Assembly: GCA_001816585.1 (NCBI GenBank)
Contig: MHCJ01000007.1
Location: 2,062-66,061 of the forward strand
DNA length: 64,000 nucleotides
Direction of reading: 5' to 3'
Origin: Candidatus Chisholmbacteria bacterium RIFCSPHIGHO2_01_FULL_52_32
GTDB lineage: Bacteria > Patescibacteriota > Microgenomatia > UBA1400 > Chisholmbacteraceae
Part shown: positions 1-64,000 of the stretch, piece by piece
How the letters are laid out: every line of letters starts with the position of its first letter
Position numbering within the stretch: position 1 is the stretch's first letter
Translations under genes and position numbers: made by a program
Notes under the pieces: model-generated
The model's input: the letters and a program-made list of their open reading frames with translations, nothing else
The model's database searches: none
Told to the model about the DNA's origin: nothing

Positions 1-145
1 CGAAGGCGGTTTTGAAGATTAGAGGTATGGGCCGTTGTTCTCATGGATGTCGGAAAGATCTCCTTTAAGGGTGCGTTGCACCCTCAACGTCCAGTATCCT
101 AACAAAGCACTGAGGCAAAGTCAAGCCGGAAAACCATAAAGACTG

Positions 146-628
146 TTACTTCTTCTCTTTTTTGCCCGAAGCTTCGCTCGCCTTATCCGAAGGCAACTCA
201 ATCTTTGGATTTTCAACCGGAATCGGCCCCCGAATCGCCATTTCAAGCGATTGATAGGCCAACACGAAGGCAGAAAGAAACACCAGGATCATGACAAACT
301 CCAAAACACTTCGGAGTCCTCCCACATAGAGAATCCCCAGATTCTCAAGCCCATCAACCACCTTCACCAAGGCCAATACGCTCATCCCGGCGGCAATCAG
401 CTTCCAAACATGCTCAAGCTTTCCGCCCCGCATCAGGGAAGCTACCTTAATGGCAAACCAGGCCACGATCACCGGCAGAATGAGGCCGACGTCATTGACG
501 AGTTTGATATCAAACTTCTGGAATATTTGGGACGAGAACAGGACATCCTGAGGAGGTTCCGAGGCAAAAACAGGTGAAACCATCCACAAGAACGAACCGG
601 AAAGCAGTAGTCGAACAATCCGCCTCAT
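146..628 (-). CDS. hypothetical small integral membrane protein
   Basis: 160-aa ORF with several hydrophobic helices; its start overlaps the stop of the upstream ORF 625..945 by 4 bp (ATGA), suggesting an operon. Confidence 0.55.
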   Translation of the reverse strand: MRRIVRLLLSGSFLWMVSPVFASEPPQDVLFSSQIFQKFDIKLVNDVGLILPVIVAWFAIKVASLMRGGKLEHVWKLIAAGMSVLALVKVVDGLENLGILYVGGLRSVLEFVMILVFLSAFVLAYQSLEMAIRGPIPVENPKIELPSDKASEASGKKEKK

Positions 629-945
629 GTTTCCCCCTTTCCGGCCGATGCCGCCGCATTCGCCACGACTTCAGCGACAGTCCCCGGATGTTTTGCGAGT
701 AGCGGCTCGATCGTTTTGCGGACAATCAGTCCCGAGAGATTCACGTACCCATTGATGAGGGACTGTAAAAGATCCTTTGCTTCTCCGCTGAAATCAACTA
801 CTTTCCCCTCTTCAGAAAACTTCAGTCCTTCAACCTTCTTGGCGATAATCACGGAAATATCCGGTCCTAACACAACCACCTGTCGCGCGATGATCTCATT
901 AAACAGGGAAATATATTCATCCTTTGACGATTGTCCGTCCGGCAT
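625..945 (-). CDS. hypothetical protein
   Basis: 106-aa ORF translationally coupled to 146..628; a candidate minus-strand promoter TTGACA-17-TATCGT lies at ~983-1010. Confidence 0.45.
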   Translation of the reverse strand: MPDGQSSKDEYISLFNEIIARQVVVLGPDISVIIAKKVEGLKFSEEGKVVDFSGEAKDLLQSLINGYVNLSGLIVRKTIEPLLAKHPGTVAEVVANAAASAGKGET

Positions 946-1043
946 AGTTGACCTCTATGATCAACGATAACGGCTATACGGTGTTGTGTCAAGAAGGATA
1001 ATTACAACCGAAAGAATACGTTTTACTCGAGGAGTTCCAAACT

Positions 1044-1066
1044 GTGGGTGAGGGAGGGATCGAACC
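1044..1066 (-). other. tRNA 3'-end-like fragment (T-loop GGTTCGATCC plus acceptor-like tail) with no matching 5' half
   Basis: reverse complement reads ...GCGGGGTTCGATCCCTCCCTCACCCA; no complementary 5' acceptor strand within reach (tRNA-Ile starts 100 nt away); abuts repeat copy A. Confidence 0.3.
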
Positions 1067-1129
1067 CCGCACAGCTCCTGCCTGAGCTACGGCTTTCAAC
1101 CTGTACTCTCAGGCGCGTCGTCTACGGGG
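1065..1129. repeat. copy A of a 65-nt structured repeat (outer stem CCCCG/CGGGG, inner stem GCCTGAG/CTCAGGC, conserved CTCCTGCC and GCGCGTCGT-TACG blocks)
   Basis: aligns base-for-base with copies at 2744..2809 and 8620..8684; the outer stem differs from copies B and C by a compensatory C-G to A-T change. Confidence 0.6.
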
Positions 1130-1166
1130 CAAGCCTTCGACCTCTGAATACAATTTTTGAGCTTTG

Positions 1167-1238
1167 TGGGTAGCCGTGGAATCGAACCACGCACCTCTTA
1201 CTTATCAGGTAAGCGTTCTGCCGATGAACTAGCTACCC
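1167..1238 (-). tRNA. tRNA-Ile (anticodon GAU); CCA not encoded
   Basis: reverse complement folds as a cloverleaf: acceptor GGGTAGC/GCTACCC, D-arm GTTC-ATCGGCA-GAAC, anticodon arm CTTAC-CTGATAA-GTAAG, T-arm CGTGG-TTCGATT-CCACG, discriminator A followed by CA. Confidence 0.9.
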
Positions 1239-1646
1239 TTTTTATGTTTCAGCTCCCTCTACACCCGTCGCTCCCCGGAGAACATCATCGACGTGCTCAG
1301 GCTTACCGGCAGTCGCTGCTTTGGTCGCCTCAACCCCCACAGCTCTTACCGCCTCAGGATGCTCGGCGATGACTCGACCCAAATGTTCCCGGAGCTCCTT
1401 TCCCGATAACTCCGCTACCGATGTTCCCGGCTTTGTTTCTGCCATCATACCTCCTTAACAGAACTCCCCTATCCTACCATAGACTTCTGAAAAAATCACA
1501 TCATGGCAAAACTAAAACCCTAAGATTTACGTTTTGAGTTTGAACGGATGCTTACACAGCAAGTATGTATTTTTCCCAGGAAATCATATGGGCTGATGCA
1601 TAATATTACCTACTACACCAATCTTTTCTCATCTCTGGCACTTACC

Positions 1647-1675
1647 TTGACAATGTGCTAATCACGTGGTATAGT
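1647..1675 (+). promoter_or_regulatory. near-consensus sigma70 promoter TTGACA-17 nt-TATAGT
   Basis: TTGACA at 1647-1652, exactly 17-nt spacer, TATAGT at 1670-1675. Confidence 0.6.
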
Positions 1676-1694
1676 ATCCCCATTCGGACAGGAG

Positions 1695-1726
1695 AATATT
1701 AGCCCCAAAGGCTAATATTTTTTTAA
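1695..1726 (+). terminator. intrinsic terminator: perfect 10-bp stem AATATTAGCC/GGCTAATATT, 5-nt loop, T7 run
   Basis: lies about 15 nt downstream of the predicted transcription start of the 1647 promoter; either a ~45-nt transcript or an attenuator. Confidence 0.55.
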
Positions 1727-1770
1727 GGCCTGAGCATTGAAAAATAAAATCTGATTGATCGCTCAAAAGA

Positions 1771-1957
1771 AAAACCCTTTTGAACGCAGCTACTCGAGAA
1801 TGAAGTGAGCGAATACCACTAAGATGTCATCGACTGTTCGACGAAGGGTTTATCCCGAGGAGTTTGATGACATGGAATGAGCGAACGAGTTCCCGAGAGA
1901 CCGTTCACTGGGGCGTCATTCTTTGGTTACTTTCTTGGATGAGCAAGAAAGTAACAA
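1771..1957. ncRNA. copy 1 of a conserved ~190-nt structured non-coding element (family unidentified)
   Basis: collinear nucleotide similarity to 58806..59001, including covarying hairpin GAGCG-(loop GGTTCCCGARAGA)-CGYTC and terminal hairpin TTTCTTGG-loop-CAAGAAAG; no credible ORF. Confidence 0.4.
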
Positions 1958-2123
1958 TTTCTCCTGGGTTCCACTCTGGTGGGAGGCTGCGAGCGCCTTT
2001 TTTTTAATTAGGTTCGTCCTTCCAGCGTTCCGCCAGAGTCGAGTCCAGGATGAAATACCCGGACGAAGACCCCGTAGCCATAGGAACTATGTGGTACCGG
2101 GGTTGAGTCCAGGAAAAATAAAA

Positions 2124-2186
2124 AACGCTTTAGAGGAGCAATCACGAAGGGCTTTGATACGCCGTGCCTCTAAAGCACGGCGTTTT
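2124..2186 (+). terminator. terminator hairpin GCCGTGC-CTCTAAA-GCACGGC plus TTTT, with an upstream alternative pairing GCTTTAGAGG/CCTCTAAAGC (antiterminator-like)
   Basis: two mutually exclusive pairings visible in the sequence; resembles a riboswitch or attenuator expression platform. Confidence 0.4.
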
Positions 2187-2368
2187 AGTTGTCCGAAGTA
2201 AATTGCTCTTTTAAAACCTTTTGAAGCCGCCGCCGCCGCGACTCAAAGATGAAACGAGTGGGAAACCAAAACTGACCGAAGGGAATTTTGGAGGGAAATG
2301 AAATGAACCTGACTGAAAGTCAAGATCTCCCACCGTCGAATCTGAAGAATCGCCGGCAAGGCTTCACT

Positions 2369-2420
2369 AGGGGGCCATTCTTTTGGATACTTTTCTTGGG
2401 CAAACAAGAAAAGTATCAAC
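2369..2420. repeat. partial third copy of the terminal hairpin module of the ~190-nt element (GCCATTCTTTTGG-ATACTTTTCTTGGGCAAACAAGAAAAGTATC)
   Basis: matches 1912-1957 and 58953-59001. Confidence 0.45.
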
Positions 2421-2743
2421 CGCCTGGATCCCAGGCATATGTAAAAACTTATAGTAATATAATCTGGGACTCTCCCCTCTGGTGGTCCCGGGAATTATTG
2501 ACAATAAACCTTAACAATTTGACCGAAAATAGGTGTCCGGGAGCGTGGGAGAAAAGGGCCAGCCTCGACTAGACGCCAGCCTCGCATAGATACAAGTCTA
2601 GGCGGGCGAGTCTAGGCGGGAGCAAATCCTCTAAAGCGCAGGCCGAAAGACCTGAAAACCCCTTTCTCCTACACTCCCTGGCATCAGGGGAGTCCCAAGA
2701 TTGCCTTGGGAAGATCCCCAAGATGAAAGGGGTTGCTCTTTAA

Positions 2744-2809
2744 CCACGCTACAACTCCTGCCTGATCTACGGCCTACGGCCTGTACTCTCAGGCACGTCG
2801 TATACGTGG
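2744..2809. repeat. copy B of the 65-nt structured repeat (outer stem CCACG/CGTGG)
   Basis: same orientation as copy A, 1.6 kb away; the two bracket the non-coding island. Confidence 0.6.
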
Positions 2810-3059
2810 TCTGCAGAGCTCATCTCGACATATTGTCGGGATTCGCTCTTTGACAATTGAATGGCGAGGTTCCCGATGAATACATCGAGAACCGAAGTCC
2901 CGCAGCAAAACCCGAATACCGATACGGCCGAATAGGCAGTGAGCGGTAAGTCGAGTTTTTGGTGCTGGGACGAGGTTCTCTGTATCCTCGGGAATCTTCA
3001 TAAAAATGAAAATAGGCGCAATAGTGATGCAGGGAAGAGTGGAATAAAACTATCTCACT

Positions 3060-3386
3060 TTACGAGGAGTGTTGCCCGCCAGGATGGATACTTTCAAGCT
3101 TCTCAAGCCTCTCTTCATGATCGTAAACTTTTGGAGCGAAAATATCCAGACTTTCTCGAATAGCTTTCAACTGGCCCATCACATCGGAGATAGCATTCAT
3201 AATTCGACTGCTATACATCTGGAACTTTTCCTCAAGTCTTCGGTCAACGACTTGCTCGATCTGATCAACATCCTGCTCCGTAAGCATAACGACACAATTC
3301 AACCACATCATCCCAAAGGAGTCAACGACATTTTGGGGAAGCAATTCCCCTCCACTCTCCCCTGCATCACTCGGGGAAAAACCCAC
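3060..3386 (-). CDS. hypothetical small protein (uncertain)
   Basis: 108-aa ORF divergent from the gene at 3421; competes with an overlapping plus-strand ORF 3069..3512 that runs out of frame into the next gene. Confidence 0.3.
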   Translation of the reverse strand: MGFSPSDAGESGGELLPQNVVDSFGMMWLNCVVMLTEQDVDQIEQVVDRRLEEKFQMYSSRIMNAISDVMGQLKAIRESLDIFAPKVYDHEERLEKLESIHPGGQHSS

Positions 3387-3420
3387 GCCCGTAAAGGGCT
3401 AGAGAAAAGGAGAAGGGACG

Positions 3421-3879
3421 ATGAAGTCGTTGAGGAAAGTGATCTTGCCCGCCGTAGTAGCAACTGCTATCTGTGTCCTCTTGTCGGAGGTATTGTTCCG
3501 GCTGCTGACTGATGCGCCGACCGCAAGTCCGCTCCGCTGGCTCGTGACTGACATGCAGCGCTTCACCGTGCTGATCTCTGTTCTACTTACTGCAGCCGTG
3601 CTGCTTCGACGGGACGATCGAGCACCTGAAGAAGTCCTGATGAGCGGATTCAGATTCACCGTCAAGGTCTACTGGCTGTACATCCGGATCGTCGTCGCGA
3701 TCGTGAGCACCGCCGTGGTTGCATACCTGGTAGTTGGCGCTGTCGTGGGAATCTTCAATCCCACAGATATCGCGATCTACCTGGGCGTCCCGATTCTGAC
3801 AGGCTTTGCGGCAGGAATACTCCTGCTGGCAGTCAAAGCCCTCATAAGAAGGAGTAACAACCACCAGCCGTCACCCTAG
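3421..3879 (+). CDS. hypothetical integral membrane protein (about 4 TM)
   Basis: 152 aa; ATG preceded by AAGGAG; the 20-nt leader AGGGCTAGAGAAAAGGAGAA is identical to the leader of the next gene. Confidence 0.7.
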   Translation: MKSLRKVILPAVVATAICVLLSEVLFRLLTDAPTASPLRWLVTDMQRFTVLISVLLTAAVLLRRDDRAPEEVLMSGFRFTVKVYWLYIRIVVAIVSTAVVAYLVVGAVVGIFNPTDIAIYLGVPILTGFAAGILLLAVKALIRRSNNHQPSP

Positions 3880-3919
3880 AGCCACCGGGCTCAGGGCTAG
3901 AGAAAAGGAGAAAAGGATC

Positions 3920-4573
3920 ATGAACGCGGAGACTCCTGTTGAACAGCCGATCTATGATGCCATAGATAATGCGTGGGCACATGCAAGCATCTGGGGCAAG
4001 ATCGGCATGGTTCTTGGAACACTGTTGGGAATCGTCCTACTCTTCTCTTGCATCTGGTCTTGGACCGCTGCAAGAGCTGCTAGGGACATGGCAGTCTCCA
4101 GAGCCAGGGAAGAGCTCCGGCAGAGCATCGGCATGGAGGTCGATGTCTTCGGCAACCCACACCCGGCCAGGTTCAGGGTTGAGAAAAACAGTCCCTGGGA
4201 CGAGCCTGTCAGAGGAACCCTCGTTGTCCTGCTTCCAGAAGGAGCCGAAGACTTCCAGATCTTGCCGGCCCTTGAGGTATCCGACACCGATTCGGGCTTG
4301 TTTGGCCTCACGGATTTCGAGCTTGCGCTCTCGAAATGCAGCTTCTCCGTCAACTACAACGTCGACGGGGTGCAACGCGCTCGAGTCTGGAATGGGTGCC
4401 CCACATTGAAGGAGGGCATCGAGATCGACGTTCGGGAGATCGAGGCCCGCGTCGGTGAAGACGAACATGCCTGGTCGCAGCCCACCCGCTCAACGAAAGA
4501 GTACGATCTGTTCGAGGTATTCGGGCTGTTAGTAGGCCTTCTCATCGACCAGCCAGAAGAATCCGGGAAGTGA
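3920..4573 (+). CDS. hypothetical single-pass membrane protein
   Basis: 217 aa; identical 20-nt leader and Shine-Dalgarno as the gene at 3421. Confidence 0.7.
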   Translation: MNAETPVEQPIYDAIDNAWAHASIWGKIGMVLGTLLGIVLLFSCIWSWTAARAARDMAVSRAREELRQSIGMEVDVFGNPHPARFRVEKNSPWDEPVRGTLVVLLPEGAEDFQILPALEVSDTDSGLFGLTDFELALSKCSFSVNYNVDGVQRARVWNGCPTLKEGIEIDVREIEARVGEDEHAWSQPTRSTKEYDLFEVFGLLVGLLIDQPEESGK

Positions 4574-4728
4574 TCACCCGCTCCGTATCCCGCAACCGAG
4601 GAGGACAAACTGAACAATCCTGACTCGTGAAAGACGGTAGAGACAACCGAAACTCATCCGCCTCCTGATCCCGAACTCACCGACAAGGTGAGAAATCTCC
4701 CGGGCAGGAGAAAGAAGGAGAAGGTGAA

Positions 4729-7065
4729 GTGAACCATCGTAACCGTACGTGGTATCCCCGTCTGGCGCTGGTCACGGTGGCAAGCATGCTGCTTGCCGCT
4801 GTCATGCCAATCGTTCCCACCGCCGCTTCGCCGGCAACCAGGCCTCTCGCCTGGAACGTCAGCCAAACGGCCGAGTCCGTCTGCATCCCTGAAAACCAAG
4901 TGGGTATCCAGGGAAGCTTCCGAAACGATGACAACCGTTCGATGGACGTCGTCGCCACGGACGAGCAGACGGGAAAATCCGTCAACCTGGGATCGGTCGC
5001 CCCGAATGAGACTGATGAGTTCCTCATCGAAACCGGCCTGTCGGTTGTTACCGAGGGCAAGGTCAGGTTCGACCTAACCTGGACGCAGGAAGATGATGAC
5101 GATGAGGACGGCGATACGACCCCGACGGAACCGCCCCCGGCGGAAACCGAAGATCCGACGGATGAGGCATCCCCGACTCCAACGGAGACCGTCGAGCCGG
5201 CACCGGAGGAAACGCCCATCCCTGATGATGACGGCGACGATTCCGATGACACGGAAGACTCGGACGACTCCGACGACGGAGAAGAGGAAGACGACGACTC
5301 CGACGGAGATGACCAGGACGATGACGGCGAAGATTCCGAAGACTCGGATGATTCCGACTCTGAGGATCGCAAGGGCGATCACGACGATGACGACGAAGAC
5401 GAGGATGAGGGAGACGACACGGCTTCGGCCGTTTTGAACTTCTTCTCAATCGGCGCCGTCGCCAATGCGGGCGGAAACCACGACGAGAAGTTCGCAGAGT
5501 ACGACGCCCGCGACTGCCGCCAGCCCGAACCGACCCCTGAGCCGACACAAGAACCGCCTCCTTCATGCTCGATATTGGCCTCTGCCAACAACGAGCAGTG
5601 GGTGAGCGTCAGCGTCGACTACTCAGGTGGACCTACCGGCTGGTGGTGGCAACTCGAGTACAACCTCGGAACTGGGTGGACCGAATGGGCAGGTTGGCAA
5701 AATGGCAGTTCGCCGAACCCATGGACTGCGGGCCAGACGTTTGCTCCAGGAACTCTAGACCTTCGGGTCAACTTTCTGGGCATCGGAAATGGCATCTGCG
5801 GTACATCGGTCGTCGTCCCCGAATCTCCTCCACCGGAGCCAACCCCGGAGCCGACTCCCGAACCGCGGGAGAACCCGCAATGTACCGGCGCATCCTACGC
5901 CTTCACGGACATCTTCCGCGAGGTCGAGGTCACTGCTTCCTGGCAGAACGCCACTATGACCTCCGTCGTCTGGGAGGACGCCACCCACTTCGAGTGGAGC
6001 AGTCCCTACCCTGACGGAGAAGGATCAGCCAAGCACATCATCGACGAAGCGCTCGGACCCGGGCCGCACCTGATCCAGGTTGTGGTCACCGGCGCCGAAG
6101 GCACCGATCCGAGCCTTTGCTCGCCGATCGAAGTGACCTTCCCAGCGCCACCGCGACCGACCCCGGAGCCCAAGCCTGAAGTCAGCGCCGCTGTACAGTC
6201 CCTTCCGCAGCTCTCCTTCTGCCTGAAGAGCCCAGCCATCGTGCTTGAGCGCGGTGGTGAGATCGTCCGTCTGGACGTGGACCTCCAAAAGCTTGTGATC
6301 GTTCAGGAGACCATCCTATCGGCAGACCTGGAGGGCATCAGCACTCACTCGAGGATCAGCCCGGACGGCTGCTTGGTCGTTTTCAGCCACACCATGCCAG
6401 GCGCTTCCCAAGCGGAGCTCTGGACGGTCGGGCTCAACGGCCAAGGGCTGTACCAAGTCACCCGGACAGAGGATGCAAGCGAAATCCAGCCTGACTGGGC
6501 CTCCAACTGGGTGATCGACTACAGCGCCGGAGGACAGCTTTTCTCGACAGACCGTCTGTACACGTTCGTCCGCGACCTGCGCGTCGCCGGAACAAGCCCT
6601 GACGCATCGCCGGACGGCGAGTGGGTAGGCTATACCGACCCGGATGGGAACATCCGCATCGTCAGCGCCCACACCGCACGTCTGGGTGACTTTGCCACCG
6701 GCTTGACCGGCACGAATCCGACGTTTGATCCCCGCGGAACTACGCTGTTCTACACCAGTGACGCCGGCCTCGAAGCGTTTACCTTCGCAAACCGCGAAGT
6801 AACCACCATCGACCGCTCCGCCACCGACATCGCACGGGATCCATCCAATCACGCAGCCCTCCTGGTTGTCAGCGGAGAGCTAGTGGTAGTCGATCCGGTG
6901 GATTCGGCAAATGTCGTCGGCACCCTCACCGGCCCCGAAGCCGAAACCGGCTTCCGAGCCCTGGCGGTCGAAGCCCCGAACCTCTCACCCGACTGGTGGG
7001 ATCCGAATCCGTTGGTGCCCAGCACCATCGGACTCCAGCTGTTCCTCACAGGGAACGGCACCTAA
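4729..7065 (+). CDS. secreted multidomain protein: signal peptide, ~110-aa poly-acidic (D/E/S) tract, proline-rich PEPTPEP linkers, C-terminal TolB-like beta-propeller repeats
   Basis: 778 aa; GTG start after AAGGAGAAGG; N-terminal hydrophobic signal; repeated SPDG..W.. propeller-like motifs; antisense ORFs over the acidic tract are artefacts. Confidence 0.8.
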   Translation: MNHRNRTWYPRLALVTVASMLLAAVMPIVPTAASPATRPLAWNVSQTAESVCIPENQVGIQGSFRNDDNRSMDVVATDEQTGKSVNLGSVAPNETDEFLIETGLSVVTEGKVRFDLTWTQEDDDDEDGDTTPTEPPPAETEDPTDEASPTPTETVEPAPEETPIPDDDGDDSDDTEDSDDSDDGEEEDDDSDGDDQDDDGEDSEDSDDSDSEDRKGDHDDDDEDEDEGDDTASAVLNFFSIGAVANAGGNHDEKFAEYDARDCRQPEPTPEPTQEPPPSCSILASANNEQWVSVSVDYSGGPTGWWWQLEYNLGTGWTEWAGWQNGSSPNPWTAGQTFAPGTLDLRVNFLGIGNGICGTSVVVPESPPPEPTPEPTPEPRENPQCTGASYAFTDIFREVEVTASWQNATMTSVVWEDATHFEWSSPYPDGEGSAKHIIDEALGPGPHLIQVVVTGAEGTDPSLCSPIEVTFPAPPRPTPEPKPEVSAAVQSLPQLSFCLKSPAIVLERGGEIVRLDVDLQKLVIVQETILSADLEGISTHSRISPDGCLVVFSHTMPGASQAELWTVGLNGQGLYQVTRTEDASEIQPDWASNWVIDYSAGGQLFSTDRLYTFVRDLRVAGTSPDASPDGEWVGYTDPDGNIRIVSAHTARLGDFATGLTGTNPTFDPRGTTLFYTSDAGLEAFTFANREVTTIDRSATDIARDPSNHAALLVVSGELVVVDPVDSANVVGTLTGPEAETGFRALAVEAPNLSPDWWDPNPLVPSTIGLQLFLTGNGT

Positions 7066-7487
7066 GTAGCACTCGTCCCACGAAGGGACAACCGAACCTC
7101 GCCATTCACCTGGAAGGGACCTCGCTCCCTACACCCGCTCACTGACGTTTCGCGTCAGGAAGAATAGTCAAGTCTGACTTGACGCATTCGGCAGCGGCAG
7201 GGTCGAACCTTTTCAGGTCACAAGGGTATCTGGTAATAGATCGGGCAGAGCAATGCCGTGAAGTCACTGGACGATCGAAAGATCGCGTGTCTTCTGGATT
7301 TCATCCAGACTGACCTCCACCTTCCCCATTGCCCGCGCCCCAAATCTCTACCAGCACTACCCTCCTTGGTCCGTTAAACGGGCCCTGATGAGATCTCGTC
7401 AGGATTGCAATTTGCATCCGACGATCCGTAAACAGGAATCAGGACATTTACCCTGAGCCTGTCGAAGGGCAGATCGAAAGGAAATCA

Positions 7488-8456
7488 CTACCGCTCACCC
7501 ATCACCACCGGCTCCTCATACACCCGCCATTCAATTTTTTCCATGAACCGCTTAAGGTAGTCCCGCTTCCACGCCAAGCTTCGGGGGGATTTCAACACCG
7601 CCAGCGGAAAATTCACCCGCAGCGCCCGGAACCGAATGATATGCCGGGTAATCCCGGGAGGAAACTTCTCTCCGGCCCGAACCACATTCAGCACATCCTG
7701 CGGCCGAAAGGTCGGGAAAAACAACACCACGTTTTTCCCTTGATGACGGCGGAAGAACTCCGCCAGGGTCTCTTCGTCAAAGAACACATCCTCCTGATCG
7801 CGAATCACCAAATGCTTATAGAAATCAACCACCTTGTTCATCAGGGAAACCTGCGAAACAAGCTCCTCATTCCCCCACACTCTGCACGCCTTCCCGTCGG
7901 CAAACACGACCAAACAAACCGTGCGCTTCTCCAAAGACACATGCCGATCCCGACCAACTTTAAGTAAATCAACCGAAACGCCGGGCAGCCCCCGAATAAG
8001 CCTCATGAACCGTCGCTCGTCAACCGCGGACACATGGCACCAGGATTTCAACTCGACCGACCGGGGATCAAAATAATCAACCACCTGAACGATCGCGTGG
8101 GGATAGCCGAGTTCCGCAAGGGTGGTAAGCCGATTCGCCCCATCCAAGTGGAGGTACCGCGAACCAAAGGCGGCCACGATCGGCGGGTTCATGAGCACTC
8201 CGTCCTCCTCTATTTTCCGCAGTAAGTCACGCGAAATACCGGAGTCAAAGTACTCCTGGATAACAACCGAGCGTAGGGGAACAATCCGAAGATCGGGAAG
8301 AAGGTAGGACATGAAAAGAGCATAGTGTATGAAAAAACTCACCGCAATAGGAAAGAGGAAGCCATATGCCAAAAACACCCCGCCAAAAAAGTTGCAGTCG
8401 GGGTGTATAATTGGGAGTGCCTGCTCCAGAAGAAATTGAACAATACTCCTGCCCAA
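7488..8456 (-). CDS. membrane-anchored protein with a ParB/Srx-like N-terminal domain (degenerate LDGANRL motif)
   Basis: 322 aa; N-terminal TM helix; the segment RYLHLDGANRLTTLAELGYPHAIVQVV resembles the ParB nuclease-domain core. Confidence 0.55.
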   Translation of the reverse strand: MGRSIVQFLLEQALPIIHPDCNFFGGVFLAYGFLFPIAVSFFIHYALFMSYLLPDLRIVPLRSVVIQEYFDSGISRDLLRKIEEDGVLMNPPIVAAFGSRYLHLDGANRLTTLAELGYPHAIVQVVDYFDPRSVELKSWCHVSAVDERRFMRLIRGLPGVSVDLLKVGRDRHVSLEKRTVCLVVFADGKACRVWGNEELVSQVSLMNKVVDFYKHLVIRDQEDVFFDEETLAEFFRRHQGKNVVLFFPTFRPQDVLNVVRAGEKFPPGITRHIIRFRALRVNFPLAVLKSPRSLAWKRDYLKRFMEKIEWRVYEEPVVMGER

Positions 8457-8619
8457 GTTTTCAATAAAAGATTGTTACGACAGTGATAACATCTCTAATC
8501 GACTTTTCCAAACCTGCCTGACACCTCCGAAAAAAGGGGTGTCGAACGTTTCCGTCGCGCCCAGGCGGCTGAATGTATCGTGCTCAGCCGATCGTTGGCG
8601 TGAGCGGAAAGCACTTTGA

Positions 8620-8684
8620 CCACGCTACAACTCCTGCCGGCAAAATCCGCTTAGCGTATTCTTGCGGGCGCGTCGTATACGTGG
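8620..8684. repeat. copy C of the 65-nt structured repeat (outer stem CCACG/CGTGG, variant inner stem)
   Basis: identical 5' block CCACGCTACAACTCCTGCC and 3' block GCGCGTCGTATACGTGG as copy B; about 30 nt of additional downstream similarity to the flank of copy B. Confidence 0.6.
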
Positions 8685-8899
8685 TTTGCGGTGCAAAAGC
8701 ACCTTAACAAGTGAATGATGAGGTTACTTGTCCCTTTTGTGGGACAAGGAATTCTCTATAGCCCCGGAAAACTCGACAATCGTGCGTTGCAGAGACATCC
8801 CCCGCGTTCCGCCAATCGGCGGACTACTGAGGAAAAGGAGGTCAACAGGAAACGGCCTATCAATCCGCGCGCTAAATCAAGTACGAAGGAGACGTTCCC

Positions 8900-9202
8900 A
8901 TGGCAAGACGGATCGGAATGGTCGTCGGGAGCGCTATTGGGCTGGCTGTCGGAGTGCCCGTCGCCATCGTCATGGTAGCCTCACGGCCGCACTTCAACAT
9001 CCAAAGCCCGGACGCCACGATTATCTGGTTCGCGCTGGTCTTCATCCTTCTCACCGTCTTGCCATACGTCTGCGCAGTGTTCTTCGGTGAGATAGCTGAA
9101 GCCGTCGTCCAGAAAGTGAACAAGCGTCGCAAACCACCGGCACCACCTCAAGCAGCGGTTGCGACCGACTCAAGGCCGCGACCAAGGGAGAAGCAGCCAT
9201 GA
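8900..9202 (+). CDS. small membrane protein (2 TM)
   Basis: 100 aa; ATG preceded by AAGGAG; stop overlaps the start of the next gene (ATGA). Confidence 0.55.
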   Translation: MARRIGMVVGSAIGLAVGVPVAIVMVASRPHFNIQSPDATIIWFALVFILLTVLPYVCAVFFGEIAEAVVQKVNKRRKPPAPPQAAVATDSRPRPREKQP

Positions 9203-10092
9203 AGACAAAACTGCAACCGATGATCCTCGTTTGCACGGCACTCTTCCTGGTCTCGTGCAGTAGAGATGCCTCCGCGCTGAGCAGCGGTGAGATCGCCGCC
9301 ACGGCACTCGCCGCAGATCTCCGGGAAACCGAGCAAGTCAACCAGGCGAAAGATCAAGCCAATCAGGCAACCGAGCAAGCCATCCAAGCTACTCAGGCAG
9401 CCCTGGAACAACCAACGGACATCCCCATACCAGTGGTGGCAACCCAACCAACCGAAGAGGTCTCTTCCTTTGCAGACATGGGTCTGAACCACTGGGCGTA
9501 TCAAGGCCGCAAGTGGGCCATCGACCAGGGTTATGCGACCGCATGCTCGGTCGAGGGCGGAGATCCGACCCAAGTCTACGCCTGCCCGGACAAGCCGATG
9601 CAAATCTGGGAGCTCATCGAGTCCGGAGTCAGGTTCTACCATGACACCCAGTCGTTCAGACCGCCGGAGGCCACGGGCAGAACCTTCGATGACCCTGACT
9701 TTCACGGCCACGAAGGTGAAGCGTGGGCAGAGGATGCCAGTCGGCAAAACATCCTTCCCGATTGGTTCCTCACCAACTACCCCAACCCGCACTACATCGG
9801 GCCCTTCCGCACGGCGACCCGCTGCGACGGCCACGTCTTTGTGCGGGTGCTCCTCTACAAGAAGCTCGAGTTCCCCAACTGGGACCTTTTGGCAGAGCGT
9901 CAATTCTCGGACTACTACAAAGCCTCGAGACTCTGCAATCAAGCCGCGGAAGCCAACCTCGAAGAGGGGATCTTCGACCCGGGCCCGGCAAGCCTGCTGG
10001 AGCCTGAACGGGAACTTGACTGGGGGTATTGGTCCGTCCTCCTCTATCAGGCTGACTCCGTCCGAACCAAGAACTCCGATCCGGCTAACTAG
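9199..10092 (+). CDS. secreted lipoprotein, function unknown
   Basis: 297 aa; lipobox-like LVSC after the signal peptide; the long antisense ORF 9148..10209 is rejected. Confidence 0.75.
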   Translation: MKTKLQPMILVCTALFLVSCSRDASALSSGEIAATALAADLRETEQVNQAKDQANQATEQAIQATQAALEQPTDIPIPVVATQPTEEVSSFADMGLNHWAYQGRKWAIDQGYATACSVEGGDPTQVYACPDKPMQIWELIESGVRFYHDTQSFRPPEATGRTFDDPDFHGHEGEAWAEDASRQNILPDWFLTNYPNPHYIGPFRTATRCDGHVFVRVLLYKKLEFPNWDLLAERQFSDYYKASRLCNQAAEANLEEGIFDPGPASLLEPERELDWGYWSVLLYQADSVRTKNSDPAN

Positions 10093-10130
10093 CGGTTGCG
10101 ACCTTCGGCCGTAACCAAGGAGAGGCATCC

Positions 10131-11276
10131 ATGTCCAAACGGTCGTTGATCCTGATTTCATCCGTGTTCGCCATCCTCCTGATTGGAGCCTGCACTCGCG
10201 TAGGTTCACCAGTATCCCAGCAGCAGATGTTGGGAACTTGGGTGGCAGGCAGTGTGACGGCGGTCTTCAGGACGCAGGAAGCTCAAGTCACGCCATCGGC
10301 AACGCCGTCGGCCACTCCACAACCTACGCACACCGCGACGGCTTCCCTCACCGCAACCGCCACCGTCACACCGATCATCGTCGTCGACGTGCCTGATCCC
10401 AAGGAGCGCGAGGACGCTCTTTGGAACATCGACAAGGACCTGATGAGGCCAAAGCTTCGGGACCCGTTGACCTTCGGCCGCAATGATCCCTACATCATGG
10501 GTGACATGGCCATCGCCATGGGGAGAGCCTGCCTGTGGGACAAGATCGAGAAGCCGTTCGGGACGGTTTTCACCGATCTGGGTGTCGTCGTACCCCCTCC
10601 AAGGGCCAGTCCTGAAGAACTCCGGCAGGCCGAGCATCAAAGGCTCGTCCTCGCAGTCTCGGAAGAGCTGTTCCAGCGGGGGCTCTATCTCCACAAGAAC
10701 CCGGCCAAGCCGAACCTGTCCAACTGGGACGACACGCTCACCCCAGATCAACTCCGCCAGTGGTGGGAAATGGCCTCCAACTCTCCCGAGTGCCGGGAGC
10801 AGATGACAAGCTCAGGTGGCGGGAACTCCCCCGGCATCACCCTTTTCACCAACGCCGTCAGTTTCAACCGGGTGAGTCTCCTGGCAAGCACGAACACGCC
10901 GAAGTCGAATCCGATTCCGACCCGGACTCCCGTCCCGAAGCCGACCGACCCACCGGAGCCGAAGCCCAAGACAGCCACGCCGGCTCCGCCAACAGCGGTT
11001 CCTCCATCCAATACGCCGGTACCACCGACCGACACCCCGGTACCACCCAGCAACACGCCCAAACCTGGAGGTGGTGGGAATGACGACGACGACGACCCGA
11101 CCAAGACCCCGAAGCCGGTGATCTATTACACGGCGACACCGTCTATTTGTGTCGATGGCGCCGTGGTCGGCGGCTGTGGTCTGACGAGAATCCAGGCGGC
11201 AGACCTTCTGCATCAATATCTCGCCGACTGGGTTTTCCCGCCCAACCAGCTGCCTCCATCGCAGAACGGTCCCTAG
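10131..11276 (+). CDS. secreted lipoprotein with a Pro/Thr-rich C-terminal linker
   Basis: 381 aa; signal peptide with IGAC lipobox; PT-rich low-complexity region. Confidence 0.75.
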   Translation: MSKRSLILISSVFAILLIGACTRVGSPVSQQQMLGTWVAGSVTAVFRTQEAQVTPSATPSATPQPTHTATASLTATATVTPIIVVDVPDPKEREDALWNIDKDLMRPKLRDPLTFGRNDPYIMGDMAIAMGRACLWDKIEKPFGTVFTDLGVVVPPPRASPEELRQAEHQRLVLAVSEELFQRGLYLHKNPAKPNLSNWDDTLTPDQLRQWWEMASNSPECREQMTSSGGGNSPGITLFTNAVSFNRVSLLASTNTPKSNPIPTRTPVPKPTDPPEPKPKTATPAPPTAVPPSNTPVPPTDTPVPPSNTPKPGGGGNDDDDDPTKTPKPVIYYTATPSICVDGAVVGGCGLTRIQAADLLHQYLADWVFPPNQLPPSQNGP

Positions 11277-11725
11277 CGCCTGCATCCGAAGCAGCGCCTC
11301 TCAGGACCTCATCATTCACAACCAGGGAAACGCACCCGTGTAATACCCACGCGCTAACCCTCTCCCCAGCGGAGAGAAGCAAACGCCGCGCGTTTGGCAA
11401 GACATAGGGAGCGTTCTCCCCCAGGAAAAAACGGGCAAGCTTTTTTGCTTGCGACTGGGCATCAAGTGTGGGGAAAGAACAAGAGAGAATCTGTCTCTCT
11501 GACTGAGGGAACCATCCCTCACTCAAGTTCCCCCCCACTCCCATTCGCAACCATCCGCCCGTTTTTTCATGCCTAAAAAGGGGAAATAGGAGTGCCAAAA
11601 CGATACAGGTTGTACATCCTTTACACAATAAACGATGTTCGGATGAAATAACTTGACCGCAAGGTGTATACTAATCTTCGCGATATATCTTCTGCTCAGT
11701 CTCCTGCTAGAATCTGCCCACCGTA

Positions 11726-12655
11726 ATGAAACAGAAACTCGGATTGGCAATCGGCGTCATCTGCCTCCTTCTTCTCGGAATGGTATCCGCTGTGCGGATC
11801 GCCAAGGCCGCCAGCCCCGCAGCTTGCTCAATCAACACCTTCCCTGTCAATGATCCCAACACCCGTTACCACACGGTCTTCACCTGGAGCAATGCCCACA
11901 CAAACCAATGGTTCCTCTTTCAATGGGGCGATGAAGCCAATACCGGCAAAGATCCCGTGGGATTCATCGGCCAAAGCGGTAGGGCGGAATGGGAACACGA
12001 GTACAACCCCGGAACTTGGGAACAGTGGGCAAACCTTTCCGGTCCGGGAGGAAACGGCGGATGCAAGGTCTCGGTAACCGTCCAGGTCACACAAGACCCC
12101 GCCAGCTGTACAATCGAAGCCTTTGTTGACGGATCAAATCCCAGCCTCTTCCACACGGTACTGCGCTGGAACAACACAAACGATGGCGAGTGGTCCCTTT
12201 TCCATTGGGGCGATGAGGAATTCACCAAAGCCGATCCCCCGGGATTCCGCGGACCGTTTGGGGAAATTTCCTGGGACCACGAGTACAACCCCGGAACCTG
12301 GGATCAGTGGGCCAACGTTGCAGGACCGAGAGGCAATGGGAGTTGTAAAGTCGTGGTTACCGCAAAACTCCAACAACCGGCGGCAACCTGTACCATCACC
12401 ACCAATCCGGTGAATGTCGAACAGACCCGCTTCCATACGACGCTCACTTGGAACAACTCGTACAGCGACCAATGGTCCCTCTTCCACTGGGGCGATGAAG
12501 AATTCACCCAAGCCGGCCCTGTCGGTTTCTTCGGCAGCAATGGAACAACGGAATGGGAACACGAATACAACCCCGGCACCTGGGAACAGTGGGCCAACGT
12601 TTCCGGTCCCGGCGGTCCCAGTGGCTGCAAAGTCATCACTTCCGTCAACCCATAA
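11726..12655 (+). CDS. secreted protein made of three ~95-aa tandem repeats (conserved HT.F/LTW.N....W.LF.WGDE and EHEYNPGTWEQWAN.SGPGGNG.CKV blocks)
   Basis: 309 aa; signal peptide; three collinear internal repeats, each starting with a Cys and ending with CKV. Confidence 0.8.
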   Translation: MKQKLGLAIGVICLLLLGMVSAVRIAKAASPAACSINTFPVNDPNTRYHTVFTWSNAHTNQWFLFQWGDEANTGKDPVGFIGQSGRAEWEHEYNPGTWEQWANLSGPGGNGGCKVSVTVQVTQDPASCTIEAFVDGSNPSLFHTVLRWNNTNDGEWSLFHWGDEEFTKADPPGFRGPFGEISWDHEYNPGTWDQWANVAGPRGNGSCKVVVTAKLQQPAATCTITTNPVNVEQTRFHTTLTWNNSYSDQWSLFHWGDEEFTQAGPVGFFGSNGTTEWEHEYNPGTWEQWANVSGPGGPSGCKVITSVNP

Positions 12656-12697
12656 ACCACCTTGAAAGGTCTGACCTTTCAAGGTAATCTTCCCCAC

Positions 12698-12728
12698 AAA
12701 AAAACCGCCTCTTAAAGCGGTTTTCTTG
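12698..12728 (+). terminator. intrinsic terminator AACCGC-loop-GCGGTT plus T-run
   Basis: follows the stop of 11726..12655; preceded by an A-run, so possibly bidirectional. Confidence 0.55.
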
Positions 12729-12756
12729 TTTCTTGTTTCTTGTTACTCCTGACAGC

Positions 12757-12773
12757 TCAAGATGTGGTAGGAA
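12757..12773 (-). promoter_or_regulatory. 3' half of the pre-16S processing stem (TCAAGATGTGGTAGGAA; pairs with 14394..14410)
   Basis: 17-bp perfect inverted repeat flanking the 16S gene, the arrangement seen in RNase III processing stems. Confidence 0.6.
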
Positions 12774-12788
12774 AAACCGGTTTTTTTA
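12772..12788 (-). terminator. palindromic terminator AAAAACCGGTTTTTTT downstream of the 16S 3' end
   Basis: GC-cored palindrome flanked by A and T runs, about 45 nt after the 16S 3' end. Confidence 0.5.
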
Positions 12789-12828
12789 CAAGACACCGGC
12801 AAACCTTGCGTGAGTGAAAAATATCTCC

Positions 12829-14345
<1,517 letters not shown>

Positions 14346-14393
14346 AAATTTGACGCAGTCAAATCCGCCAACTGGCGGACAGACCACGTCTGA

Positions 14394-14410
14394 TTCCTAC
14401 CACATCTTGA
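14394..14410 (-). promoter_or_regulatory. 5' half of the pre-16S processing stem
   Basis: reverse complement of 12757..12773. Confidence 0.6.
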
Positions 14411-14465
14411 ACTATCAAAATGAACCTTACTCTATTGAGTCTATTATTCACTTTTCAAAGAGCAC

Positions 14466-14492
14466 AAAAACGCCCCGACCAAGGCGGGGCAA
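14466..14492 (-). terminator. intrinsic terminator GCCCCG-loop-CGGGGC plus T-run downstream of mnmA
   Basis: hairpin flanked by A and T runs between the mnmA stop and the 16S leader. Confidence 0.55.
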
Positions 14493-14574
14493 AAAGTGAA
14501 ACCACATCCTTGGCCAGTTGTTATGTCATACGAACACCCGTACTATAGCAAGATTCCTTCAAAAAATCAACGCC

Positions 14575-15906
14575 TTAATTCTTCTCGGATGAATCTTTTG
14601 ATACTTGCTGCTCAACGATAATGCCGCCTCCCAAGCATTCATCTCCGAGATAAAACACCGCTGCTTGCCCTGGAGCGATTCCCCGCTGGGGCTCAGCAAG
14701 TTCCACAAACAACTTTGAATTTTTCACTTTTAACTTTGAACTTATCAGCTCTCCTCCGTGTCTGATTCGCACCTGTAACCCTTTCATGACTGTTAATTCT
14801 TCATTCTTGATTCCGTTGATGAAATGAAGGTCGGCTACCTGAAATTTATCGCGGAATGTTTCTGCTCCAAATCCGACAATCAGCTGATTCCGAACAACAT
14901 TTTTACCCACCACATAGAATGGCGGTATCGCATGTCTCAACTTGTCACTTGTTACTTGTACCTTGTTGCTGATACTGAACCCATGCCTCTGTCCGATCGT
15001 GTAGAACCAAACACCTTTGTGCTTTCCAATAACATCCCCATCGGTATCGACCACATCACCGGTCTTCTCGTTGATTCTGCGCCGTAAAAACTCGCCGACA
15101 TCGACTTCTCCGACAAAACAAATCCCGACCGAGTCTGGTTTATCCGCAGTCAATAACCTACGTCTCTTCGCCTCTCGCCGAACCTGTTTTTTTGTCAGAT
15201 GTCCGACCGGAAACAAAACGTGAGCCAACTGCTCCTGCATTAGCGGGTAGAGGAAATAACTCTGATCTTTCTTGGCATCAATTCCCTGTAAAAGATGATA
15301 CATTCCGATTCCATCTCGGTTGTGGTGAGCGGGGAGACGAACAAATTTGCGCTGGTCACCCAGACCAGGCATATCGCCTGGAAAGACTTCCGGTTTGGCT
15401 CGAAGTTTCGAACGCAATCGTTGGTGACCAAGCAAATTTCCGTTCGGCGACCTCAGCTCACCGAATCCTATCCTCGCGTAATGCCCTGTTGCTACATAAT
15501 CAAACCCGTGGTTCAAAGCCCATCGCAAGAAGAGCCCGAATTTAATCTCCCGATTGCACACCACATCCGGATTCGGCGTCCGTCCAGCTTCGTACTCGCG
15601 ATAAAAATACTCGATGACCTTCTTCCGGTATTCCTTCTGAAAATCCAGCACCTGAAATGGAATCCCAAGCCCAAGGGCTACGCTCAATGCATCCTTCCGA
15701 TCCTCCGGAGCCCGGCACCCCGGTTCATTCCAACACTCAAGGAAAACACCGGTAACATCATAGCCTCGCTCCACAAGCAAAGCCGCCGAAACCGAGGAAT
15801 CTACCCCGCCTGACATACCCACAGCGACACGTCTGCCCTGAACCGTTCCGCCAACTGGCGGATCTGGTTCACGGGCTACTCGAGGGAATTTCTGCCTCTT
15901 CTCCAT
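14575..15906 (-). CDS. mnmA: tRNA-specific 2-thiouridylase MnmA
   Basis: 443 aa; PP-loop SGGVDSS; conserved NPDVVCN and GHYAR motifs; about 30-aa N-terminal extension. Confidence 0.9.
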   Translation of the reverse strand: MEKRQKFPRVAREPDPPVGGTVQGRRVAVGMSGGVDSSVSAALLVERGYDVTGVFLECWNEPGCRAPEDRKDALSVALGLGIPFQVLDFQKEYRKKVIEYFYREYEAGRTPNPDVVCNREIKFGLFLRWALNHGFDYVATGHYARIGFGELRSPNGNLLGHQRLRSKLRAKPEVFPGDMPGLGDQRKFVRLPAHHNRDGIGMYHLLQGIDAKKDQSYFLYPLMQEQLAHVLFPVGHLTKKQVRREAKRRRLLTADKPDSVGICFVGEVDVGEFLRRRINEKTGDVVDTDGDVIGKHKGVWFYTIGQRHGFSISNKVQVTSDKLRHAIPPFYVVGKNVVRNQLIVGFGAETFRDKFQVADLHFINGIKNEELTVMKGLQVRIRHGGELISSKLKVKNSKLFVELAEPQRGIAPGQAAVFYLGDECLGGGIIVEQQVSKDSSEKN

Positions 15907-15973
15907 ATCCAGATTATATCACCTCTGATAGGCACAAACAGCAAACAAAACCCGTAAAAGGTATAATACACTC

Positions 15974-16900
15974 ATGCATGCCAGGCCACTCAATCGCCAA
16001 GCCGCTCTCTACATCGAGGCAGCCAAGAAAATTGGAGCAAGCTATACAATCATCCATCCTGCAGGACTGGTTCGGTTTTCAACCAACGGTAAAAGCACGA
16101 GGATCTACAAGAGCCAGGTCGAAGCCAACAACGCCGTCGCCACCCTCCTTGCAAGAAACAAGTACCACACAAACAGGCTGCTTCAAAAAGCCAAGATTCC
16201 CGTACCCAAGCTCTCCTTTTGCCGAACCGTCGGGGATGCGAAAAAAGCCGCTGCATTAATCGGCTACCCCATTGTCCTTAAACCCACCAAAGGCTCCCGC
16301 GGCCACCGCACGGTCCTAGAAATAAAAGGAGAAAAAGAGTTGATCCAAGCCGCAAGAATTATAAGAAAGGTCAATCACACTTTCCTGGTTGAGAAATTTC
16401 ATCTTGGAAAGGATTACCGCTTTCTTGTCCTAAAAAACAAGGTCATTGGTATCGTCAAACGTCTTCCCCCGACCGTAACGGGCAATGGCAAACAAACGAT
16501 ACAAGAGCTCATCCGCAAACTACCCAGAGTAAAGATAGACGCTGAGGTGAGAAGCGTGCTCCGAAAACAAGGGCAAACCCTCGCAAGTATCCTTAAGAAA
16601 GGGAAAGTTATCCCCATCCGCCGAAACGCTAACTACTCAACCGGAGGCTCGGCAGAAACCGTAGACAAGAGCCAAATCCATCCCGCGATCCTTAGGCTTA
16701 CCGTTAAAACAGCCCAAACCATAGGAATCACGCTTGCGGGCGTCGATATGCTCATTAAAAGCACGTCAGAGCCCCCAAAAGACAACGCCGTCGTCATCGA
16801 AGTCAATTCCAAACCAAGCATTTTTATCCATCACCACCCCGACCGCGGCCGACCCCAACCCGTCGCCAAAACCATCCTCAACCACCTCCTCCGCCTTTAA
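15974..16900 (+). CDS. RimK-like ATP-grasp amidoligase (paralog 1)
   Basis: 308 aa; collinear with the RimK/GshB architecture (YPIVLKP.KGS.G, DYRFLVL, VIEVNS.P); tandem paralog of the next gene. Confidence 0.8.
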   Translation: MHARPLNRQAALYIEAAKKIGASYTIIHPAGLVRFSTNGKSTRIYKSQVEANNAVATLLARNKYHTNRLLQKAKIPVPKLSFCRTVGDAKKAAALIGYPIVLKPTKGSRGHRTVLEIKGEKELIQAARIIRKVNHTFLVEKFHLGKDYRFLVLKNKVIGIVKRLPPTVTGNGKQTIQELIRKLPRVKIDAEVRSVLRKQGQTLASILKKGKVIPIRRNANYSTGGSAETVDKSQIHPAILRLTVKTAQTIGITLAGVDMLIKSTSEPPKDNAVVIEVNSKPSIFIHHHPDRGRPQPVAKTILNHLLRL

Positions 16901-16942
16901 GCGGTATAATACCGCAAGGCTTAGGAATGACGACAACCATTT

Positions 16943-17860
16943 ATGCTGAACCCACACACCGCTCTCTTTATCAAAGCCGCCCAAAAATTGGGGGTCGGTT
17001 ACCGGATCGTTAACCCACCGACGCTTGTCCGTTTCACGAAAAACGGGAAATCAACCCTGATCTACAGAACCCAAATCGAGGCAAACGCCCTGATCCCCTC
17101 CCTCCTCTGCCTATCGAAGTACCAAACGAACTTGACGCTGCGGAAAGCCAAACTTCCGGTTCCAAAGCAACTCTGTTGCCAATCGGCGGAAGATGCCCGG
17201 ACGGCTGTTAAAGAGATCGGCTTTCCCCTGGTCGTTAAACCGCTCAAAGGTCTGGGCGGGAAATATGTAACGGTCAATATCAAGTCTGAAACGGAACTAA
17301 GAAAAGCGGTAAATCAAGTCCTCAAAGAACACCGTGGTTTTGTCGTCGAAAAGTTTTGCCAAGGGAAAGATTACCGCTTCCTCGTTTTGAAGGGAAAGCT
17401 GATCGGAATCGTAAAAAGAGAACCACCGACCGTAACGGGGGATGGAAAACATAGCGTCAGACAATTGCTGATGATAGGTAATCCGAAGCTCCCGATCGAC
17501 GCGGAACTCCGACAAACACTCACAAGACGAGGTTTGCAGTTAAACAGCGTGCCTCAAACAGGAATCGTGGTTAAGCTTCGCAAGAACGCCAACATCACGA
17601 CCGGCGCCGACTCCAGTACCGTAACAAACAACACCATCCACCCGGACCTCCGAAAGCTCGCCATCAAAGCCGTAAGCGTAATGGGCATGAGCTTTGCGGG
17701 TGTCGATATGCTGATAAAAAATCCGAAAAAACCAAGAAAAGACAATGCCGTTATTCTGGAGTTAAACTCCCAGCCGGGAATTGATATCCATGAGCGCCCG
17801 GACAAAGGCATTCCCCAACCCGTCGCCGAAACCATCCTCAGGTACCTCCTCCACCTTTAA
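16943..17860 (+). CDS. RimK-like ATP-grasp amidoligase (paralog 2)
   Basis: 305 aa; about 50% identical by eye to 15974..16900. Confidence 0.8.
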   Translation: MLNPHTALFIKAAQKLGVGYRIVNPPTLVRFTKNGKSTLIYRTQIEANALIPSLLCLSKYQTNLTLRKAKLPVPKQLCCQSAEDARTAVKEIGFPLVVKPLKGLGGKYVTVNIKSETELRKAVNQVLKEHRGFVVEKFCQGKDYRFLVLKGKLIGIVKREPPTVTGDGKHSVRQLLMIGNPKLPIDAELRQTLTRRGLQLNSVPQTGIVVKLRKNANITTGADSSTVTNNTIHPDLRKLAIKAVSVMGMSFAGVDMLIKNPKKPRKDNAVILELNSQPGIDIHERPDKGIPQPVAETILRYLLHL

Positions 17861-17921
17861 GGGAGTCTCCCTTCAAGGGGACTCCAATACAATACTATAG
17901 GAACTTTAAAGGTTCGACCTT

Positions 17922-19382
17922 TCAAGGTAGGTCAACTGGCTGCAAATCCAACCGAAAGTAAACTTCATTCACTATCGTCCTCGCCCATTCGTTGAGTCGA
18001 TTGTGCGTTCCGTCCAAAATCGTTCGTCCGAACACCAATTTTCCGCAGCGAAGGTGTGGCTTCACCAAATCTCCCCTCCTTGGCACCCCATCGGTAAGCA
18101 CAAACTCATCAGGATGTTGTATATCAAGCGGTGTCACTCCCTCCCTCACCCACTCGACTCCAAACTTTTCACTTTTCACTTTAAACTTTGAACTTAACTT
18201 ATAGACTCCCGCCTTCAAATCACCTTTCACTTCTGCCCACCGTTCCGGATCCTTATTATGTAAGACCAAATGCGCCCCCTCCTTCGGCGCCTTCAACGAT
18301 CGATCAACCGCTGCAAAGTCCATCGTATAGTTGATGTCCAAGAACTCTAAAAGCTGGAACACATCAAATGGGATTTCCCCCTTCTGGAGCTGAAGAAACG
18401 AATAGACCGGGAACGCTCCGGTGTAGCGCGGGTTGATCTCATTGGGATAAACCTTCCCTGACTTAGCATCAATCATCAAATCCACCCCAAAAACACCTTT
18501 GTACCCCTGATGCGCCATCGCTTCACCCAGGTTTCTGGCAATCCGCTCCGCCCCTTTCTGTATCGCTGAAGAATAATGTCGGAAGCTCCAATCGTGTCCC
18601 CGCCAGATTCCCCGCCGCTCCCTCAGATTCACAAGCTCCGGAACATCAAGAATCTGCGTCTGCACCAAACCAGTTAACACTCCGTACCGAGTTACACAAC
18701 CCGTTATCGACCCAGAAATCCCATCAATGAAGCGACTGACGTTCACCAACTGCGTTCGAGAAAGATCCAATCGCCCTTTTGCATCCTCCAAAAATGTCCG
18801 AAAGTCAGAAATATCATTGATAAAATACGTTCCTTTTCCTCCACCTTCCGAGAAACTCGTAAGCTGAAACACCAACTGCCTCCCTAGCCTCTTCCTTAGC
18901 CTCCGGTAGTCATCCTCGGTAAATTTCTCAACCTCCCACTGCTCCCCCGGGATTGGAGCCAGTCCGAGTCGTCTAACCAGTGTAAAGAACGCATCCTTAT
19001 CCTCAAACTGATCCCGGATCGCCCGCGGATTGGCAAGAAGCAGCCATCCTTGCTCCTGACAAAACCGATCCACCCACTCCGTATGCTTATAGGAAAAGAC
19101 GGCTATCTTCCCCAGGCTTTGCAAATACCGTAAAACCCCGGGATGCTTAAGAATGGCCTGCGTGTTGAGTTTTTCAACCTCATTTGGAGAGAAGTCGCGC
19201 TGCACTGCTCGGATCGGGCAAAACCGCTTCAGGAAAGAGAGATCGCTCCCCCACTTGTAGCAGACAATCTCGTAGTTTGATGTCACCAAAGCCGGAGAAA
19301 TCCTCCCAAACGCCGTCAGTCCAATTCCCACAATATGGCGCCCTGCCCCATCAAGAAGCTTACAGTAATCCTGAAATTCCAT
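17922..19382 (-). CDS. large ATP-grasp superfamily enzyme (pre-ATP-grasp plus ATP-grasp core)
   Basis: 486 aa; the segment GVFGVDLMIDAKSGKVYPNEINPRYTG is typical of the ATP-grasp C-terminal subdomain. Confidence 0.7.
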   Translation of the reverse strand: MEFQDYCKLLDGAGRHIVGIGLTAFGRISPALVTSNYEIVCYKWGSDLSFLKRFCPIRAVQRDFSPNEVEKLNTQAILKHPGVLRYLQSLGKIAVFSYKHTEWVDRFCQEQGWLLLANPRAIRDQFEDKDAFFTLVRRLGLAPIPGEQWEVEKFTEDDYRRLRKRLGRQLVFQLTSFSEGGGKGTYFINDISDFRTFLEDAKGRLDLSRTQLVNVSRFIDGISGSITGCVTRYGVLTGLVQTQILDVPELVNLRERRGIWRGHDWSFRHYSSAIQKGAERIARNLGEAMAHQGYKGVFGVDLMIDAKSGKVYPNEINPRYTGAFPVYSFLQLQKGEIPFDVFQLLEFLDINYTMDFAAVDRSLKAPKEGAHLVLHNKDPERWAEVKGDLKAGVYKLSSKFKVKSEKFGVEWVREGVTPLDIQHPDEFVLTDGVPRRGDLVKPHLRCGKLVFGRTILDGTHNRLNEWARTIVNEVYFRLDLQPVDLP

Positions 19383-19390
19383 GAACTTAT

Positions 19391-20677
19391 CTATTCCGAA
19401 CGTACCAAAAAAGTCTTCAGGTCCTTTCGACCGATCAAAAGCTTTTCTCTGAATTTTGACCGATCGGATACCGAAATCGCTGTCTTTACCCTCCGACCGG
19501 AAAGCCAGTAGGTAAGCTCAATGACCGGCCGCCGCTCCCGGCCCAAAGAACTGTAATAATAGTTCTGCCAGAGAATGTTTCCCTTCCGTAGTAACCCCAA
19601 GCTTTTGGCAAGTTTCCTGTCTATACTTGAGCGGAATGCCCCCGTATCCACCTTGGCTAGGATCTCAAGTTTCTTGCCATGCGCGTCTTTCACCTTGACC
19701 AATTCATGGACACCGATAATCTTTGCTCCCCGTTTTGCCAACACCCGATCGGCAAAGCTCTCCGCAAACAGAGCCCGGGAAATCTGGATCCCCTTTCCCT
19801 TCCCAGCCTGCTCGAGTCCCTCAACCCGTTCAAGCCGTTTTTGTAAGCCAGCCCTGTTGGCAATCTGGATTCCTAAACCCGGCCGCGCCGTCAGCTCGAG
19901 TATCATCGGTCCCTTCTTGCTGTGGAGGACAAAGTCAGCCGCCATGTATCCTAAACCGACCTCGCGCGCGACCGCCAGGGAAATTTCAAGCATCTCATCC
20001 CACTGCGGGATCCGAAGACCGGAAACCTTCTTCCCTGATACGGGAACATAGAGTGTCGGCCGGTCGAAGATCGTCCCGTGGGTAGTTATCCCCGTGGCCA
20101 AATCGACCCCCAAACACAGGCCGCCTTGATGAAGGTTGGCCTTACCATGCGATCCCGGAGTGGGTAGCCTCAGCATTGCCATGATGGGAACTTGGTTGAA
20201 CACGATGATCCGGACATCAGGCGTCCCGCGGTACGCATAGTGTCGAAAAGCCGGATGTCTGGGAACCCGTTCTTCAATAAATGCGGTATCCGGCATCTCG
20301 TACTTGTGGTAATTCCCCTCCAAGATATCCAAAACATGGAGCTTCAGATCATCGAGCAGTATCTCTTCCTGCTCAACGGAAAGGAAAGCCTCGCTTCCTA
20401 GTCGTCTTTTGACGATCACAATCCCGTCTCCGCCGTACCCTTCGCTCGGCTTAATCACGAAGTTTCGCCGTAAAGATCCCCAATCGAACCGCGGGACATC
20501 GGAGAAGTTCCGGAAAACGCCATAAAGCTCCGGATGAGGGAAACCGTGACGCCGGAGGAAGCGCTTCGTCAGAAGCTTGCTATCGGCAATCGCCTTTCCC
20601 TGCTTGCTGTTGTAGCGGGAAAGAAAGAGATGATTTCGGGCATTGAGGCCCATGATGTGGGAAACCAAAAAAGCCAT
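19391..20677 (-). CDS. alpha-L-glutamate-ligase-like (sugar-transfer-associated type) ATP-grasp fused to a C-terminal retropepsin-like (putative ATP-dependent zinc protease) domain
   Basis: 428 aa; N-terminal 290 aa carry ATP-grasp motifs (FVIKPSEGYGGDGIVIV, ADFVLHSKKGPMILELTARPG); C-terminal 130 aa resemble the RimK-associated retropepsin-like domain; 8-bp gap to the downstream gene. Confidence 0.7.
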   Translation of the reverse strand: MAFLVSHIMGLNARNHLFLSRYNSKQGKAIADSKLLTKRFLRRHGFPHPELYGVFRNFSDVPRFDWGSLRRNFVIKPSEGYGGDGIVIVKRRLGSEAFLSVEQEEILLDDLKLHVLDILEGNYHKYEMPDTAFIEERVPRHPAFRHYAYRGTPDVRIIVFNQVPIMAMLRLPTPGSHGKANLHQGGLCLGVDLATGITTHGTIFDRPTLYVPVSGKKVSGLRIPQWDEMLEISLAVAREVGLGYMAADFVLHSKKGPMILELTARPGLGIQIANRAGLQKRLERVEGLEQAGKGKGIQISRALFAESFADRVLAKRGAKIIGVHELVKVKDAHGKKLEILAKVDTGAFRSSIDRKLAKSLGLLRKGNILWQNYYYSSLGRERRPVIELTYWLSGRRVKTAISVSDRSKFREKLLIGRKDLKTFLVRSE

Positions 20678-20680
20678 ATT

Positions 20681-21601
20681 CTATCCGATAAGTTCTCGGA
20701 ACCTCCAGTACTCGAGTAGCCGTAACCCGACGTACTTCCCCAAAAACACATCAAAAACTGCAACCGAAATGACGGTGAGTTCAGGATTGAGAATGGTAAA
20801 TCGTTGCAGGAATTCCATGGATAGTACCAGATAGCAGATGACGGCAAGAAGGACCGTCTCGCTGGCAAGCTCTACCGCCCGCCGCATCCCCAGGCCCATC
20901 TGCGAACCGATAAAGGTCTCCGTCAAAAGGACAAGCAAAAGAATAGGAAAGATCGAAAGCGAGACCAAGGTTCCCAAACCCAAGTACGGGTATAGGACAA
21001 GTACCGCAAAGATCGACAGGGAAACAAACCACAAAAGCAGGGCAATCCGGGGCAGATACTGCAGCCGCAATTGGCGAAGTGAAATCCGCGTTACCGTTGC
21101 GACAGAGAGGATCATCAGAAAGAAAAGGATACCGACCGTCACTCCTGTTGCGAGAAAGACTATAGAGAGGGCCGCGGTCGTAAACAGTCCGTACCCCCGC
21201 AGTCCGATGAGGTGTCTGGCTGAGGCGATAATCGCTCCCACCAAGGGAAATAAAAGGATCAAAACCAATGTTGTTGCCGGAACACCACGCGCAACCGCCC
21301 GTCGGATCGCATGCTGAAGGAAATTGTTGATCGATAAAGGCCCCGGATCTTTTTGCGCCAGGTACTGCTCAAGCTTTCCCTTGGCTGGACCCGCCGGTTC
21401 GGTAAGATCCGTGGTATCTTCTCGCATCACCACCACCGTTTCAACGGCGGACGATCCCGTTGCCGCGAGTACTGCCTCGGTCGCTTCCGCATCCAAAGCG
21501 GAAGCATTTGCCGCCCTGATTAACAGGAAAATGCCAAACACGATTACAAGGACTGCCGAAGGACGCCTCTTCATGAGAGGAATTATACTCCTGTAAGGCA
21601 A
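20681..21601 (-). CDS. polytopic membrane protein (signal/anchor, ~80-aa ectodomain, 6-7 TM), probable partner of the ATP-grasp
   Basis: 306 aa; 3-bp gap to 19391..20677; topology matches 7-TM proteins reported next to sugar-transfer ATP-grasp genes. Confidence 0.65.
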   Translation of the reverse strand: MPYRSIIPLMKRRPSAVLVIVFGIFLLIRAANASALDAEATEAVLAATGSSAVETVVVMREDTTDLTEPAGPAKGKLEQYLAQKDPGPLSINNFLQHAIRRAVARGVPATTLVLILLFPLVGAIIASARHLIGLRGYGLFTTAALSIVFLATGVTVGILFFLMILSVATVTRISLRQLRLQYLPRIALLLWFVSLSIFAVLVLYPYLGLGTLVSLSIFPILLLVLLTETFIGSQMGLGMRRAVELASETVLLAVICYLVLSMEFLQRFTILNPELTVISVAVFDVFLGKYVGLRLLEYWRFRELIG

Positions 21602-21641
21602 ATCATCCTCTCAAAAACCCTCTAATATTGAAATATCGCTC

Positions 21642-22544
21642 TTGCGGGAACAAACGCTCTTTGTTATGCTCATTTTCGTGCAGTTAAAAACCCTCTCTCT
21701 GATCACGCCGGTCTTCAACGAACCGAAAATCCACGAGAACCTACCCGTCATTGATCGGGAGCTGACAAAAACCGGCCTTCCCTACGAAATTATTGCCGTG
21801 AACGATGGTTCCGACGCGGTCACAACCACCCGATTAAATAGCCTCTCCCTCCCAAATCTTCGAATCTACACCTATGCACAGAATCGCGGCAAAGGCTTTG
21901 CCCTCCGCTTCGGATTCGAACAATCTAGAGGATCACTCATCTGTCTCATGGATGCCGACTTACAACTCCATCCACAACAAATAGCCCTCTTCACAAACCT
22001 TGCCACACTCCTTAATGCCGATGTGGTGATCGGAAGCAAGCGCCACCCCCTCTCCAAAGTCGAGTATGGCCCCTACCGGCGAATGTACTCCTGGGGATAT
22101 CAGCAGCTCGTACGATTCCTGTTTAACCTCAACCTCACCGACACGCAGGTAGGTTTAAAGCTCTTCCGCCGCCATGTGCTTGAAGCCGTCATGCCGAGGT
22201 TAAGCATCAAGGCCTGGGCCTTCGACCTCGAAGTCTTAGTGGTTGCCAAACACCTCGGTTTCCACCGAATACTCGAAGCCCCAATCATCTTAGGCTGGAA
22301 ACCAGGGGAATCGCACATCAACTGGCGGGTTATTCCTGGAATGCTCCAGGATACCCTTGGGATTTTCTATCGCAAATATCTGCTTGGGTACTACAACCGC
22401 CCTCTGGAAACGCACCAGGAAGACAACCTCACGGTCGTTGAACATGAAACCGGTGAAACGGTAGAGACAATCCGGGAACCTGAACTCTTCCCGGAAAAAC
22501 CGCGCCCGACCAGCGGCATCATCTTCGCTGCCGGAGAGAAATAA
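21642..22544 (+). CDS. GT2 family glycosyltransferase (polyprenyl-phosphate sugar synthase-like)
   Basis: 300 aa; ITPVFNE and NDGSDA motifs, DXD (MDADL). Confidence 0.85.
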   Translation: MREQTLFVMLIFVQLKTLSLITPVFNEPKIHENLPVIDRELTKTGLPYEIIAVNDGSDAVTTTRLNSLSLPNLRIYTYAQNRGKGFALRFGFEQSRGSLICLMDADLQLHPQQIALFTNLATLLNADVVIGSKRHPLSKVEYGPYRRMYSWGYQQLVRFLFNLNLTDTQVGLKLFRRHVLEAVMPRLSIKAWAFDLEVLVVAKHLGFHRILEAPIILGWKPGESHINWRVIPGMLQDTLGIFYRKYLLGYYNRPLETHQEDNLTVVEHETGETVETIREPELFPEKPRPTSGIIFAAGEK

Positions 22545-22688
22545 GAGACCAGGCAATTGGCACCGGACACTCACAACCTATTTCTCTCTCATGTTACAAT
22601 CTCCCCGCAAGAGTAGCAGTCATCCATTTGCTATTTGCCATTAGCCATAAGCTATACGCTATAAGCTATCTGCAATCTGCATATTCCT

Positions 22689-24974
22689 ATGCACATTCTC
22701 ATGCTTTCCTGGAGGGATATCGGAAATCCACTTGGCGGTGGTGCCGAGTCATTTCTTCACGAACTGGGAAAACGCTTGGTCAATAAGGGCCACTCGGTAA
22801 CGCTCTTCTCAAGCGCCTTTCCGGGATCAAGTGCGTCGGAAACGCGAGGGGGAATAAAGATCATCCGTCGCGGTAATCCCTGGACCGTTCACTTTGAAGC
22901 ATATCGCTGGTACAACAAACTACCCGCGGATACTTTCGATCTCGTCATCGACAATTTCCACGCCATTCCTTTCTTTACCCCCCTGTATGCGAAAAAACCG
23001 GTCATCGGCGTGATTCACGAAGTAACCCGAGAACTCTGGTTTGCTGAAACGTTCCTCCCAATCAGTCTCATTGGATACCTCCTCGAACCCCTATTTTTCC
23101 TTCCCTACCGCCACCGGCACTTCCTGGCGGCCTCGCCTTCCACGAAGGAAGACCTCCTCCGTTTCGGACATCCGAAAGACCAAATCACCGTCTTCTTCGA
23201 AAGTATCGACTTAAAACCGGTCAACAGATTCCCAAAAAAGGCAAGTTTCCCCCTTCTCATCTGTCTCTCGCGTCTCTCACCGACAAAGCGCTTTGAGCAC
23301 GCGATCATGGCGATGCCCATCGTTCGAGAACACGTTCCCCAAGCAAAACTTCTCATCATCGGATCCGGGAAACCGGAATACCTCCATAAACTCAGGACGC
23401 TGGTGCGCCATTTACATCTCACGCGCGTCGTTAAGTTTCTTGGGTATATCTCGGAAGAAAAGAAGCGGGGACTCCTGAAAAAATCCTGGTTGATTCTTGG
23501 GACATCAATTCGGGAAGGCTGGGGACTGGCAATCACGGAAGCAGCCAGCGTCGGCACACCAGCGGTAGCCTATAATGTTCCGGGCTTTAGGAATTCCGTA
23601 CGTAATGGAAAAACAGGAATTCTCGTCACCCCCCAGAAGCCTGAAAATCTGGCACAAGCGGTAATTAAACTGATCCGCGATGACCGACTCCGCCACCGAC
23701 TCGCTCTTGAAGCAATCCAGAGCGCCAAGGGGAGGAATCGGCAGAAAACGGCAAATCAACTCTTGCCGATCTTTAAGAAGATAGCCATTCCAGAAACAAG
23801 CAGGGTGCAAGGGAAATTGCACGTCCTCATTACCTCATGGAGAGATATCAAAAGCCCAGCCGCCGGGGGTGCAGAGATCTTAACCCACGAAATCGCAAAA
23901 CGGCTCGTACGTTGGGGGCATACGGTAACCATCCTTTCCCCCATTTTTCCCGGCGCGAAAAACATCGAAATCCTAGATGGTGTTCAGATCCTTCGTCCGT
24001 CGTTTTTCTACGCAACCCGCCCGATCACCTACCTCAATTGGCCGCGATTTCTGGTGAACGCGAGTGCAACCTACCGGGCTCAATTAGCCAACCGGATCGA
24101 TGTTGTCGTCGACCAAGTTCATGGACTCCCCTCCTTCACTCCGCTCTATGTCGCCAAACCGGTCGTTCTTTTTCCCCTGGAGGTCGCCAATGAAATTTGG
24201 CTCATGGAAATCCCATTTCCGGGCAACGTGCTTGGCTGGATGATCGAGCGACTCTATCTCTTCCTCTTCCGGAATAAACCCTTCCTGACCATCTCTCCCT
24301 CAACAGCCGCGGATCTCCATCGTTTTGGGATACAAAACGTTCGGGTCGTCACTCCCGGAATCGCCATTCCCCCGCAAAAGCTTCCGCCCAAAAGCAAGCA
24401 CCCGTCCTTCATCTATTTGGGTCGAGTGACAAAGATGAAACGGATCAAAGATTCCATCCAAGCCTTCACCATCTTCCACCGCATGCACCGAAAGTCACGG
24501 TTTCATGTCGCCGGAAAAGGAACACCAAAGTATTTTGAGGAACTCAGGCGCTACGCAAGACTTTTGAGACTCGGACGCTCCATCATCTTCCATGGCTCTG
24601 TCTCCGAACCACGCAAATATGATCTCCTCGCCCGTTCCTGGGCCCTCCTCTCAACCTCGGTAAGGGAAGGCTGGGGCTTAAACGTGGTTGAAGCCGCCAG
24701 CGTCGGCACACCAACCCTGGCATACCGAATTCCAGGAATCGTTGACACGGTTGCGGATGGAAAAACTGGGCTCCTCACCAATATCAATTCACCTTCCGCG
24801 CTGGCGAAGAAAATGGTACTACTGATTGAAGATGAAGAACGAAGACTTGCAATGGGGAAGGCTGCCAAAATCTATGCCAGAGAATTTTCCTGGGACAAAT
24901 CAGCCCGCCAGTTCCTGAAAGCCATCCGAAATTATCTCAACAATGAAACCGCGTCTGACGCGGTGAAGCAATGA
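22689..24974 (+). CDS. tandem double GT4 (group 1) glycosyltransferase fusion
   Basis: 761 aa; two complete GT4 modules, each starting SWRDIGNPLGGGAE / SWRDIKSPAAGGAE and each with an E-x7-E region. Confidence 0.85.
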   Translation: MHILMLSWRDIGNPLGGGAESFLHELGKRLVNKGHSVTLFSSAFPGSSASETRGGIKIIRRGNPWTVHFEAYRWYNKLPADTFDLVIDNFHAIPFFTPLYAKKPVIGVIHEVTRELWFAETFLPISLIGYLLEPLFFLPYRHRHFLAASPSTKEDLLRFGHPKDQITVFFESIDLKPVNRFPKKASFPLLICLSRLSPTKRFEHAIMAMPIVREHVPQAKLLIIGSGKPEYLHKLRTLVRHLHLTRVVKFLGYISEEKKRGLLKKSWLILGTSIREGWGLAITEAASVGTPAVAYNVPGFRNSVRNGKTGILVTPQKPENLAQAVIKLIRDDRLRHRLALEAIQSAKGRNRQKTANQLLPIFKKIAIPETSRVQGKLHVLITSWRDIKSPAAGGAEILTHEIAKRLVRWGHTVTILSPIFPGAKNIEILDGVQILRPSFFYATRPITYLNWPRFLVNASATYRAQLANRIDVVVDQVHGLPSFTPLYVAKPVVLFPLEVANEIWLMEIPFPGNVLGWMIERLYLFLFRNKPFLTISPSTAADLHRFGIQNVRVVTPGIAIPPQKLPPKSKHPSFIYLGRVTKMKRIKDSIQAFTIFHRMHRKSRFHVAGKGTPKYFEELRRYARLLRLGRSIIFHGSVSEPRKYDLLARSWALLSTSVREGWGLNVVEAASVGTPTLAYRIPGIVDTVADGKTGLLTNINSPSALAKKMVLLIEDEERRLAMGKAAKIYAREFSWDKSARQFLKAIRNYLNNETASDAVKQ

Positions 24975-25909
24975 AACAATCCACAGGTATCACAATCATC
25001 ATCCCCACGAAAAACGAACGAAAGAATCTCGGAAGACTCCTGAAAAGCATCCTTCAGAAACGATTACCCCGCGAGGTCATCGTCGTCGATAACCATTCAA
25101 CCGACGGCACGATACAGGTGGCAAAACGAATGTGGAACGACGCAACAAAGAAGGGAGGATACAAATTTTCGCCGCGAACACAGGCCAGGCTCTCAGCCTG
25201 GCTGGTTTCTCAAAAAAGAAAAAAAAGTGAGACTCCAGACCGTAGAGGAAAAGAATATATCGTAACCGACCTTCCTCAATTAACGCTCCTGTCTAAAGGC
25301 CCGGAGCGCTCAGCCCAGAGAAATGCCGGGGCAAGGATTGCCAAGGGAAGTCACCTGTTGTTTCTCGACGCTGATATGGAGATGACACCAACGTTGCTTC
25401 CCGAACTCCAACTCCTTGCAAAAAAAGGAGTCAAGGCAGCCAACCTGAAAGAGCTTGCCGTGGGGCACGATTTCTGGGGAAAAGCGATTGCGCTGGAGCG
25501 GAATTGCTACTGGGGTGACCCCATCCTGGAGGCTCCCCGCTTTATCGAAGCGAAACTTTTCCGTCATCTTGGCGGCTACGATTCTTCCCTGATCGCCGGA
25601 GAAGACTGGGATCTTGCCGAGCGTCTCAACCAAAACGGAACGCCAGTCGTCTACGCGAAAAGTCCCCTCCTTCATCATGAAGCGATGGGTTTCCTCCCCA
25701 ACATCAGACGGAAGTGGTACTATACCCACCATATCCGGCGCTACGCGAGAAAAAATCCCGGTCGTTTCCTGAAACAATCCGCTCCAAGAATGCGTCTGAA
25801 CCGCTATTGGGAGAACCGTCGAATGCTACTAAGATATCCGCTCTATACCCTCGCCTTTCTCCTCATGAAAGTCCTAATCTACGGTCGCTTTCGCTTGAGT
25901 AACAAATGA
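24971..25909 (+). CDS. GT2 family glycosyltransferase
   Basis: 312 aa; IIIPTKNE, VVDNHSTDGT, LDADME motifs; 4-bp overlaps on both sides. Confidence 0.8.
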   Translation: MKQSTGITIIIPTKNERKNLGRLLKSILQKRLPREVIVVDNHSTDGTIQVAKRMWNDATKKGGYKFSPRTQARLSAWLVSQKRKKSETPDRRGKEYIVTDLPQLTLLSKGPERSAQRNAGARIAKGSHLLFLDADMEMTPTLLPELQLLAKKGVKAANLKELAVGHDFWGKAIALERNCYWGDPILEAPRFIEAKLFRHLGGYDSSLIAGEDWDLAERLNQNGTPVVYAKSPLLHHEAMGFLPNIRRKWYYTHHIRRYARKNPGRFLKQSAPRMRLNRYWENRRMLLRYPLYTLAFLLMKVLIYGRFRLSNK

Positions 25910-28725
25910 AAGAAACAAAGAAAACTTTCCAGCGAGTGTACGCCCGCCGTCTCGAATCGGAGGGGGAAAAACGTACGCACCAGCGCTTCCAAAAGATCGT
26001 AAGCTTCTTTGGCAAAACCGCCAATCTCATCCTTCTCCTCGCAGCGTCGGTCGCAATCAGTCTCATTTGGCAACAACGTATCGCTACCCCCTACCTGTCT
26101 TCCCTACGGGCTGTCGGCGGGGATTACTTCAACGCCCTGACATACGCGGTATTCTTCGCCCGACACCATCCATTTCCCCCGACGGGTTGGATGCCATTTT
26201 GGTTCGGGGGGATACCGGTTATCGGCGGATATCCGAACCTTTTCTTCTATCTTATCCTTCCGATCACGCGCTTCTTCGATGTCCCGACAAGCATGGAGTT
26301 GACTTCGATTGTTTTTATCCTCCTCTACCTTATTGCAGCGCACTTCCTTTTCTGGGAAACCACCCGTAACCACCTTATCGCCCTCCTTTTTACCGGCATC
26401 GTCCTCGTCACTCCCGCAAGCTACTATGCGTTGACAGGAGAAGGCCTCGTAGTGGCTTCAGCAATGCAATGGCTCCTCCCGCTCACCTTCTTTTTCCTGA
26501 TCCGCTTCGTCAAGTTTCAAGACGGAACGATGCTTCTTGCGGCGGCGGTCTCAACGGGAATCGCGCTCATCATGCACCCGGGGGTTTCCGCCCTCATCGT
26601 TCTCGTCCCGGCAACGATATATCTTATGATCGCCGACTCCGGAGACCCCAAAGACGCGGCACACACCAGGCAATTGAGCCTCCTGAAACTGTCTGTGTGG
26701 GAGAAGTTGAAGACAAAACTCACCCACCTAACCCTCTATACCGGATTTGCTCTGTCTTCAGGCGCAATTGGCGTCTATACCCTACTCGTGCAGACGTTCC
26801 TTTCCGGTGGACCAGGATCTTGTGACAGCCCTCAGTGCTGGGGGGACTACCCGCCCCACCTGATCTGGTTTTCACCGCTTGCCCTCCTGCCGACGATCTT
26901 CCTGCCGGCAAGCCTCGTGGCATGGCGTATGCAGAAGTCGAGATTGAAAGAAATTATGGCACCGTTGGCCGCGCTCACCCCCCTCCTTCTCTACGTCGGC
27001 CTCGCCTATCTCCGTCGGATCGACTCACTCTCAAGCGCCCTTTTTCCCCGCAGACTCTTCTGGGCTATCACCCTCCTGACGCTTATGAGTATGGGTATTG
27101 CATTCCGGTATACCTTCAAAGCTTCAGCAAAGCTTGCGATCGCGGTACTGTCTATCTTCCTCATCACACTCTCGCTTTCCATTCCGTTCCTCCCCAAAGC
27201 CGTTCATTTTTCGTTACAAGACTACCTCAAGATTCCCAACTCCCTCCCCATGGGCGTTGAAAGCTACATCGTTCCCAAATACCAGACAATGCCGATTTCA
27301 GAAATCATTCCCCCTTGGCTCCCGATAAACGATGTCAATTGGCGGATGGATAGCATCCGCCCTGATTTTTTCGCATGGTGGAATACCATTGCCAGCCTTC
27401 CGTTGACCCGTGGTTATTCCAATGTGCCGACCAAGGAACATCTCGACTGGCTGTACTATCTTCAATCCTCCACCTTAATCCCGAATAATCCGGATGAACT
27501 AAGTTTGGAAACCCGGTATAACCGGGCCCTCTTTTTATTGGATGCGTACGGCGTCCGCTTCCTCCAGCATCCCGGAGGATCCATCGTCTACGAAGGCATT
27601 GCCTACGATCCGCTGCTGTTAAAAAACCGCGACTTAGTCAAAAAGTTTGAGCGGGTTCGGGAATGGAGTTTCGTGGAATTATCAGAAAAGCTCATCACAC
27701 CCGTCGTTTCTCCCACCAACGCCGCGCGGGTGATGGTGATCTCAGACCAGGGGGGGTATGAAACAATCCTCCGGGCAATTTCGCTCGAGAACCTCAACTC
27801 CACGGTCCTGATTCCCATCCAAGGCCCCCAGTCCATTGACAAAATTTCTCCGAAACTGGTTGAAGAGGCAGACGCCATCATCCTTTATCAATTCACCGGT
27901 TCCAGCTTCAGGACGCTCGAGGCATTTGTGGAGAATGGAGGCAAGGTCTTTATCGACATCGGCTCCCTGCAAAACTTACCGACTTCGGTCCCGAAGTTAT
28001 TCGGGGCAAAAAGCCTCCAAGTCTTTGACCAAGAAAGAATTTGGAAGGTCAAAATCCTGTCTCCCTCACCGCTGATGAAAGAGATTGACACCACGAAATT
28101 CTCCCCCCTTCTTTTTAACGAACATGCCTGGAGAATCGTTGCTCCGCCCTCAAAACAATTCCTCAAAGGAGAGATGGAAACGATCCTGACGCAAAACGAC
28201 ATCCCGGTCTTGGCAACCGGAAAGTTCGGGAAGGGATCCGTCATCTTCTCAGGCTTCAACCTCCCCTACCATATCGTGAATTACCAAAACGAAGAGGAGG
28301 CAAAACTCTTAAAGAACATCATCCTATCCCTGGTTCCCGAGAGCCTTGCGATCGGAGAATTCTCCGTCAACTGGACCGACCCAACCTTGATCGTAGCCTC
28401 CGCAACAGACGCCAAGGGAATCTATTTCAAACAAAACTATCACCCGGGATGGAAAGCAGCCGTCAACGGGAAGAAGACACAGGTTTTGAAGGCAGGGCTC
28501 GGATTCATGTATATCCCTTTCCCGAAAGAAAGCCAGACCAAAACCACGACACTCGACCTTGAGTTTCGCGGCAGTTTGGCAACCTGGGGCATTCCGGCGT
28601 TGAGCCTGGGAAGCATGATCGCCGCCGCCATTTTGGCGCTCAGTCAGTCTCCAATTAGGCTTCTGGGCCTTCTCTATTCGAAACTCTTCCTCAAAAGACT
28701 CAAATCCTGGTGGGCAAAAGACTAA
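25906..28725 (+). CDS. large GT-C-like polytopic membrane protein (YfhO-like) with a C-terminal extracytoplasmic domain
   Basis: 939 aa; about 13 N-terminal TM helices with GGDYFN and WFGGIP motifs, shared with 42835..45798 and 45932..48841. Confidence 0.8.
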   Translation: MKETKKTFQRVYARRLESEGEKRTHQRFQKIVSFFGKTANLILLLAASVAISLIWQQRIATPYLSSLRAVGGDYFNALTYAVFFARHHPFPPTGWMPFWFGGIPVIGGYPNLFFYLILPITRFFDVPTSMELTSIVFILLYLIAAHFLFWETTRNHLIALLFTGIVLVTPASYYALTGEGLVVASAMQWLLPLTFFFLIRFVKFQDGTMLLAAAVSTGIALIMHPGVSALIVLVPATIYLMIADSGDPKDAAHTRQLSLLKLSVWEKLKTKLTHLTLYTGFALSSGAIGVYTLLVQTFLSGGPGSCDSPQCWGDYPPHLIWFSPLALLPTIFLPASLVAWRMQKSRLKEIMAPLAALTPLLLYVGLAYLRRIDSLSSALFPRRLFWAITLLTLMSMGIAFRYTFKASAKLAIAVLSIFLITLSLSIPFLPKAVHFSLQDYLKIPNSLPMGVESYIVPKYQTMPISEIIPPWLPINDVNWRMDSIRPDFFAWWNTIASLPLTRGYSNVPTKEHLDWLYYLQSSTLIPNNPDELSLETRYNRALFLLDAYGVRFLQHPGGSIVYEGIAYDPLLLKNRDLVKKFERVREWSFVELSEKLITPVVSPTNAARVMVISDQGGYETILRAISLENLNSTVLIPIQGPQSIDKISPKLVEEADAIILYQFTGSSFRTLEAFVENGGKVFIDIGSLQNLPTSVPKLFGAKSLQVFDQERIWKVKILSPSPLMKEIDTTKFSPLLFNEHAWRIVAPPSKQFLKGEMETILTQNDIPVLATGKFGKGSVIFSGFNLPYHIVNYQNEEEAKLLKNIILSLVPESLAIGEFSVNWTDPTLIVASATDAKGIYFKQNYHPGWKAAVNGKKTQVLKAGLGFMYIPFPKESQTKTTTLDLEFRGSLATWGIPALSLGSMIAAAILALSQSPIRLLGLLYSKLFLKRLKSWWAKD

Positions 28726-28732
28726 GCCTTCA

Positions 28733-29854
28733 TTAGCGATTTTCAAAGAAAGTGACTTCCCGGTAATGCTTGAAGTTCTGCCGACCTCCCACATTCCTTC
28801 GCATCACCGCATCGTAGGTTCTCCGCCGGAAGAGGAAGTAATCAAGGACAATACTCCCAGGGTATACGGTTGCAAGCGAATGGAGGCTCCTGCCGGAGAA
28901 TTGGAAAACCTTGGTACGTAAAAATATTGGCAGATGCCAAACAAGCGCACCATAGGCTTTGAGAACACTTAAAACGAAAGAAAATCTTCGCTCGGAAAGA
29001 TAATAAAGAATCGATCCGATATCAAAGAGACATCGAAGAATAAACAGCGGAAAATAGGGCCATAGGGAATTGTGCTTCAGAACAAAATAGAGGTTGTTTC
29101 GATGATTCATATAGATCTTCCGCCCAAGATTACGATTGCTGGTATAGGACCCGTAATGGTAAACCAGGCTTTCTGGAACAGAAAAAATCCTGTATCCCCG
29201 TTCCCGAAGGCGAACACAGAGATCAATCTCCTCAAAGTAGGAAAAGAAGTACTCATCGAATCCGCCCATATCCCATAACGCCTGCGTTCGAATCGCAAAA
29301 CAGGAACCCGATGCCCAGGTAATCTCGCAGGGATCATCGTACTGGCCAATGTCCTTCTCGATGGAATCAAAGATCCGGCCCCTGGTAAATGGGTAGCCAA
29401 ACCTATCCAAAAACCCTCCGGCCCCGCCGCTGTAGTCAAAGTAGGCTTTGAGGATATTTGAGCGAAGCTTCGGTTGAACGGCCACAACCCCAGGATACCG
29501 TTCTAAAAAAGAAACCAAAGGAGTCAGCCAGCCACGGGTAACGATACAATCGTTATTGAGAAACACCAAAATTTTTCCACGTGCCTTGGCAGCTGCCAGG
29601 TTACTACCTCGTGCATAGCCAACATTGACAGGAAACTGGATGAACTGTAGGGTGAGAAACCGAAGTTTCGCAATACCCCTTTCCAAAAGTGCGCGCTCCT
29701 TCTCCTGGGAACCGTTATCAACCAGAATCACTTCAAAAGGGAGGGCTGTGGTACATTTGGCAAGGGCCCTAAGACACTCCACAGTCACCTCTGCCCCGTC
29801 GGCGAAGAGGACTATAATGCTGACCATCGGCGCGTGTCCGCGATGAGTTTCCAT
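28733..29854 (-). CDS. GT2 family glycosyltransferase
   Basis: 373 aa; VSIIVL, VDNGS, DXD (NNDCIV) motifs. Confidence 0.8.
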   Translation of the reverse strand: METHRGHAPMVSIIVLFADGAEVTVECLRALAKCTTALPFEVILVDNGSQEKERALLERGIAKLRFLTLQFIQFPVNVGYARGSNLAAAKARGKILVFLNNDCIVTRGWLTPLVSFLERYPGVVAVQPKLRSNILKAYFDYSGGAGGFLDRFGYPFTRGRIFDSIEKDIGQYDDPCEITWASGSCFAIRTQALWDMGGFDEYFFSYFEEIDLCVRLRERGYRIFSVPESLVYHYGSYTSNRNLGRKIYMNHRNNLYFVLKHNSLWPYFPLFILRCLFDIGSILYYLSERRFSFVLSVLKAYGALVWHLPIFLRTKVFQFSGRSLHSLATVYPGSIVLDYFLFRRRTYDAVMRRNVGGRQNFKHYREVTFFENR

Positions 29855-30042
29855 GGAACTGGTTTCAAGACTCTGCAGGTACTCTGAAACTTGGGTTCAG
29901 CTTTCTTAAGTAATTGTGAGTTTTGAAACGACTTAACTTTAACAAATTATTGTTCTCATAGATGCGGCCGCACATTTGACAACAATATTTATCGTAAACA
30001 TATATGGAATAACCAAAGGATCAACCCTTTGAGGTGTGCTTT

Positions 30043-30063
30043 CAGTCTTCAGTCTTCAGTCTT
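30043..30063. repeat. heptamer tandem repeat (CAGTCTT)x3 spanning the stop codon of the GT4 gene
   Basis: perfect 3 copies; the TGA stop lies inside the repeat. Confidence 0.8.
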
Positions 30064-31197
30064 CAATTGCCTCCTCGTAAATCCGAAACAGCTTCTTTTG
30101 CATAACAGATAGACTGAAATGCGCAAGGTAGCGCCGCCGAGCCGCCTGCCCCAACCTCCCTCTTAAGTCCGCGTCCAAAACTAGCCGTTCAAGTGCCTCC
30201 GCCAAATCGCCCACGCTTCCAGGCCGCACCAACAACCCCGTCTGTCCATCAACGACCATCTCGGGCAACGCTCCCAGCCGTGAGGCCACCACAGGAATCC
30301 CAAAGCTCATCGCCTCACAAACTACCAGGCCATACCCTTCAGCCTTCGGCGGAACATGGACCAAGATATCCGCCGCCGGGTAAAACTCCGAAACCAGCCG
30401 GTCATAGGAAACAAAATCATGCTGCGTAATCCCGTAAGATTTGTCATTTGTCATTTGTAATTTGTAATTTTTAGGCACCGGTCCCAAAATCGTCAACCGC
30501 ACCGTATCTCCCAACATCTCTCTCACTTTCCGGTATGCCTCCCACAAAATCATTCCCCCCTTCCGCTCAAACCACACTCCGGCAAAAAGTAGTCGAACCG
30601 GACCAACCTTTCGAACCGAAGGTTCCGCTCGATCCGATAGGCCCGGATAGATAACCGCGATTTTTGCGGGATCAGCTCCCAGTGCAATATGCTCCTGTTT
30701 GGCAAACTCACTCATCACCAAGAGTTTCGAGAAATTGCCCAGGGAAAGATCCTGGTCATAAACGGAAAGGAGGGAATGCATCGCCCGCCGCAATCCGTAC
30801 GTAGCCTCGATGCGAAGCCTTCCCTGACCAAAGTATTGAGAAAGCCCCCAACGATTGGGGATACTGTCCCCCATGACCACGGGAATGTGTCGCAAAGACC
30901 CCGAAAGCCGAAGTGTATACGCATGGCAGTGGACAAGATCGAACTTCCCCAAAATCTCAACATCAACGGTTCCTGCCGAAAGGGGCAGGATACGAAACTT
31001 CACCAGCGTCCGAAGAAAAGCGTGGAAGGAGCCATACCGAACCTCCCCCTTCTTAAGCGCGTCCGTATGGTGCACGTACGTCACGCCGGGTGGCGGATTG
31101 GCAAGCAGCGTCCGGGTATAGGTATTCTCCCCACCCATCAGAAACTTGAGGTTCAAAGGAACATCTGGATCGAGCGGTGAAATCAAAAGCACCCGCA
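30056..31197 (-). CDS. GT4 (group 1) glycosyltransferase
   Basis: about 380 aa; EGYGLVVCEAMSFGIPVVA motif; start assigned to ATG MRVLLISPL, with an alternative GTG at 31213; carries an internal heptamer tract. Confidence 0.85.
30439..30473. repeat. in-frame heptamer tract (ATTTGTC)x2 (ATTTGTA)x2 ATTTTTA inside the GT4 coding sequence
   Basis: 5 consecutive 7-mers encode the NYKLQMTNDK linker; the unit length is not divisible by 3. Confidence 0.8.
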
Positions 31198-31223
31198 TAA
31201 TAAAGCGCAGCACTCTGCTCTCT

Positions 31224-31272
31224 GCTATTCGCTATTCGCTATTCGCTATTCGCTATTCGCTATTCGCTATTC
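31224..31272. repeat. perfect heptamer tandem repeat (GCTATTC)x7 in the divergent intergenic or 5' region
   Basis: 7 perfect copies plus degenerate CTCTGCT flank copies; lies 10-30 bp upstream of the GT4 start codon on the minus strand and about 80 bp upstream of the rmlD-like gene. Confidence 0.9.
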
Positions 31273-31351
31273 GCTTTCAATCATATCCTATCAGACCAAC
31301 CAATAATCGTCTTTCTTGTCATACCCAGGGAAAGTATGCTACCCTGCCGCT

Positions 31352-32254
31352 ATGCGCATCCTTCTCACCGGCTCAAACTCGCTCCTCGGAAAAGCGCTTT
31401 GGGAAACAGCTCCGAAAGTATCCTCTCTCATCCTCACCTTCCTCCCTTCCGCTGAGCCAAGCCAAACACGATGGGAAACAGCACCGATGGATATCACCGA
31501 CAAAGCTGCGGTGAAACACACCCTCGCCCGCTTCAAACCCGATTGGATCATTCATTGTGCCGCCCTGTCCGATGTCGATTCCTGCGAGAAAAACCCCGAC
31601 CAAGCCTATGCCGTCAATGTCTTCGGCACGGAGAACCTCGTGAACACGGCAAAAAAGGCTGGCTTACGCTTTCTCTTTACCTCCTCAAACGGTATTTTTG
31701 ACGGTAAACGCACCCTCTATACCGAACGCGACAAGCCCCATCCGCTGCATACTTACGGAAAAACGAAGCTTGAAGCCGAACAGCTCATCACTCGCTCCAA
31801 AGTCCCATCCATAATCGTCCGTCCGAACGCCATGTATGGCTGGCCCCCCGTTGGTGCCCGCCAAAACCCGGTCACCTGGGCAGTGGAGCAGTTGAGTGAA
31901 GGCATCACCCTCGATATGGTGAGCGACACCTTCATAAGTCCGCTCTACGCGCCATCAGCGGCAGAGGCTATTTGGAAACTCGTTAAGACCGACACAAGAG
32001 GCATATACCACATCGCAGGGAAAACCCGCGTCAGCCGTTTTACGTGGACGAAGGAGATCGCCAGGGTTTTCGGCTTCAACCCCTCCTTGGTCCGGCCGGT
32101 AAAAAGTGGTTTCTTTCCGAACCTCGCACCACGCCCAAAAGACACCTCATTCTCAACTGCCCGCCTTGAACAAACCATCGATTGGAAGCCGCTCACGCTG
32201 AAACAGGGACTCATGAGAATGAAAAAAGAGTCAGATCAATTGCTCCACTGTTAA
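31352..32254 (+). CDS. dTDP-4-dehydrorhamnose reductase-like (RmlD family) NAD(P)-dependent sugar reductase
   Basis: N-terminus MRILLTGSNSLLGKAL with a Rossmann GxxGxxG; RmlD-like length; an alternative upstream ATG at 31316. Confidence 0.7.
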   Translation: MRILLTGSNSLLGKALWETAPKVSSLILTFLPSAEPSQTRWETAPMDITDKAAVKHTLARFKPDWIIHCAALSDVDSCEKNPDQAYAVNVFGTENLVNTAKKAGLRFLFTSSNGIFDGKRTLYTERDKPHPLHTYGKTKLEAEQLITRSKVPSIIVRPNAMYGWPPVGARQNPVTWAVEQLSEGITLDMVSDTFISPLYAPSAAEAIWKLVKTDTRGIYHIAGKTRVSRFTWTKEIARVFGFNPSLVRPVKSGFFPNLAPRPKDTSFSTARLEQTIDWKPLTLKQGLMRMKKESDQLLHC

Positions 32255-32308
32255 ATTGTTAAATTGCTGTAGTGAAAAAAACAATAGAACAATACAACAA
32301 TAAAACAG
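32252..32308. promoter_or_regulatory. operator-like motif pair TTAAATTGTTAAATTG ... AACAATAGAACAAT
   Basis: same bipartite motif recurs at 38426..38497; directly upstream of the GTG start of the 32316 gene. Confidence 0.45.
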
Positions 32309-32315
32309 TCAGACG

Positions 32316-33347
32316 GTGAAGAAACAGTTCATTGCGAACAAAAGAGCTGAGGTTGAGTTTCGCACTCGGCTTCAAGAGGGTGCGTACGTAAGCCGCGAGC
32401 CGAGCGGCAATGAACTCCTCTCCGAACTCACGAAACGGGTAGAAAAAGCAAGAATCATCTTCCGTGCGCACGAACAGGAAACCAGCTTTTCTCCATTCCT
32501 TGAGATCGGGGCCGAGCGCGGCCAGCGTTCCATGCTTCTTGCGTCGGAATTCCGCGCCCAAGGATTCATGCTCGATCTCTCCCTTGACAGCCTACGGGAA
32601 GCCGAAGCGCTGCGCCGCCCCCTGAAGCTCAATAAAATCCCGCAAAGCGTCGTAGCCGATGCCTACAACCTTCCTTTTCCAAACAATTCGTTTGCCTTCA
32701 TCATTGCATTCCAGACCATCCACCACTTTCCTGATCCCGAACCTATCCTCCGGGAAGTCAATCGGGTCCTTGCCCCCGGAGGAGTATTTATCCTCGACGA
32801 AGAACCGATTCGCCAAAGCTTCAACGTGCGCCTTTGGCGAAGGCCGACCATACTTCGCTGGTGGGAAAAGATACTTAAAGCAACTATCCTCCTCCACTTC
32901 CTCTCCGAAATCGGAAAAAGCGAAACCGATGCCGGCATTATCGAGACATCATTCAGTCTTCCTACTTGGGAAAAGGCATTGAACGTCTTCGAAACAGCAA
33001 AAGCCGCCCTCACCGTCTTCCCATTCGGACCAACCGAGACAATATCCAAAACCGGTCAAGAAAAATGGCTTAATCCTTCATTGCCAACCCGAATCCTCCT
33101 CAAACTTCTTGGGGGGAACATCCAAGCCATCTGTACAAAATCTCCTAATAAGCGAAGAAGCTACAAGCTACAAGCTAAACATCTGCTCCCACCATTCGTC
33201 TGTCCTTCCTGCCCTCCCCACCCGCTATTGGAACAACGGCTGGGGAGCTGGTATTGCCTAACCTGCAAAAATACCTATCCTGTTAAAGACGGCATCCCGA
33301 TCCTGATTGAACGCACACTCCGCCAAACCCTATATCCTAATGCCTAA
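32316..33347 (+). CDS. class I SAM-dependent methyltransferase with a C-terminal Cys4 zinc-ribbon
   Basis: 343 aa; LEIGAERG motif I, LPFPNNSFAFI, LAPGGVFIL; C-terminal CPSC...CLTC. Confidence 0.8.
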   Translation: MKKQFIANKRAEVEFRTRLQEGAYVSREPSGNELLSELTKRVEKARIIFRAHEQETSFSPFLEIGAERGQRSMLLASEFRAQGFMLDLSLDSLREAEALRRPLKLNKIPQSVVADAYNLPFPNNSFAFIIAFQTIHHFPDPEPILREVNRVLAPGGVFILDEEPIRQSFNVRLWRRPTILRWWEKILKATILLHFLSEIGKSETDAGIIETSFSLPTWEKALNVFETAKAALTVFPFGPTETISKTGQEKWLNPSLPTRILLKLLGGNIQAICTKSPNKRRSYKLQAKHLLPPFVCPSCPPHPLLEQRLGSWYCLTCKNTYPVKDGIPILIERTLRQTLYPNA

Positions 33348-33366
33348 ACCCTACATCCTAATGCCT
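33325..33366. repeat. 21-bp tandem duplication AAACCCTAYATCCTAATGCCT x2 spanning the stop of one gene and the start of the next
   Basis: two copies with one mismatch; each copy contains an in-frame ATG for the downstream GT2. Confidence 0.85.
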
Positions 33367-34155
33367 TCCATCTCCATCATCATTCCAACGTCGGGAGACA
33401 GTCCCCATCTTGAGGACTGTCTCTCCTCAATCAAAAAACTTGACTACAATCCCAAACACATCCAAACAATCGTCATCACCAATCGCGATCTAAAAAAGAC
33501 AGGTCGATCCTTTAGCTTCTCACGCGCCGTCAATCTTGCCGCAACGAAGGCGCGCGGTGAGTATTTCCTCATCACCAACGACGATATCGTCTTTGCTCCG
33601 GCATCCCTCAAATCCTTGGTCAAGGCCAAGAAGCGCAATCCCAATACCATTCTCGGAGGAAAACTCTTTGATAAAACGACACACGAACCCGCTGCAGCGG
33701 GATACACCATGAATCTTTTGCTTGGAATCATTAGACCGGTTTTCACCGGTAACAAGCCAACACCCTGCGACTGGGTTTCAGCTTGTGCCCTCTTGCTAAG
33801 TCAAGAGCTCTGGAAAAAGCTCCAAGGGTTTGATGAACGCTTTGCTCCCGGTTTTTTCGAGGACGCGGATTTGTGCCTCCGTGCCGGAACCCTCGGCGTC
33901 AAAAGCCTTCTCATTCCTGAAGTCGAGCTTCTCCATGCCCAAACCGCCACCTTCAACCGCGATAAATCAAAGAAGTACGAGTATTGGTACCGAAATAAAA
34001 TCCTTTTCCTGAGGAAACACGCCTCACCCATCAAGCTTGCCACAAACCTCCTTGTGCAGTATGCTCTCTTCACTCCTTTCAGAGGTCTGATTCTGCATGA
34101 CGGCCGTTTCCTACCTGCCCTCAAAGGTCTCACATGGAATCTGAAACACCTCTAA
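33361..34155 (+). CDS. GT2 family glycosyltransferase
   Basis: start MPSISIIIPTSGDS is typical of GT2; alternative in-frame starts at 33340 (ATG) and 33307 (TTG) lie inside the duplicated 21-mer. Confidence 0.8.
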   Translation: MPSISIIIPTSGDSPHLEDCLSSIKKLDYNPKHIQTIVITNRDLKKTGRSFSFSRAVNLAATKARGEYFLITNDDIVFAPASLKSLVKAKKRNPNTILGGKLFDKTTHEPAAAGYTMNLLLGIIRPVFTGNKPTPCDWVSACALLLSQELWKKLQGFDERFAPGFFEDADLCLRAGTLGVKSLLIPEVELLHAQTATFNRDKSKKYEYWYRNKILFLRKHASPIKLATNLLVQYALFTPFRGLILHDGRFLPALKGLTWNLKHL

Positions 34156-34230
34156 ATGTACTTTCTCACGAACGATCGTCGCATCGTTAGGTACATTTCG
34201 ATAAGAAGAATTGTTTAGGAAAAATATTCG

Positions 34231-36090
34231 ATGAATATTGCTATCGTCTCCGCAGGTTTAAGCACCCATTCTGGCCTCCGCGCCCCAATTGAGCTTGCCA
34301 AGGCCCTCAAAGCCCTCGGCCACCAAATCACGTTCTATGCTCTCTCCAAAGGAAAAGACAACCCGGCAGTCAACGATCTTCGAAGAACAGGGATTCGCGT
34401 TTCCGTCGTAAACGCCCGGTCTCTGCTTACACAAATCCTAATCCTGAAAAAAAAGCTTGAGGCTGGCAATCATGACATTATTTCGGCACACTGTTTCGTA
34501 AGCCAGCTCCTGGCTGCGCGCCTCACAGGTATCCCGGTCGTTTGGACCTACTACGGCACCCAGTTAAACGTCCTTCGCGAACACGTGTTCCCAACCAAGA
34601 ATACGGTGATTGACACAATCGATAGCCTCCTCAACCTGACTATCCGCCTCAAAACGCAAGCAATGGCTTGGCTGGCCGACGAAATCCTGTCGATTAGCAA
34701 TAGCGCAAAGCAGGAGCTTAAAAAGCTCTACGGCCGCAAACCCTTTGCCACCGTCCCCCTCGGCTCCGCCCCACCATCCTTCACAACAAAACCGCTTTCT
34801 CTCTCTCTACGCCCTACGCCCTACGCCCTAAGCCCTAAAATCATTCTCTCCGTCAGCCGTATCACTCCCTACAAAGGCTTTCATCTCCTCATCAGAGTGG
34901 TAAACAGGCTTTCAAAACGCATTCCCGATCTGAAACTTGTGATCGTCGGCTCTGCCCCCCTTCCCCGGTATCTCTCCTACCTTAAAAAAATCTCCGGTTC
35001 CTCTGTGGAAATTATCGTCAATCCAAGTGACGCCAAACTGGTCACGCTTTTCCGACAAGCCAAAATCTACGCGACGGCGGATGAGTACCTGTTCTACGGA
35101 CTCCCGATTTGGGAAGCCTCATCATTTGGCATCCCCTCTGTTGCACTCAAACGCAAAGCCGCTTCCGAAGCGATCGTTCACGGAAAAACCGGCTTTCTTG
35201 CAAAAAACGAGGCTGATCTCGAAGAGTACCTCGAACGGTTACTTACGAATCCAAAACTCTGTCAGCGTATGGGGGAAAAAGCCAGAGAACTCGCTTCCCA
35301 TCGGACCTGGGGAAAAACCGCCCGAAGCTACGAAGGGATACTCCGACAAGTCCTGACCAAACTCTATCTCCCCCTGATCCCGACGGGCTTCTATAGCCTA
35401 ATGAAAAATCTTCAAACGCAAAGAAACCTCACCCTTGCCGACCTCGGATCAGATACGGGAATGAATCTTAAGATTCTGGGAAAACTTGATCTCCTCCGCC
35501 CCATCGCCAAGTTGATAGCTGTCGACATCGATACCAAAAATCTCAAACCCCTCGCCAGAGAAGATCCCAAAGTCCAAATACTCCAAGCGAACCTCACCAG
35601 CCTAAGAAGGGTCCCGAAAAACTCCGTTAACACCATAATCTGTACACAAGTCATTGAACACATTGAAAATCAACAAAAAGCGCTCTCGGAAATTGCCAGG
35701 GTTCTCAAACCGGGAGGAAAGCTGTTCTTAAGTTCGGTTGCAAAAAAATGGTATGGCCTCTACTGGCACAACAATAAAAAGGGAAAAATTGTCGTCCACC
35801 CAGACCACGTCCATGAATTCAGCAGTGTTGAGGAGTTTATTGACCTGATTCAGTCATCAGGACTAACCGTGATCAGATCTGAGCAACTTCCGGGTAGGTT
35901 TCCGCTTTTTGATTACTTCCTTCGTGCGATAAACCTTCTTGCAGGAAAACCAACTTCAGCCGAACACCGGGATTTCTACCTAAAACATCCTCGCCTCATC
36001 CGCTGGCACAAACATCTTTCCTTCCTTCCCATCCCCGGATACTCGATTGTTGAGGCACTCGCTCAAAAACCAATGAGGGAACAGAAATAA
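34231..36090 (+). CDS. GT4 glycosyltransferase fused to a C-terminal class I SAM methyltransferase
   Basis: 619 aa; GT4 region residues 1-370, then the MTase motif DLGSDTGMN...VLKPGGKLFL; contains a (CTACGCC)x3 tract. Confidence 0.8.
   Translation: MNIAIVSAGLSTHSGLRAPIELAKALKALGHQITFYALSKGKDNPAVNDLRRTGIRVSVVNARSLLTQILILKKKLEAGNHDIISAHCFVSQLLAARLTGIPVVWTYYGTQLNVLREHVFPTKNTVIDTIDSLLNLTIRLKTQAMAWLADEILSISNSAKQELKKLYGRKPFATVPLGSAPPSFTTKPLSLSLRPTPYALSPKIILSVSRITPYKGFHLLIRVVNRLSKRIPDLKLVIVGSAPLPRYLSYLKKISGSSVEIIVNPSDAKLVTLFRQAKIYATADEYLFYGLPIWEASSFGIPSVALKRKAASEAIVHGKTGFLAKNEADLEEYLERLLTNPKLCQRMGEKARELASHRTWGKTARSYEGILRQVLTKLYLPLIPTGFYSLMKNLQTQRNLTLADLGSDTGMNLKILGKLDLLRPIAKLIAVDIDTKNLKPLAREDPKVQILQANLTSLRRVPKNSVNTIICTQVIEHIENQQKALSEIARVLKPGGKLFLSSVAKKWYGLYWHNNKKGKIVVHPDHVHEFSSVEEFIDLIQSSGLTVIRSEQLPGRFPLFDYFLRAINLLAGKPTSAEHRDFYLKHPRLIRWHKHLSFLPIPGYSIVEALAQKPMREQK
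34807..34841. repeat. heptamer tract (CTACGCC)x3 CTAAGCC CTAAAAT inside coding sequence
   Basis: encodes LRPTPYALSPK; the same TACGCCC unit recurs at 51036-51050 and 55281-55300. Confidence 0.8.
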
Positions 36091-37010
36091 TGAACCAAAG
36101 CAGCCTCACAACCATCCTTCATTCCCTCAACTTCGACCGTCAATTTCTCTTCAGCCCATTTCCGAAAACCCTCAGCGACCGCCTGGAATTTATTGTGAGA
36201 AAATACTCGCTTCTGTTGAACCATCACTACTTGGGAAGACCGGTGAGACTCGGAGATTCCAAAGTGAGGATCAACGGACGCTTCTTCTACTACGAATCCA
36301 CCCTGGGCATTGCCCCCTATCAAACTATGCTTGTCAACTTCGAAAACCGCTATCTTCCCTATCTCCAAAATCTGCATAAACCGCTCGTTATTGACATCGG
36401 CGCCCACATCGGGTTTTTCTCCCTCACGGCGGCAAAGCTTTGCAAACCATCCCGCATTTTCGCCTGCGAACCGCTTAGGCTTACCTTCAGCCTCCTCAAA
36501 AAAAATTGCACTGGGGAAAAAGCCATCATCCCAATCCACCTCGGATTTTGGAACAAGCCAACGCGCCACAAAATGTTCTATACGGAAAGCTTCCTTGCCT
36601 ATAGCTCCCTCTTTCCCGAACGCTTCACCTGGAACAACCACCCAATGACGCAAACAGTGAAGGTTACAACCCTCGATGCATTCGCAAAGCGGAACCACAT
36701 TGATCGAATTGATCTCTTAAAGATCGATGCCGAAGGGGCCGAAGAGCAAATTCTTAAAGGGGCAAGCCAAACGCTGACAAAAACGATCTATCTTCTCATC
36801 GAATGCTCCTTCGACCAGCTTGGTGGAAGTACGATGAGCTCTCTGGTAAAACATCTCCATGGCAAAGAAAAGAATTTTCAACTCATTGAAATTGGTGATA
36901 TTCGGCGCACTCCCCAAAGAGAACTCGCGACCATCGATTTCTTCTTCAAGAACCTTCGATTTAAAGGGGCGAGGCAAAAACAATACCCTTTACCCGCAAG
37001 CATCGGCTGA
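36090..37010 (+). CDS. FkbM-family methyltransferase
   Basis: 306 aa; IDIGAHIGFF, ACEP, KIDAEGAE motifs; 4-bp overlap with the upstream gene. Confidence 0.8.
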   Translation: MNQSSLTTILHSLNFDRQFLFSPFPKTLSDRLEFIVRKYSLLLNHHYLGRPVRLGDSKVRINGRFFYYESTLGIAPYQTMLVNFENRYLPYLQNLHKPLVIDIGAHIGFFSLTAAKLCKPSRIFACEPLRLTFSLLKKNCTGEKAIIPIHLGFWNKPTRHKMFYTESFLAYSSLFPERFTWNNHPMTQTVKVTTLDAFAKRNHIDRIDLLKIDAEGAEEQILKGASQTLTKTIYLLIECSFDQLGGSTMSSLVKHLHGKEKNFQLIEIGDIRRTPQRELATIDFFFKNLRFKGARQKQYPLPASIG

Positions 37011-37034
37011 CTAAGCTAAAATAACTGACAAATC

Positions 37035-38405
37035 ATGAAAGGAAAGCCCTTAACTACCATCATCCTTCTTGGCATATTCTTGAGAGTCATCTTCCTCTTC
37101 CACCACAATATCTGGCTTGATGAATCCATAAGCATCCTCATCTCACGGCTCGCAATCCCCAGGCTCCTCTCAGTCGCCAGCTACGACAACAACCCACCGC
37201 TCTTCTATCTCTTACTCCACTTCTGGATGAAGGTTTCCCAAAATCCCATTTGGCTTCGCACGCTATCTCTCCTCTTCTCGACAGCGACGATTCCCGCAGT
37301 CTTCCTCCTTGCACGCTCTCTTGCAAATCAGAAAACCGCGGTCCTTTCATCACTGCTCGTTGCGATCATGCCTGCGCAGCTCTACTATTCCGGCGAGATC
37401 CGCTTCTACTCTCTTCTAATCCTCCAATCCGCTCTCCTTTTCTCAATCGCTCTCAGAAAGAACAAACCCCAGGGAGTTCCGCTTACCGCCCTTCTCACCG
37501 CAACTATCCTTACCCACTATACCGGTATCCTAGGAATTGCTTTGGCATTCTTCCTGATATGGAAAAAGTCAAAGCGACACATTTGGGTATGGATAACAAG
37601 TGCTGCTCTCGCTCTTCTCCTAAGCGCTCCTTGGATAACGCTAACGCTCTCAAAGCCACATCCGACACCCTGGACTCCGAATCCCCTCTTATCTGTTGCG
37701 TTCATGCCGATTGCGGCGACCACCGGTCTGGTGGGAATTGCTCCGCCCTCTACGCTCTCCCTTCTCCATGCCGCCCTCCGCTTCCTGATCGTCATCGTGG
37801 GCTTACTCTTTCTTTTGGCATTGGGAGCTCAACTTCGAACACCAGCGTCCAAGCTCACCGCCATAGTCGCAGTCATACTGGTCCTTTTGGCCGCAAGCCT
37901 CTTCCCCATCCTCTCGCCCCGCCTCATTCTTCCCTTCACACCCCTGCTCTATGTCTTCGCTGCAACATTCCTTGAGAAAAGTGCCTCCCTTCGCCTGGTA
38001 TTTCTTACCGCCACGACGGCCATAAGCGTCGCAAGTTTCCTCGTCCCAATGCGAGGGCCGCTGATCCAAACCGCCCTCGGAGCGTACCGAAACTCCGCCT
38101 TCCCCACCTACCACACCGCCCTGACCACGTTCTATCCTACTTCGGTTCTCCGAACAAACTCGGATATCTACCTCGGCCCCCGCACCTTTCCCACTCAAAT
38201 GACCGACGTAATCGGTGGCACACCGAAACCCATTGAATCAGTCGCCGAGAACCCCACATTTACACTCATTATCGATGAAAAAAATACCGATGAAAAAACG
38301 AAAAATGCCATAAAAGAACAACTTAAGTTTACACACGAGATGACAAAGCGATTTGATGCTGACTCAATCACCGTCCAAATGTATGAAAGAAAATCCAACC
38401 CCTAA
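37035..38405 (+). CDS. GT-C membrane glycosyltransferase, GT39/ArnT/PMT-like
   Basis: 456 aa; about 11 TM helices; N-terminal IWLDESISI ... NNPPLFY motif region typical of PMT_2/ArnT-like enzymes. Confidence 0.7.
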   Translation: MKGKPLTTIILLGIFLRVIFLFHHNIWLDESISILISRLAIPRLLSVASYDNNPPLFYLLLHFWMKVSQNPIWLRTLSLLFSTATIPAVFLLARSLANQKTAVLSSLLVAIMPAQLYYSGEIRFYSLLILQSALLFSIALRKNKPQGVPLTALLTATILTHYTGILGIALAFFLIWKKSKRHIWVWITSAALALLLSAPWITLTLSKPHPTPWTPNPLLSVAFMPIAATTGLVGIAPPSTLSLLHAALRFLIVIVGLLFLLALGAQLRTPASKLTAIVAVILVLLAASLFPILSPRLILPFTPLLYVFAATFLEKSASLRLVFLTATTAISVASFLVPMRGPLIQTALGAYRNSAFPTYHTALTTFYPTSVLRTNSDIYLGPRTFPTQMTDVIGGTPKPIESVAENPTFTLIIDEKNTDEKTKNAIKEQLKFTHEMTKRFDADSITVQMYERKSNP

Positions 38406-38425
38406 TTTAAGAATTGTTGTATTGC

Positions 38426-38497
38426 TAAATTGTTAAATTGTTAAAACAATAGAACAATGAGCGAGCGCTAGTGAGCGATAACAATAGAACAATGAAC
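38426..38497. promoter_or_regulatory. operator-like motif cluster: TAAATTGTTAAATTGTTAAA, then AACAATAGAACAATGA twice (19 nt apart), the second overlapping the start codon
   Basis: shares the 14-mer AACAATAGAACAAT with 32279-32292. Confidence 0.45.
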
Positions 38498-40798
38498 ATT
38501 GCAGTTCTCATCGACCTACTTGTACCCGGAGGCGTGCAGAAGGCAGCCATTGAAGAAGTGCGAAACCTTAGAACATCCGGCCACAAAGCAGAACTCTTTT
38601 GCCTCACCCGTACCCGCGTTGACTACCAATACGAAGATTTACTCAAAGGTATTCCTGTGCGCTATCTTTCCGACCGCAATCCCTTGTTTCTCCAAAGGGC
38701 AGTAAAAATTCCTTTCTTTACCTTCCTTACTACAAACCATCTCCTCTCCCCCTTTCTCGCCCACCGGTACCGAATCCTCAAGGACTTCGACCTCCTGATT
38801 GCCCACGGCACCACCACCTGCCCGACGGCCCTTGCCGTGAGCCGACACTTCAACGTCCCCTATGCGGCGTTCATTTGGGATCCTATGGGTTTTATCCTCC
38901 ACACGGTGTATAGAGTCACCCCCCTTCAGTACTTCTCCCCCCTCCTCGATATCATCATTCGTCTGGTCGAAAGACGGATGCTCACAAATGCGAGGCTCAT
39001 CGTGGCCCCATCCTCCGTGCACAAACGGGCCTTACAAAAAGCCTATGGGATCCAACCGATTGTCATCCCTCCAGGCCATGATTTCATCACAAAAAGAAAG
39101 CCGGGAAAACGAACCTACATCCTCGGATATTCCCGCTGGCAGAAAGAAAAGCATCCCGACTTCTTCCTGAAACTTGCCCAACAGGTGAACCTCCCGATCG
39201 TCCTTGCCGGACTCTGGTCAAACCAAAACGACCTGAAAGCCCTTCGCAGGGAAATCCATGAAAAACACCTCAACATCCAAATCGTCCAACCAGTCCACCA
39301 TAAGGATATCCCTCGCCTCGCAGGCAGAGCCATCGTCTGGGTTCACCCCCACTTCGAGGCGTTCGGAATGCCGGGCCTTGAACTGGCTTCACAGGGCGTC
39401 CCGATCATCATTCCCAAAGGATCCGGCGTGACCGATCTCTTCAAAAACGGTGTTCACGGGCTTTTTCCACCGAGAAACGAACGGGCGCTAATCGCTGCGG
39501 TAAAGACCATCCTGGAAAACCCGGTGTCGGCGCGACAAATGGGACGAAAGGCAGCCCAAGTCGCCAAGGCCTATACCTGGAAAGCCCATACCGCAAAGCT
39601 CCTCGATGCCATAAGCGGAAGAATGAAAGAAAATCCGCCCGCAACCATCCTGCACAACTCGTTTGTAACGACCGCATCCATCGGCGGTGGTGACCGGTTT
39701 ATGATTGAAATCGTCTCCCGCCTCAAACCCAGGAAATTTACGCTCATCACCCCAGAAATCGGCCTCTATCACTGGAAAAAATCGAAGGCAATCAATGTCT
39801 CCTACAAACTCCTCTCCCCCTCCATTTTCGATAACAACGAGTCTCCCTTGCTTCTCTTTTTGGCCTATCTCATCCGAAGCATTCAGACAATAATGAAATT
39901 AACCTTTCTTCCTCAAGTAAAAATCCTCATCTCAACCAACGAACTCACGCCGGAAACTCTCCCCGCCTATTGGTACAAAAAGACCCATCCGCAAACCCGG
40001 TGGATAGCCCGAATCTTCCACCTCGTCCCACCTCCGACAAAGAGAGAAGGCAATTTTCTTGTGAACGGAGGGTCTTTTCTTCTTCAACGGGCAAGCCTCA
40101 TGCTCATGCGCTCCTGCGATCGCATCCTGGTCGATAACCCGTTCCTAAAACAAGAGCTTATGAAACTTGGTTTCCCAAAACAACAAACCGAGGTCCACTA
40201 TGGCGGTGTCGACGTTGAAAAAATAGGAAGCTATAAGGCCGGGAAAACTGAGGCGTTCTCAGCAATCTCAGTCGGCCGCTTCTCTCCCCACAAGGGGACC
40301 TTCGACCTCGTGCCGATCTGGGAAAAAGTCATCCGAACAGTCCCTAAGGCAAAATTGGGCATTGTCGGAGACGGACCGGAAGATCTCAAGCAAAAACTGC
40401 GGGACCAAATCCAAAACGCCAACCTGAAAGATCATGTAAAACTCTTAGGGTTCCTGCCCCATGGTAAGCCACTATTTGATATGCTGAAAAACGCTCGCCT
40501 GCTGATCTTTCCCGATCACGAAGCCGGTTTTGGGCTTATCGTTGTCGAAGCCATGAGCGCCGGGCTGCCTGTCGTAGCCTACAACCTCCCCATCTTTGGG
40601 GAAACATATAAAAAAGGCTACCTTACTGCTCCGCTAAAACAGACTGATACGTTCGCCGCAAATATCGTCAAACTCCTCGAAGATCAAGCCCTCCATCAGA
40701 CCATACAAACACAAGCACGTGAAGAAGTCGGCAAATTCGATTGGAACCGCGCCGCCAGAAAATTTGACCGTCTCCTTAACCGGCTTAGCCAGGAATGA
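38471..40798 (+). CDS. tandem double GT4 glycosyltransferase fusion
   Basis: 775 aa (GTG start; alternative ATG at 38492); two GT4 modules; the second module is paralogous to the downstream gene 40795..42021. Confidence 0.8.
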   Translation: MSDNNRTMNIAVLIDLLVPGGVQKAAIEEVRNLRTSGHKAELFCLTRTRVDYQYEDLLKGIPVRYLSDRNPLFLQRAVKIPFFTFLTTNHLLSPFLAHRYRILKDFDLLIAHGTTTCPTALAVSRHFNVPYAAFIWDPMGFILHTVYRVTPLQYFSPLLDIIIRLVERRMLTNARLIVAPSSVHKRALQKAYGIQPIVIPPGHDFITKRKPGKRTYILGYSRWQKEKHPDFFLKLAQQVNLPIVLAGLWSNQNDLKALRREIHEKHLNIQIVQPVHHKDIPRLAGRAIVWVHPHFEAFGMPGLELASQGVPIIIPKGSGVTDLFKNGVHGLFPPRNERALIAAVKTILENPVSARQMGRKAAQVAKAYTWKAHTAKLLDAISGRMKENPPATILHNSFVTTASIGGGDRFMIEIVSRLKPRKFTLITPEIGLYHWKKSKAINVSYKLLSPSIFDNNESPLLLFLAYLIRSIQTIMKLTFLPQVKILISTNELTPETLPAYWYKKTHPQTRWIARIFHLVPPPTKREGNFLVNGGSFLLQRASLMLMRSCDRILVDNPFLKQELMKLGFPKQQTEVHYGGVDVEKIGSYKAGKTEAFSAISVGRFSPHKGTFDLVPIWEKVIRTVPKAKLGIVGDGPEDLKQKLRDQIQNANLKDHVKLLGFLPHGKPLFDMLKNARLLIFPDHEAGFGLIVVEAMSAGLPVVAYNLPIFGETYKKGYLTAPLKQTDTFAANIVKLLEDQALHQTIQTQAREEVGKFDWNRAARKFDRLLNRLSQE

Positions 40799-42021
40799 TC
40801 AAGAATAAACCGAATCTCGTTATCCTCGTCAACGCCTTTGTCTCCGCGAAATCGATCGGCGGAGGTGATCGTTTCATAATGGAAGTGGCGCCAACGCTCT
40901 CAAAAAGCGCCGACACAACCATCATCCTTCCCAAAGTCGGTTACCGTCACTGGCTGCAAAAAGGCCTGGCAAAAGCAAAATATATTGTCCTGAGACCAAC
41001 AGTATTTGACAACCGCGACAACCCATTTGCCATTATGCTGGCGTACCTTATCCGTTGCTTGCAAACGATTGTTATCCTCAAACGCTCCCGTCTGAGTCAC
41101 CTCGTAACCGCCTCGCACTACCTCCCCGATATTCTTCCGGCAGCCGTAATAAAATGGCTTCAGCCCGACATACGCTGGACCGCCAGAATGTACCACTTGA
41201 TCCCTTCACCAACCAAACGCGTCGGCAACCCCCTAACCAATACTGCAGTCTTCCTCCTCCAAAGGCTCTCCCTCCTTTTTCTGAGATACGCGGACCTGAT
41301 CGTCGCAGATAACCGGGAAACACTGATCCACTTAAGGAAAATGGGCTTCCTCCCCAACAATCTCAAGCTTCTTTTAAGCGGTATCGACTACCAAACAATC
41401 GCAAACCATATCCCAAGAAAAAACTTTCCTTTCGCTGCCGCCTATATCGGCCGCCTCGATCCCCACAAAGGAATCTTTGACCTTCCACAAGTCTGGCGCC
41501 TGGTTGTCAAAACCCTCCCAAAAACCAAGCTTGCGATCGCGGGCTATGGCCCAAAGGAAACCACACGAAACCTAACCAGGGAATTCAACAGGAACAATCC
41601 CAGCTCAAGTTTCAGCTTTGTCGGATTCCTACCCCATGAAGAAAATGGTTCACATCCGCTCTATGATCTCTTAAAGTCAATCAAAGTCCTTCTTTTGCCC
41701 AACCACGAAGGCGGCTGGCCACTCACCGTTGCCGAAGCCATGGCCGCTGGAGTTCCAGTGGTTGCGTATGATCTCACAATTTTCAGGACAGCCTTTACAC
41801 GAGGGAGGCTTATCGCCCCGATGAAAGATAAGCACATTTTTGCCAAACACGTGATCGCCCTGCTGTCCGATGAAAGGAGGCGAAAAAAGATTGGTCATAT
41901 CGCGGAAAAACAAGCCAGGCAATATGATGTCCGCCCAATCTCCCGCCAATTTGCTCAACTGATCTTGGGGAACGGTCCCGTCCTTCCAAGCCCAAAGCCA
42001 AGAAGTCATCCGGGACAATGA
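40795..42021 (+). CDS. GT4 glycosyltransferase
   Basis: 408 aa; EGGWPLTVAEAMAAGVPVVA; N-terminus SIGGGDRFIME parallels the second half of 38471..40798. Confidence 0.85.
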   Translation: MIKNKPNLVILVNAFVSAKSIGGGDRFIMEVAPTLSKSADTTIILPKVGYRHWLQKGLAKAKYIVLRPTVFDNRDNPFAIMLAYLIRCLQTIVILKRSRLSHLVTASHYLPDILPAAVIKWLQPDIRWTARMYHLIPSPTKRVGNPLTNTAVFLLQRLSLLFLRYADLIVADNRETLIHLRKMGFLPNNLKLLLSGIDYQTIANHIPRKNFPFAAAYIGRLDPHKGIFDLPQVWRLVVKTLPKTKLAIAGYGPKETTRNLTREFNRNNPSSSFSFVGFLPHEENGSHPLYDLLKSIKVLLLPNHEGGWPLTVAEAMAAGVPVVAYDLTIFRTAFTRGRLIAPMKDKHIFAKHVIALLSDERRRKKIGHIAEKQARQYDVRPISRQFAQLILGNGPVLPSPKPRSHPGQ

Positions 42022-42027
42022 GCAAAG

Positions 42028-42720
42028 TCAAAAGGATTGATAAGGCTTATTCCCAAAGATATAGAGCGTCCCGCAGAGCTTTTTAAAGGGAAAAAACAAC
42101 GGGCCGCGAAACACCGGGAAATTCCACTGTTCAAGTGTACGGCGAACTCCGGGAAGGGGCGGAAGCCCGTGAAGGATGGCTCCTTGAACACGTAAATCAC
42201 GAAATCCAGCCTCGAAAAGACGTTTCGCCCAGTAGCGGGATGCACGAACGTTCACATGCGTAGGGTCATCAGGAAAAATCCTCGTCGTCACCGATCGTAG
42301 CCAACCCTGGTGGTTTGGCGTCGTGATGAACAGGACGCCGCCTGGCCGGAGCACACGAAAGGCTTCGGAAAAAAGAAACATCGGAGAATGAAGATGTTCA
42401 ACAACATCAAAAATTGTTATTGCATCAAACCAATCATTTTTAAATGGAAGCCGTTGGCGAGCCACGTCTACCTTCTTAAGGACACCGTGTACTCGCCTTC
42501 TGGCTTGAGCCAGTGCGTATCCGGAAATATCAACTCCAGAGACTTTAGCCCCCCTCTTTTGCACAGAAGATAGAAAGTCCCCAAAGCCGCACCCGACATC
42601 TAACACGCGTCGCAAAGAAGCAACCTTTTCAAACAGGATCTCCGCACGGGCTTTGGAGATGAGTTCCCCCTCTCTCGATGCGTTATAAATCCGCTCAAAA
42701 TATTCCCGACCATAGTTCAT
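42028..42720 (-). CDS. class I SAM-dependent methyltransferase
   Basis: 230 aa; VLDVGCGFGDF motif I, DVVEHL, LRPGGVLFITTPN. Confidence 0.85.
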   Translation of the reverse strand: MNYGREYFERIYNASREGELISKARAEILFEKVASLRRVLDVGCGFGDFLSSVQKRGAKVSGVDISGYALAQARRRVHGVLKKVDVARQRLPFKNDWFDAITIFDVVEHLHSPMFLFSEAFRVLRPGGVLFITTPNHQGWLRSVTTRIFPDDPTHVNVRASRYWAKRLFEAGFRDLRVQGAILHGLPPLPGVRRTLEQWNFPVFRGPLFFPFKKLCGTLYIFGNKPYQSF

Positions 42721-42813
42721 AGGGTATAGGGTATAGGGTATAGGAATTAGGGTTTAGGAATTAGAAATTTGATGTCATTCGTACTGTAATTTGTTATTTG
42801 TAATTTGAAATTT
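42721..42813. repeat. two heptamer tracts: (AGGGTAT)x3 plus 4 degenerate AGGNNTT units, then (GTAATTT/GTTATTT/GTAATTT/GAAATTT)
   Basis: begins at the nucleotide after the ATG of the methyltransferase (minus strand), so it occupies the RBS and promoter region. Confidence 0.85.
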
Positions 42814-42834
42814 GTCTCCCCCTCACCATCCTTC

Positions 42835-45798
42835 TTACTCCTCCTCCCTCTCCCACCACCGTCCTACATGCTTCAGAAGAACATTCCAAATCCTTCTGAC
42901 CAGCGCTCCGAAAACTCTACCATTAAACAGAAATTTATCCAAAAGGATGATCCCGATCACGGCGGAAGCCGCAATCTCAAGCCAAGTCAAAAAGGCCCCG
43001 CGGAACCGAAAATCAACGACCATGGGCTTGCCTTCAAAATCCGGAGGGATCCTTGCCCACATTACGCCTGGATATCCGAGTCCCGTCCGCCAAATCGTCA
43101 GGCCCATTCCCTTCCCCTCCGAAGTCAAACGTGCCGACCACCCGGGAAATCGTGACTCTTTAAACAGAACGCCGCGTGTTCCGTCTCCCGAGACCCGGCG
43201 ATGCGAAGCAGAAACAAACGATGCATCAAACTCCGGACTCTCCGTAGCCTCCGAAAAGGACTCCGGGAGGACAATCCGAAGCAGCGTTTTCAAAAGCTCC
43301 CCTTCCTGGAGGTTACGGTTGCGTTCAAGGTGTGCCGCAAGGTTCAAGCCCGACCAAACAGCGGTTCCCGACCCAACCTGAACGGTAGCAATCACCGGCT
43401 TCCCTGAGAGCCGTAGTAGTACTGAGGCTTTATCGTCAATATCACTATCCTCCGCATAGGAAACGTTCCACGGTCCGCCATCATAGATGAGCGGAGCAAA
43501 TTCCCCGAACGCTATCCCGGAGAGGAGAGGATCAGCCTCAACCTCCCAACGCATTCCTAAATCTCCCCGATGGGTCGCAACCATAGGAAAGAGTGCCGGG
43601 AGTTCCCTGGGAAATGTACCCGGGAGGGCTACTGATTCCGACTCTTTGACTTCTGCTCCCGTGTCAACCAGAACCGCTCCTCCGCCTTCCACAAACCGAA
43701 CCAGCATATTCCATGCCTTCCCATGATTTCGATAGTCATATCCGTAGAGGAAAACGGCGTCAAACTGGACAAGGTCGGATGGTCGCACCTGATCAAGGAA
43801 CTTTGGCCCCTTGACCGGAATAAGCTGACGGCTCGTCAACCCCAGCTGTGCCAGGGTTCTTATGAAAATCTCCCACCGTGGCTCATCACCGACGAACAGA
43901 ACCGAAGGCGCATTGGTCAGGGAGAGGATCGGCCCCACCAGGCTTTCTTGAATCTCAAGAAACCGCACCCAGTTCTGCATCGAAGGCTCGTATCGACCCC
44001 CCCTAATGTCTCCCGGTAGAGGCAAGCGGGCACCCTGCACTGCCCACTTTTCATCCCTGCCAGAGAACTCCGGGGTCGGCAGATACGAGGAGAATGTTGT
44101 CACGACGGATGAACCAGACCCATAGCTCTCCCCAGCCAGATATCGGATCGCATTCCAATCCAAAACAAACCGCGCCGCATTCTTGGACATCTCCACGGGA
44201 TAATCAAATTTTTCCACTGCGACATTATTGTCAAGCACTATATCCATCAGGAATATCCCCCATCGCTGTGCGTCCGTGATTGCCGGATCAATGTATCCGC
44301 GCGCCAGCGGCATATCGTAGTAGCTGTTGAACCAGATGTTGAAAATCTGATCTGCACTATAGAGCCGGTAATCCTTTGTTTGAACCGGAACCCAGGGGGG
44401 AACGGCCACCTTCGCAAAATCCTCCTGGTCTTTCCGGTCCACCACATTGGTTGTCCTCCCGGGAAAACCGGCCGAAAATACCGATTTGAAGTACAGCGAA
44501 TTGTCGAAATCCGAAAGATAGAGCCGTGAACCCAAAATCACAACCACACCTAAGAGAACGACATCCACACCCAAATCAATAACCTTCCGAAAGGCGGTGT
44601 CGGATCGCCCAACAACTGTTGAAAATACTTCCCCCCAACAGACGGAGGTAAAACACCCTATCAGGAGTGGCACCGGCCAAAACACGCGGTACCAACCTCC
44701 GTGGAAGATATCGATACCGATGGAATAGAGATATAAATAGCCGGTGGTATATCCAACCAGAAGGGTAACCCAAAGGATGGAAAAGACGGATGACCTCGAC
44801 ACTTGTCTCTTCACCATCACCCGGATGAAGGTAAAGCTAAAGTACACAAGCAAAAACACAACCACCCCCGCTCCGGCAATCAAAAAGAGCCAAGGATGGC
44901 TGTCGGTGTAGAAGTGGTAGATACGTGTGCGGTAAAACTCCCGCACTTCATCGGAGAGTGCTGGCCCCGGAGTTGCCTGGTAGGTCACCGGAATTTCTCC
45001 GGAAAGACCGGAGAGAATCTGGGCAGGCATCCGAACCAGCGCCGGGAGTCTCACGGCAGTCACCGGAAAACCGATGAAGAAAACCAATACCATGAACAAA
45101 ACCGTTTCAACAATCCTCTGCCGAAAACCCGATGCTTGCTCACGCGGAGCAGTCAGGAGCGAAATGATGGAAAGCGCAAACCCATAAGAAAGCGCCACCT
45201 GTGGATGCCCGTACTGCGAGACACCCAAGGCAAGGATTGCTCCGGCAAACCACCGTTTCTTCCCGGTCTGAAAGTACAGGACAAGGAGAAGCAATGTTAA
45301 AGGAAGAAACATCTGGGTCCCGAAGTAAGGAACGCTACCGCCCCAAATGAGAGCGCCGTAGAGGTTGACTGAATACGTTCCCAAAATCGCAAGGAAAAGC
45401 GCCAATCCCCGATTACGCGAAAGCCTGGCAAAAAGGAGATAGGAAAAGACAAGGAAAGCAAACGTCGTTACGAGCATCCAAAATTGAACCGCCCGAACGG
45501 CAGCAAGTTGGGAAAGGAACGGTAGCGCAGCGTAGAGATGAAGACTCGGGTAATCCAAAATCAAAGGCTCCCCGTTAAAAGCGATGTACTTCCACGACAG
45601 AGGAAGCGTGGCAAAATGCCGACCCAAATAAGCCACAAGGGTCGTCGTATTCAGAAGGTCAACCCCCCGAACCGGAATCGCCTCCCAGTACCACCGCGCC
45701 ACCGGCAGAAATGCCTGGTAGAGAACATAAAGAGCTGCAAGGTGAAGAAACAGCCCCACCAGCAGAATGAGGAAATTGACGATTCTTTTCGCCATCAC
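42835..45798 (-). CDS. large GT-C-like polytopic membrane protein (YfhO-like), paralog A; C-terminal tail GRWWEREEE
   Basis: 987 aa; about 13 N-terminal TM helices and a ~550-aa C-terminal soluble domain; collinear with 45932..48841. Confidence 0.8.
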   Translation of the reverse strand: MMAKRIVNFLILLVGLFLHLAALYVLYQAFLPVARWYWEAIPVRGVDLLNTTTLVAYLGRHFATLPLSWKYIAFNGEPLILDYPSLHLYAALPFLSQLAAVRAVQFWMLVTTFAFLVFSYLLFARLSRNRGLALFLAILGTYSVNLYGALIWGGSVPYFGTQMFLPLTLLLLVLYFQTGKKRWFAGAILALGVSQYGHPQVALSYGFALSIISLLTAPREQASGFRQRIVETVLFMVLVFFIGFPVTAVRLPALVRMPAQILSGLSGEIPVTYQATPGPALSDEVREFYRTRIYHFYTDSHPWLFLIAGAGVVVFLLVYFSFTFIRVMVKRQVSRSSVFSILWVTLLVGYTTGYLYLYSIGIDIFHGGWYRVFWPVPLLIGCFTSVCWGEVFSTVVGRSDTAFRKVIDLGVDVVLLGVVVILGSRLYLSDFDNSLYFKSVFSAGFPGRTTNVVDRKDQEDFAKVAVPPWVPVQTKDYRLYSADQIFNIWFNSYYDMPLARGYIDPAITDAQRWGIFLMDIVLDNNVAVEKFDYPVEMSKNAARFVLDWNAIRYLAGESYGSGSSVVTTFSSYLPTPEFSGRDEKWAVQGARLPLPGDIRGGRYEPSMQNWVRFLEIQESLVGPILSLTNAPSVLFVGDEPRWEIFIRTLAQLGLTSRQLIPVKGPKFLDQVRPSDLVQFDAVFLYGYDYRNHGKAWNMLVRFVEGGGAVLVDTGAEVKESESVALPGTFPRELPALFPMVATHRGDLGMRWEVEADPLLSGIAFGEFAPLIYDGGPWNVSYAEDSDIDDKASVLLRLSGKPVIATVQVGSGTAVWSGLNLAAHLERNRNLQEGELLKTLLRIVLPESFSEATESPEFDASFVSASHRRVSGDGTRGVLFKESRFPGWSARLTSEGKGMGLTIWRTGLGYPGVMWARIPPDFEGKPMVVDFRFRGAFLTWLEIAASAVIGIILLDKFLFNGRVFGALVRRIWNVLLKHVGRWWEREEE

Positions 45799-45931
45799 TA
45801 AGCCTTTTTAATTGCTATATTGTTACATTGTTCTACTGTTGGTAGATCAAAGATTGAGTGTTTTCAACAATATAACAGTGAAGCAATATAACAATATCTC
45901 TTTGTCTCCAATCCCTCCCTCTCCTACCTCC

Positions 45932-48841
45932 TCACTCCTCCTCTCTCTCCCACCACCGTCCGACGCGTGCAAGAACTCTTGAAAGAAGTTTCAGGACTCG
46001 CTTACCCACAAACCAGCCGTTGAACAGGGAAAGATCAACCAAGGTCAGACCCGCCACCCACGATAAAATCCAGGGAAGATACCACTGAAACCTCCCCCAG
46101 TAGGTAAATCGTGCTTCTACCGGTCCTTGCCCGCTCAGCGGAACGTACAGGTATCCCGGGTACGCCGGCCCGGCCGTATAGGCTTTCGCCGTTTTTCCGT
46201 TCACCGTCACCTGCCAGCCGGGATAGAACTGTTCCTTGAACAGGATGCCTCTTCCGCTCTGATCGGAGCGGAAAGAAACTGATCGGGAGCTTTCAAACCT
46301 CGGCTCCCCCGCCGAAATATCGGTCAGATTGAGAGGAACCAATTCGTCGAGAAGATTCACCAGGAGTCTGCTTTCCATAACGTTGGTATTGGCATGAACG
46401 TGGTAGGCAAGGTTCATCCCGCTCCAGAGAACAGTCCCCTCCCCCAAAGGATAACGCACCAGAACCGGCTTTCCTCTCTGAAACAACAGAACCTCTGCCT
46501 TTGCATCAACCTCCGAAACAGGATAGGAAAACTTCCACTCGCCATCCTCCCAAGTTGGCGGAGAAAATGCCTCAAAATCAACTCCCGAAAAGACAGGATC
46601 GGAGGACGCAGTAATTTCCCATTGTGAACCTAAGCCCTGACGTTGGGCATCTAAAAATGGGAAGAGTTCCGGAAGGTTGAGGCGCGCTGACTCCCGTGTT
46701 TCACTCCCGGTATCGATCAGAACCTTCCCGCCCGCTGAAACATACCGGGAAAGTGAGGAAAACGCCTTATCCCGATTCCTGTAACGGTAGTTGGCAAGGT
46801 AAACCACATCAAAGGATGACAAATCGCTTGTCGAGAAGCTGTCAACGGGCTTTTCCGAATATGCAGTAATCAGAAACCGCGAATGGATGTTGTTCATGGA
46901 CAGCGCTTTAATCAGAGCCTCATACGCCGGCCAATCGCACAGACAAAGAAGAGACGGGGCGTTTGAAACGGAGACTACCGGTGAGACCAGCTCATCCTTA
47001 ACTCGGAAGTACTCAAGATACTGCGGGATGTCCATAATTTCCGGTTTTCCTGAAGGCGTTTCATAGAGCCGGTACAATCCCACGGTCTTCGTCTGTGCCT
47101 GCTCCGCTATGGCACCCTCAAGAAAGGACGAAGGTCTCTTATTGTCCGAAATCGAAACATGCCCGCCTTCAAAGTAGCGGACGGCATTCCAATCGATGTA
47201 GTAAAGCGCCATATTTTTCGCCGTATCCACGGGATAATGGAAGTTCTCGACAAGCCCGTCGGCACCCAAAGCCTGATCGGTCAGGAAAATTTGCCCCATC
47301 CGATCGGTCCCGATCGGCGGATCGATATATCCCCGCACCAACGGCATATCAAAAAGCGCATTCCACCACACATTAACCTGGGCATCAGTCTCATATAATC
47401 GCCAGTTGCGGTCAAAAGGGTCAAGCCACGCCGGAACAAGATCCTTCTGAAGCCTCGTAAGATCCTCGTCTGAACGGATCAAGTTGATCGCTTCAGGATA
47501 TGCACTGGAAGGCGATGACTTTTCAGTCACAACCGCAAGCGTCTTTGCAAGGTCCACTGACTGGTACACCACTCCGAGCATACCCACAGACAGAACGCCC
47601 AGAGCCACGGAAGCGATTTTCCCAAAGGTCCGGGTAATCCTCGAAAACGTGTCCAATATGTAGCCGACGATTACGGCCAGAAGAAGGCCAAGACTTACCG
47701 GAAAATGCCAGAACGCCCGATACCATCCCTGTGACAGGAACGGAAAACCATAGCTATTGGCAAACACGTGCAGGATGGAATATCCGGCCAAGATTGCCCA
47801 CGGGACAATCCGAAGCACCTGTTTCTTTTCTTTATCCATGACGAGAGCGACGAGAAACACCGCCACGGCAAAACCGATTATGGCAAATATCCACGGATTG
47901 GTATCTGAAAAAAGAACCAGGAATCTGCTCTGTTCCCAGGCAGCTTGGGCGGAATCTTTCATTCCCGCCAGGCCACCCTCGCGAAATTGCGCTCCCGAAG
48001 AGGCGGCGCCAAAGGAGGTCAACAACCGTCCCTTGAGCGAAGCGATGAAAAGCCCGCTGAACAAGGAGGTCGTGACGCGGTTTGAGAGGATCGTAAGTCC
48101 CACAAGAAAGACCGCGAACTCCCCCAGACGCCCCTTGAGTCCGAGCGGCTGTTTCCGCCATCCCAGGAAGAGAAGGAGGGCCGCCGAAACCAAGACAAAC
48201 GTTCCCGCGTTCATCGCGTGCCCGAGAAATGCCAGCCCAACCAAAAATACGGACCCCCAGAACCAACCCCGACGGCCAGTCTCAAGATAACTGGATAACG
48301 TCCAAAGGCACAGTGGAAAAAACAGCTGATTGGCAAAATAGGGCAAACTCCCTCCCCAGGTCAACGACCCGTAGAGGTTAGGAGAAAAAGCCACCAGCAC
48401 GGCAATCACGACTGCAAACAGATGGTTTCTGCTTAATCGCTGGGCTGTAAGATAGGTAAACACAAGAAAGAGGAACAGACTGACAAGCATCCCGACCTTG
48501 ACCGAGGCAATCAGGGGCAACCAGCGCGCCAGGATGGAAATCGGATAATACCAGCCGATCGAAAAATCGGGATACAGGGGTGAACCCCCAAACCAAAAGG
48601 AGCGATATGCCCACGGGGGGAAATTGAAATTCTCTGCAAACATCCGCACATGGGTCACGGTATTGAAGAAATCAACACCAAGAATCGGTCGGAAATCAAA
48701 GTACCATGAAGCGATCGGCCAAACGGCCGCACCGAGAATGAGGATTGCAACCAGATGGAAAAAAATCCCTATGGCAGTCTTTATGACGGCAACAAGCTTC
48801 ACATGTTTCTCCCAATGCCATTCCGTTCGTCTCTCCCCCAT
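45932..48841 (-). CDS. large GT-C-like polytopic membrane protein (YfhO-like), paralog B; C-terminal tail GRWWEREEE
   Basis: 969 aa; same architecture and the same last 9 residues as paralog A. Confidence 0.8.
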   Translation of the reverse strand: MGERRTEWHWEKHVKLVAVIKTAIGIFFHLVAILILGAAVWPIASWYFDFRPILGVDFFNTVTHVRMFAENFNFPPWAYRSFWFGGSPLYPDFSIGWYYPISILARWLPLIASVKVGMLVSLFLFLVFTYLTAQRLSRNHLFAVVIAVLVAFSPNLYGSLTWGGSLPYFANQLFFPLCLWTLSSYLETGRRGWFWGSVFLVGLAFLGHAMNAGTFVLVSAALLLFLGWRKQPLGLKGRLGEFAVFLVGLTILSNRVTTSLFSGLFIASLKGRLLTSFGAASSGAQFREGGLAGMKDSAQAAWEQSRFLVLFSDTNPWIFAIIGFAVAVFLVALVMDKEKKQVLRIVPWAILAGYSILHVFANSYGFPFLSQGWYRAFWHFPVSLGLLLAVIVGYILDTFSRITRTFGKIASVALGVLSVGMLGVVYQSVDLAKTLAVVTEKSSPSSAYPEAINLIRSDEDLTRLQKDLVPAWLDPFDRNWRLYETDAQVNVWWNALFDMPLVRGYIDPPIGTDRMGQIFLTDQALGADGLVENFHYPVDTAKNMALYYIDWNAVRYFEGGHVSISDNKRPSSFLEGAIAEQAQTKTVGLYRLYETPSGKPEIMDIPQYLEYFRVKDELVSPVVSVSNAPSLLCLCDWPAYEALIKALSMNNIHSRFLITAYSEKPVDSFSTSDLSSFDVVYLANYRYRNRDKAFSSLSRYVSAGGKVLIDTGSETRESARLNLPELFPFLDAQRQGLGSQWEITASSDPVFSGVDFEAFSPPTWEDGEWKFSYPVSEVDAKAEVLLFQRGKPVLVRYPLGEGTVLWSGMNLAYHVHANTNVMESRLLVNLLDELVPLNLTDISAGEPRFESSRSVSFRSDQSGRGILFKEQFYPGWQVTVNGKTAKAYTAGPAYPGYLYVPLSGQGPVEARFTYWGRFQWYLPWILSWVAGLTLVDLSLFNGWFVGKRVLKLLSRVLARVGRWWEREEE

Positions 48842-48878
48842 ACTATCAAAAAGCTACCCTTGAAGGAAATGGAAATTC

Positions 48879-50036
48879 TTACGCAATCCAAAAGTGCAGG
48901 CTAAAAAGAAGTAAAAACCACACCAGGACAACAACCGACAGGGACAATACGAGAAGAGCCACCCACGGCCGTCGAAGAAGTCCGGGCAAAATCAAAAAAC
49001 TTGGGAAGAGAACCAGGACGAATCTCGGCGCCCCTTTGAGTGTTCCGACGGATAGCATCATAACCAGGGACAGAAACTGATACATGCCATAGGACAACCG
49101 TAGGCGGCGAAAGACAACCATGGTCAAAAACAGAAACAGAAGAAAGAACGATAAGTCAGATAACTCCTTGAGTTGTACGAGAAGGAGTGGAGTCAGTCCG
49201 CCGGCGATTGCCCGAAAAACAACCGGAATTTCTGAAAAATAGGAGCCAAGAACCAAAAGAGGTGAGGTCAACGCTCGTTCGCGCTGCCAAGGTCCCTCTC
49301 CCCACTTTGAGAGATCACGCAAAAAAAGCAAGGGGTCACCGAATCTGTCCCAAAGGAACCAACACCAAGGGAGAAGTGCCAACGGAATAAGAAAGAGAGC
49401 CAAATGCTGCCGTCTCAACTGCCTCTTCCGAATGGCAATTTCGATAAGAAAGCTCGGGAAGAGTAACAATCCCTGCAACCGTGTCAGCGCCGCCAGCCCG
49501 CCAAACAAGCCTGCCGGGATAAACCGGTCCCTGCGAAAGAACCAGAAACTTACGACCGTCAGAAACAAGAACAGGCTTTCTCCGTACGCCGCCGCGAAGA
49601 AAAACGACGTCGGAAAGACCAGGAGAAACAGGAGAACCTGCCATGCCAATCCCCTGCTTCGAAGTTCCCCAATTCCCAAACGATACAACCACAGCATTGC
49701 CAGAAAAAAGAAAACCAGCGAGAGGACCTGGGAAGCCGCGAGTTCGCTGCCGAGAAAAACAGGTGCAAACAAGCGAATCAGGAGTGGGTAAAGGGGAAAA
49801 CGAAGCGTTAAGCCCGGGGTATCGTACCCGAATCGCGCGATGTAGGTATGCCAGTAGCCATCCCATAATCCGAAGGTCTGAAAGGCAATGGCTGGGACAG
49901 ACCATGGAATCGATAAGCCGCGGATGGTGAATAACTGGATGAGAAAGAGGGAGAACCGCCATCCAAGAAGGAGAATGAGAAGGCGAAACCAAAAGTGAGA
50001 AGTAATCCTGCACATGGAGCTCAGCCTGAGTTTCAT
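48879..50036 (-). CDS. polytopic membrane protein, GT87/DUF2029-like putative mannosyltransferase
   Basis: 385 aa; about 10 TM helices; WDGYWHTYIARFGY motif region reminiscent of GT-C family 87. Confidence 0.55.
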   Translation of the reverse strand: MKLRLSSMCRITSHFWFRLLILLLGWRFSLFLIQLFTIRGLSIPWSVPAIAFQTFGLWDGYWHTYIARFGYDTPGLTLRFPLYPLLIRLFAPVFLGSELAASQVLSLVFFFLAMLWLYRLGIGELRSRGLAWQVLLFLLVFPTSFFFAAAYGESLFLFLTVVSFWFFRRDRFIPAGLFGGLAALTRLQGLLLFPSFLIEIAIRKRQLRRQHLALFLIPLALLPWCWFLWDRFGDPLLFLRDLSKWGEGPWQRERALTSPLLVLGSYFSEIPVVFRAIAGGLTPLLLVQLKELSDLSFFLLFLFLTMVVFRRLRLSYGMYQFLSLVMMLSVGTLKGAPRFVLVLFPSFLILPGLLRRPWVALLVLSLSVVVLVWFLLLFSLHFWIA

Positions 50037-50083
50037 AGTCCCTTAGCGATTACCAATCACCTTATCATAACTGTTCAAGCATA

Positions 50084-50962
50084 TTGTGCCCACGAAAAGT
50101 TGGGAAATCGCTTTCGGCAATAATCCCTTATAATGGATACGCCAAAACCATGACGAAATCATACATCGCACTGGTCAATGCCAGAAAGCTTTGTTCACTT
50201 GTCTTGTCTCCCCATACCTACACCGAAATCTCCAATTGGCCGCTTTACTTTGCGGACCACCTCGGACTTGTGCACGGAGAATATACCCTCAGGTTCCGCA
50301 GGGACTTCAAGCTATTGCTGCAGGCAAACCACCCTGTCAAATGGCCAATCCAGGAGATTGTCATTCAAGATGACTATCGGTTACGTTCGCTCAAGGCAGA
50401 CCCGCCATCAATCATTATCGATCTGGGGGCTTGTATTGGTATGTTCTCTCTGTATGCAAAAGCGCTCTTCCCCAAAGCCAAAATCTATGCCTTTGAACCA
50501 TTTGCCGGGTATTTCCCGGGTCTTGAAAAGAACATCAGGCTAAATAGCCTTGGAATGGGCATTATTCCCTATCCTCTGGCTTGTTATTCCGAAACAGCAG
50601 TACGATTGTTGAAATCAGGAAAAACGCTGAAATCTCCCCCGTTGGCCGCACCGTCCTGGATCTATTCCTACAAAGATTCGATCTCCCTGCAGGGTATTTT
50701 GGACTACAACAAGTTATCAACTTGTGATCTTCTCAAAATCGACGTCGAGGGCGCCGAATACGACATCATCTACTCGCTTCCGGCTCGAATGTACCGTCGC
50801 ATCCGCAGAATCCACCTCGAATACCACAACCTGGACGTAAAAACTGACCTCAACGGACACAGTTTGAAAAAGTGGTTAGAAAAAAATCATTTTGAAGTCG
50901 TCCAAACAAAGGTACCGTTTCAGAAAATGGGAATGATCTTCGCCACCAACCTTGCCCCGTGA
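50084..50962 (+). CDS. FkbM-family methyltransferase
   Basis: 292 aa; IIDLGACIGMF, AFEP, KIDVEGAE motifs. Confidence 0.75.
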   Translation: MCPRKVGKSLSAIIPYNGYAKTMTKSYIALVNARKLCSLVLSPHTYTEISNWPLYFADHLGLVHGEYTLRFRRDFKLLLQANHPVKWPIQEIVIQDDYRLRSLKADPPSIIIDLGACIGMFSLYAKALFPKAKIYAFEPFAGYFPGLEKNIRLNSLGMGIIPYPLACYSETAVRLLKSGKTLKSPPLAAPSWIYSYKDSISLQGILDYNKLSTCDLLKIDVEGAEYDIIYSLPARMYRRIRRIHLEYHNLDVKTDLNGHSLKKWLEKNHFEVVQTKVPFQKMGMIFATNLAP

Positions 50963-50990
50963 GATCAGCCATGTATCTCACCGGGACTGC

Positions 50991-51065
50991 CCTCTCCTCT
51001 CCTCTCCTCTCCTCTCCTCTCCTCTCCGCTCCGCTCTACGCCCTACGCTCTTAGCCCTCTACCCT
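50991..51065. repeat. pentamer (CCTCT)x7, then CCGCT x2, then heptamers CTACGCC CTACGCT CTTAGCC CTCTACC in a convergent intergenic region
   Basis: perfect pentamer run; heptamers are of the same TACGCCC family as 34807 and 55281. Confidence 0.85.
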
Positions 51066-52790
51066 CTCATAGATCTCTATCCCCGGACCTGGTCGACTCA
51101 AGCCCGAAAATCCGACAAATGGGACGTAAAAACGATCCTGCTGGTCATAGATTTGTGCCCCAGAACCGGCATCAACCCCTGCAAATCTGGCCACCAAGAG
51201 ATACGACCGTTCAAGTATTTCTGGGATTCCTTCAGGAACGGTACTGTATCCCCTAAGCGGCGACCGCTCAACGACGATGTAGCCAGGCAAACCCTCTTCT
51301 TCATCACCCGCATAGAAAAACTTCTTGCGAGAAGGATCATACGTCCATAAGACAAAGCCCTCATGTCCTCTCTCATCTCGAATCCGTATCTCCCGCTCTA
51401 AAATCCGGGCCCGCAGTAGGTTTCCCATTCCCCCCAGAGCTTCCTTCTCCCCAACCTTCCTCTCCAAATCTTCTTTCGTCGGCGGGAGAAGGAGAGTCGC
51501 CGCCGTCTGGTATACGCTGTTCTGATTTGCAAGGTGTGAATCCAAGAACGAAAGAACAAGCAACCGGCTATCCGTTCGGGACAGGAGGCGGTCAAACTCA
51601 AAAACGGTACGTGCCGACGGAAGAACAATAATAACGGCCAGCATAATCTCAACCAACATCCGCCGTCGTCCGCGAAGCTTGAGTAAGGTGCCGACCGTCC
51701 GAACGAACACCGCCCCGAGAATGCAGAGAAAGGGCACGATCGGCACCATGTAGCGTGTCATCACCGCGTAACCCTTCCCGGCAAGTACAAAGTAAAAGAT
51801 GGGGAACGCAAGGAAAACAACCGCCTTTGCAGGATAACGACGCAGAAAAAACAACATGCCAAGCATGGAGGCCGCAAATAAGCTCCAACCCAAGCCATAA
51901 AAAAGTGCCACCTGGACATTAAACCACCATCCCCTTCCGAGAAAGACATTCCCCCACACAACATCCAGGTTCCTGGCATTCAACATCACATCGGAAAGGA
52001 AGGTTTTCAAATCCAATAACGCAAACGGCACCCCGATAAGAAAAGCCAACAGAAACGCTGCCCCAAAAAGTGTTATTCGCCTCAACACAAAAAGGGTAAT
52101 AGCTTCACTTCCTGCCCGCCGCGGTGCCCGAAAAAATGACGCAAGAGCAATCGGAAGAACCAGTAGGATTCCGATGTACTTCGTTGCCGCCGCCAGGCCC
52201 GCAAATACCCCGGATAAAACAACGCTTTTCCTGCCTCTCTCCGTGAGAGAGCGGATGATGAAATAAAAGGAAACAAGGAGCCAAAACGTGGCTGCCACAT
52301 CCACCGTTCCGAAATGGGATTCCCGAACATGAAGATATGCCAAACTCAAAAAGAAACTCGAAAGGGATGCCGTCCGCCGATCAAAAAGCCGCTTTGCAAT
52401 AAAGTAGAGCAAAACGACGCTCAAAACCCCGAAACCGACCGAAACAAGCCTGGCCATGAGATAAAAAACACTTGGATTCAGCCGGTATTCCAAACCTAAG
52501 TCCGCAGGTGCCTGATACCGTCCCGAAAAAATCCCGACGGTAAAGTAGAGTCCGTAAAGCAGAAACAAAAAGTACATGGGAAACGTGGGATAGATAAACG
52601 TATTTGGATTGAGCGACCCTCCCCCGAAGCCAAGCGCGACAGTGACAAGATACGCCTCATCCGGCCGGGCAATCTCCATCGGCAATCCAAAGCGAATTCC
52701 CCATAGGCGCACAGAGGCTGCCAGAACCACGGTGGCAATAAGAAGAGAATGACGACGAAAGGCAAGGGCAACTCCCAGAAGACTCCACAT
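51051..52790 (-). CDS. GT-C membrane glycosyltransferase, GT39/ArnT-like
   Basis: 579 aa; about 12 TM helices; N-terminal R..D.L loop region; overall ArnT/PMT_2-like topology. Confidence 0.7.
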   Translation of the reverse strand: MWSLLGVALAFRRHSLLIATVVLAASVRLWGIRFGLPMEIARPDEAYLVTVALGFGGGSLNPNTFIYPTFPMYFLFLLYGLYFTVGIFSGRYQAPADLGLEYRLNPSVFYLMARLVSVGFGVLSVVLLYFIAKRLFDRRTASLSSFFLSLAYLHVRESHFGTVDVAATFWLLVSFYFIIRSLTERGRKSVVLSGVFAGLAAATKYIGILLVLPIALASFFRAPRRAGSEAITLFVLRRITLFGAAFLLAFLIGVPFALLDLKTFLSDVMLNARNLDVVWGNVFLGRGWWFNVQVALFYGLGWSLFAASMLGMLFFLRRYPAKAVVFLAFPIFYFVLAGKGYAVMTRYMVPIVPFLCILGAVFVRTVGTLLKLRGRRRMLVEIMLAVIIVLPSARTVFEFDRLLSRTDSRLLVLSFLDSHLANQNSVYQTAATLLLPPTKEDLERKVGEKEALGGMGNLLRARILEREIRIRDERGHEGFVLWTYDPSRKKFFYAGDEEEGLPGYIVVERSPLRGYSTVPEGIPEILERSYLLVARFAGVDAGSGAQIYDQQDRFYVPFVGFSGLSRPGPGIEIYERVEG

Positions 52791-52911
52791 AGAATTTTAT
52801 ACCCCTTTCACACTAGAATGTGCGCTTCATAGGCTTATTCAGCCATATCGCACATCTGGTGTTTCGGGGTATTGCACGCTATTATTAGATACAAATTAGA
52901 GTAAGATGAGT

Positions 52912-53607
52912 TTACTTGCGCACCAGGCAACGGAACAAGGTATATACTGCTTCTATTCCGTCAAAAGCGGAGATCTTCTTCCCGGATTCTTTCGTACGCG
53001 GTCGGTAGCTTATGGGAACCTCAAAGATCCGATATCCCCGCTGGGCAATTCGTGCCGTAATCTCAGGCTCTATATCAAACTCCAAGGCACGCAACCGAAT
53101 CCCATCGATCACTTCCCTGCGAAAGGCTTTATATGCCGTCTCCATATCAGTCAGACGGGTCCCGTATAAAAGATTCGTAAGCGTTGTCAGAATGGAGTTC
53201 GCCAGCCTCGTTTTGAGGGGTATGTTCCTATTTTCTTTCAAGAAACGCGATCCGTACACCACGTCCGCCTTCCCTTCGAGAATCGGGTTGATGATGGTGA
53301 GATATTCTCTTGGATCCAACTCCAAATCCGCATCCTGGATGATGATGATATCTCCCGTGGCATACTTTAGTCCCACCCGGATAGAAGCCCCTTTCCCAAG
53401 ATTGATAAATGAGAGATGTACCTTGGTGGTTTTCGGATCAAGTTGTTGTTCGCGAAGGATCTCCTCCCGACTTCCGTCGGTCGACGAATCATCCACCAGA
53501 ACCACCTCTTTGGAAACGACTCCAAGCTTCACAGCCCGCACCTTCCGCATCACCTCGCCGATGGTCTGAAGCTCATTGTAGACCGGGATAATAATGGAAA
53601 GTTTCAT
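52912..53607 (-). CDS. GT2 polyprenyl-phosphate glycosyltransferase (GtrB/CsbB-like)
   Basis: start MKLSIIIPVYNE; VDDSSTDGS; IQDADLE; about 230 aa, typical of Und-P-sugar synthases. Confidence 0.85.
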   Translation of the reverse strand: MKLSIIIPVYNELQTIGEVMRKVRAVKLGVVSKEVVLVDDSSTDGSREEILREQQLDPKTTKVHLSFINLGKGASIRVGLKYATGDIIIIQDADLELDPREYLTIINPILEGKADVVYGSRFLKENRNIPLKTRLANSILTTLTNLLYGTRLTDMETAYKAFRREVIDGIRLRALEFDIEPEITARIAQRGYRIFEVPISYRPRTKESGKKISAFDGIEAVYTLFRCLVRK

Positions 53608-53750
53608 TTCAAAGCCCCGCACAAGGCTAAAATATCGCAGTCACTATACCTATAGAGCTTCTGCACCCATTTATCAAGCGCCTCAAGCAAACGAATTTGT
53701 CTCCCCTTCCCGCTTCGGTTATACTCGCCCCAAAGTGTTAACGAACCACG

Positions 53751-54485
53751 TTGCGAATTGACACACCAGGCATGATAAAGCCGCAAAAAATAAGCCTCAC
53801 GAATACCGAATATCTTTCTCTGCGAAATAGCGACGAAGCCTTGAGAATTTCAATAGAACAGGCAATGCCAACTCTGGGAACGCTGGTTCTCGATATCGGC
53901 TGTGGCAGCATGCCCTTAACACCTCTTTTCCATCAAAAGCGATCAATATATATCGGAGTAGATATAAATCAATCAGTCAAACCACACGCAGTCATGGTTG
54001 CTGAACGCCTCGCCGTCAGATCAAAAACCGTTGATCTCATCCTTTGTATCGCAACCCTTGAACACGTCATGAGCCCCCAAGCAGTCTTAAGCGAAGCTTC
54101 AAGAGTTTTAAAGAAGGGGGGCTCAATTATCGTCCAAGTCCCCAGTCTCTATCCGTACCACCCCAGTCCTGAGGATCATTGGCGTTGGACCCACACCGGT
54201 TTGGAGCAAATTCTTAGGAACGCGGGTTTGACGGTTACTGCTTTCTATCCCTCAGGAACAACCCTCACAACCTACCTCACAATCTTCATTCAAGGAGTCA
54301 GTCTGTTTCTCATACAGTCGAAGGTTTTCTCTTGGCTGAACTTGCCTGTTGTTGTCAGCCTCAACAGTATCGGGCGTCTGCTTGAGAAGTTCTTTAGTCC
54401 GAACACACCTTTTTATGCGCCGGGGAACTTCCTCTTAAGTCTCGCTGCAGTGGCAAGAAAGGAAGGCGAAACAAACCTTCAATAA
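53751..54485 (+). CDS. class I SAM-dependent methyltransferase with a C-terminal TM segment
   Basis: 244 aa; VLDIGCGS motif I, LEHV, LKKGGSIIVQVP. Confidence 0.75.
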   Translation: MRIDTPGMIKPQKISLTNTEYLSLRNSDEALRISIEQAMPTLGTLVLDIGCGSMPLTPLFHQKRSIYIGVDINQSVKPHAVMVAERLAVRSKTVDLILCIATLEHVMSPQAVLSEASRVLKKGGSIIVQVPSLYPYHPSPEDHWRWTHTGLEQILRNAGLTVTAFYPSGTTLTTYLTIFIQGVSLFLIQSKVFSWLNLPVVVSLNSIGRLLEKFFSPNTPFYAPGNFLLSLAAVARKEGETNLQ

Positions 54486-55216
54486 CTTCCCCGGATCGAA
54501 ACCCAAATTTCACTCAAGATGAGTGCCACAAACCGTAATCCCGTTGGTATCGATTTCGCTTTACTCTCTCCACCGATCCGCTCTCCCTCAATCGTCGGGA
54601 TCTCCGAAACCTTCATGCCTAAGCGCATTGCCCGAATAGACATCTGATACTCTACGGCATACCCTGTCGCGGAGAGCCGCATCCGTTCAAACGCTGCCTT
54701 CCGAATGGCACGGTACCCATTAATCGTGTCGGAAATAGAGCGACCGCTTCTGTTCCAAAGGATGTTTGCGACAAGGGTAAATGCTTTATTCGCCCAAGCC
54801 CGTGGTCGGAAGAGCTTGCTGTCTTCCTCATTGCGAGAACCCGGCAGAAATCTTGAGGCAATGACCATATCGTAGCCTTCCGCAAGTTTCGAGAGTAACC
54901 TCGGAATATCCGCCGGATCCTCGTTGCCATCGGGAGAGAAAAAAACCAGCAAGTCTCCCCTGGCAACAGACGCGGATAACCGAAATGCCTCTCCACGTCC
55001 TGGGTTTTCTTGGGGAACGATTCGAATGCCACGTTTTTTGACAAAATCAATGGTTCCATCATCGGACTTATAGTCAACCACAAAATGCTCATCCACCGCT
55101 TCAAACGGAATCCTCCCCACCAATGCCCGCATCCCCTCAATCTCATTACGGGTCAGAATAACTAGTGTAGTCTTGACCTTCTTCTTCCTCATATTTCCCT
55201 GCCACCTTCCGAGCAC
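54479..55216 (-). CDS. GT2 family glycosyltransferase
   Basis: 245 aa; LVILTRNE, DYKSDDGT, SPDGNED motifs. Confidence 0.8.
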   Translation of the reverse strand: MLGRWQGNMRKKKVKTTLVILTRNEIEGMRALVGRIPFEAVDEHFVVDYKSDDGTIDFVKKRGIRIVPQENPGRGEAFRLSASVARGDLLVFFSPDGNEDPADIPRLLSKLAEGYDMVIASRFLPGSRNEEDSKLFRPRAWANKAFTLVANILWNRSGRSISDTINGYRAIRKAAFERMRLSATGYAVEYQMSIRAMRLGMKVSEIPTIEGERIGGESKAKSIPTGLRFVALILSEIWVSIRGSY

Positions 55217-55236
55217 TCTCTATTCGTAAATCATAA

Positions 55237-55300
55237 ATCCTAAATCATAAATCACTCTCTACCCTCTGCTCTACGCGCTAAGCCCTACGCTCTTCCTGTA
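55237..55300. repeat. heptamer tract AAATCAT AAATCCT AAATCAT AAATCAC, followed by TACGC-type heptamers
   Basis: 20 bp upstream of the GT2 start on the minus strand; the downstream part encodes the SVGLSA C-terminus of the epimerase. Confidence 0.8.
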
Positions 55301-56278
55301 CCATTCTATCGTCTTCTTCAGTCCCTCTCGCAAGGGCACCCTCGCTGTAAACCCAATCTTCTCCTTTGCCTTTCTCGTGTCGCAGTTCCTTCGTGGTTGG
55401 CCATTGGGCCTGGTCGTATCGAAAATAACCTGGGCCTTGCTTCCCGAAAGCTCAACAACAAGCTTTGCCAAGTCACCAATCCGGATCTCCTCTTCGGTCC
55501 CGATATTTACCGGGTCTGGTTCGGGATACTTCTCTACAGCCTCCATTAACCCCCGGGCAAAATCCGAAACATAAAGAAACGACCGCGTCGGTGACCCATC
55601 TCCCCAGACTACCACCGGATTCTCTCCAGAAACGACCCGCCGGATAAGCGCGGGGATGACGTGCGAAGTCCGAGGATCAAAATTATCTCTCGGTCCGTAG
55701 CCGTTGTATGGTCGAACGATACTGATTTTCATACCATACTCCTCGGCATAGCTCCTCGCCAGAATCTCCCCCATCCGCTTCGCCCATCCGTAACCGTAGT
55801 TGGTGGGTTCCGGCTCATCTAACAATCCCTCCGACTCTGGAGTCGGAATGGTGCAAAAACGGGGGTACACGCAGGCAGAACTTACAAACTGCATACGGGG
55901 AACTTGAGCCAACCGCGCAGCCTCAAACATCGTCATCGCCATTGCCAGGTTGTCCCGAAGCATCGTCGCGGGGTGTGTAGAGTTGTATCCGATCCCTGCT
56001 ACCCGCGCCGCCAGGTGAAATACCACGTCCTTATTGCGGCAGAGCGAAATGACTGTAGGGCGTGTAGACGAAAGATCAACTGAATGATAGCGGATCGAAG
56101 GATTCTTAAGATCAAGAAACCGAACCCCACTTGGTTTCTCCCTCCCCACAACCGTAACCCCGGCCCCCTGTGTCAAAAGTATCTCGGTAAGGTGAGAACC
56201 GACGAACCCATTCCCTCCGGTTACCAACACCCGCTTCCCCTTCCAAAAGCTTTTCCTGGTCTTCGCTTTTTTTCCCAT
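55271..56278 (-). CDS. NAD-dependent sugar epimerase/dehydratase (SDR family, GDP-fucose synthase-like)
   Basis: 335 aa; VLVTGGNGFVGSHL Rossmann motif; catalytic Y..xK region; a candidate TATAAT -10 box about 20 nt upstream. Confidence 0.85.
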   Translation of the reverse strand: MGKKAKTRKSFWKGKRVLVTGGNGFVGSHLTEILLTQGAGVTVVGREKPSGVRFLDLKNPSIRYHSVDLSSTRPTVISLCRNKDVVFHLAARVAGIGYNSTHPATMLRDNLAMAMTMFEAARLAQVPRMQFVSSACVYPRFCTIPTPESEGLLDEPEPTNYGYGWAKRMGEILARSYAEEYGMKISIVRPYNGYGPRDNFDPRTSHVIPALIRRVVSGENPVVVWGDGSPTRSFLYVSDFARGLMEAVEKYPEPDPVNIGTEEEIRIGDLAKLVVELSGSKAQVIFDTTRPNGQPRRNCDTRKAKEKIGFTARVPLREGLKKTIEWYRKSVGLSA

Positions 56279-56468
56279 ACCTTATGTTGACCCAATTATA
56301 CTAACAATTATCTTCACGAGTTTCGCACCAATAACAACCAGAGGAGAGCGCGGAACAAATTTGCGCGAGGAGCTAGGCCAGGCTGAAAGCCTGGCTGGCG
56401 ATCAAAAAACCAGGAAGCTAAGCAAAACCGCGCCATAGCGACCAAGCAAATTTCTGTTACGCGATCTC

Positions 56469-58736
56469 CTACCCTCTATCTGCATAAAACTGCGAAACTC
56501 GCGATCTTATCCGTTTCTCTTTCCAAACGAGAAGAAGACAAATAACAATGGTAAAACCGGATATCAAGGCACCAAGATAAACAAGGCGCGGTCGAAATAC
56601 ATACTCCACCGCATGGACCCCCGAAAGAACCGGAACGGACCGGAACGTCCCTTGATACTTTCCCATTTCAACCCTCTGCCCATCCACAAACACTTCCCAT
56701 CCCGGATAAACACTGTCCGCCAACACCAACACCCCTTGCCGATCCGCCTCTACCGCAACAACCACCCGCTCGGGCTGATTGACGAGAATTTCCGCCTCTC
56801 CTGCCGATTCCCCGGAATGATCAACCACTCTTGAGCGAGGCAGCAACTGACTACTGCGCACAATCCCTTGCTCCGAAAGGAAATACGCAACGGACAACTG
56901 GTTAAGCTTTTCCGCTTCAACCTCTTGCAGGCCAACCTCATTGAGTCTCAAAGAAGAAATTTTATCCCCCCTCAGATATTTTGCGTAAGCGCTAAGCACA
57001 AAACTGGCGTATCCGTTGGGCGTCGGCAAGCCATAAACCATATTCCAGTTCAAAGCCAAGTCGGAAAGCCTCCGATTCAGTTCCCGATAACTTCGCCGTT
57101 CTTCTGGGGTATAGAACGTGGCAGCAAATGGCGGTCCAATGGCCATGTTCTCCCAGTAATTCCCCAGTCCGCTAAACGGAACAGAGTCTTGATAACTCAA
57201 GAATCGCTCAGAAGGCGCCAAAACGTTCTGAAGTTGCCGTCCTGGTTCCGATTCAATCCGAACAAGCTGTCGCGGCATGGTAAATACGTATCGTGAGTTG
57301 AAAAAGAGAAGATCAAGAAACACAAGTCCAACAAAAAACCAATACTTTTTGCGAAAGAGAACGATGATACTAAGACCAAAAAGGAGGCTCGCCAAAACCA
57401 TATTTGCCGAAACGGTCCCCACGATCACTTGATCCCGTTCAAAAGTATGAAATGTTGAAAACGGCCGCCAGAAAAGACCAAAACCAAACCGGCCGACCAG
57501 AAAGAAAACAATCCCAACCGCCCACATAAATCCAGCCATAATGAGAAGTCTCCTCGCGGCGACGAACGAGAGCCCTCGCTTTTTCACCTCATCAAAAGCA
57601 ATGCCTCCACAAACTGCCATCGACAACGAAAACGGCAAAAGCGCCTCAGCTGGACCTCGGAAAACCCGAAAAAAGGGAATGAGGGTAAACAATATCTGAT
57701 AGATCGGGGTGTATCGCCCCAGAGCCAAAATAAGCGAAGTACACGCCGCCCCCAGGAAAAACAGGAAAAGTCTTCGCTTGGGAGTCTCTCTTCTTAAAAA
57801 AATGCGCTTCGCCGAAAGAAAAAGGATAACGAAGGTCAAGATTCCAAGATATCCGGTGTTATCCGCCACGTGTCGCCAAGCAGGACCCCACGTCATTCCA
57901 ACTTGAGGTTGGTCAAACAAATTCGGTAAGAACAGACGCAGGAGAAGCACCGGGTGAAGCGAGTCGCCGGTCGCCGTCACAAAATCCATTGAGCTTCTCG
58001 TTGATAATCTAGCAAGCTCAAGCGCCGGCAACACCACAACAGCAGTCACCCCGAACGCGAGCCCAAAAAGGAGAAGGACCGGTTTAAGTCTATTCCAACT
58101 TCTCACCTTTGAGAAGAATAGCCAGTAAGAAAAAAGAAGGACCAGCGTGTAGAGAACCGGCTGCGGATGTCCTCCGAAAATCTGCAGTGCCAAAGAAAAA
58201 GCAGCAACCACCGACCAGAGTGTTGAACCCCTTGCGATTGCCTTGTAAAAGGCGAGAAATGTAAAGGGTAACCAAATGCTACTTGATAACAACGGCAGAT
58301 AGCTCGTGTAATGAAGTATGGTCGCGCTGAACATGAACGTCATGGCCGAGGAGAAAGCCGCAATTCGTGACATCCCCAATTCCTTGACGAAGAGGAAGAA
58401 AGAGACACCGGCCAAGAACACGCTCATGATCGTTACAACGGTCAACGCCCAAAAAGGATCAAGCACCAGGAAGAAAAGGCTGAAAGGGTAAAACACAGCC
58501 GTGGAGATGTCCGCAAGGAACGGTATTCCGGCAAAAAGGTACGGATTCCAAAGCGGCAGAACTCCTTCCCGCAAACGAACCGCAGCATAAATGGCATTGG
58601 GTAATTTCAGGGATAAATTGTCTCCGAAAAACAGCACCTCACCCCGAAACACCGGATAAAAAAACACAGCCGTCGCCAGTGCTAAAACCACACCGACGAG
58701 AAGATTAGGTTGTAATCCCAATCGAAAACGCTTCAT
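56469..58736 (-). CDS. YfhO-family GT-C membrane protein
   Basis: 755 aa; N-terminal motif block FYPVFRGEVLFFGDNL...LWNPYLFAGIPFLAD is characteristic of YfhO. Confidence 0.85.
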   Translation of the reverse strand: MKRFRLGLQPNLLVGVVLALATAVFFYPVFRGEVLFFGDNLSLKLPNAIYAAVRLREGVLPLWNPYLFAGIPFLADISTAVFYPFSLFFLVLDPFWALTVVTIMSVFLAGVSFFLFVKELGMSRIAAFSSAMTFMFSATILHYTSYLPLLSSSIWLPFTFLAFYKAIARGSTLWSVVAAFSLALQIFGGHPQPVLYTLVLLFSYWLFFSKVRSWNRLKPVLLLFGLAFGVTAVVVLPALELARLSTRSSMDFVTATGDSLHPVLLLRLFLPNLFDQPQVGMTWGPAWRHVADNTGYLGILTFVILFLSAKRIFLRRETPKRRLFLFFLGAACTSLILALGRYTPIYQILFTLIPFFRVFRGPAEALLPFSLSMAVCGGIAFDEVKKRGLSFVAARRLLIMAGFMWAVGIVFFLVGRFGFGLFWRPFSTFHTFERDQVIVGTVSANMVLASLLFGLSIIVLFRKKYWFFVGLVFLDLLFFNSRYVFTMPRQLVRIESEPGRQLQNVLAPSERFLSYQDSVPFSGLGNYWENMAIGPPFAATFYTPEERRSYRELNRRLSDLALNWNMVYGLPTPNGYASFVLSAYAKYLRGDKISSLRLNEVGLQEVEAEKLNQLSVAYFLSEQGIVRSSQLLPRSRVVDHSGESAGEAEILVNQPERVVVAVEADRQGVLVLADSVYPGWEVFVDGQRVEMGKYQGTFRSVPVLSGVHAVEYVFRPRLVYLGALISGFTIVICLLLVWKEKRIRSRVSQFYADRG

Positions 58737-58805
58737 ACTTACCCCTTTGAACGCAGCAATTCAAGATGCCTACCAACCTATGGAGGAACCCAAGCAATGA
58801 GTAAT

Positions 58806-59001
58806 AAAAAATCCCCCTTTGAGCGGAGCTATTCGAGAACATGCGAAAGCGAACACTGTTAAAAAGCGATCAACTGTCTGACGAGCGCTCGACGCGAAGG
58901 AGTTTGATCGCATAGCGTGAGCGAAGCAGGTTCCCGAAAGAACGCTCATGGGGTGCCCTTTCTTTCGACGCTTTCTTTGGGCAAGCAAAGAAAGCGTCAC
59001 C
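58806..59001. ncRNA. copy 2 of the conserved ~190-nt structured non-coding element
   Basis: collinear with 1771..1957 with compensatory changes in two stems; sits between DegT and YfhO genes (both minus strand); a short extra copy of the 5' block CCCTTTGAACGCAGC lies at 58742-58757. Confidence 0.4.
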
Positions 59002-59024
59002 AGTTTGGATGAGCAAAGAAATGG

Positions 59025-60233
59025 TCAATGACCAAAATACCTCCCAAACACCTTTCCAATATACTCAACATCATCCTTCGTTATTTCAGGATGACAGCCG
59101 ATATAAAACCCGTTTTGGTTAAGGTGTTTCGCGACCGGATAATCATCCTCAATATGCCCCCACATCCGCTCGTACACCGGCTGGTTGGTCAGGGGCAAAA
59201 GGTAGCGCGTCTCAATCCCGTTCTTCTCAAGAAAAAGGATAAGTTCATCCCGATCCACACCTGCCTTCACCACGATGGGGTACATCATAAACACGTGCTC
59301 CGCGCTTGGGCGCTTTGTTGGCAACTGAAGATATTTTGAAAACCGCTTGAGCACCCGGGTCAACGCCCGTGCATTCCGCTTTCTTAAGGCGACAATCTCC
59401 CGCCACCGCCGCATTTGCCCGAGGCCCAAAGCACTCTCAAGCTCCGTAGCTCGGTAACTGTACCCGACATCGAGAAAATTGAAACGCCTGGCCACGATCG
59501 TAAACAGCTGGTTCAAACTTCGGAATTTCGTGTCATCCGGGTTCGTATAAATCCCATCTCTGCCGTGGTTGTAGAGGCTCTTTATGGAAACCGCCAATTC
59601 CGGATCGTTGGTCACCGCAAATCCCCCAACGCCAGTCACGAGGATATGCGCAGCGTAGGTTGAGAAACACCCCACTTCTCCGAAGGAACCGACGGGCTTC
59701 CCCCTGTACCTGGCAAACATCGTCTCACAGGAATCCTCAATCATCCGAAGGTTATACCGCTTCTTCAAACCCATAAGCTCATCCATATCACACGGACAGC
59801 CGCACAGGTGAACCGGCATGATCGCAACCGTTCGCTCCGTAATCTTCTTCTCTGCCTCTGCCGCATCCATCTCAAAATACACCGGATCAACATCAACCAG
59901 AACCGGAGTCAACCGGTTCTCAAGAATCACGTTAACCGAAGCCACAAACGTCACCGCCGGAACCAAAACCTCCATCCCGTCTTCCCAGCCGTACTGTTTC
60001 TTCATCGCATGAAGCCCGACCTGCAAAGCCGATGTCCCGGAGTTGCAGAATAGGGCATATCTGACCTTGTGGGCCCGCGCAAACGCCCGCTCGAACCGAT
60101 TGGTGAAGTGCCCATATGAAAGTCGATTATCATCCAAAGCTTGATTAACGTACCGTTTTTCCAACTCCGAGATATTAACAGCCCCAACTCCGATAAACCG
60201 TCTTTTTTTAATTCCAGCTACTCTTCCTGGCAT
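59025..60233 (-). CDS. DegT/DnrJ/EryC1/StrS-family PLP-dependent sugar aminotransferase
   Basis: 402 aa; SGTSAL motif; active-site lysine region FSTYAAHILVTGVGG; typical length. Confidence 0.9.
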   Translation of the reverse strand: MPGRVAGIKKRRFIGVGAVNISELEKRYVNQALDDNRLSYGHFTNRFERAFARAHKVRYALFCNSGTSALQVGLHAMKKQYGWEDGMEVLVPAVTFVASVNVILENRLTPVLVDVDPVYFEMDAAEAEKKITERTVAIMPVHLCGCPCDMDELMGLKKRYNLRMIEDSCETMFARYRGKPVGSFGEVGCFSTYAAHILVTGVGGFAVTNDPELAVSIKSLYNHGRDGIYTNPDDTKFRSLNQLFTIVARRFNFLDVGYSYRATELESALGLGQMRRWREIVALRKRNARALTRVLKRFSKYLQLPTKRPSAEHVFMMYPIVVKAGVDRDELILFLEKNGIETRYLLPLTNQPVYERMWGHIEDDYPVAKHLNQNGFYIGCHPEITKDDVEYIGKVFGRYFGH

Positions 60234-60266
60234 AATAAGTCAAATAGTATCAGGAAATATTGAAAA

Positions 60267-63233
60267 ATGAAAGAAGATAGTCATAAGTGTCGATGGATGT
60301 TGTATGATTGGAAGTCTAATCGGCAAAGTACTCCGATGGAAAAATCCCACTTTAAAAAAAACCCAGGGATAAGATCACCCAACATCAATCTCACTCACCT
60401 TGCTATCTTGCTTGTAGTGGCGTTGGCATTACTTTCTCCCTTGCTTCTCCCAGGTTTTCCCCAAACCCACGACGGCGATCAACATTTCGTTCGCACCGCC
60501 CATTTCTTCCATGCCGTGAAAGAAGGGAATCTCCTCCCTTCTTGGGCCGGAACGCTAAACAGCGGATTCGGATCCCCTGTTTTCCTCTATAATTGGCTCC
60601 TCCTCTATTACCTCTCAATCCCCTTCCTCCTGTTGAATATCCCGGTCGTCTCAACGATCAAGCTCCTCATTACTGCCTCATTCTTCCTCTCAGTGCTCGG
60701 ATTTTTCCTTTGGGTAAAATTCCTCTATAACAGCCGCTCCGCCTTCGTTGCCAGCCTGTTTTACCTTACCTCTCCGTACCATCTCTACAACATCTACACC
60801 CGCGGCGCCTTCGGCGAAGTCATGGCATTAAGCCTCCTCCCCTGGCTTTTTTTCTCAATCTCACGCCAGCTGTTTTCTGGAGTATTCAAATATTTCCTGG
60901 CAACTACAGCGCTCCTTGTCATGCTCATCCTCGCCCACAATCCGACCGCCCTTGTAGCTATTCCTCTCCTTGCCGCATACTCACTGGTGCTTTCCTGGAA
61001 AAGCAGAGAAAAAACGGTTCATGTCTTTCTGACCATCCCTCTCGCCCTCTTTCTAACCGCGTTCTTCTGGCTCCCGGCAGCGGTCGAAATGCCCTACACC
61101 AAGCTCCCTCAGGCGGTGGCCAGTCTTTATGAGAGCCATTTCCTTGAAGCTGATCGCTTCGGAACACCACAGAAAGCAACGGAACTAACAATCACAACCT
61201 TTCCACAATTGAGTCCAACGAAACCGTTCCTTCTCCCGTTATTTCGCATTACCTACATCCTTTTTTCGCTTGTCAGTGCAGTCGGAATCGCCCAAGTCGC
61301 CGCAGCCACAATCGCCATCTTCATCGTAACTAAAAACCGCAATAACAATCAGAACCGGAAAGTTGAACTCTTCTTTATCGCAACCTTCATCATTGCTTTC
61401 TTTCTCGCAACCAGTCCTTCAGCTCCTATCTGGCGCTTGATCCCCATTCTCCCCCCACTTCTCTATCCATGGAGGCTCCACGGGATAGCATCACTTGCTG
61501 CCGCACTGCTATCCGCAACCCTTATACGAACTCCCAGAAAGACAAGAGTGGCACTGATAGCCCTTTTGGCCGCGACCGCAATCCTCCTTGTCACTCGGGC
61601 TCTCCCTGCACAGAAAACCTTTCCGACGTTTACCGATGCTTCCCTCGTAAGAAGCCAGGAAAGTACCGACAGTACGGGGGTCTATTTACCTCGCTGGGCT
61701 CCTGCTCTCAGCGATCTGCCCTCCCAACCTCCACAGGATATTGCTTTTGTAAAAGACGGGAAACTCGAAACGCTCCTCATGGAACGGGGCGTTTCTCGCC
61801 TGCGATTCCGCGTCAAGAGCAAAAAAGCGACCGAAATCATCGTCAACACCTTTTTCTTCCCGGGTTGGGAAGGCTTCATCGATCGCATTCCAACGCAAGT
61901 CAGCCCCAGTGGCCAGGGGAATATCGCCATCTCTATACCAGAAGGTGAGACTGAGGTGGAACTTCGATTCACGAAAACCGAAATCCGAAAAACAGCAATA
62001 GCTGTCACAAACCTGACATTACTGGCCCTGGGAATAGGCGTGATTTTCCGCGTCTTATCTCGGGTTAACAATAAAAAGAGGCTCGGAGCTGTCCTAATGC
62101 TCATCCTCACAACGATCCTGGGTAGCGAGGCCGCAACCAGACTTGTCATCGGCGATTCATTCGCCACCACTTGCTTCAAGCGTGATCAGATCCTCCACCA
62201 CATCCCCAAATTGAATGGAACGTGCTCCTATTCGGATCCCCACAGTTCCGAAGCGAAGGTGAACGTCCGCTTCTCAAGCGTTGGAACCCGCGGAGAAGAA
62301 ATCACAATTCCCAAACCCCTGGATACATATCGAATCCTTCTCCTCGGAGACTCAACCACCGCAGCCATCAACGTGAACTACGAAGACGCCTTCGGGGAAA
62401 AACTCGAACGGCTGCTCCAACTAACATTCCCCAACAAAACAATTGAGGTGGTAAACGCCGGTGTTCCTTCTTACTCGGGACTTCTTGAGTATCTCTACCT
62501 TCGGGAGCGCGGCTTAACCCTCGAACCCGATCTGGTAATTACAAACTTTAATTCCACGGATGTCCACGATGACGCCCGCTATTTCCATCTCGCGAACATC
62601 GCACCGGATGGCACGGTGTTGACGGTCAGTGAGATAACACCGGATACTCCGCTCATAAAAAAACTCCATTGGGCCATCTTCAATCGCTCGCGTCTCTACG
62701 GACACCATCTCCAATTTTGGCTTATCGGACTCAAGGATAGATTACTCCCTCAAAAGCCTCTCGTACAAACCACAGAAAAAACCGAATTCGGTCAGTACGA
62801 AGCCGACTTCCTCGTCGCCCTCAGAGAAGATGTGCGACCGAACTACCAGGCCATTTGGCACTGGCCTCGTAAAAGTCTCAAGCTCCTCCACGCGCTCACA
62901 AAGAAACACAACATTCCCCTTGTCATCTCCCTTTTCCCCTTTCCACTGCAGGTGAATGGCCGGGAATGGATAAGCAGAGAGCGCATGGGTTTTGAACTCG
63001 GAAAAACCTATTCCACCAGGGACCTTGAGATGATGGAATCCCTGGCAAAAGAGGAAGGCATACCGGTCGTCAATTCTGTCGAAGCCTTCAGGAACTCACA
63101 GGAATTCCCCTTGTTCTTCCCCGAGGACATTCACTTCACTCCCGCCGGGCACGCGGTTTTTGCCCAAACGATAGCCACGTACCTGTTGGAACACAGAAGA
63201 CAGCTTGGGCTTCCGCCCACACCCCAACTATGA
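60267..63233 (+). CDS. polytopic GT-C/PTPS-related-like membrane domain fused to a C-terminal SGNH/GDSL-hydrolase-like domain
   Basis: 988 aa; N-terminal segment HDGDQHF...LPSWAGTLNSGFGSPVFLY with about 12 TM helices; C-terminal LLLGDSTT (GDS block) and a DxxH-like end. Confidence 0.7.
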   Translation: MKEDSHKCRWMLYDWKSNRQSTPMEKSHFKKNPGIRSPNINLTHLAILLVVALALLSPLLLPGFPQTHDGDQHFVRTAHFFHAVKEGNLLPSWAGTLNSGFGSPVFLYNWLLLYYLSIPFLLLNIPVVSTIKLLITASFFLSVLGFFLWVKFLYNSRSAFVASLFYLTSPYHLYNIYTRGAFGEVMALSLLPWLFFSISRQLFSGVFKYFLATTALLVMLILAHNPTALVAIPLLAAYSLVLSWKSREKTVHVFLTIPLALFLTAFFWLPAAVEMPYTKLPQAVASLYESHFLEADRFGTPQKATELTITTFPQLSPTKPFLLPLFRITYILFSLVSAVGIAQVAAATIAIFIVTKNRNNNQNRKVELFFIATFIIAFFLATSPSAPIWRLIPILPPLLYPWRLHGIASLAAALLSATLIRTPRKTRVALIALLAATAILLVTRALPAQKTFPTFTDASLVRSQESTDSTGVYLPRWAPALSDLPSQPPQDIAFVKDGKLETLLMERGVSRLRFRVKSKKATEIIVNTFFFPGWEGFIDRIPTQVSPSGQGNIAISIPEGETEVELRFTKTEIRKTAIAVTNLTLLALGIGVIFRVLSRVNNKKRLGAVLMLILTTILGSEAATRLVIGDSFATTCFKRDQILHHIPKLNGTCSYSDPHSSEAKVNVRFSSVGTRGEEITIPKPLDTYRILLLGDSTTAAINVNYEDAFGEKLERLLQLTFPNKTIEVVNAGVPSYSGLLEYLYLRERGLTLEPDLVITNFNSTDVHDDARYFHLANIAPDGTVLTVSEITPDTPLIKKLHWAIFNRSRLYGHHLQFWLIGLKDRLLPQKPLVQTTEKTEFGQYEADFLVALREDVRPNYQAIWHWPRKSLKLLHALTKKHNIPLVISLFPFPLQVNGREWISRERMGFELGKTYSTRDLEMMESLAKEEGIPVVNSVEAFRNSQEFPLFFPEDIHFTPAGHAVFAQTIATYLLEHRRQLGLPPTPQL

Positions 63234-64000
63234 ACCAGAAAAAGAATCAAGCAAACCAAAACCAAAAGCGGTACAGAAAACAGTTCCTCATGGAAAAAAA
63301 ACTGGCAAAGTCGTTGCTTTCCGCAAACGCACACCAAAGGCGGCGCCTCTACCGACAGGTCTACGATGAGTTTTTTCGTAAGGTACCCTTTCCGAACGAG
63401 AGCGAGAAGGACCGGATAGGTTCAGGTTTTGTATCCGGACACGTCAAACTCCTCAACCACTTTTTAAAACCTGACTCGACATTTCTGGAAATCGGTCCGG
63501 GTGACTGTTCGCTTTCCCTCGCCGTAACAAAGAGTGTAAGGAAGGTCTATGCCGTGGATGTTTCACCAAAACCATCAAGAAGCCTACACAAACCCAAAAA
63601 CTTTCATCTGATCGTCGCAGACGGCGTGAGTGTCCCGGTACCCAAAGCGAGTGTCAATATAGCATTCAGTAGCCAAGTCCTGGAGCACATCCATCCCGAC
63701 GACGCATTGAGTCATCTCAAGAACGTCCACCGGGCCCTCACCGAAACAGGTTTGTATATCGCTATCACCCCCAACCGGCTCTGGGGGCCCCACGATGTTT
63801 CGCAGTTCTTCGAAGACAAAGCAGAAGGGCTTCATCTCAAGGAATACACGGTCACCGAGTTGGAGAAACTCTTTAAAACCGCGGGGTTCTCAACAGTTCA
63901 ACTTTTCATCGAAGTCCGGGGGAAAGTCATTCGCTACCCCACCTTCCCGGTCAAGGTAGTTGAATGGTGTATACAATTACTGCCCCCCTCCGTGCAAAAA
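63230..64000 (+). CDS. class I SAM-dependent methyltransferase (3'-truncated by the window edge)
   Basis: open frame from ATG 63230 (alternative 63290) to the window end; FLEIGPGDCS motif I, VLEHI, LTETGLYIAITPN; overlaps the upstream stop (ATGA). Confidence 0.65.
   Translation, partial: MNQKKNQANQNQKRYRKQFLMEKKLAKSLLSANAHQRRRLYRQVYDEFFRKVPFPNESEKDRIGSGFVSGHVKLLNHFLKPDSTFLEIGPGDCSLSLAVTKSVRKVYAVDVSPKPSRSLHKPKNFHLIVADGVSVPVPKASVNIAFSSQVLEHIHPDDALSHLKNVHRALTETGLYIAITPNRLWGPHDVSQFFEDKAEGLHLKEYTVTELEKLFKTAGFSTVQLFIEVRGKVIRYPTFPVKVVEWCIQLLPPSVQK

Follow-up and report, generated by a model that had tools for sequence, protein, structure and literature searches.

The GT4-rmlD spacer and its heptanucleotide array

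The window, as we call the whole 64-kb stretch of DNA analysed here, contains a GT4 glycosyltransferase gene and an RmlD-like NAD-dependent reductase/epimerase gene (rmlD) that diverge from a 153-bp spacer, and this spacer contains a heptanucleotide tandem array of the unit GCTATTC (Table 1). The GT4 protein has a Glycos_transf_1 domain (PF00534, E = 3.8e-27, 95.3 bits against a cut-off of 26.4) and a Glyco_transf_4 domain (PF13439, 28.5 bits, cut-off 28.5), and alignment with its homologues places the true start at ATG 31198 (MRVLLISP...), which they have in common. The RmlD-like protein matches RmlD_sub_bind (PF04321, E = 3.8e-58, 197.3 bits, cut-off 27). The Pfam matches and the start positions agree with the original prediction, which had placed the tract between a divergent minus-strand GT4 gene and a plus-strand rmlD-like gene. 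From ~18 kb on, one gene after another in the window encodes a glycosyltransferase, a methyltransferase or a large GT-C-like membrane protein.

The GT4, RmlD and MnmA proteins of the window match proteins from Candidatus Chisholmbacteria MAGs residue for residue (OGY17658.1 and others), and contig MHCM01000003.1 (1,158,385 bp) of assembly GCA_001816955.1 matches the window at 100% identity over 3.7 kb. More remote GT4 homologues carry the names Levy-, Curtiss- and Daviesbacteria. Judged from these sequences, the host is a Microgenomates (CPR) bacterium. The RmlD protein, used as a query against genome contigs, returned a single actinomycete locus of 28% identity. The publication that introduced the Chisholmbacteria name (PMC5079060) and the accession series point to aquifer sediment and groundwater. 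The 16S rRNA gene (12833-14347, minus strand) stands alone with no adjacent 23S gene, and the only tRNA of the window (Ile-GAT, 1166-1238) lies 11 kb from it. Throughout the window C outnumbers G on the plus strand, irrespective of gene orientation (GC skew about -0.15).

Direct reading and Tandem Repeats Finder (TRF) both recovered the predicted perfect run of seven GCTATTC units with degenerate flanks. The perfect tract has 7.4 copies with 100% matches at period 7 (TRF score 104) and consists of seven full units plus GCT, with TTCA directly after; two degenerate units, CTCTGCT CTCTGCT, precede it from 31213. Upstream of GT4, 25 nt separate the ATG from the perfect tract and 14 nt separate it from the degenerate units, while 76 nt separate the other end of the tract from the rmlD ATG. 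Block shuffling of the window with its composition preserved (100 shuffles) gave a top TRF score over all periods of 65, compared to 104 for the tract, which is the longest array and the sole 7-copy perfect array of the window. The pattern GCTATTCGCTATTC, allowing at most two mismatches, matched seven times in the window compared to 0.19 expected, with six of these matches inside the tract. Outside the tract the unit GCTATTC is not enriched (five scattered matches, five expected). A head-to-tail 7-bp unit with a length beyond chance fits the class of long simple sequence repeats with units of 5-11 bp (LSSR 5-11 class). We rejected a telomere-like or G-quadruplex reading of the heptamer units, which have no G-runs; the CCTAAAT unit of a relative (contig L020) differs from the TTTAGGG repeat.

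Table 1. Positions in the window of the genes, arrays and candidate promoter elements considered here.
Feature	Position	Strand	Basis or context
Perfect (TTTCTTG)x3.3 array	12722..12744		16S rRNA 3' trailer, before the terminator hairpin; non-promoter setting
Perfect (TTCAGTC)x3.6 array	30041..30065		GT4-GT2 spacer; overlaps the GT4 stop codon
GT4 glycosyltransferase gene, 380 aa	30056..31198	-	Pfam; metagenome gene calls; homologue alignment
Coding heptamer array in GT4 (TACAAAT-type, 4.6 copies)	30439..30470	-	Encodes loop NYKLQMTNDKS
Degenerate flanking units (CTCTGCT CTCT...)	31213..31223		In register with the array; kept in L010 and L008 alleles
Perfect heptanucleotide array (GCTATTC)x7.4	31224..31275	none	(GAATAGC)n in GT4 sense
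Candidate -10 TATGAT for GT4	31280..31285	-	7 nt upstream of the array in GT4 sense; manual reading
Candidate -10 AATAAT for rmlD	31302..31307	+	Downstream of the array
Second, weaker candidate -10 TATGCT for rmlD	31335-31340	+	Downstream of the array
RmlD-like NAD-dependent reductase/epimerase gene, 300 aa	31352..32254	+	Pfam; gene calls
Perfect (ATAGGGT)x3.7 array	42719..42744		Runs into the methyltransferase ATG (42720, minus), which has no Shine-Dalgarno sequence

Heptamer arrays in the window, in relatives and among strains

As the original prediction had noted, similar tracts recur across the locus. TRF found 19 period-7 arrays in the 64-kb window (~3 per 10 kb), compared to a mean of 1.3 and a maximum of 4 in 100 shuffles. 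No other period is as common, and the period-14 and period-21 rows are mostly the identical arrays. All 19 arrays differ in unit, with TTTCTTG, AACTTTG, CCATTTG, AGCTATA, TTCAGTC, ATTTGTA, AAGCTAC, CTACGCC, ATAGGGT, TGTAATT and TAAATCA among them. Arrays cover 3.9% of intergenic bases compared to 0.41% of coding bases. Besides those in spacers, two lie within mnmA and others within an ATP-grasp gene, a methyltransferase gene and GT4. The loop encoded by the GT4 coding array comes after a conserved LTILGPxPK motif and varies in length and sequence in every homologue. Around 46 of the 64 kb belong to a glycosylation locus, and for this reason the window has no power to reveal array enrichment near glycan genes. 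A pentanucleotide array, (CCTCT)x9.2 with 7.4 perfect copies, was also seen between two convergent genes (50991-51036).

The window has a second kind of repeated motif, AACAAT half-sites at 8-bp phase. The pattern AACAATNNAACAAT with at most one mismatch matched 16 times compared to 0.35 expected, and all but one of these matches fall in three intergenic clusters (32247-32309, 38413-38493 and 45811-45895). In each cluster the minus-strand half-sites come first and the plus-strand ones after them, in an operator-like arrangement, and the clusters lie upstream of genes for a methyltransferase (32316, plus), a double-GT4 protein (38492, plus) and a 986-aa membrane protein (45795, minus). The AACAAT motif is a better candidate than the GCTATTC tract for a regulator binding array of the glycan locus.

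Six other Microgenomates loci, some of them from named Davies- and Curtissbacteria, also have period-7 arrays, at 1.1 to 12 per 10 kb compared to ~0.2 by chance. The orthologous GT4-rmlD spacer of L020, whose GT4 is 69% identical, holds (AGGGTCG)4.4, perfect (CCTAAAT)7.6 and perfect (CTATACT)4.4, units that are unrelated to GCTATTC. The spacer of L019 (GT4 62% identical) is 91 bp long and has no array, and in L016-L018 (GT4 67% identical) GT4 has another neighbour gene and no array upstream. Within the GT4 coding sequence, unrelated heptamer arrays occupy the same codon position of the variable loop in the window (30439-30470), L016 (3219-3253) and L020 (3798-3818). These patterns indicate that the presence of arrays tracks the array density of the lineage and a local lack of constraint, and unit sequence is not conserved between orthologous spacers. 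These relatives show two further features. In L016-L018 the GT4 upstream spacer (e.g., L016 2216-2487) has about seven copies, in both orientations, of the GC-rich sequences GGCGGGCAGG/CCTGCCCGCC, and in L020 and the homologues P0004 and P0010 an insert of ~11 aa (SSSAKATADRE-like) splits the array of the GT4 loop.

Tracts of at least four GCTATTC units occur in more than 120 unrelated metagenome contigs, none of which represents this locus or shares proteins with the window. Inverted GARTRGN units lie at most 150 nt ahead of (GCTATTC)n in 36 of 80 fetched loci (mean GC 63%), forming a two-array hairpin that often adjoins a convergent gene end (e.g., L035 1390-1515, L046, L054 and L087). These hairpins, found among L021-L100, are a separate repeat family, apparently of high-GC bacteria, that is missing from the window. 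Four contigs of ~52-54% GC that share no proteins with the window (L036 (Ga0123356_10003316), L080, L099 and L023) are very rich in heptamer arrays of many units, with 19 period-7 arrays in the 11.8 kb of L036.

To compare strains, contigs were gathered by exact-protein look-up across many independent assemblies. The 7-copy tract with identical flanks is present in seven further independent assemblies, or eight counting the window (ENA, JGI and NCBI), so that eight of 11 assemblies covering the site have seven copies. Over 2.6 kb, contig L010 (ERZ27254791) differs from the window only in that exactly one 7-bp unit is missing, leaving six copies. The allele of L008, which is 99.98% identical to the window on the rmlD side, combines two perfect units with degenerate ones and an insert of 31 bp, and that of L007 (99.7% identical on the rmlD side) has the locally doubled variant units GCTATCTx2 and GCCATTCx2. 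Unlike the array, the 76-bp stretch from there to the rmlD ATG is almost invariant across alleles. A second array varies in the same manner, with exactly one ACCCTAT unit deleted from the 42719 array in L149 (ERZ27254858). The one-unit deletions of L010 and L149, both in perfect arrays, are the sole indels in ~160 kb of (partly redundant) contig-to-window alignments, and both of the varying arrays sit directly upstream of the start codons of glycan-modifying genes. No frameshifted variant of a coding array was found in the contigs compared to the window, and the conserved right flank, used as a query against metagenome contigs, returned zero matches. The L008 insert (positions 75-105 of that contig) interrupts the focal array and has a 5-bp stem (GTCCT...AGGAC); neither the window nor the fetched loci have another copy, so it is not recognisable as a mobile element.

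The tract had been proposed as a substrate for slipped-strand mispairing, and the one-unit loss in L010, the L008 and L007 alleles and the L149 deletion at 42719 uphold that proposal as one about variation in nature. Whole-unit length polymorphism separates close relatives at both the focal tract (L010) and the 42719 array (L149), and uniform lengths with identical tracts everywhere, the pattern that would speak against the proposal, were not what we found across assemblies and relatives. Contigs L002, L004 and L165-L167 end within the focal or other arrays. For Logan contigs this is because the k-mer (31) is shorter than the array, and two k=141 contigs that end inside arrays may be a weak hint of heterogeneity.

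Candidate promoters and leaders around the array

The 16S promoter (TTGATT-17-TATAGT) is of textbook form, which indicates that sigma-70 rules apply to this organism. Promoters of protein genes in the window have a strong TATAAT and no recognisable -35, and in many cases just 6-7 nt separate the hexamer from the ATG. This suggests that protein-gene promoters are -10-dominated and that mRNAs are often leaderless. TATAAT or TATAAA was seen 5-7 nt before the ATG at gene starts 15906 (minus), 15974 (plus), 21574 (minus) and 52790 (minus). Many genes, GT4 and rmlD among them, have no Shine-Dalgarno sequence, though the 3' end of the 16S rRNA has CCUCC.

A first sigma-70 scan of the GT4-rmlD spacer returned nothing usable and a looser scan returned two weak matches, with no -35/-10 pair bracketing the tract. 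Our promoter and transcription-start assignments are guesses based on consensus sequences. By this reading, the best candidates are a TATGAT for GT4 and two hexamers for rmlD (Table 1). A -10-like TATTAT that overlaps the GT4 ATG was rejected as a promoter because homologues start at that ATG. If TATGAT is used, transcription would start at the border of the tract, all of which would then belong to the GT4 5' leader. In the GT4 sense TATGAT precedes the tract, and in the rmlD sense the candidates for that gene follow it, so a change in copy number would alter leader length or upstream distance and not promoter geometry.

The original prediction had repeat number changing promoter spacing and so switching expression on or off, and this part was not borne out. 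A 52-bp tract cannot be a -35/-10 spacer, the repeat neither lies between nor overlaps a -35/-10 pair, and the promoters of the organism are -10-dominated. The leader RNA folded with no extra structure compared to shuffled sequences (z = +0.48 for the GT4 leader and +0.94 for the other sense), and no Rfam match or inverted repeat was found in the tract region. The complementary arm of an HMW1A-type hairpin is accordingly absent from the tract.

Origin of the array and comparison with known systems

We consider the tract to be, more likely than not, a heptanucleotide microsatellite made by slippage, one of a genome- and lineage-wide excess of 7-bp repeats; the excess was measured in the 64-kb window and six Microgenomates loci. 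A local 7-mer would be amplified by replication slippage, and the resulting array would gain and lose units and then degenerate. Such arrays would arise at weakly constrained sequence, in intergenic spacers, 5' leaders, rRNA trailers and protein surface loops, and their distribution appears to follow constraint and not function. The focal array would most likely sit in an untranslated, unstructured GT4 5' leader, upstream of the rmlD promoter, where each unit gained or lost would change the length of the leader or the distance between the promoters by 7 nt. The effect on GT4 expression, if any, would be graded or nil and not that of an on/off promoter-spacing switch. A specific link to surface-glycan genes, as first proposed, found no support, given that arrays also occur in the 16S trailer, mnmA and protein loops and that the spacers of relatives hold unrelated arrays or none. 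The slippage reading is tempered by two observations, namely that the longest perfect array of the window lies at this site and that both varying arrays are upstream of the starts of glycan-modifying genes, and by the precedent of hmw1A, where a heptanucleotide repeat in the 5' UTR sets expression. The 7-bp preference, which none of our measurements accounts for, also counts against this reading.

A possible, if unlikely, alternative is that the tract is a selected contingency locus, where slippage acts as a tuner or switch of GT4 expression, perhaps also of rmlD, and so makes surface glycans heterogeneous within a population, either through 5'-UTR length or structure as in HMW1A or through the distance or helical phase between the divergent promoters. 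The natural variation in copy number is consistent with this, as are a long, perfect tract so close to the GT4 ATG, the -10-like TATGAT immediately upstream as at hmw1A P2 (PMC8262952), the second variable array adjoining a methyltransferase ATG in the same glycan cluster, and the L020 orthologous spacer, which is likewise full of heptamer arrays. However, arrays are found elsewhere too, in non-promoter and housekeeping settings, and the spacer has neither a -35/-10 pair to respace nor a hairpin like that of the hmw 5' UTR. The same spacer has no array in L019 and L016-L018, and seven copies in eight of 11 spanning assemblies is a narrow length distribution. CPR bacteria are ultra-small and, according to other work, probably episymbionts. 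It is doubtful, in our estimate, that heptamer arrays form a lineage-wide selected contingency system in Microgenomates or other CPR bacteria that varies surface glycans for phage escape or host switching, a system in which dozens to hundreds of 7-bp arrays may lie in the 5' leaders and loops of glycan-building enzymes. If true, this would be the first CPR phase-variation system to be described, with an unusual unit length.

The remaining explanations have far less in their favour. That the tract is a binding-site array for a DNA- or RNA-binding regulator, comparable to TAACTGA in Beggiatoaceae or STRR in cyanobacteria, is suggested by its position near a start codon and by neighbouring genes, GT4 and rmlD included, that have no Shine-Dalgarno sequence, as is the case for TAACTGA (PMC4679880). 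We regard this as very improbable because the unit is unique to this spot, every array in the window having its own, and because it differs between strains as close as 99.7% identity; it is also unrelated or absent in L020, L019 and L016. That the units are perfectly identical speaks for recent amplification and not for conserved sites, and the dispersed conserved motif of the locus is a different one, AACAAT at 8-bp phase. The conserved binding-site array, which the original prediction had named as one outcome that would overturn it, is largely refuted. We would give equally little credence to the array marking or promoting a recombination junction for the exchange of glycan-gene cassettes between strains. 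The break in similarity does coincide with the array in L008 and L007, with the GT4 side more diverged in L008 and unalignable in L007, where another heptamer array stands instead, but the other side of the break is only 43-77 nt long in these contigs, intergenic spacers are natural junctions anyway, and no recombinase or site motif lies nearby. Contig ends inside the focal or other arrays (L002, L004 and L165-L167) might raise the suspicion of an assembly or sequencing artefact, which is almost certainly wrong because independent assemblies agree, eight of them (ENA, JGI and NCBI) carrying the identical 7-copy tract and flanks.

If the tract is a product of slippage only, the heptanucleotide excess extends to a CPR genome of ~1.16 Mb, beyond large-genome hosts, and unit-by-unit turnover of arrays is visible in environmental populations. 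Heptamer arrays also help to account for contig breaks in assemblies and provide natural VNTR markers for CPR strain tracking, and they caution that a promoter-proximal repeat is not automatically a phase switch. Should copy number tune GT4 or the methyltransferase, contingency loci would be hinted at for the first time in uncultured episymbiotic bacteria. Elements of this kind are already known, and their density and unit-by-unit turnover in CPR bacteria appear to be unreported in the literature that we searched.

In H. influenzae, a (TA)n repeat in the divergent promoter region of hifA and hifB is itself the -35/-10 spacer and gives promoter-spacer phase variation. The focal tract resembles it as a simple sequence repeat in a divergent intergenic region whose length changes by slippage, and differs in being 52 bp long, in having no bracketing hexamers and in belonging to an organism whose promoters have no clear -35. 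Another parallel is the heptanucleotide repeat in the 5' UTR of H. influenzae hmw1A, a proven expression rheostat (PMC8262952, PMC12721329). That repeat abuts the P2 -10 and is transcribed, and longer repeats give lower expression (PMC8262952); the (ATCTTTC)n tracts of hmw1A and hmw2A have 11-24 or more copies and form a long hairpin with a G-rich arm that is cleaved by RNase III (PMC8262952, PMC12721329). Our tract shares the 7-bp unit upstream of a surface-related gene, the adjacent -10-like hexamer and the natural variation in copy number. Unlike hmw1A, whose control of expression depends on that hairpin (PMC12721329), it has 6-7 copies and no complementary arm (z = +0.48), and it is one of many different repeats. 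E. coli K1 neuO carries a coding heptanucleotide repeat (PMC13001214), and the coding arrays of the window (for example 30439 in GT4 and 34807) likewise lie in glycan-modifying genes where a one-unit slip would cause a frameshift; the focal tract, unlike neuO, is non-coding, and no coding array was frameshifted in the contigs compared.

Dispersed heptamers of a single unit are known from cyanobacteria (STRR), Beggiatoaceae (TAACTGA; PMC4679880) and Xanthomonas (GGGAATC; PMC4692102). Like the arrays described here they are intergenic, often precede starts without a Shine-Dalgarno sequence and vary between close relatives, but those genomes use one or a few units at many loci whereas here each locus has its own. 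The most economical account places the tract in the LSSR 5-11 class. By the summaries in PMC4679880 and PMC4692102, heptanucleotides were the most numerous class of long repeats in most genomes surveyed by Mrazek, Guo and Shah (2007), and the hosts in that survey were mainly large-genome non-pathogens such as Burkholderia, cyanobacteria, actinobacteria and Xanthomonas; Mrazek and colleagues proposed that the unit length corresponds to the 7 nt that the polymerase holds. The arrays of the window resemble that class in being perfect 7-mers beyond chance with a dominant period of 7, in being mostly intergenic, in differing in length and sequence between close relatives and in having slippage as the proposed origin; unlike the large genomes of the survey hosts, they are found in a CPR genome of ~1.16 Mb, at ~3 arrays per 10 kb.

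What the first reader, a model, noticed from the sequence alone, without database searches (positions are those of the whole stretch)
34807..34841. In-frame (CTACGCC)x3 heptamer tract in the GT4-methyltransferase fusion gene; the same unit recurs at two other gene ends
The tract encodes LRPTPYALSPK within the GT4 domain. The same TACGCCC-type unit reappears at 51036-51050 (convergent intergenic) and at 55281-55300, where it encodes the C-terminus of the epimerase.

The same 7-mer repeated at three separate sites in one locus suggests either a shared slippage-prone motif or repeated illegitimate recombination at these sequences. Both are relevant to glycan-gene diversification.
Basis: seen in the sequence. 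Interest (0 to 1): 0.6.

Follow-up and report, generated by a model that had tools for sequence, protein, structure and literature searches.

The report
Seven-base repeat inside a glycosyltransferase hinge
The tract is a real seven-base tandem repeat in the flexible hinge of a sugar-transferase gene, but it is one of about eighteen such repeats across this groundwater bacterium's genome, so it belongs to a known kind of slippage-made repeat rather than being a signal special to the sugar-gene cluster.

Summary
Window 34807-34841 reads (CTACGCC)x3 + CTAAGCC + CTAAAAT. It is in frame in a 619-aa GT4-methyltransferase gene and encodes LRPTPYALSPK. Related degenerate arrays sit at 51036-51056 and 55271-55291, where they supply the last residues and stop codons of two minus-strand genes.

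The motif is not specific to this locus. The window (Candidatus Chisholmbacteria, CPR, GCA_001816955.1) holds 14 strict period-7 arrays against 0.05 in shuffles, and about 18 in all, with many different units. They are as dense outside the glycan genes as inside, and most lie between genes or at gene ends. This matches the known excess of heptanucleotide simple repeats in prokaryotes.

The tract lies in the low-confidence loop between the two Rossmann halves of the GT4 domain. Every assembled contig covering it has the same copy number, with one exception: contig L021 is 100% identical downstream but diverges exactly at the tract. An intergenic array (31224-31275) also differs between strains.

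One result was unexpected. Orthologues only 40-42% identical carry CCCTAnn heptamers at the same hinge.

Best reading: a slippage-maintained coding microsatellite in a permissive hinge. Phase variation and recombination-junction roles remain untested.

The parts
34807..34841 (+). Coding heptamer array: (CTACGCC)x3, CTAAGCC, CTAAAAT. Encodes LRPTPYALSPK, residues 193-203.
   Evidence: It is the only (C3N1-7)x4 motif in the window. A change of 1 or 2 units gives a stop at codon 198 or 205; a change of 3 units stays in frame.
34798..34808 (+). (TC)n run directly upstream of the array; encodes LSLSL.
   Evidence: Read directly from the sequence.
34231..36090 (+). GT4 glycosyltransferase fused to a class I methyltransferase, 619 aa. 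The array lies in the loop between the two Rossmann halves.
   Evidence: Pfam. Family alignment. AlphaFold: GT4 pLDDT above 90, falling to 65 and 52 over residues 181-200 (below 50 at 189-194), then strand 203-208.
50991..51036 (+). (CCTCT)x9 pentamer array in the convergent spacer, adjacent to the second heptamer site.
   Evidence: No length difference in strain contig L023.
51036..51070 (+). Degenerate CTACGCC-type heptamers (CTACGCC CTACGCT CTTAGCC CTCTACC CTCTCAT). Their reverse complement gives the last residues (ERVEG) and the TAA stop of the PMT_2 gene 51051-52790(-).
   Evidence: One SNP in L023 at 51065.
55257..55300 (+). Degenerate heptamers (CTCTACC CTCTGCT CTACGCG CTAAGCC CTACGCT). 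Their reverse complement gives SVGLSA and the TAG stop of the epimerase 55271-56278(-).
55227..55254 (+). (TAAATCA)x4 array between the GT2 gene and the epimerase, abutting the previous array.
31224..31275 (+). (GCTATTC)x7.4, the longest heptamer array. Intergenic, between divergent genes. Differs between strains.
   Evidence: L003 has diverged units and L007 has diverged units plus a 26-nt hairpin insert.
30439..30470 (-). (ATTTGTM)x4.6 inside the GT4 gene 30056-31213(-). Encodes KNYKLQMTNDKS in a variable loop.
33158..33177 (+). (AAGCTAC)x2.9 inside the methyltransferase gene 32316-33347. Encodes RRSYKLQAKH in the variable linker before a Cys-rich C-terminal segment (CPSC...CLTC).
33325..33366 (+). 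21-nt unit x2 built from CCTAnnn heptamers. Spans the stop of the methyltransferase gene and the start region of the GT2 gene.
30041..30065 (+). (TTCAGTC)x3.6 overlapping the stop codon of the GT4 gene 30056-31213(-).
42719..42815 (+). ATAGGGT/TAGGAAT arrays (reverse complement ACCCTAT, the same CCCTAnn family) and (TGTAATT)x4.4, in the spacer between two minus-strand genes.
22624..22669 (+). Intergenic heptamer array whose unit drifts from CCATTTG to AGCTATA.
14711..14967 (-). Three AACTTTG/ACTTGTC-type arrays in the C-terminal part of ORF 14575-15906(-), outside the glycan genes.
18162..18195 (-). ACTTTTC-type array inside the ATP-grasp gene 17922-19382(-). Encodes SSKFKVKSEKF.
12722..12744 (+). 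(TTTCTTG)x3.3, intergenic, next to the 3' end of the 16S rRNA gene.

Best explanation
The tract is a heptanucleotide simple-sequence repeat (a microsatellite with a 7-nt unit) that sits in frame in the hinge between the N- and C-terminal Rossmann halves of a GT-B-fold GT4 glycosyltransferase.

Shown: it is one of about 18 period-7 arrays in 64 kb of a Candidatus Chisholmbacteria genome. These arrays lie mostly between genes or across gene ends.

Inferred mechanism: strand slippage, or unequal exchange between adjacent units, duplicates and deletes 7-nt units and so keeps re-homogenising each array. Within a gene, only arrays that have no stop codon in any of the three sense frames, and whose net length keeps the frame, survive. 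That confines them to loops that tolerate any sequence. Three units equal 21 nt, or 7 codons, and read the unit in all three frames (CTA CGC C|CT ACG CC|C TAC GCC gives L R P T P Y A). The product is a short proline-rich hinge peptide with no specific role.

The two other CTACGCC-type arrays are ordinary gene-end arrays of the same unit family. Because CTA is the complement of TAG, the perfect CTACGCC tandem carries TAG stops in all three frames of the opposite strand; the degenerate copies at these two sites supply the epimerase's TAG stop and the PMT_2 gene's TAA stop.

As a side effect, arrays are hot spots of strain-to-strain difference.
For: Period-7 excess:
- Perfect runs: 9 for period 7 against 0 for periods 6 and 8-12.
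- Imperfect arrays: 14 against 0.05 in shuffles.
- TRF lists about 20 period-7 rows with different units.

Location: 10 of 18 arrays are intergenic or overlap a start or stop codon, although 87.5% of the window is coding.

Not locus-specific: arrays are equally dense in the rRNA and ATP-grasp part of the window, and 2 more lie in 10 kb of left flank.

Permissive site:
- The tract falls in the most length- and sequence-variable columns of the family alignment.
- It falls in the only low-confidence dip of an otherwise confident GT4 model.
- The in-gene arrays at 30439 and 33158 also sit in indel-prone loops.
- No RNA structure is predicted (z = 0.43).

Turnover: orthologous hinges carry the same CCCTAnn family with a different dominant unit in each lineage.
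- Window: CTACGCC.
- L032: CTAAGCC/CTAAACC.
- L033: CTATACC.
- L021: CTAAACC/CTATACC.
- P0004: the peptide LYPKPYTLNPN fits CTATACC/CTAAACC.

Hypervariability: the array at 31224-31275 holds 10 of the roughly 65 variant positions seen among strain contigs.

Literature: heptanucleotide repeats are the most abundant class of 5-11-nt repeats in most prokaryotic genomes, and polymerase slippage has been proposed as the cause (Mrazek et al. 2007, as summarised in PMC4679880). They are over-represented between genes and at stop codons (PMC4692102).
Against: - Slippage was not observed directly. The tract has the same copy number in every assembly.
- Three perfect copies is a short array, for which slippage should be slow.
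- Building a 21-nt in-frame array in 7-nt steps requires frameshifted intermediates, or a single 3-unit event.
- The persistence of period-7 structure at the same hinge in orthologues only 40-42% identical is more than a purely neutral model predicts. One of them, L032, has no other period-7 array in 22 kb.
- Only about 83 kb of a contig of 1.16 Mb was examined.
Confidence: 0.6

Rival explanations
1. Contingency locus. The tract is a phase-variation switch. Slippage by one or two units shifts the frame and turns the GT4-methyltransferase off, so the surface glycan varies within the population, as in the phase-variable glycosyltransferases of host-adapted pathogens.
For: - The unit length is not a multiple of 3, and the array lies inside a glycan gene.
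- A change of 1 or 2 units gives an immediate stop at codon 198 or 205, because the last two units carry TAA in both alternative frames. A change of 3 units stays in frame.
- The intergenic array 31224-31275 does vary between strains.
Against: - No copy-number variant was found among the contigs covering the tract (L001-L009, L020, L027) or among the members of the 90% protein cluster.
- Only 3 perfect units are present, and the tract is mid-gene rather than near the 5' end.
- Similar arrays occur in non-surface genes such as the ATP-grasp gene.
- Assemblies are consensus sequences, so minority variants would be invisible.
Confidence: 0.12
2. Recombination junction. Arrays of shared heptamer families act as short patches of homology at which alleles, or the two halves of the GT-B enzyme, are exchanged between strains. 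This would shuffle acceptor-binding and donor-binding halves and neighbouring genes.
For: - L021 is 100% identical to window 34843-37092. Its first 124 nt are unrelated, stay in frame, and carry CTAAACC/CTATACC heptamers, so the break is exactly at the tract.
- L007 is about 90% identical upstream and 99.96% identical downstream of the array 31224-31275. L003 is unrelated upstream of the same array.
- So 3 of the 4 identity breaks seen lie at arrays, which cover 1.3% of the compared sequence.
Against: - All three cases are the last 77-124 nt of metagenome contigs. Repeats are known to end contigs, and chimeric ends cannot be excluded.
- Homology of 14-21 nt is short for RecA-dependent exchange.
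- No full-length alternative allele was recovered.
- The fourth break (L006, near 38890) is not at an array.
- No evidence shows exchange between the three CTACGCC sites.
Confidence: 0.18
3. Structured-DNA element. The four CCC tracts (on the template strand, GGG CTTA GGG CGTA GGG CGTA GGG) form a G-quadruplex or i-motif that modulates transcription or replication through the gene, like the GGGNATC heptamer repeats of Xanthomonas and Nostoc.
For: - The tract is the only (G3N1-7)x4 or (C3N1-7)x4 motif on either strand in 64 kb; 3.0 are expected in block shuffles.
- It has exactly four C-tracts, the number preferred in PMC4692102.
- The CCCTAAA-like units resemble telomeric repeats (my own knowledge).
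Against: - The orthologous hinges in L032 and L033 have only three C-tracts and no canonical motif.
- Most other arrays in the window have no G- or C-tracts at all.
- ViennaRNA with quadruplex energies did not choose a quadruplex for the G-rich strand.
Confidence: 0.05
4. Protein-level constraint. The hinge needs a P-x-P-Y-x-L-x-P peptide, and the DNA periodicity is a by-product of conserving that peptide.
For: Peptides of the form LxPxPY[STA] recur in several family members: the window protein, P0004, P0017, P0008 and P0119. With score >= 4.0, 13 of 126 linkers match against 5 expected; the 13 include three near-identical sequences of the window's own protein cluster, so about 10 independent matches.
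Against: - Most of the family, including the closest full-length relatives P0002, P0003 and P0005, has unrelated Lys-rich or other linkers.
- The same synonymous choices (Leu = CTA, Pro = CCT then CCC) are kept in all three DNA sequences. Peptide selection alone does not explain this.
- The model shows the segment as a low-confidence coil.
Confidence: 0.05

Closest known systems
Long simple sequence repeats with heptanucleotide units in prokaryotic genomes (Mrazek, Guo and Shah 2007, as summarised in PMC4679880 and PMC4692102)
   Same: Tandem 7-nt units strongly over-represented relative to other unit lengths. Many different units. Mostly intergenic or at gene ends. Slippage proposed as the cause.
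   Different: The genome here is a small CPR (Candidate Phyla Radiation) genome, a group in which I found no report of such repeats. Copy numbers are low (2-7). Eight of 18 arrays lie inside open reading frames.
Cyanobacterial STRR (short tandemly repeated repetitive) heptamers, first reported in Calothrix PCC 7601 (cited in PMC4692102)
   Same: Heptanucleotide tandem arrays dispersed through the genome, mainly non-coding, function unknown.
   Different: STRR comprise a few defined units at high copy number in heterocystous cyanobacteria (my own knowledge). Here the organism, the units and the copy numbers all differ, and the cyanobacterial HIP1 palindrome is not enriched.
TAACTGA direct repeats of marine Beggiatoaceae, cyanobacteria and Bacteroidetes (PMC4679880)
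   Same: Heptamer direct repeats of 2-6 copies near gene starts and ends. A few lie inside ORFs, where they are translated as 7-residue repeats.
   Different: One dominant unit there, against many unit families here. Most of those repeats lie just upstream of start codons, and a translational role was proposed for them.
GGGNATC G-quadruplex-forming heptamer repeats of Xanthomonas and Nostoc (PMC4692102)
   Same: Heptamer units carrying a G3/C3 tract. Four units preferred. Often overlap stop codons.
   Different: Only this one array in the window has four C-tracts. It is coding, whereas those repeats avoid coding regions. Quadruplex formation was not tested here.
Contingency loci: phase-variable glycosyltransferase genes with intragenic non-triplet repeats (for example the tetranucleotide repeats in Haemophilus and Neisseria lipo-oligosaccharide genes; my own knowledge, and the phase-variation background in PMC4679880)
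   Same: A non-triplet repeat inside a glycan gene. Slippage by one unit would truncate the protein.
   Different: No copy-number variation was seen. Few copies, mid-gene position, and an environmental CPR organism rather than a host-adapted pathogen.
Tandem repeats of Borg elements that create disordered protein regions (PMC9879509)
   Same: Lineage-specific, fast-evolving tandem repeats that enter ORFs without breaking them and add flexible peptide segments.
   Different: In-ORF units in Borgs are always divisible by three and much longer. Here the unit is 7 nt, so the frame is kept only by the total length.

Membership tests
Heptanucleotide long simple sequence repeats (prokaryotic LSSR) | Head-to-tail copies of a 5-11-nt unit, here 7 nt, with high identity | tested here: met
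   TRF: period 7, 4.4 copies, 95% matches. Three perfect units.
Heptanucleotide long simple sequence repeats (prokaryotic LSSR) | Period-7 arrays in excess over chance and over other unit lengths in the same genome | tested here: met
   14 arrays against 0.05 in shuffles; periods 6 and 8-12 give 0-2. Tested on 64 kb plus 19 kb of flanks only.
Heptanucleotide long simple sequence repeats (prokaryotic LSSR) | Preference for intergenic regions and gene termini | tested here: met
   10 of 18 arrays lie in or at the 12.5% of the window that is non-coding.
Heptanucleotide long simple sequence repeats (prokaryotic LSSR) | Copy-number polymorphism through slippage | tested here: inconclusive
   The array 31224-31275 differs in unit sequence and content between strains. 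No pure copy-number change was seen at any array. Reads were not available.
Cyanobacterial STRR | Cyanobacterial host | tested here: not met
   Proteins are identical to Candidatus Chisholmbacteria MAG entries. The window is 100% identical to GCA_001816955.1. HIP1 is not enriched.
Cyanobacterial STRR | One of the defined STRR units at high copy number | tested here: not met
   None of the units listed by TRF is an STRR unit as I recall them (CCCCAGT, TTGGTCA, CAACAGT).
Contingency locus (phase-variable gene) | Intragenic or promoter repeat whose unit is not a multiple of 3, so that unit gain or loss switches the frame | tested here: met
   A change of 1 or 2 units gives a stop at codon 198 or 205; a change of 3 units stays in frame.
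Contingency locus (phase-variable gene) | Observed ON and OFF length variants within or between populations | tested here: not met
   All contigs and cluster members that cover the tract have the same count. The apparent truncation P0049 is an N-gap in a scaffold. Minority variants are not testable without reads.
G-quadruplex-forming heptamer repeats (GGGNATC type) | At least four G3 tracts separated by short loops | tested here: met
   CCCTACGCCCTACGCCCTAAGCCC at 34812-34835, with the G-rich strand as template. It is the only such motif in the window.
G-quadruplex-forming heptamer repeats (GGGNATC type) | Quadruplex actually forms, and the motif is the recurrent genome-wide unit | tested here: not met
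   Other arrays lack G/C tracts. Orthologous hinges have three tracts. The quadruplex-aware fold did not choose a quadruplex. Biophysical formation is not testable here.
GT4 glycosyltransferase (GT-B fold), the host gene | Two Rossmann-like halves matched by Glyco_transf_4 and Glycos_transf_1, with the conserved first strand of the C-terminal half (ILSVSRxxPYKG) | tested here: met
   Pfam E = 2.8e-14 and 9.8e-28. Invariant S209 R210 P213 Y214 K215. Confident two-domain model.

The most novel reading that the evidence does not exclude
The hinge array is not a passive repeat. On this reading it is a long-lived, self-renewing heptamer microsatellite kept at the junction of the acceptor-binding and donor-binding halves of a CPR glycosyltransferase family, where it serves as the crossover point for swapping halves and neighbouring genes between strains. 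Related arrays at gene ends across the locus would act as the other module boundaries. This would be a repeat-based mechanism for combinatorial glycan diversification in bacteria with minimal genomes.
Probability: 0.12. Interest if true: 0.7.

Novelty: new member of a known kind. Interest (0 to 1): 0.38.

Why it matters
Taken alone, the tract is an ordinary product of a known mutational habit, and it should not be read as a glycan-locus signal.

Two points go beyond that. First, a Candidate Phyla Radiation genome joins cyanobacteria, Xanthomonas and Beggiatoaceae as a lineage rich in heptamer repeats, while a sister Chisholmbacteria genome lacks them. That gives a clean pair for asking what makes a replication or repair system prone to 7-nt slippage. 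Second, a non-triplet repeat persists at one coding site across deep divergence, and strain differences break at arrays. If confirmed with reads, this would show how such repeats shape protein hinges and allele mosaics in uncultivated bacteria.

Tried and rejected
- **Cyanobacterial origin.** I suspected this from the heptamers. It was rejected: HIP1 is not enriched and the proteins are Chisholmbacteria.
- **Frameshifted allele.** P0049 (397 aa) looked like one, but its contig L027 has an N-gap and an intact tract. P0050 and P0057 differ only at their C-termini, and I did not pursue them.
- **Searches that found nothing useful.**
  - GTDB genome scan with the protein: only distant hits.
  - Exact 26-mer of the downstream flank in JGI metagenomes: 0 hits.
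  - Protein scan of metagenome contigs: one partial contig lacking the tract.
  - Homology search with the L021 N-terminal peptide: nothing.
  - DNA for P0004: not retrievable.
- **Mobile-element inserts.** The 26-nt (L007) and 72-nt (L021) hairpin-rich segments might be small mobile elements. No convincing copies exist in the window. L033 shows the same two-block linker architecture, so the L021 segment looks like a native long linker.
- **RNA structure at the tract.** None (z = 0.43).
- **Promoter and terminator scan of 30000-36200.** At background level.
- **The CTACGGC x2 at 2767.** I first counted this as a fourth site, but it is part of a separate 53-nt dispersed hairpin repeat.
Full report
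**1. What is in the sequence.**
Window 34807-34827 is three perfect copies of CTACGCC. Two decaying units follow, CTAAGCC and CTAAAAT, and a (TC)n run precedes them. TRF reports period 7, 4.4 copies, 95% matches.

The tract lies in ORF 34231-36090(+), 619 aa. Pfam places Glyco_transf_4 at residues 21-178, Glycos_transf_1 at 201-353 and a class I methyltransferase domain at 404-500. The tract encodes residues 193-203, LRPTPYALSPK.

The two recurrences exist but are degenerate.
- 51036-51056 reads CTACGCC CTACGCT CTTAGCC.
- 55271-55291 reads CTACGCG CTAAGCC CTACGCT.

A two-unit probe with up to three mismatches gives 10 hits against 3.8 expected. No shuffle out of 100 reaches 10, and all hits are on the + strand. 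On the opposite strand these arrays provide the last residues and stop codons of the PMT_2 gene (…ERVEG, TAA) and the epimerase (…SVGLSA, TAG).

**2. The organism.**
Eight window proteins are identical to entries of Candidatus Chisholmbacteria MAGs from the Rifle aquifer (OGY17662.1 and others). The window is 100% identical to contig MHCM01000003.1 (1,158,385 bp) of GCA_001816955.1. This is a Candidate Phyla Radiation (Microgenomates) bacterium.

The tract is present in independent NCBI, ENA, JGI and Logan assemblies, so it is not an artefact.

**3. The tract is one case of a genome-wide habit.**
Perfect tandem runs number 9 for period 7 and 0 for periods 6 and 8-12. Allowing mismatches, there are 14 period-7 arrays against 0.05 in shuffles, while other periods give 0-3. 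TRF adds weaker arrays, for about 18 in all, with many different units: GCTATTC x7.4, ATTTGTA, TTCAGTC, ACTTTTC, TAAATCA, ATAGGGT and others.

Ten of the 18 lie between genes or across a start or stop codon, although 87.5% of the window is coding.

The arrays are not concentrated in the glycan genes. By the strict count, 7 fall in about 32 kb of rRNA, ATP-grasp and flanking sequence, and 9 in about 51 kb of glycan genes. Other unit families recur as CTACGCC does.

The habit is lineage-specific.
- The syntenic glycan locus of another Chisholmbacteria MAG (L032, GCA_001816915.1, 22 kb) has no period-7 array in TRF.
- A 52%-identical relative (L012) has one weak array.
- Two unrelated genomes have none.

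This pattern matches the published excess of heptanucleotide repeats among long simple repeats in prokaryotes, their intergenic and stop-codon bias, and the slippage explanation offered for them (PMC4679880; PMC4692102). I found no report of this for CPR bacteria.

**4. Why an out-of-phase repeat survives inside a gene.**
In the family alignment the tract falls in the columns that vary most in length and sequence. These lie just before the invariant ILSVSRxxPYKG strand.

An AlphaFold model is confident for the GT4 part, with pLDDT above 90. The exception is residues 181-200, where 10-residue means drop to 65 and 52 and fall below 50 at 189-194. A strand at 203-208 follows. The methyltransferase part of the model is poor and was not used.

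The other in-gene arrays examined, at 30439 in a GT4 gene and at 33158 in a methyltransferase gene, also lie in indel-prone loops.

CTACGCC has no stop in any sense frame, and three units make 7 codons. No RNA structure is predicted at the tract, and promoter- and terminator-like sites are at background level.

**5. Variation.**
Contigs from other samples are 99.9-100% identical to the window, without gaps, across the tract and across the two other CTACGCC sites. Members of the 90% protein cluster have the same hinge. An apparently truncated member is a scaffold gap. At consensus level there is therefore no length variation.

The intergenic array 31224-31275 does differ. L003 has diverged units and unrelated sequence upstream. 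L007 has diverged units, a 26-nt hairpin insert and about 90% identity upstream, against 99.96% downstream.

Contig L021 was fetched through the downstream gene, so it is unbiased for the tract. It is 100% identical to 34843-37092, but its first 124 nt are unrelated. They stay in frame and carry CTAAACC and CTATACC heptamers around a 72-nt hairpin-rich segment.

So three of the four identity breaks seen lie at arrays, which make up 1.3% of the compared sequence. All three are short contig ends, and repeats are known to end contigs. I treat this as suggestive only. Attempts to recover a full alternative allele failed.

**6. An unexpected finding.**
The orthologous hinge of distant homologues also has heptamers of the same CCCTAnn family.
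- L032 (P0008, 42% identical) reads CTAAGCC CTAAACC CGATAAC CGAAAAC CTATTAC.
- L033 (P0017, 40% identical) reads …CTACCCT AAACCCT… then TATACCC TATACCC TAGACCC TATTACT, which TRF calls at period 7, 3.4 copies.

In each of the three genes the gene-wide maximum of period-7 autocorrelation falls 10-15 codons before the SVSR motif. Only 0, 0 and 1 of 300 codon shuffles reach the observed value.

In L032 and L033 this is the only CTAnnCC doublet in 21-22 kb. The P0004 peptide (69% identical) fits CTATACC/CTAAACC units.

Closer relatives L012, L013 and L014 lack the feature, although L012 keeps a remnant. Across 126 family linkers, the peptide signature of such arrays is only modestly enriched.

I read this as a seed repeat that has persisted and been re-homogenised with a different unit in each lineage. 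Lateral spread of the hinge, or a DNA-level function, cannot be excluded.

**7. Other readings.**
A change of one or two units would stop translation at codon 198 or 205. The tract therefore has the form of a phase switch, but no variant was seen.

The tract is also the only four-C-tract (quadruplex-type) motif in 64 kb. That property is not shared by the orthologous hinges or by the other arrays.

**8. Verdict.**
Slippage-type repeats and possibly recombination breaks are involved, but there is no locus-specific motif and no observed length variation.

The tract is a new member of a known kind, heptanucleotide simple repeats. Its unusual features are that it is coding, sits at a protein hinge and appears to be long-lived.

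Noticed in passing
window 12833-14347(-), 1166-1238(-); L029 10730-14699: The rRNA operon is split. The 16S gene is separated from tRNA-Ile by about 11.6 kb of protein-coding genes. A second tRNA, the 23S gene and the 5S gene lie just beyond the left end of the window.
   Followed up: partly
window 2753-2805; L029 19574-19626: A 53-nt dispersed repeat, 96% identical between the two copies. It has a 7-bp stem (TGCCTGA...TCAGGCA) around a loop holding CTACGGC x2. The two copies are inverted, one on each side of the tRNA-23S-5S block (the window copy inside the 16S-to-tRNA-Ile spacer). Its function is unknown.
   Followed up: partly
window about 1450-3400: About 2 kb with no convincing long ORF and no Rfam match at gathering score, lying between tRNA-Ile and the next genes.
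   Followed up: no
L007 1-104 (equivalent to window 31181-31275): One strain carries a 26-nt insert, GATTGTCCTGAGCGGAGTCGAAGGAC, with a GTCCT...AGGAC stem inside the GCTATTC array. It recalls the small dispersed repeats reported inside heptamer arrays in Nostoc (from memory; I could not retrieve that paper). No copy exists in the window.
   Followed up: partly
window 50991-51036: (CCTCT)x9.2, one of the longest simple repeats in the window, lies in a convergent spacer. It has the same length in strain contig L023.
   Followed up: partly
window 54198-54224; L024: One strain scaffold has a 27-nt in-frame deletion in the gene 53751-54485. The neighbouring GT2 gene 54479-55216 is called as two ORFs in L023 and L024. 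In L024 this coincides with an N-gap.
   Followed up: no
window about 38890-39086; L006: In one sample's contig, identity drops from 99.9% to about 80% inside the 775-aa double-GT4 gene. This is a mosaic allele boundary that is not at a repeat.
   Followed up: no
window 1-64000: GC skew is negative (C exceeds G on the + strand) along the whole window, whatever the gene orientation.
   Followed up: no
window 5235-5408, 9327-9386, 11008-11056: Period-9 and period-21 coding repeats lie in the 58-60% GC segment at 4-12 kb. They are probably low-complexity acidic or Pro-rich protein regions.
   Followed up: no

Follow-up and report, generated by a model that had tools for sequence, protein, structure and literature searches.

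Tandem heptanucleotides of the STRR type, lying between genes, were reportedly described in cyanobacteria by Mazel and colleagues in 1990, and the STRR families of heterocystous cyanobacteria are built from a few defined units, namely CCCCAGT, TTGGTCA and CAACAGT. Heptamers of this type are also mentioned for Calothrix (PMC4692102). Among long simple-sequence repeats (SSRs) with units of 5-11 nt, heptamers are the most abundant in several bacteria and have been attributed to polymerase slippage (Mrazek, 2007, as summarised in PMC4679880 and PMC4692102). In marine Beggiatoaceae, and also in some Cyanobacteria and Bacteroidetes, direct repeats of TAACTGA precede start codons (MacGregor, 2015; PMC4679880), and for those of Beggiatoaceae a repeat-binding protein that either recruits or blocks ribosomes has been proposed (PMC4679880). 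In Haemophilus influenzae, heptanucleotide SSRs upstream of hmw1A and hmw2A modulate expression (Dawid et al., 1999, as cited in PMC2651432), and an (AACAACC)1-7 tract is known that precedes a gene for a TonB-dependent receptor by 13 bp (PMC2651432).

The array described here lies in a 64,000-nt window (i.e., the whole stretch of DNA that was analysed), where the 114-bp spacer between a GT-C-like gene and a SAM methyltransferase gene holds seven plus four tandem heptamers at 42721-42813 (93 nt). On the plus strand, three AGGGTAT units are read directly at 42721-42741, followed by AGGAATT, AGGGTTT, AGGAATT and AGAAATT at 42742-42769, by 16 nt of non-repeat sequence, TGATGTCATTCGTACT, at 42770-42785, and by GTAATTT, GTTATTT, GTAATTT and GAAATTT at 42786-42813; past 42813 there are 21 non-repeat bases and then the stop codon of the upstream gene (TTA/TAA, 42835-42837). 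Both genes are on the minus strand, and in sense orientation the spacer begins directly 3′ of that stop codon with the 21 G-rich, non-repeat nucleotides (42814..42834), continues with the four distal heptamers AAATTTC, AAATTAC, AAATAAC and AAATTAC (42786..42813), the 16-nt linker between the two heptamer blocks (42770..42785) and the four degenerate heptamers AAATTTC, TAATTCC, TAAACCC and TAATTCC (42742..42769), and ends with three TATACCC units and T-ATG. The perfect block, which is the polymorphic part, thus reads (TATACCC)3 and then TAT|G at 42719..42741. TRF reports this perfect array at 42719-42744 (period 7, 3.7 copies, 100% matches), its last partial unit taking in the first two bases of the start codon (A and T); further TRF rows cover the degenerate heptamers (42741-42769 and 42720-42764) and the distal block (42785-42815, period 7, 4.4 copies), and the scores at the array are 52, 62 and 48. 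In sense orientation, the 93 nt of the array have only three G, all of them in the linker.

Lag-7 identity over the 114-bp spacer is 0.60, a value reached in none of 20,000 dinucleotide-preserving shuffles (shuffle maximum 0.48); these shuffles, together with the identical sequence in 13 independent contigs, rule out that the array arose by chance or as an artefact. The initial annotation had described a heptamer array directly adjoining a methyltransferase ATG, with four degenerate AGGNNTT units and four GTAATTT-type units, between a minus-strand methyltransferase and a GT-C paralogue. The sequence agrees on the adjoining array and on the GTAATTT-type units, and AGGNNTT fits the first three of the degenerate units but not strictly the last, AGAAATT; the homology evidence that follows supports the start codon and both neighbours.

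The methyltransferase gene (42028..42720, minus strand) encodes a class I SAM-dependent enzyme of 230 aa (Pfam Methyltransf_23/11/25). The gene upstream of the spacer (42835..45795, minus strand) encodes a GT-C-like membrane protein of 986 aa that has a weak Pfam match to PTPS_related and is a paralogue of the product of 45932..48841 (34% identity over the full length, E = 5e-169); its last codons, which precede the spacer and encode RWWEREEE, are G-rich. The methyltransferase start codon (CAT/ATG at 42718-42720) is the first start after an in-frame stop, and in an alignment with 17 homologues that are 38-58% identical, its ATG falls on their N-termini (M-x-Y-G-x-E-Y-F), so that the array abuts the true start; this alignment rules out a mis-annotated start. 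The gene belongs to a large glycosylation cluster with GT4, GT2, GT-C, methyltransferase, epimerase and flippase genes. Proteins of this exact locus are represented in GenBank by OGY17667.1 and OGY20570.1 from Candidatus Chisholmbacteria metagenome-assembled genomes (MAGs), the methyltransferase being OGY17667.1. The host is a CPR bacterium of the Microgenomates group; the longest contig with the locus measures 1.158 Mb, and the window has a G+C content of ~51%. Several of the samples that carry the locus are, we presume, Rifle-aquifer data. Among the GTDB species representatives there is no close relative of the locus, the best match being 37% identical.

Judged by its sequence, the array belongs to the known class of heptanucleotide long SSRs, and fails to match the GGGNATC, TAACTGA and STRR families. 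Its head-to-tail units fall within the 5-11-nt range, it is longer than expected by chance, and it changes by whole units between strains; as in the account of Mrazek, heptamers are by far the commonest unit size in the window, and the arrays are strongly enriched in non-coding DNA. In that account, long SSRs belong mainly to large genomes of high G+C content, whereas the carrier here is a CPR bacterium with a longest contig of ~1.16 Mb and ~51% G+C in the window; in addition, and also unlike the repeats of that account, units within the window are heterogeneous and are joined by 8-mers arranged as inverted blocks. With STRR repeats the array shares that it is intergenic, tandem, heptanucleotide and of a kind abundant in its lineage, but its host is Candidatus Chisholmbacteria and its unit sequences are others.

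Like the GGGNATC and GGGGA(C/T)T repeats of Xanthomonas and Nostoc (Rehm et al., 2015; PMC4692102), the array is made of a G3 heptamer on the non-coding strand, at most 50 bp upstream of a gene and between aligned ORFs, and those repeats, for which no function has been demonstrated, likewise vary in length and sequence between close relatives (PMC4692102). Unlike them, it has the unit GGGTATA, in which the G3 and the AT are kept but A replaces C, this unit is not abundant in the 64-kb window, and its three perfect units with one distant G3 tract are not predicted to form a quadruplex at their present length. The similarity to TAACTGA repeats is one of position: heptamers (two to six there) end at or near a start codon and overlap the expected ribosome-binding site, few Shine-Dalgarno (SD) motifs are present, and ORFs too contain some of the copies (PMC4679880). 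One unit dominates genome-wide in the TAACTGA system and related heptamers are rarely repeated (PMC4679880), whereas nearly every array in our window has a unit of its own, those at this spacer being TATACCC, TAATTCC and AAATTAC. Compared with the hmw and (AACAACC)n tracts (PMC2651432), the array is again a 7-bp tandem repeat of strain-variable number ahead of the start of a surface-related gene, but the hmw tracts comprise 13-38 units, lie ~70-105 bp upstream and have a measured effect, whereas the three perfect units here touch the ATG.

We scored SD motifs as any four consecutive bases of AGGAGGT ending 4-13 nt before the start codon (the criterion of PMC4679880). An SD-like motif precedes 12 of the 46 genes in the window and three of the 26 in the glycosylation cluster, indicating that initiation without an SD motif is the norm in the window; at its 3′ end, the 16S rRNA carries the normal CCUCC. 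Neither an SD motif within the array (sense strand, 93 nt, three G in all), nor a sigma-70-like promoter in 42721-42834, nor a terminator behind the upstream stop codon was found. The proposal that the array makes up the entire ribosome-binding and promoter region of the methyltransferase is therefore right in placing repeats directly 5′ of the start, but no SD motif or sigma-70-like promoter goes with them. Two other genes in the window have the leaderless geometry TATAAT-N6-ATG; TATACC was rejected as a leaderless promoter, since the distances from the ends of its hexamers to the ATG (2, 9 and 16 nt) do not match this geometry. The perfect units directly adjoin the ATG, and gain or loss of a unit therefore leaves the ATG-proximal bases unchanged. 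Placements typical of phase variation, in which unit number alters the reading frame, the -35/-10 spacing or the ribosome-binding site, do not apply to this array, which, as regards the frame, lies outside the methyltransferase ORF.

Of 200 shuffles, 198 are predicted to fold better than the sense RNA of the spacer (z = +2.4; z = +1.4 for the plus strand), whose centroid structure is fully open; a hairpin or attenuator in the spacer was rejected on this basis. Across the window, the only Rfam families at gathering thresholds were the 16S rRNA and one tRNA, and around the spacer a search at E<=1 returned just one meaningless miRNA match. In partition-function calculations, whose values depend on the chosen context, the predicted energy for opening positions -18..+12 is 9.3, 8.3, 6.3 and 5.1 kcal/mol for 0, 2, 3 and 8 units when the spacer alone is considered, and 24, 15.8, 11.7 and 5.5 kcal/mol for the same unit numbers when the G-rich last codons of the upstream ORF are included. 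This predicted fall with unit number is compositional and not specific. Pairing between the G-rich ORF tail and the C-rich units (i.e., coupling by unmasking) was discarded, since it proved no better than pairing with shuffled partners (202/500 and 150/500). The models hint weakly that a graded effect of unit number on initiation is possible. As a means of translation control, the role that the initial annotation had suggested for it, unit number appears mechanistically weak, although some tuning is possible.

We aligned 24 near-identical metagenome contigs to the window (~150 kb in total, >99% identity), and this comparison marks the arrays as the unstable sites: three of the five indel events in these ~150 kb are whole-unit changes in perfect arrays. 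At the methyltransferase spacer, contig L009 carries two TATACCC units, with the missing unit aligned as 42719-42725, as opposed to three in the other 13 of 14 sequences, so repeat number does vary in nature. The sequences compared are assembled ones, of which this single one differs, and L009 comes from a strain that has diverged slightly (20 SNPs over 5 kb). Elsewhere, L001 lacks one CCTCT unit at 50991, and L101 lacks one GCTATTC unit at 31224-31275 with 0 SNP in 2.6 kb. The 31224 array is also the site of an insertion of ~45 nt in L099, and in L098, where units have been replaced, it contains ten of the 12 differences found over 5 kb. The 100 indel columns of L091, by comparison, were dismissed as a scaffold-gap artefact, situated around runs of N at 48166 and 37433. 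Scans of metagenome contigs for TATACCC allele counts gave no match. The unit-number polymorphism of TATACCC is real but limited in extent, and instability at this site is modest, because there are only three perfect units and 13 of the 14 sequences agree.

The window as a whole is rich in such arrays. TRF returned 19 period-7 rows over its 64 kb, as compared with 1.3 in Markov-3 and block shuffles and with 2.95 per 64 kb in a comparison set of 1.3 Mb from 80 unrelated genomes, in which the dominant periods were 9, 12 and 6; periods 14 and 21 are likewise in excess within the window. By manual count, arrays of 5-, 7- or 8-base units are present in ten of the 21 spacers that measure 40 bp or more in the interval from 12.6 to 63.3 kb. 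Several arrays lie close to start codons: the one at 22624-22686 stops 2 nt short of the ATG at 22689, the one at 33325-33366 is a 21-bp duplication that spans the ATG at 33361, the one at 55227-55254 stops 10 nt short of the GTG at 55216, and the GCTATTC array at 31224-31275 lies in the divergent GT4/RmlD spacer, ~25 nt from the GT4 start. Others occupy convergent spacers that have no start codon (12656-12832 and 50963-51050), i.e., TTTCTTG in 3.3 copies at 12722, which forms the T-tract behind a terminator-like hairpin, and nine copies of CCTCT at 50991. In-frame arrays occur within the coding regions of mnmA, an ATP-grasp gene, two GT4 genes and one methyltransferase gene, a perfect in-frame CTACGCC tract lies within a GT4-methyltransferase fusion, and arrays adjoin housekeeping genes (16S rRNA and mnmA) as well. 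Since arrays are found in convergent spacers and coding regions too, they are not, as such, start-codon devices. Spacers with inverted 8-mer arrays are predicted to form hairpins.

The unit sequence is nearly unique to each array, the exception being the (ACAARTN)n type, which is represented by the distal block of our spacer (42789) and by the in-gene arrays at 14940-14966 and 30439-30472, all on the minus strand; a pattern search for (ACAARTN)n gave ten matches as compared with 1.13 expected. Over the 9 kb past the end of the window there is no period-7 array (the genome having been sampled over 73 kb).

Relatives with 44-58% identical methyltransferases retain the pairing of a GT-C gene of ~1000 aa with the methyltransferase gene, and three of the four orthologous loci have arrays at the same spacer, with unrelated units. 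The L092 spacer (54 bp) has no array; that of L093 (16 bp) has AATATTA in 4.7 copies across the ATG; that of L094 has six copies of ATTTTCC and four of AATGGAC, mutually inverted and flanking an inserted gene; and that of L095 (~96 bp) has two mutually inverted 8-mer arrays. Unrelated units at orthologous spacers would fit recurrent local generation better than a conserved element. The gene pair is syntenic in relatives, and a spacer as short as the 16 bp of L093 is too small to house a promoter, which suggests that the GT-C and methyltransferase genes are probably co-transcribed. By the same comparison, the 114-bp spacer is more likely to be intercistronic than to be a promoter.

We lean towards the view, with some but by no means full confidence, that the array is a slippage-generated heptanucleotide simple-sequence repeat that passively forms a G-poor, unstructured intercistronic leader without an SD motif. 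Replication slippage, in a genome that appears to be generally rich in 7- and 8-base tandem arrays, would have created the array and would keep it in flux. The array fills most of a 114-bp, probably intercistronic spacer in the glycosylation cluster, and its sense strand gives an A/U/C-rich and G-poor stretch of low predicted structure and with no SD motif, from which the methyltransferase would probably be translated without SD pairing, as most genes of the organism appear to be. Unit number would then have at most a modest quantitative effect and would not act as a switch. Besides the modest instability at this site, two observations weigh against this slippage-based account or are left over by it. 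The recurrence of arrays in three of the four orthologous loci could reflect selection for some benefit of the arrays and not neutral slippage. Similarly, the near absence of G from the sense strand is specific to the array at 42721-42813 and is not shared by the start-proximal arrays at 22624, 31224 and 55227, so a purely neutral origin leaves the scarcity of G unexplained.

We consider it unlikely that the spacer instead works as a contingency locus or rheostat, in which slippage of TATACCC would alter methyltransferase expression through the accessibility of the leader, its length or its spacing from an unrecognised promoter, with heritable heterogeneity in surface-glycan modification as the outcome. 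The required polymorphism exists, but 13 of 14 sequences carry the same allele, and three perfect units are short for a fast switch when set against the 13-38 units of the hmw tracts, which, together with (AACAACC)1-7, provide the precedents for this idea (PMC2651432). The array touches the start codon, but the ATG-proximal sequence is independent of unit number, and neither an SD motif nor promoter hexamers occur in or flanking the array. That the predicted opening energy of -18..+12 drops with more units would suit a rheostat; this trend is a thermodynamic prediction that depends on context, and the pairing of the G-rich tail with the C-rich units that might have coupled the two genes did no better than shuffled sequences. 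Finally, the gene sits in a glycosylation cluster, and such clusters are classical targets of SSR phase variation, but equivalent arrays in convergent spacers and beside 16S rRNA and mnmA indicate no specific tie to surface genes. A different proposal, which we regard as very unlikely, is that the units form an array of binding sites in the mRNA, read by ribosomal protein S1, a cold-shock protein or a CsrA-like protein that recruits or blocks ribosomes. Its positional signature is that of the TAACTGA repeats, i.e., an end at the start codon, overlap with the expected ribosome-binding site and no SD motif (PMC4679880), and the arrays at 22624-22686, 31224-31275, 33325-33366 and 55227-55254 all end within ~25 nt of a start codon. 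However, the units differ between arrays of one genome, between orthologous spacers and even between strains (L098), leaving no single motif for one protein, and some arrays are far from any start codon.

Somewhat less credence still goes to a quadruplex-type repeat, in which transcription across the spacer would be affected by a G4 on the plus (template) strand or by an i-motif on the opposite, C-rich one, with unit number deciding whether four G3 tracts are available. On the plus strand, (AGGGTAT)3 and the subsequent AGGGTTT supply four G3 tracts, the permissive pattern (G3 N1-12)3 G3 is matched at 42722-42752 (one of only two plus-strand matches in the window), and the two-unit allele of L009 lacks the fourth tract. 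The loops, however, measure 4, 4 and 11 nt, and the ViennaRNA model places a G4 in the minimum free energy (MFE) structure only from four perfect units onwards, and not with the three observed. The unit GGGTATA resembles GGGNATC, and a position between aligned ORFs, on the non-coding strand and at most 50 bp upstream, is the one preferred by that class, whose Xanthomonas and Nostoc members themselves have no established function (PMC4692102); yet AGGGTATAGGGTAT has its only exact match in the 64 kb at this locus, with two further sites at 2 mismatches, its distribution in the window speaks against a genome-wide family of the AGGGTAT unit, and the remaining heptamer arrays of the window are not G-rich. 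Of the readings weighed here, we give least credit to a dispersed repeat family, in which the arrays would be copies of a mobile or gene-converting short element and not products of local slippage; this we hold to be highly improbable. The (ACAARTN)n type does recur at three loci, all on the minus strand (14940, 30439 and 42789), mutually inverted arrays flank the inserted gene in L094, and L099 has its insertion inside an array. On the other hand, most arrays have unique units, and neither terminal inverted repeats nor an associated transposase accompany them. Moreover, arrays take in sequence of their own sites, for instance the start codon (42719-42720, and likewise in L093) or the stretch duplicated at 33325-33366, which points to local duplication.

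On its own, the array represents a variable heptanucleotide repeat of a 5′ leader, neat but ordinary. What is unusual is its carrier, a CPR bacterium with a small genome, as opposed to the large, GC-rich genomes with which long SSRs of 5-11-nt units are associated; our literature searches found no report of such long SSRs in CPR/Patescibacteria. The locus offers a natural and already polymorphic test case for SD-less translation in uncultured organisms. A broader proposition, which we consider distinctly improbable, is that the 7- and 8-base arrays of this CPR lineage are a feature in use, providing SD-less leaders and spacers to the large cell-surface glycosylation cluster, and that their whole-unit slippage would tune or diversify the expression of glycan-modifying enzymes between cells. 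Cases that would come under it are the change between two and three TATACCC units, that between six and seven GCTATTC units in the GT4/RmlD spacer, and the in-frame CTACGCC tract. If it were true, these arrays would constitute the first contingency-locus-like system described in the Candidate Phyla Radiation, and if copy number does tune expression of the glycosylation cluster, host-attached CPR cells could vary their surface.

The GCTATTC tract (x7.4, 31224-31275), the longest perfect heptamer array of the window, occupies a divergent spacer with a GT4 gene (start 31198) on one side and RmlD (start 31352) on the other. Among near-identical metagenome contigs, L101 carries six GCTATTC units, its sole difference from the window over 2.6 kb, while in L098 the array units are replaced and the array holds 10 of the 12 differences found over 5 kb; in L099, about 45 nt are inserted within the array, and three contigs end at or near it. 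Between convergent genes at 50991-51036 lies a pentamer array, CCTCT x9.2, followed by CGCTCTA/CGCCCTA units, and a further such contig, L001, is shorter here by one unit and shows no further difference from the window over 20.7 kb.

Three spacers in the window (32255-32315, 38406-38470 and 45796-45931) are made of 8-mer arrays, in which units with an ATTGTT core come first and are followed by inverted AACAAT/AGCAAT arrays; they are predicted to fold into hairpins that are long but imperfect (z between -1.9 and -2.8), as is a fourth such spacer, which in the relative L095 (1344-1421) fills the orthologous interval from the GT-C gene to the methyltransferase. In a second relative, L094, a 23S_rRNA_IVP-family gene is inserted with the GT-C gene on one side and the methyltransferase on the other, and mutually inverted heptamer arrays flank the inserted gene on both sides (ATTTTCC x6 and AATGGAC x4; 2393-2434 and 2857-2888). 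At 33325-33366, a 21-bp tandem duplication consists of three heptamers, AAACCCT ACATCCT AATGCCT; it includes the stop of 32316..33347 as well as the start codon (ATG, 33361) of the gene that follows, and this ATG thus lies within a copy of the preceding gene's final codons. The PMT_2 gene at about 37035-38405 is called in two pieces (118 and 330 aa) on one scaffold, the near-identical L091 (10316-11738); the break falls where the scaffold has consecutive Ns, so that a scaffolding gap looks likelier than a biological split.

SD-like motifs (any four consecutive bases of AGGAGGT ending 4-13 nt upstream of the start) precede just 12 of the 46 genes in the window, as against six of nine in a GC-rich stretch (56-60% G+C) at about 3.4-11.3 kb, which may be foreign DNA. 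Two starts flanking 15907-15973, that of mnmA (15906, minus strand) and one at 15974 (plus strand), show leaderless geometry, with TATAAT separated from the ATG by exactly 6 nt. GC skew is negative in all 2-kb bins of the window (1-64000; lowest -0.29), independent of gene orientation. The complete 16S rRNA gene (12833-14347, minus strand), which has no adjacent 23S, matches the EUB338-III probe variant, and downstream of it the T-tract of a terminator-like hairpin is itself an array, TTTCTTG x3.3 (12722-12744).

Heptamer arrays also occur inside coding regions. Degenerate in-frame arrays at 14711-14743, 14940-14967, 18162-18195, 30439-30470 and 33158-33177 lie within mnmA, an ATP-grasp gene, a GT4 gene and a methyltransferase gene, all of them conserved, and code for stretches rich in Lys, Ser and Leu, among them ISSKLKVKNSKL and KNYKLQMTNDKS; set against the E. 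coli MnmA sequence, the array-encoded stretch of mnmA does not look like an insertion. A CTACGCC tract (x4.4, with 3.4 perfect copies; 34807-34837) lies within the GT4-methyltransferase fusion ORF 34231..36090 (619 aa) and encodes residues 193-203, LRPTPYALSPK, which lie in the linker joining its two GT4 domains. None of the eight contigs spanning this tract carries a variant; slippage by one unit would cause a frameshift in the fusion ORF.
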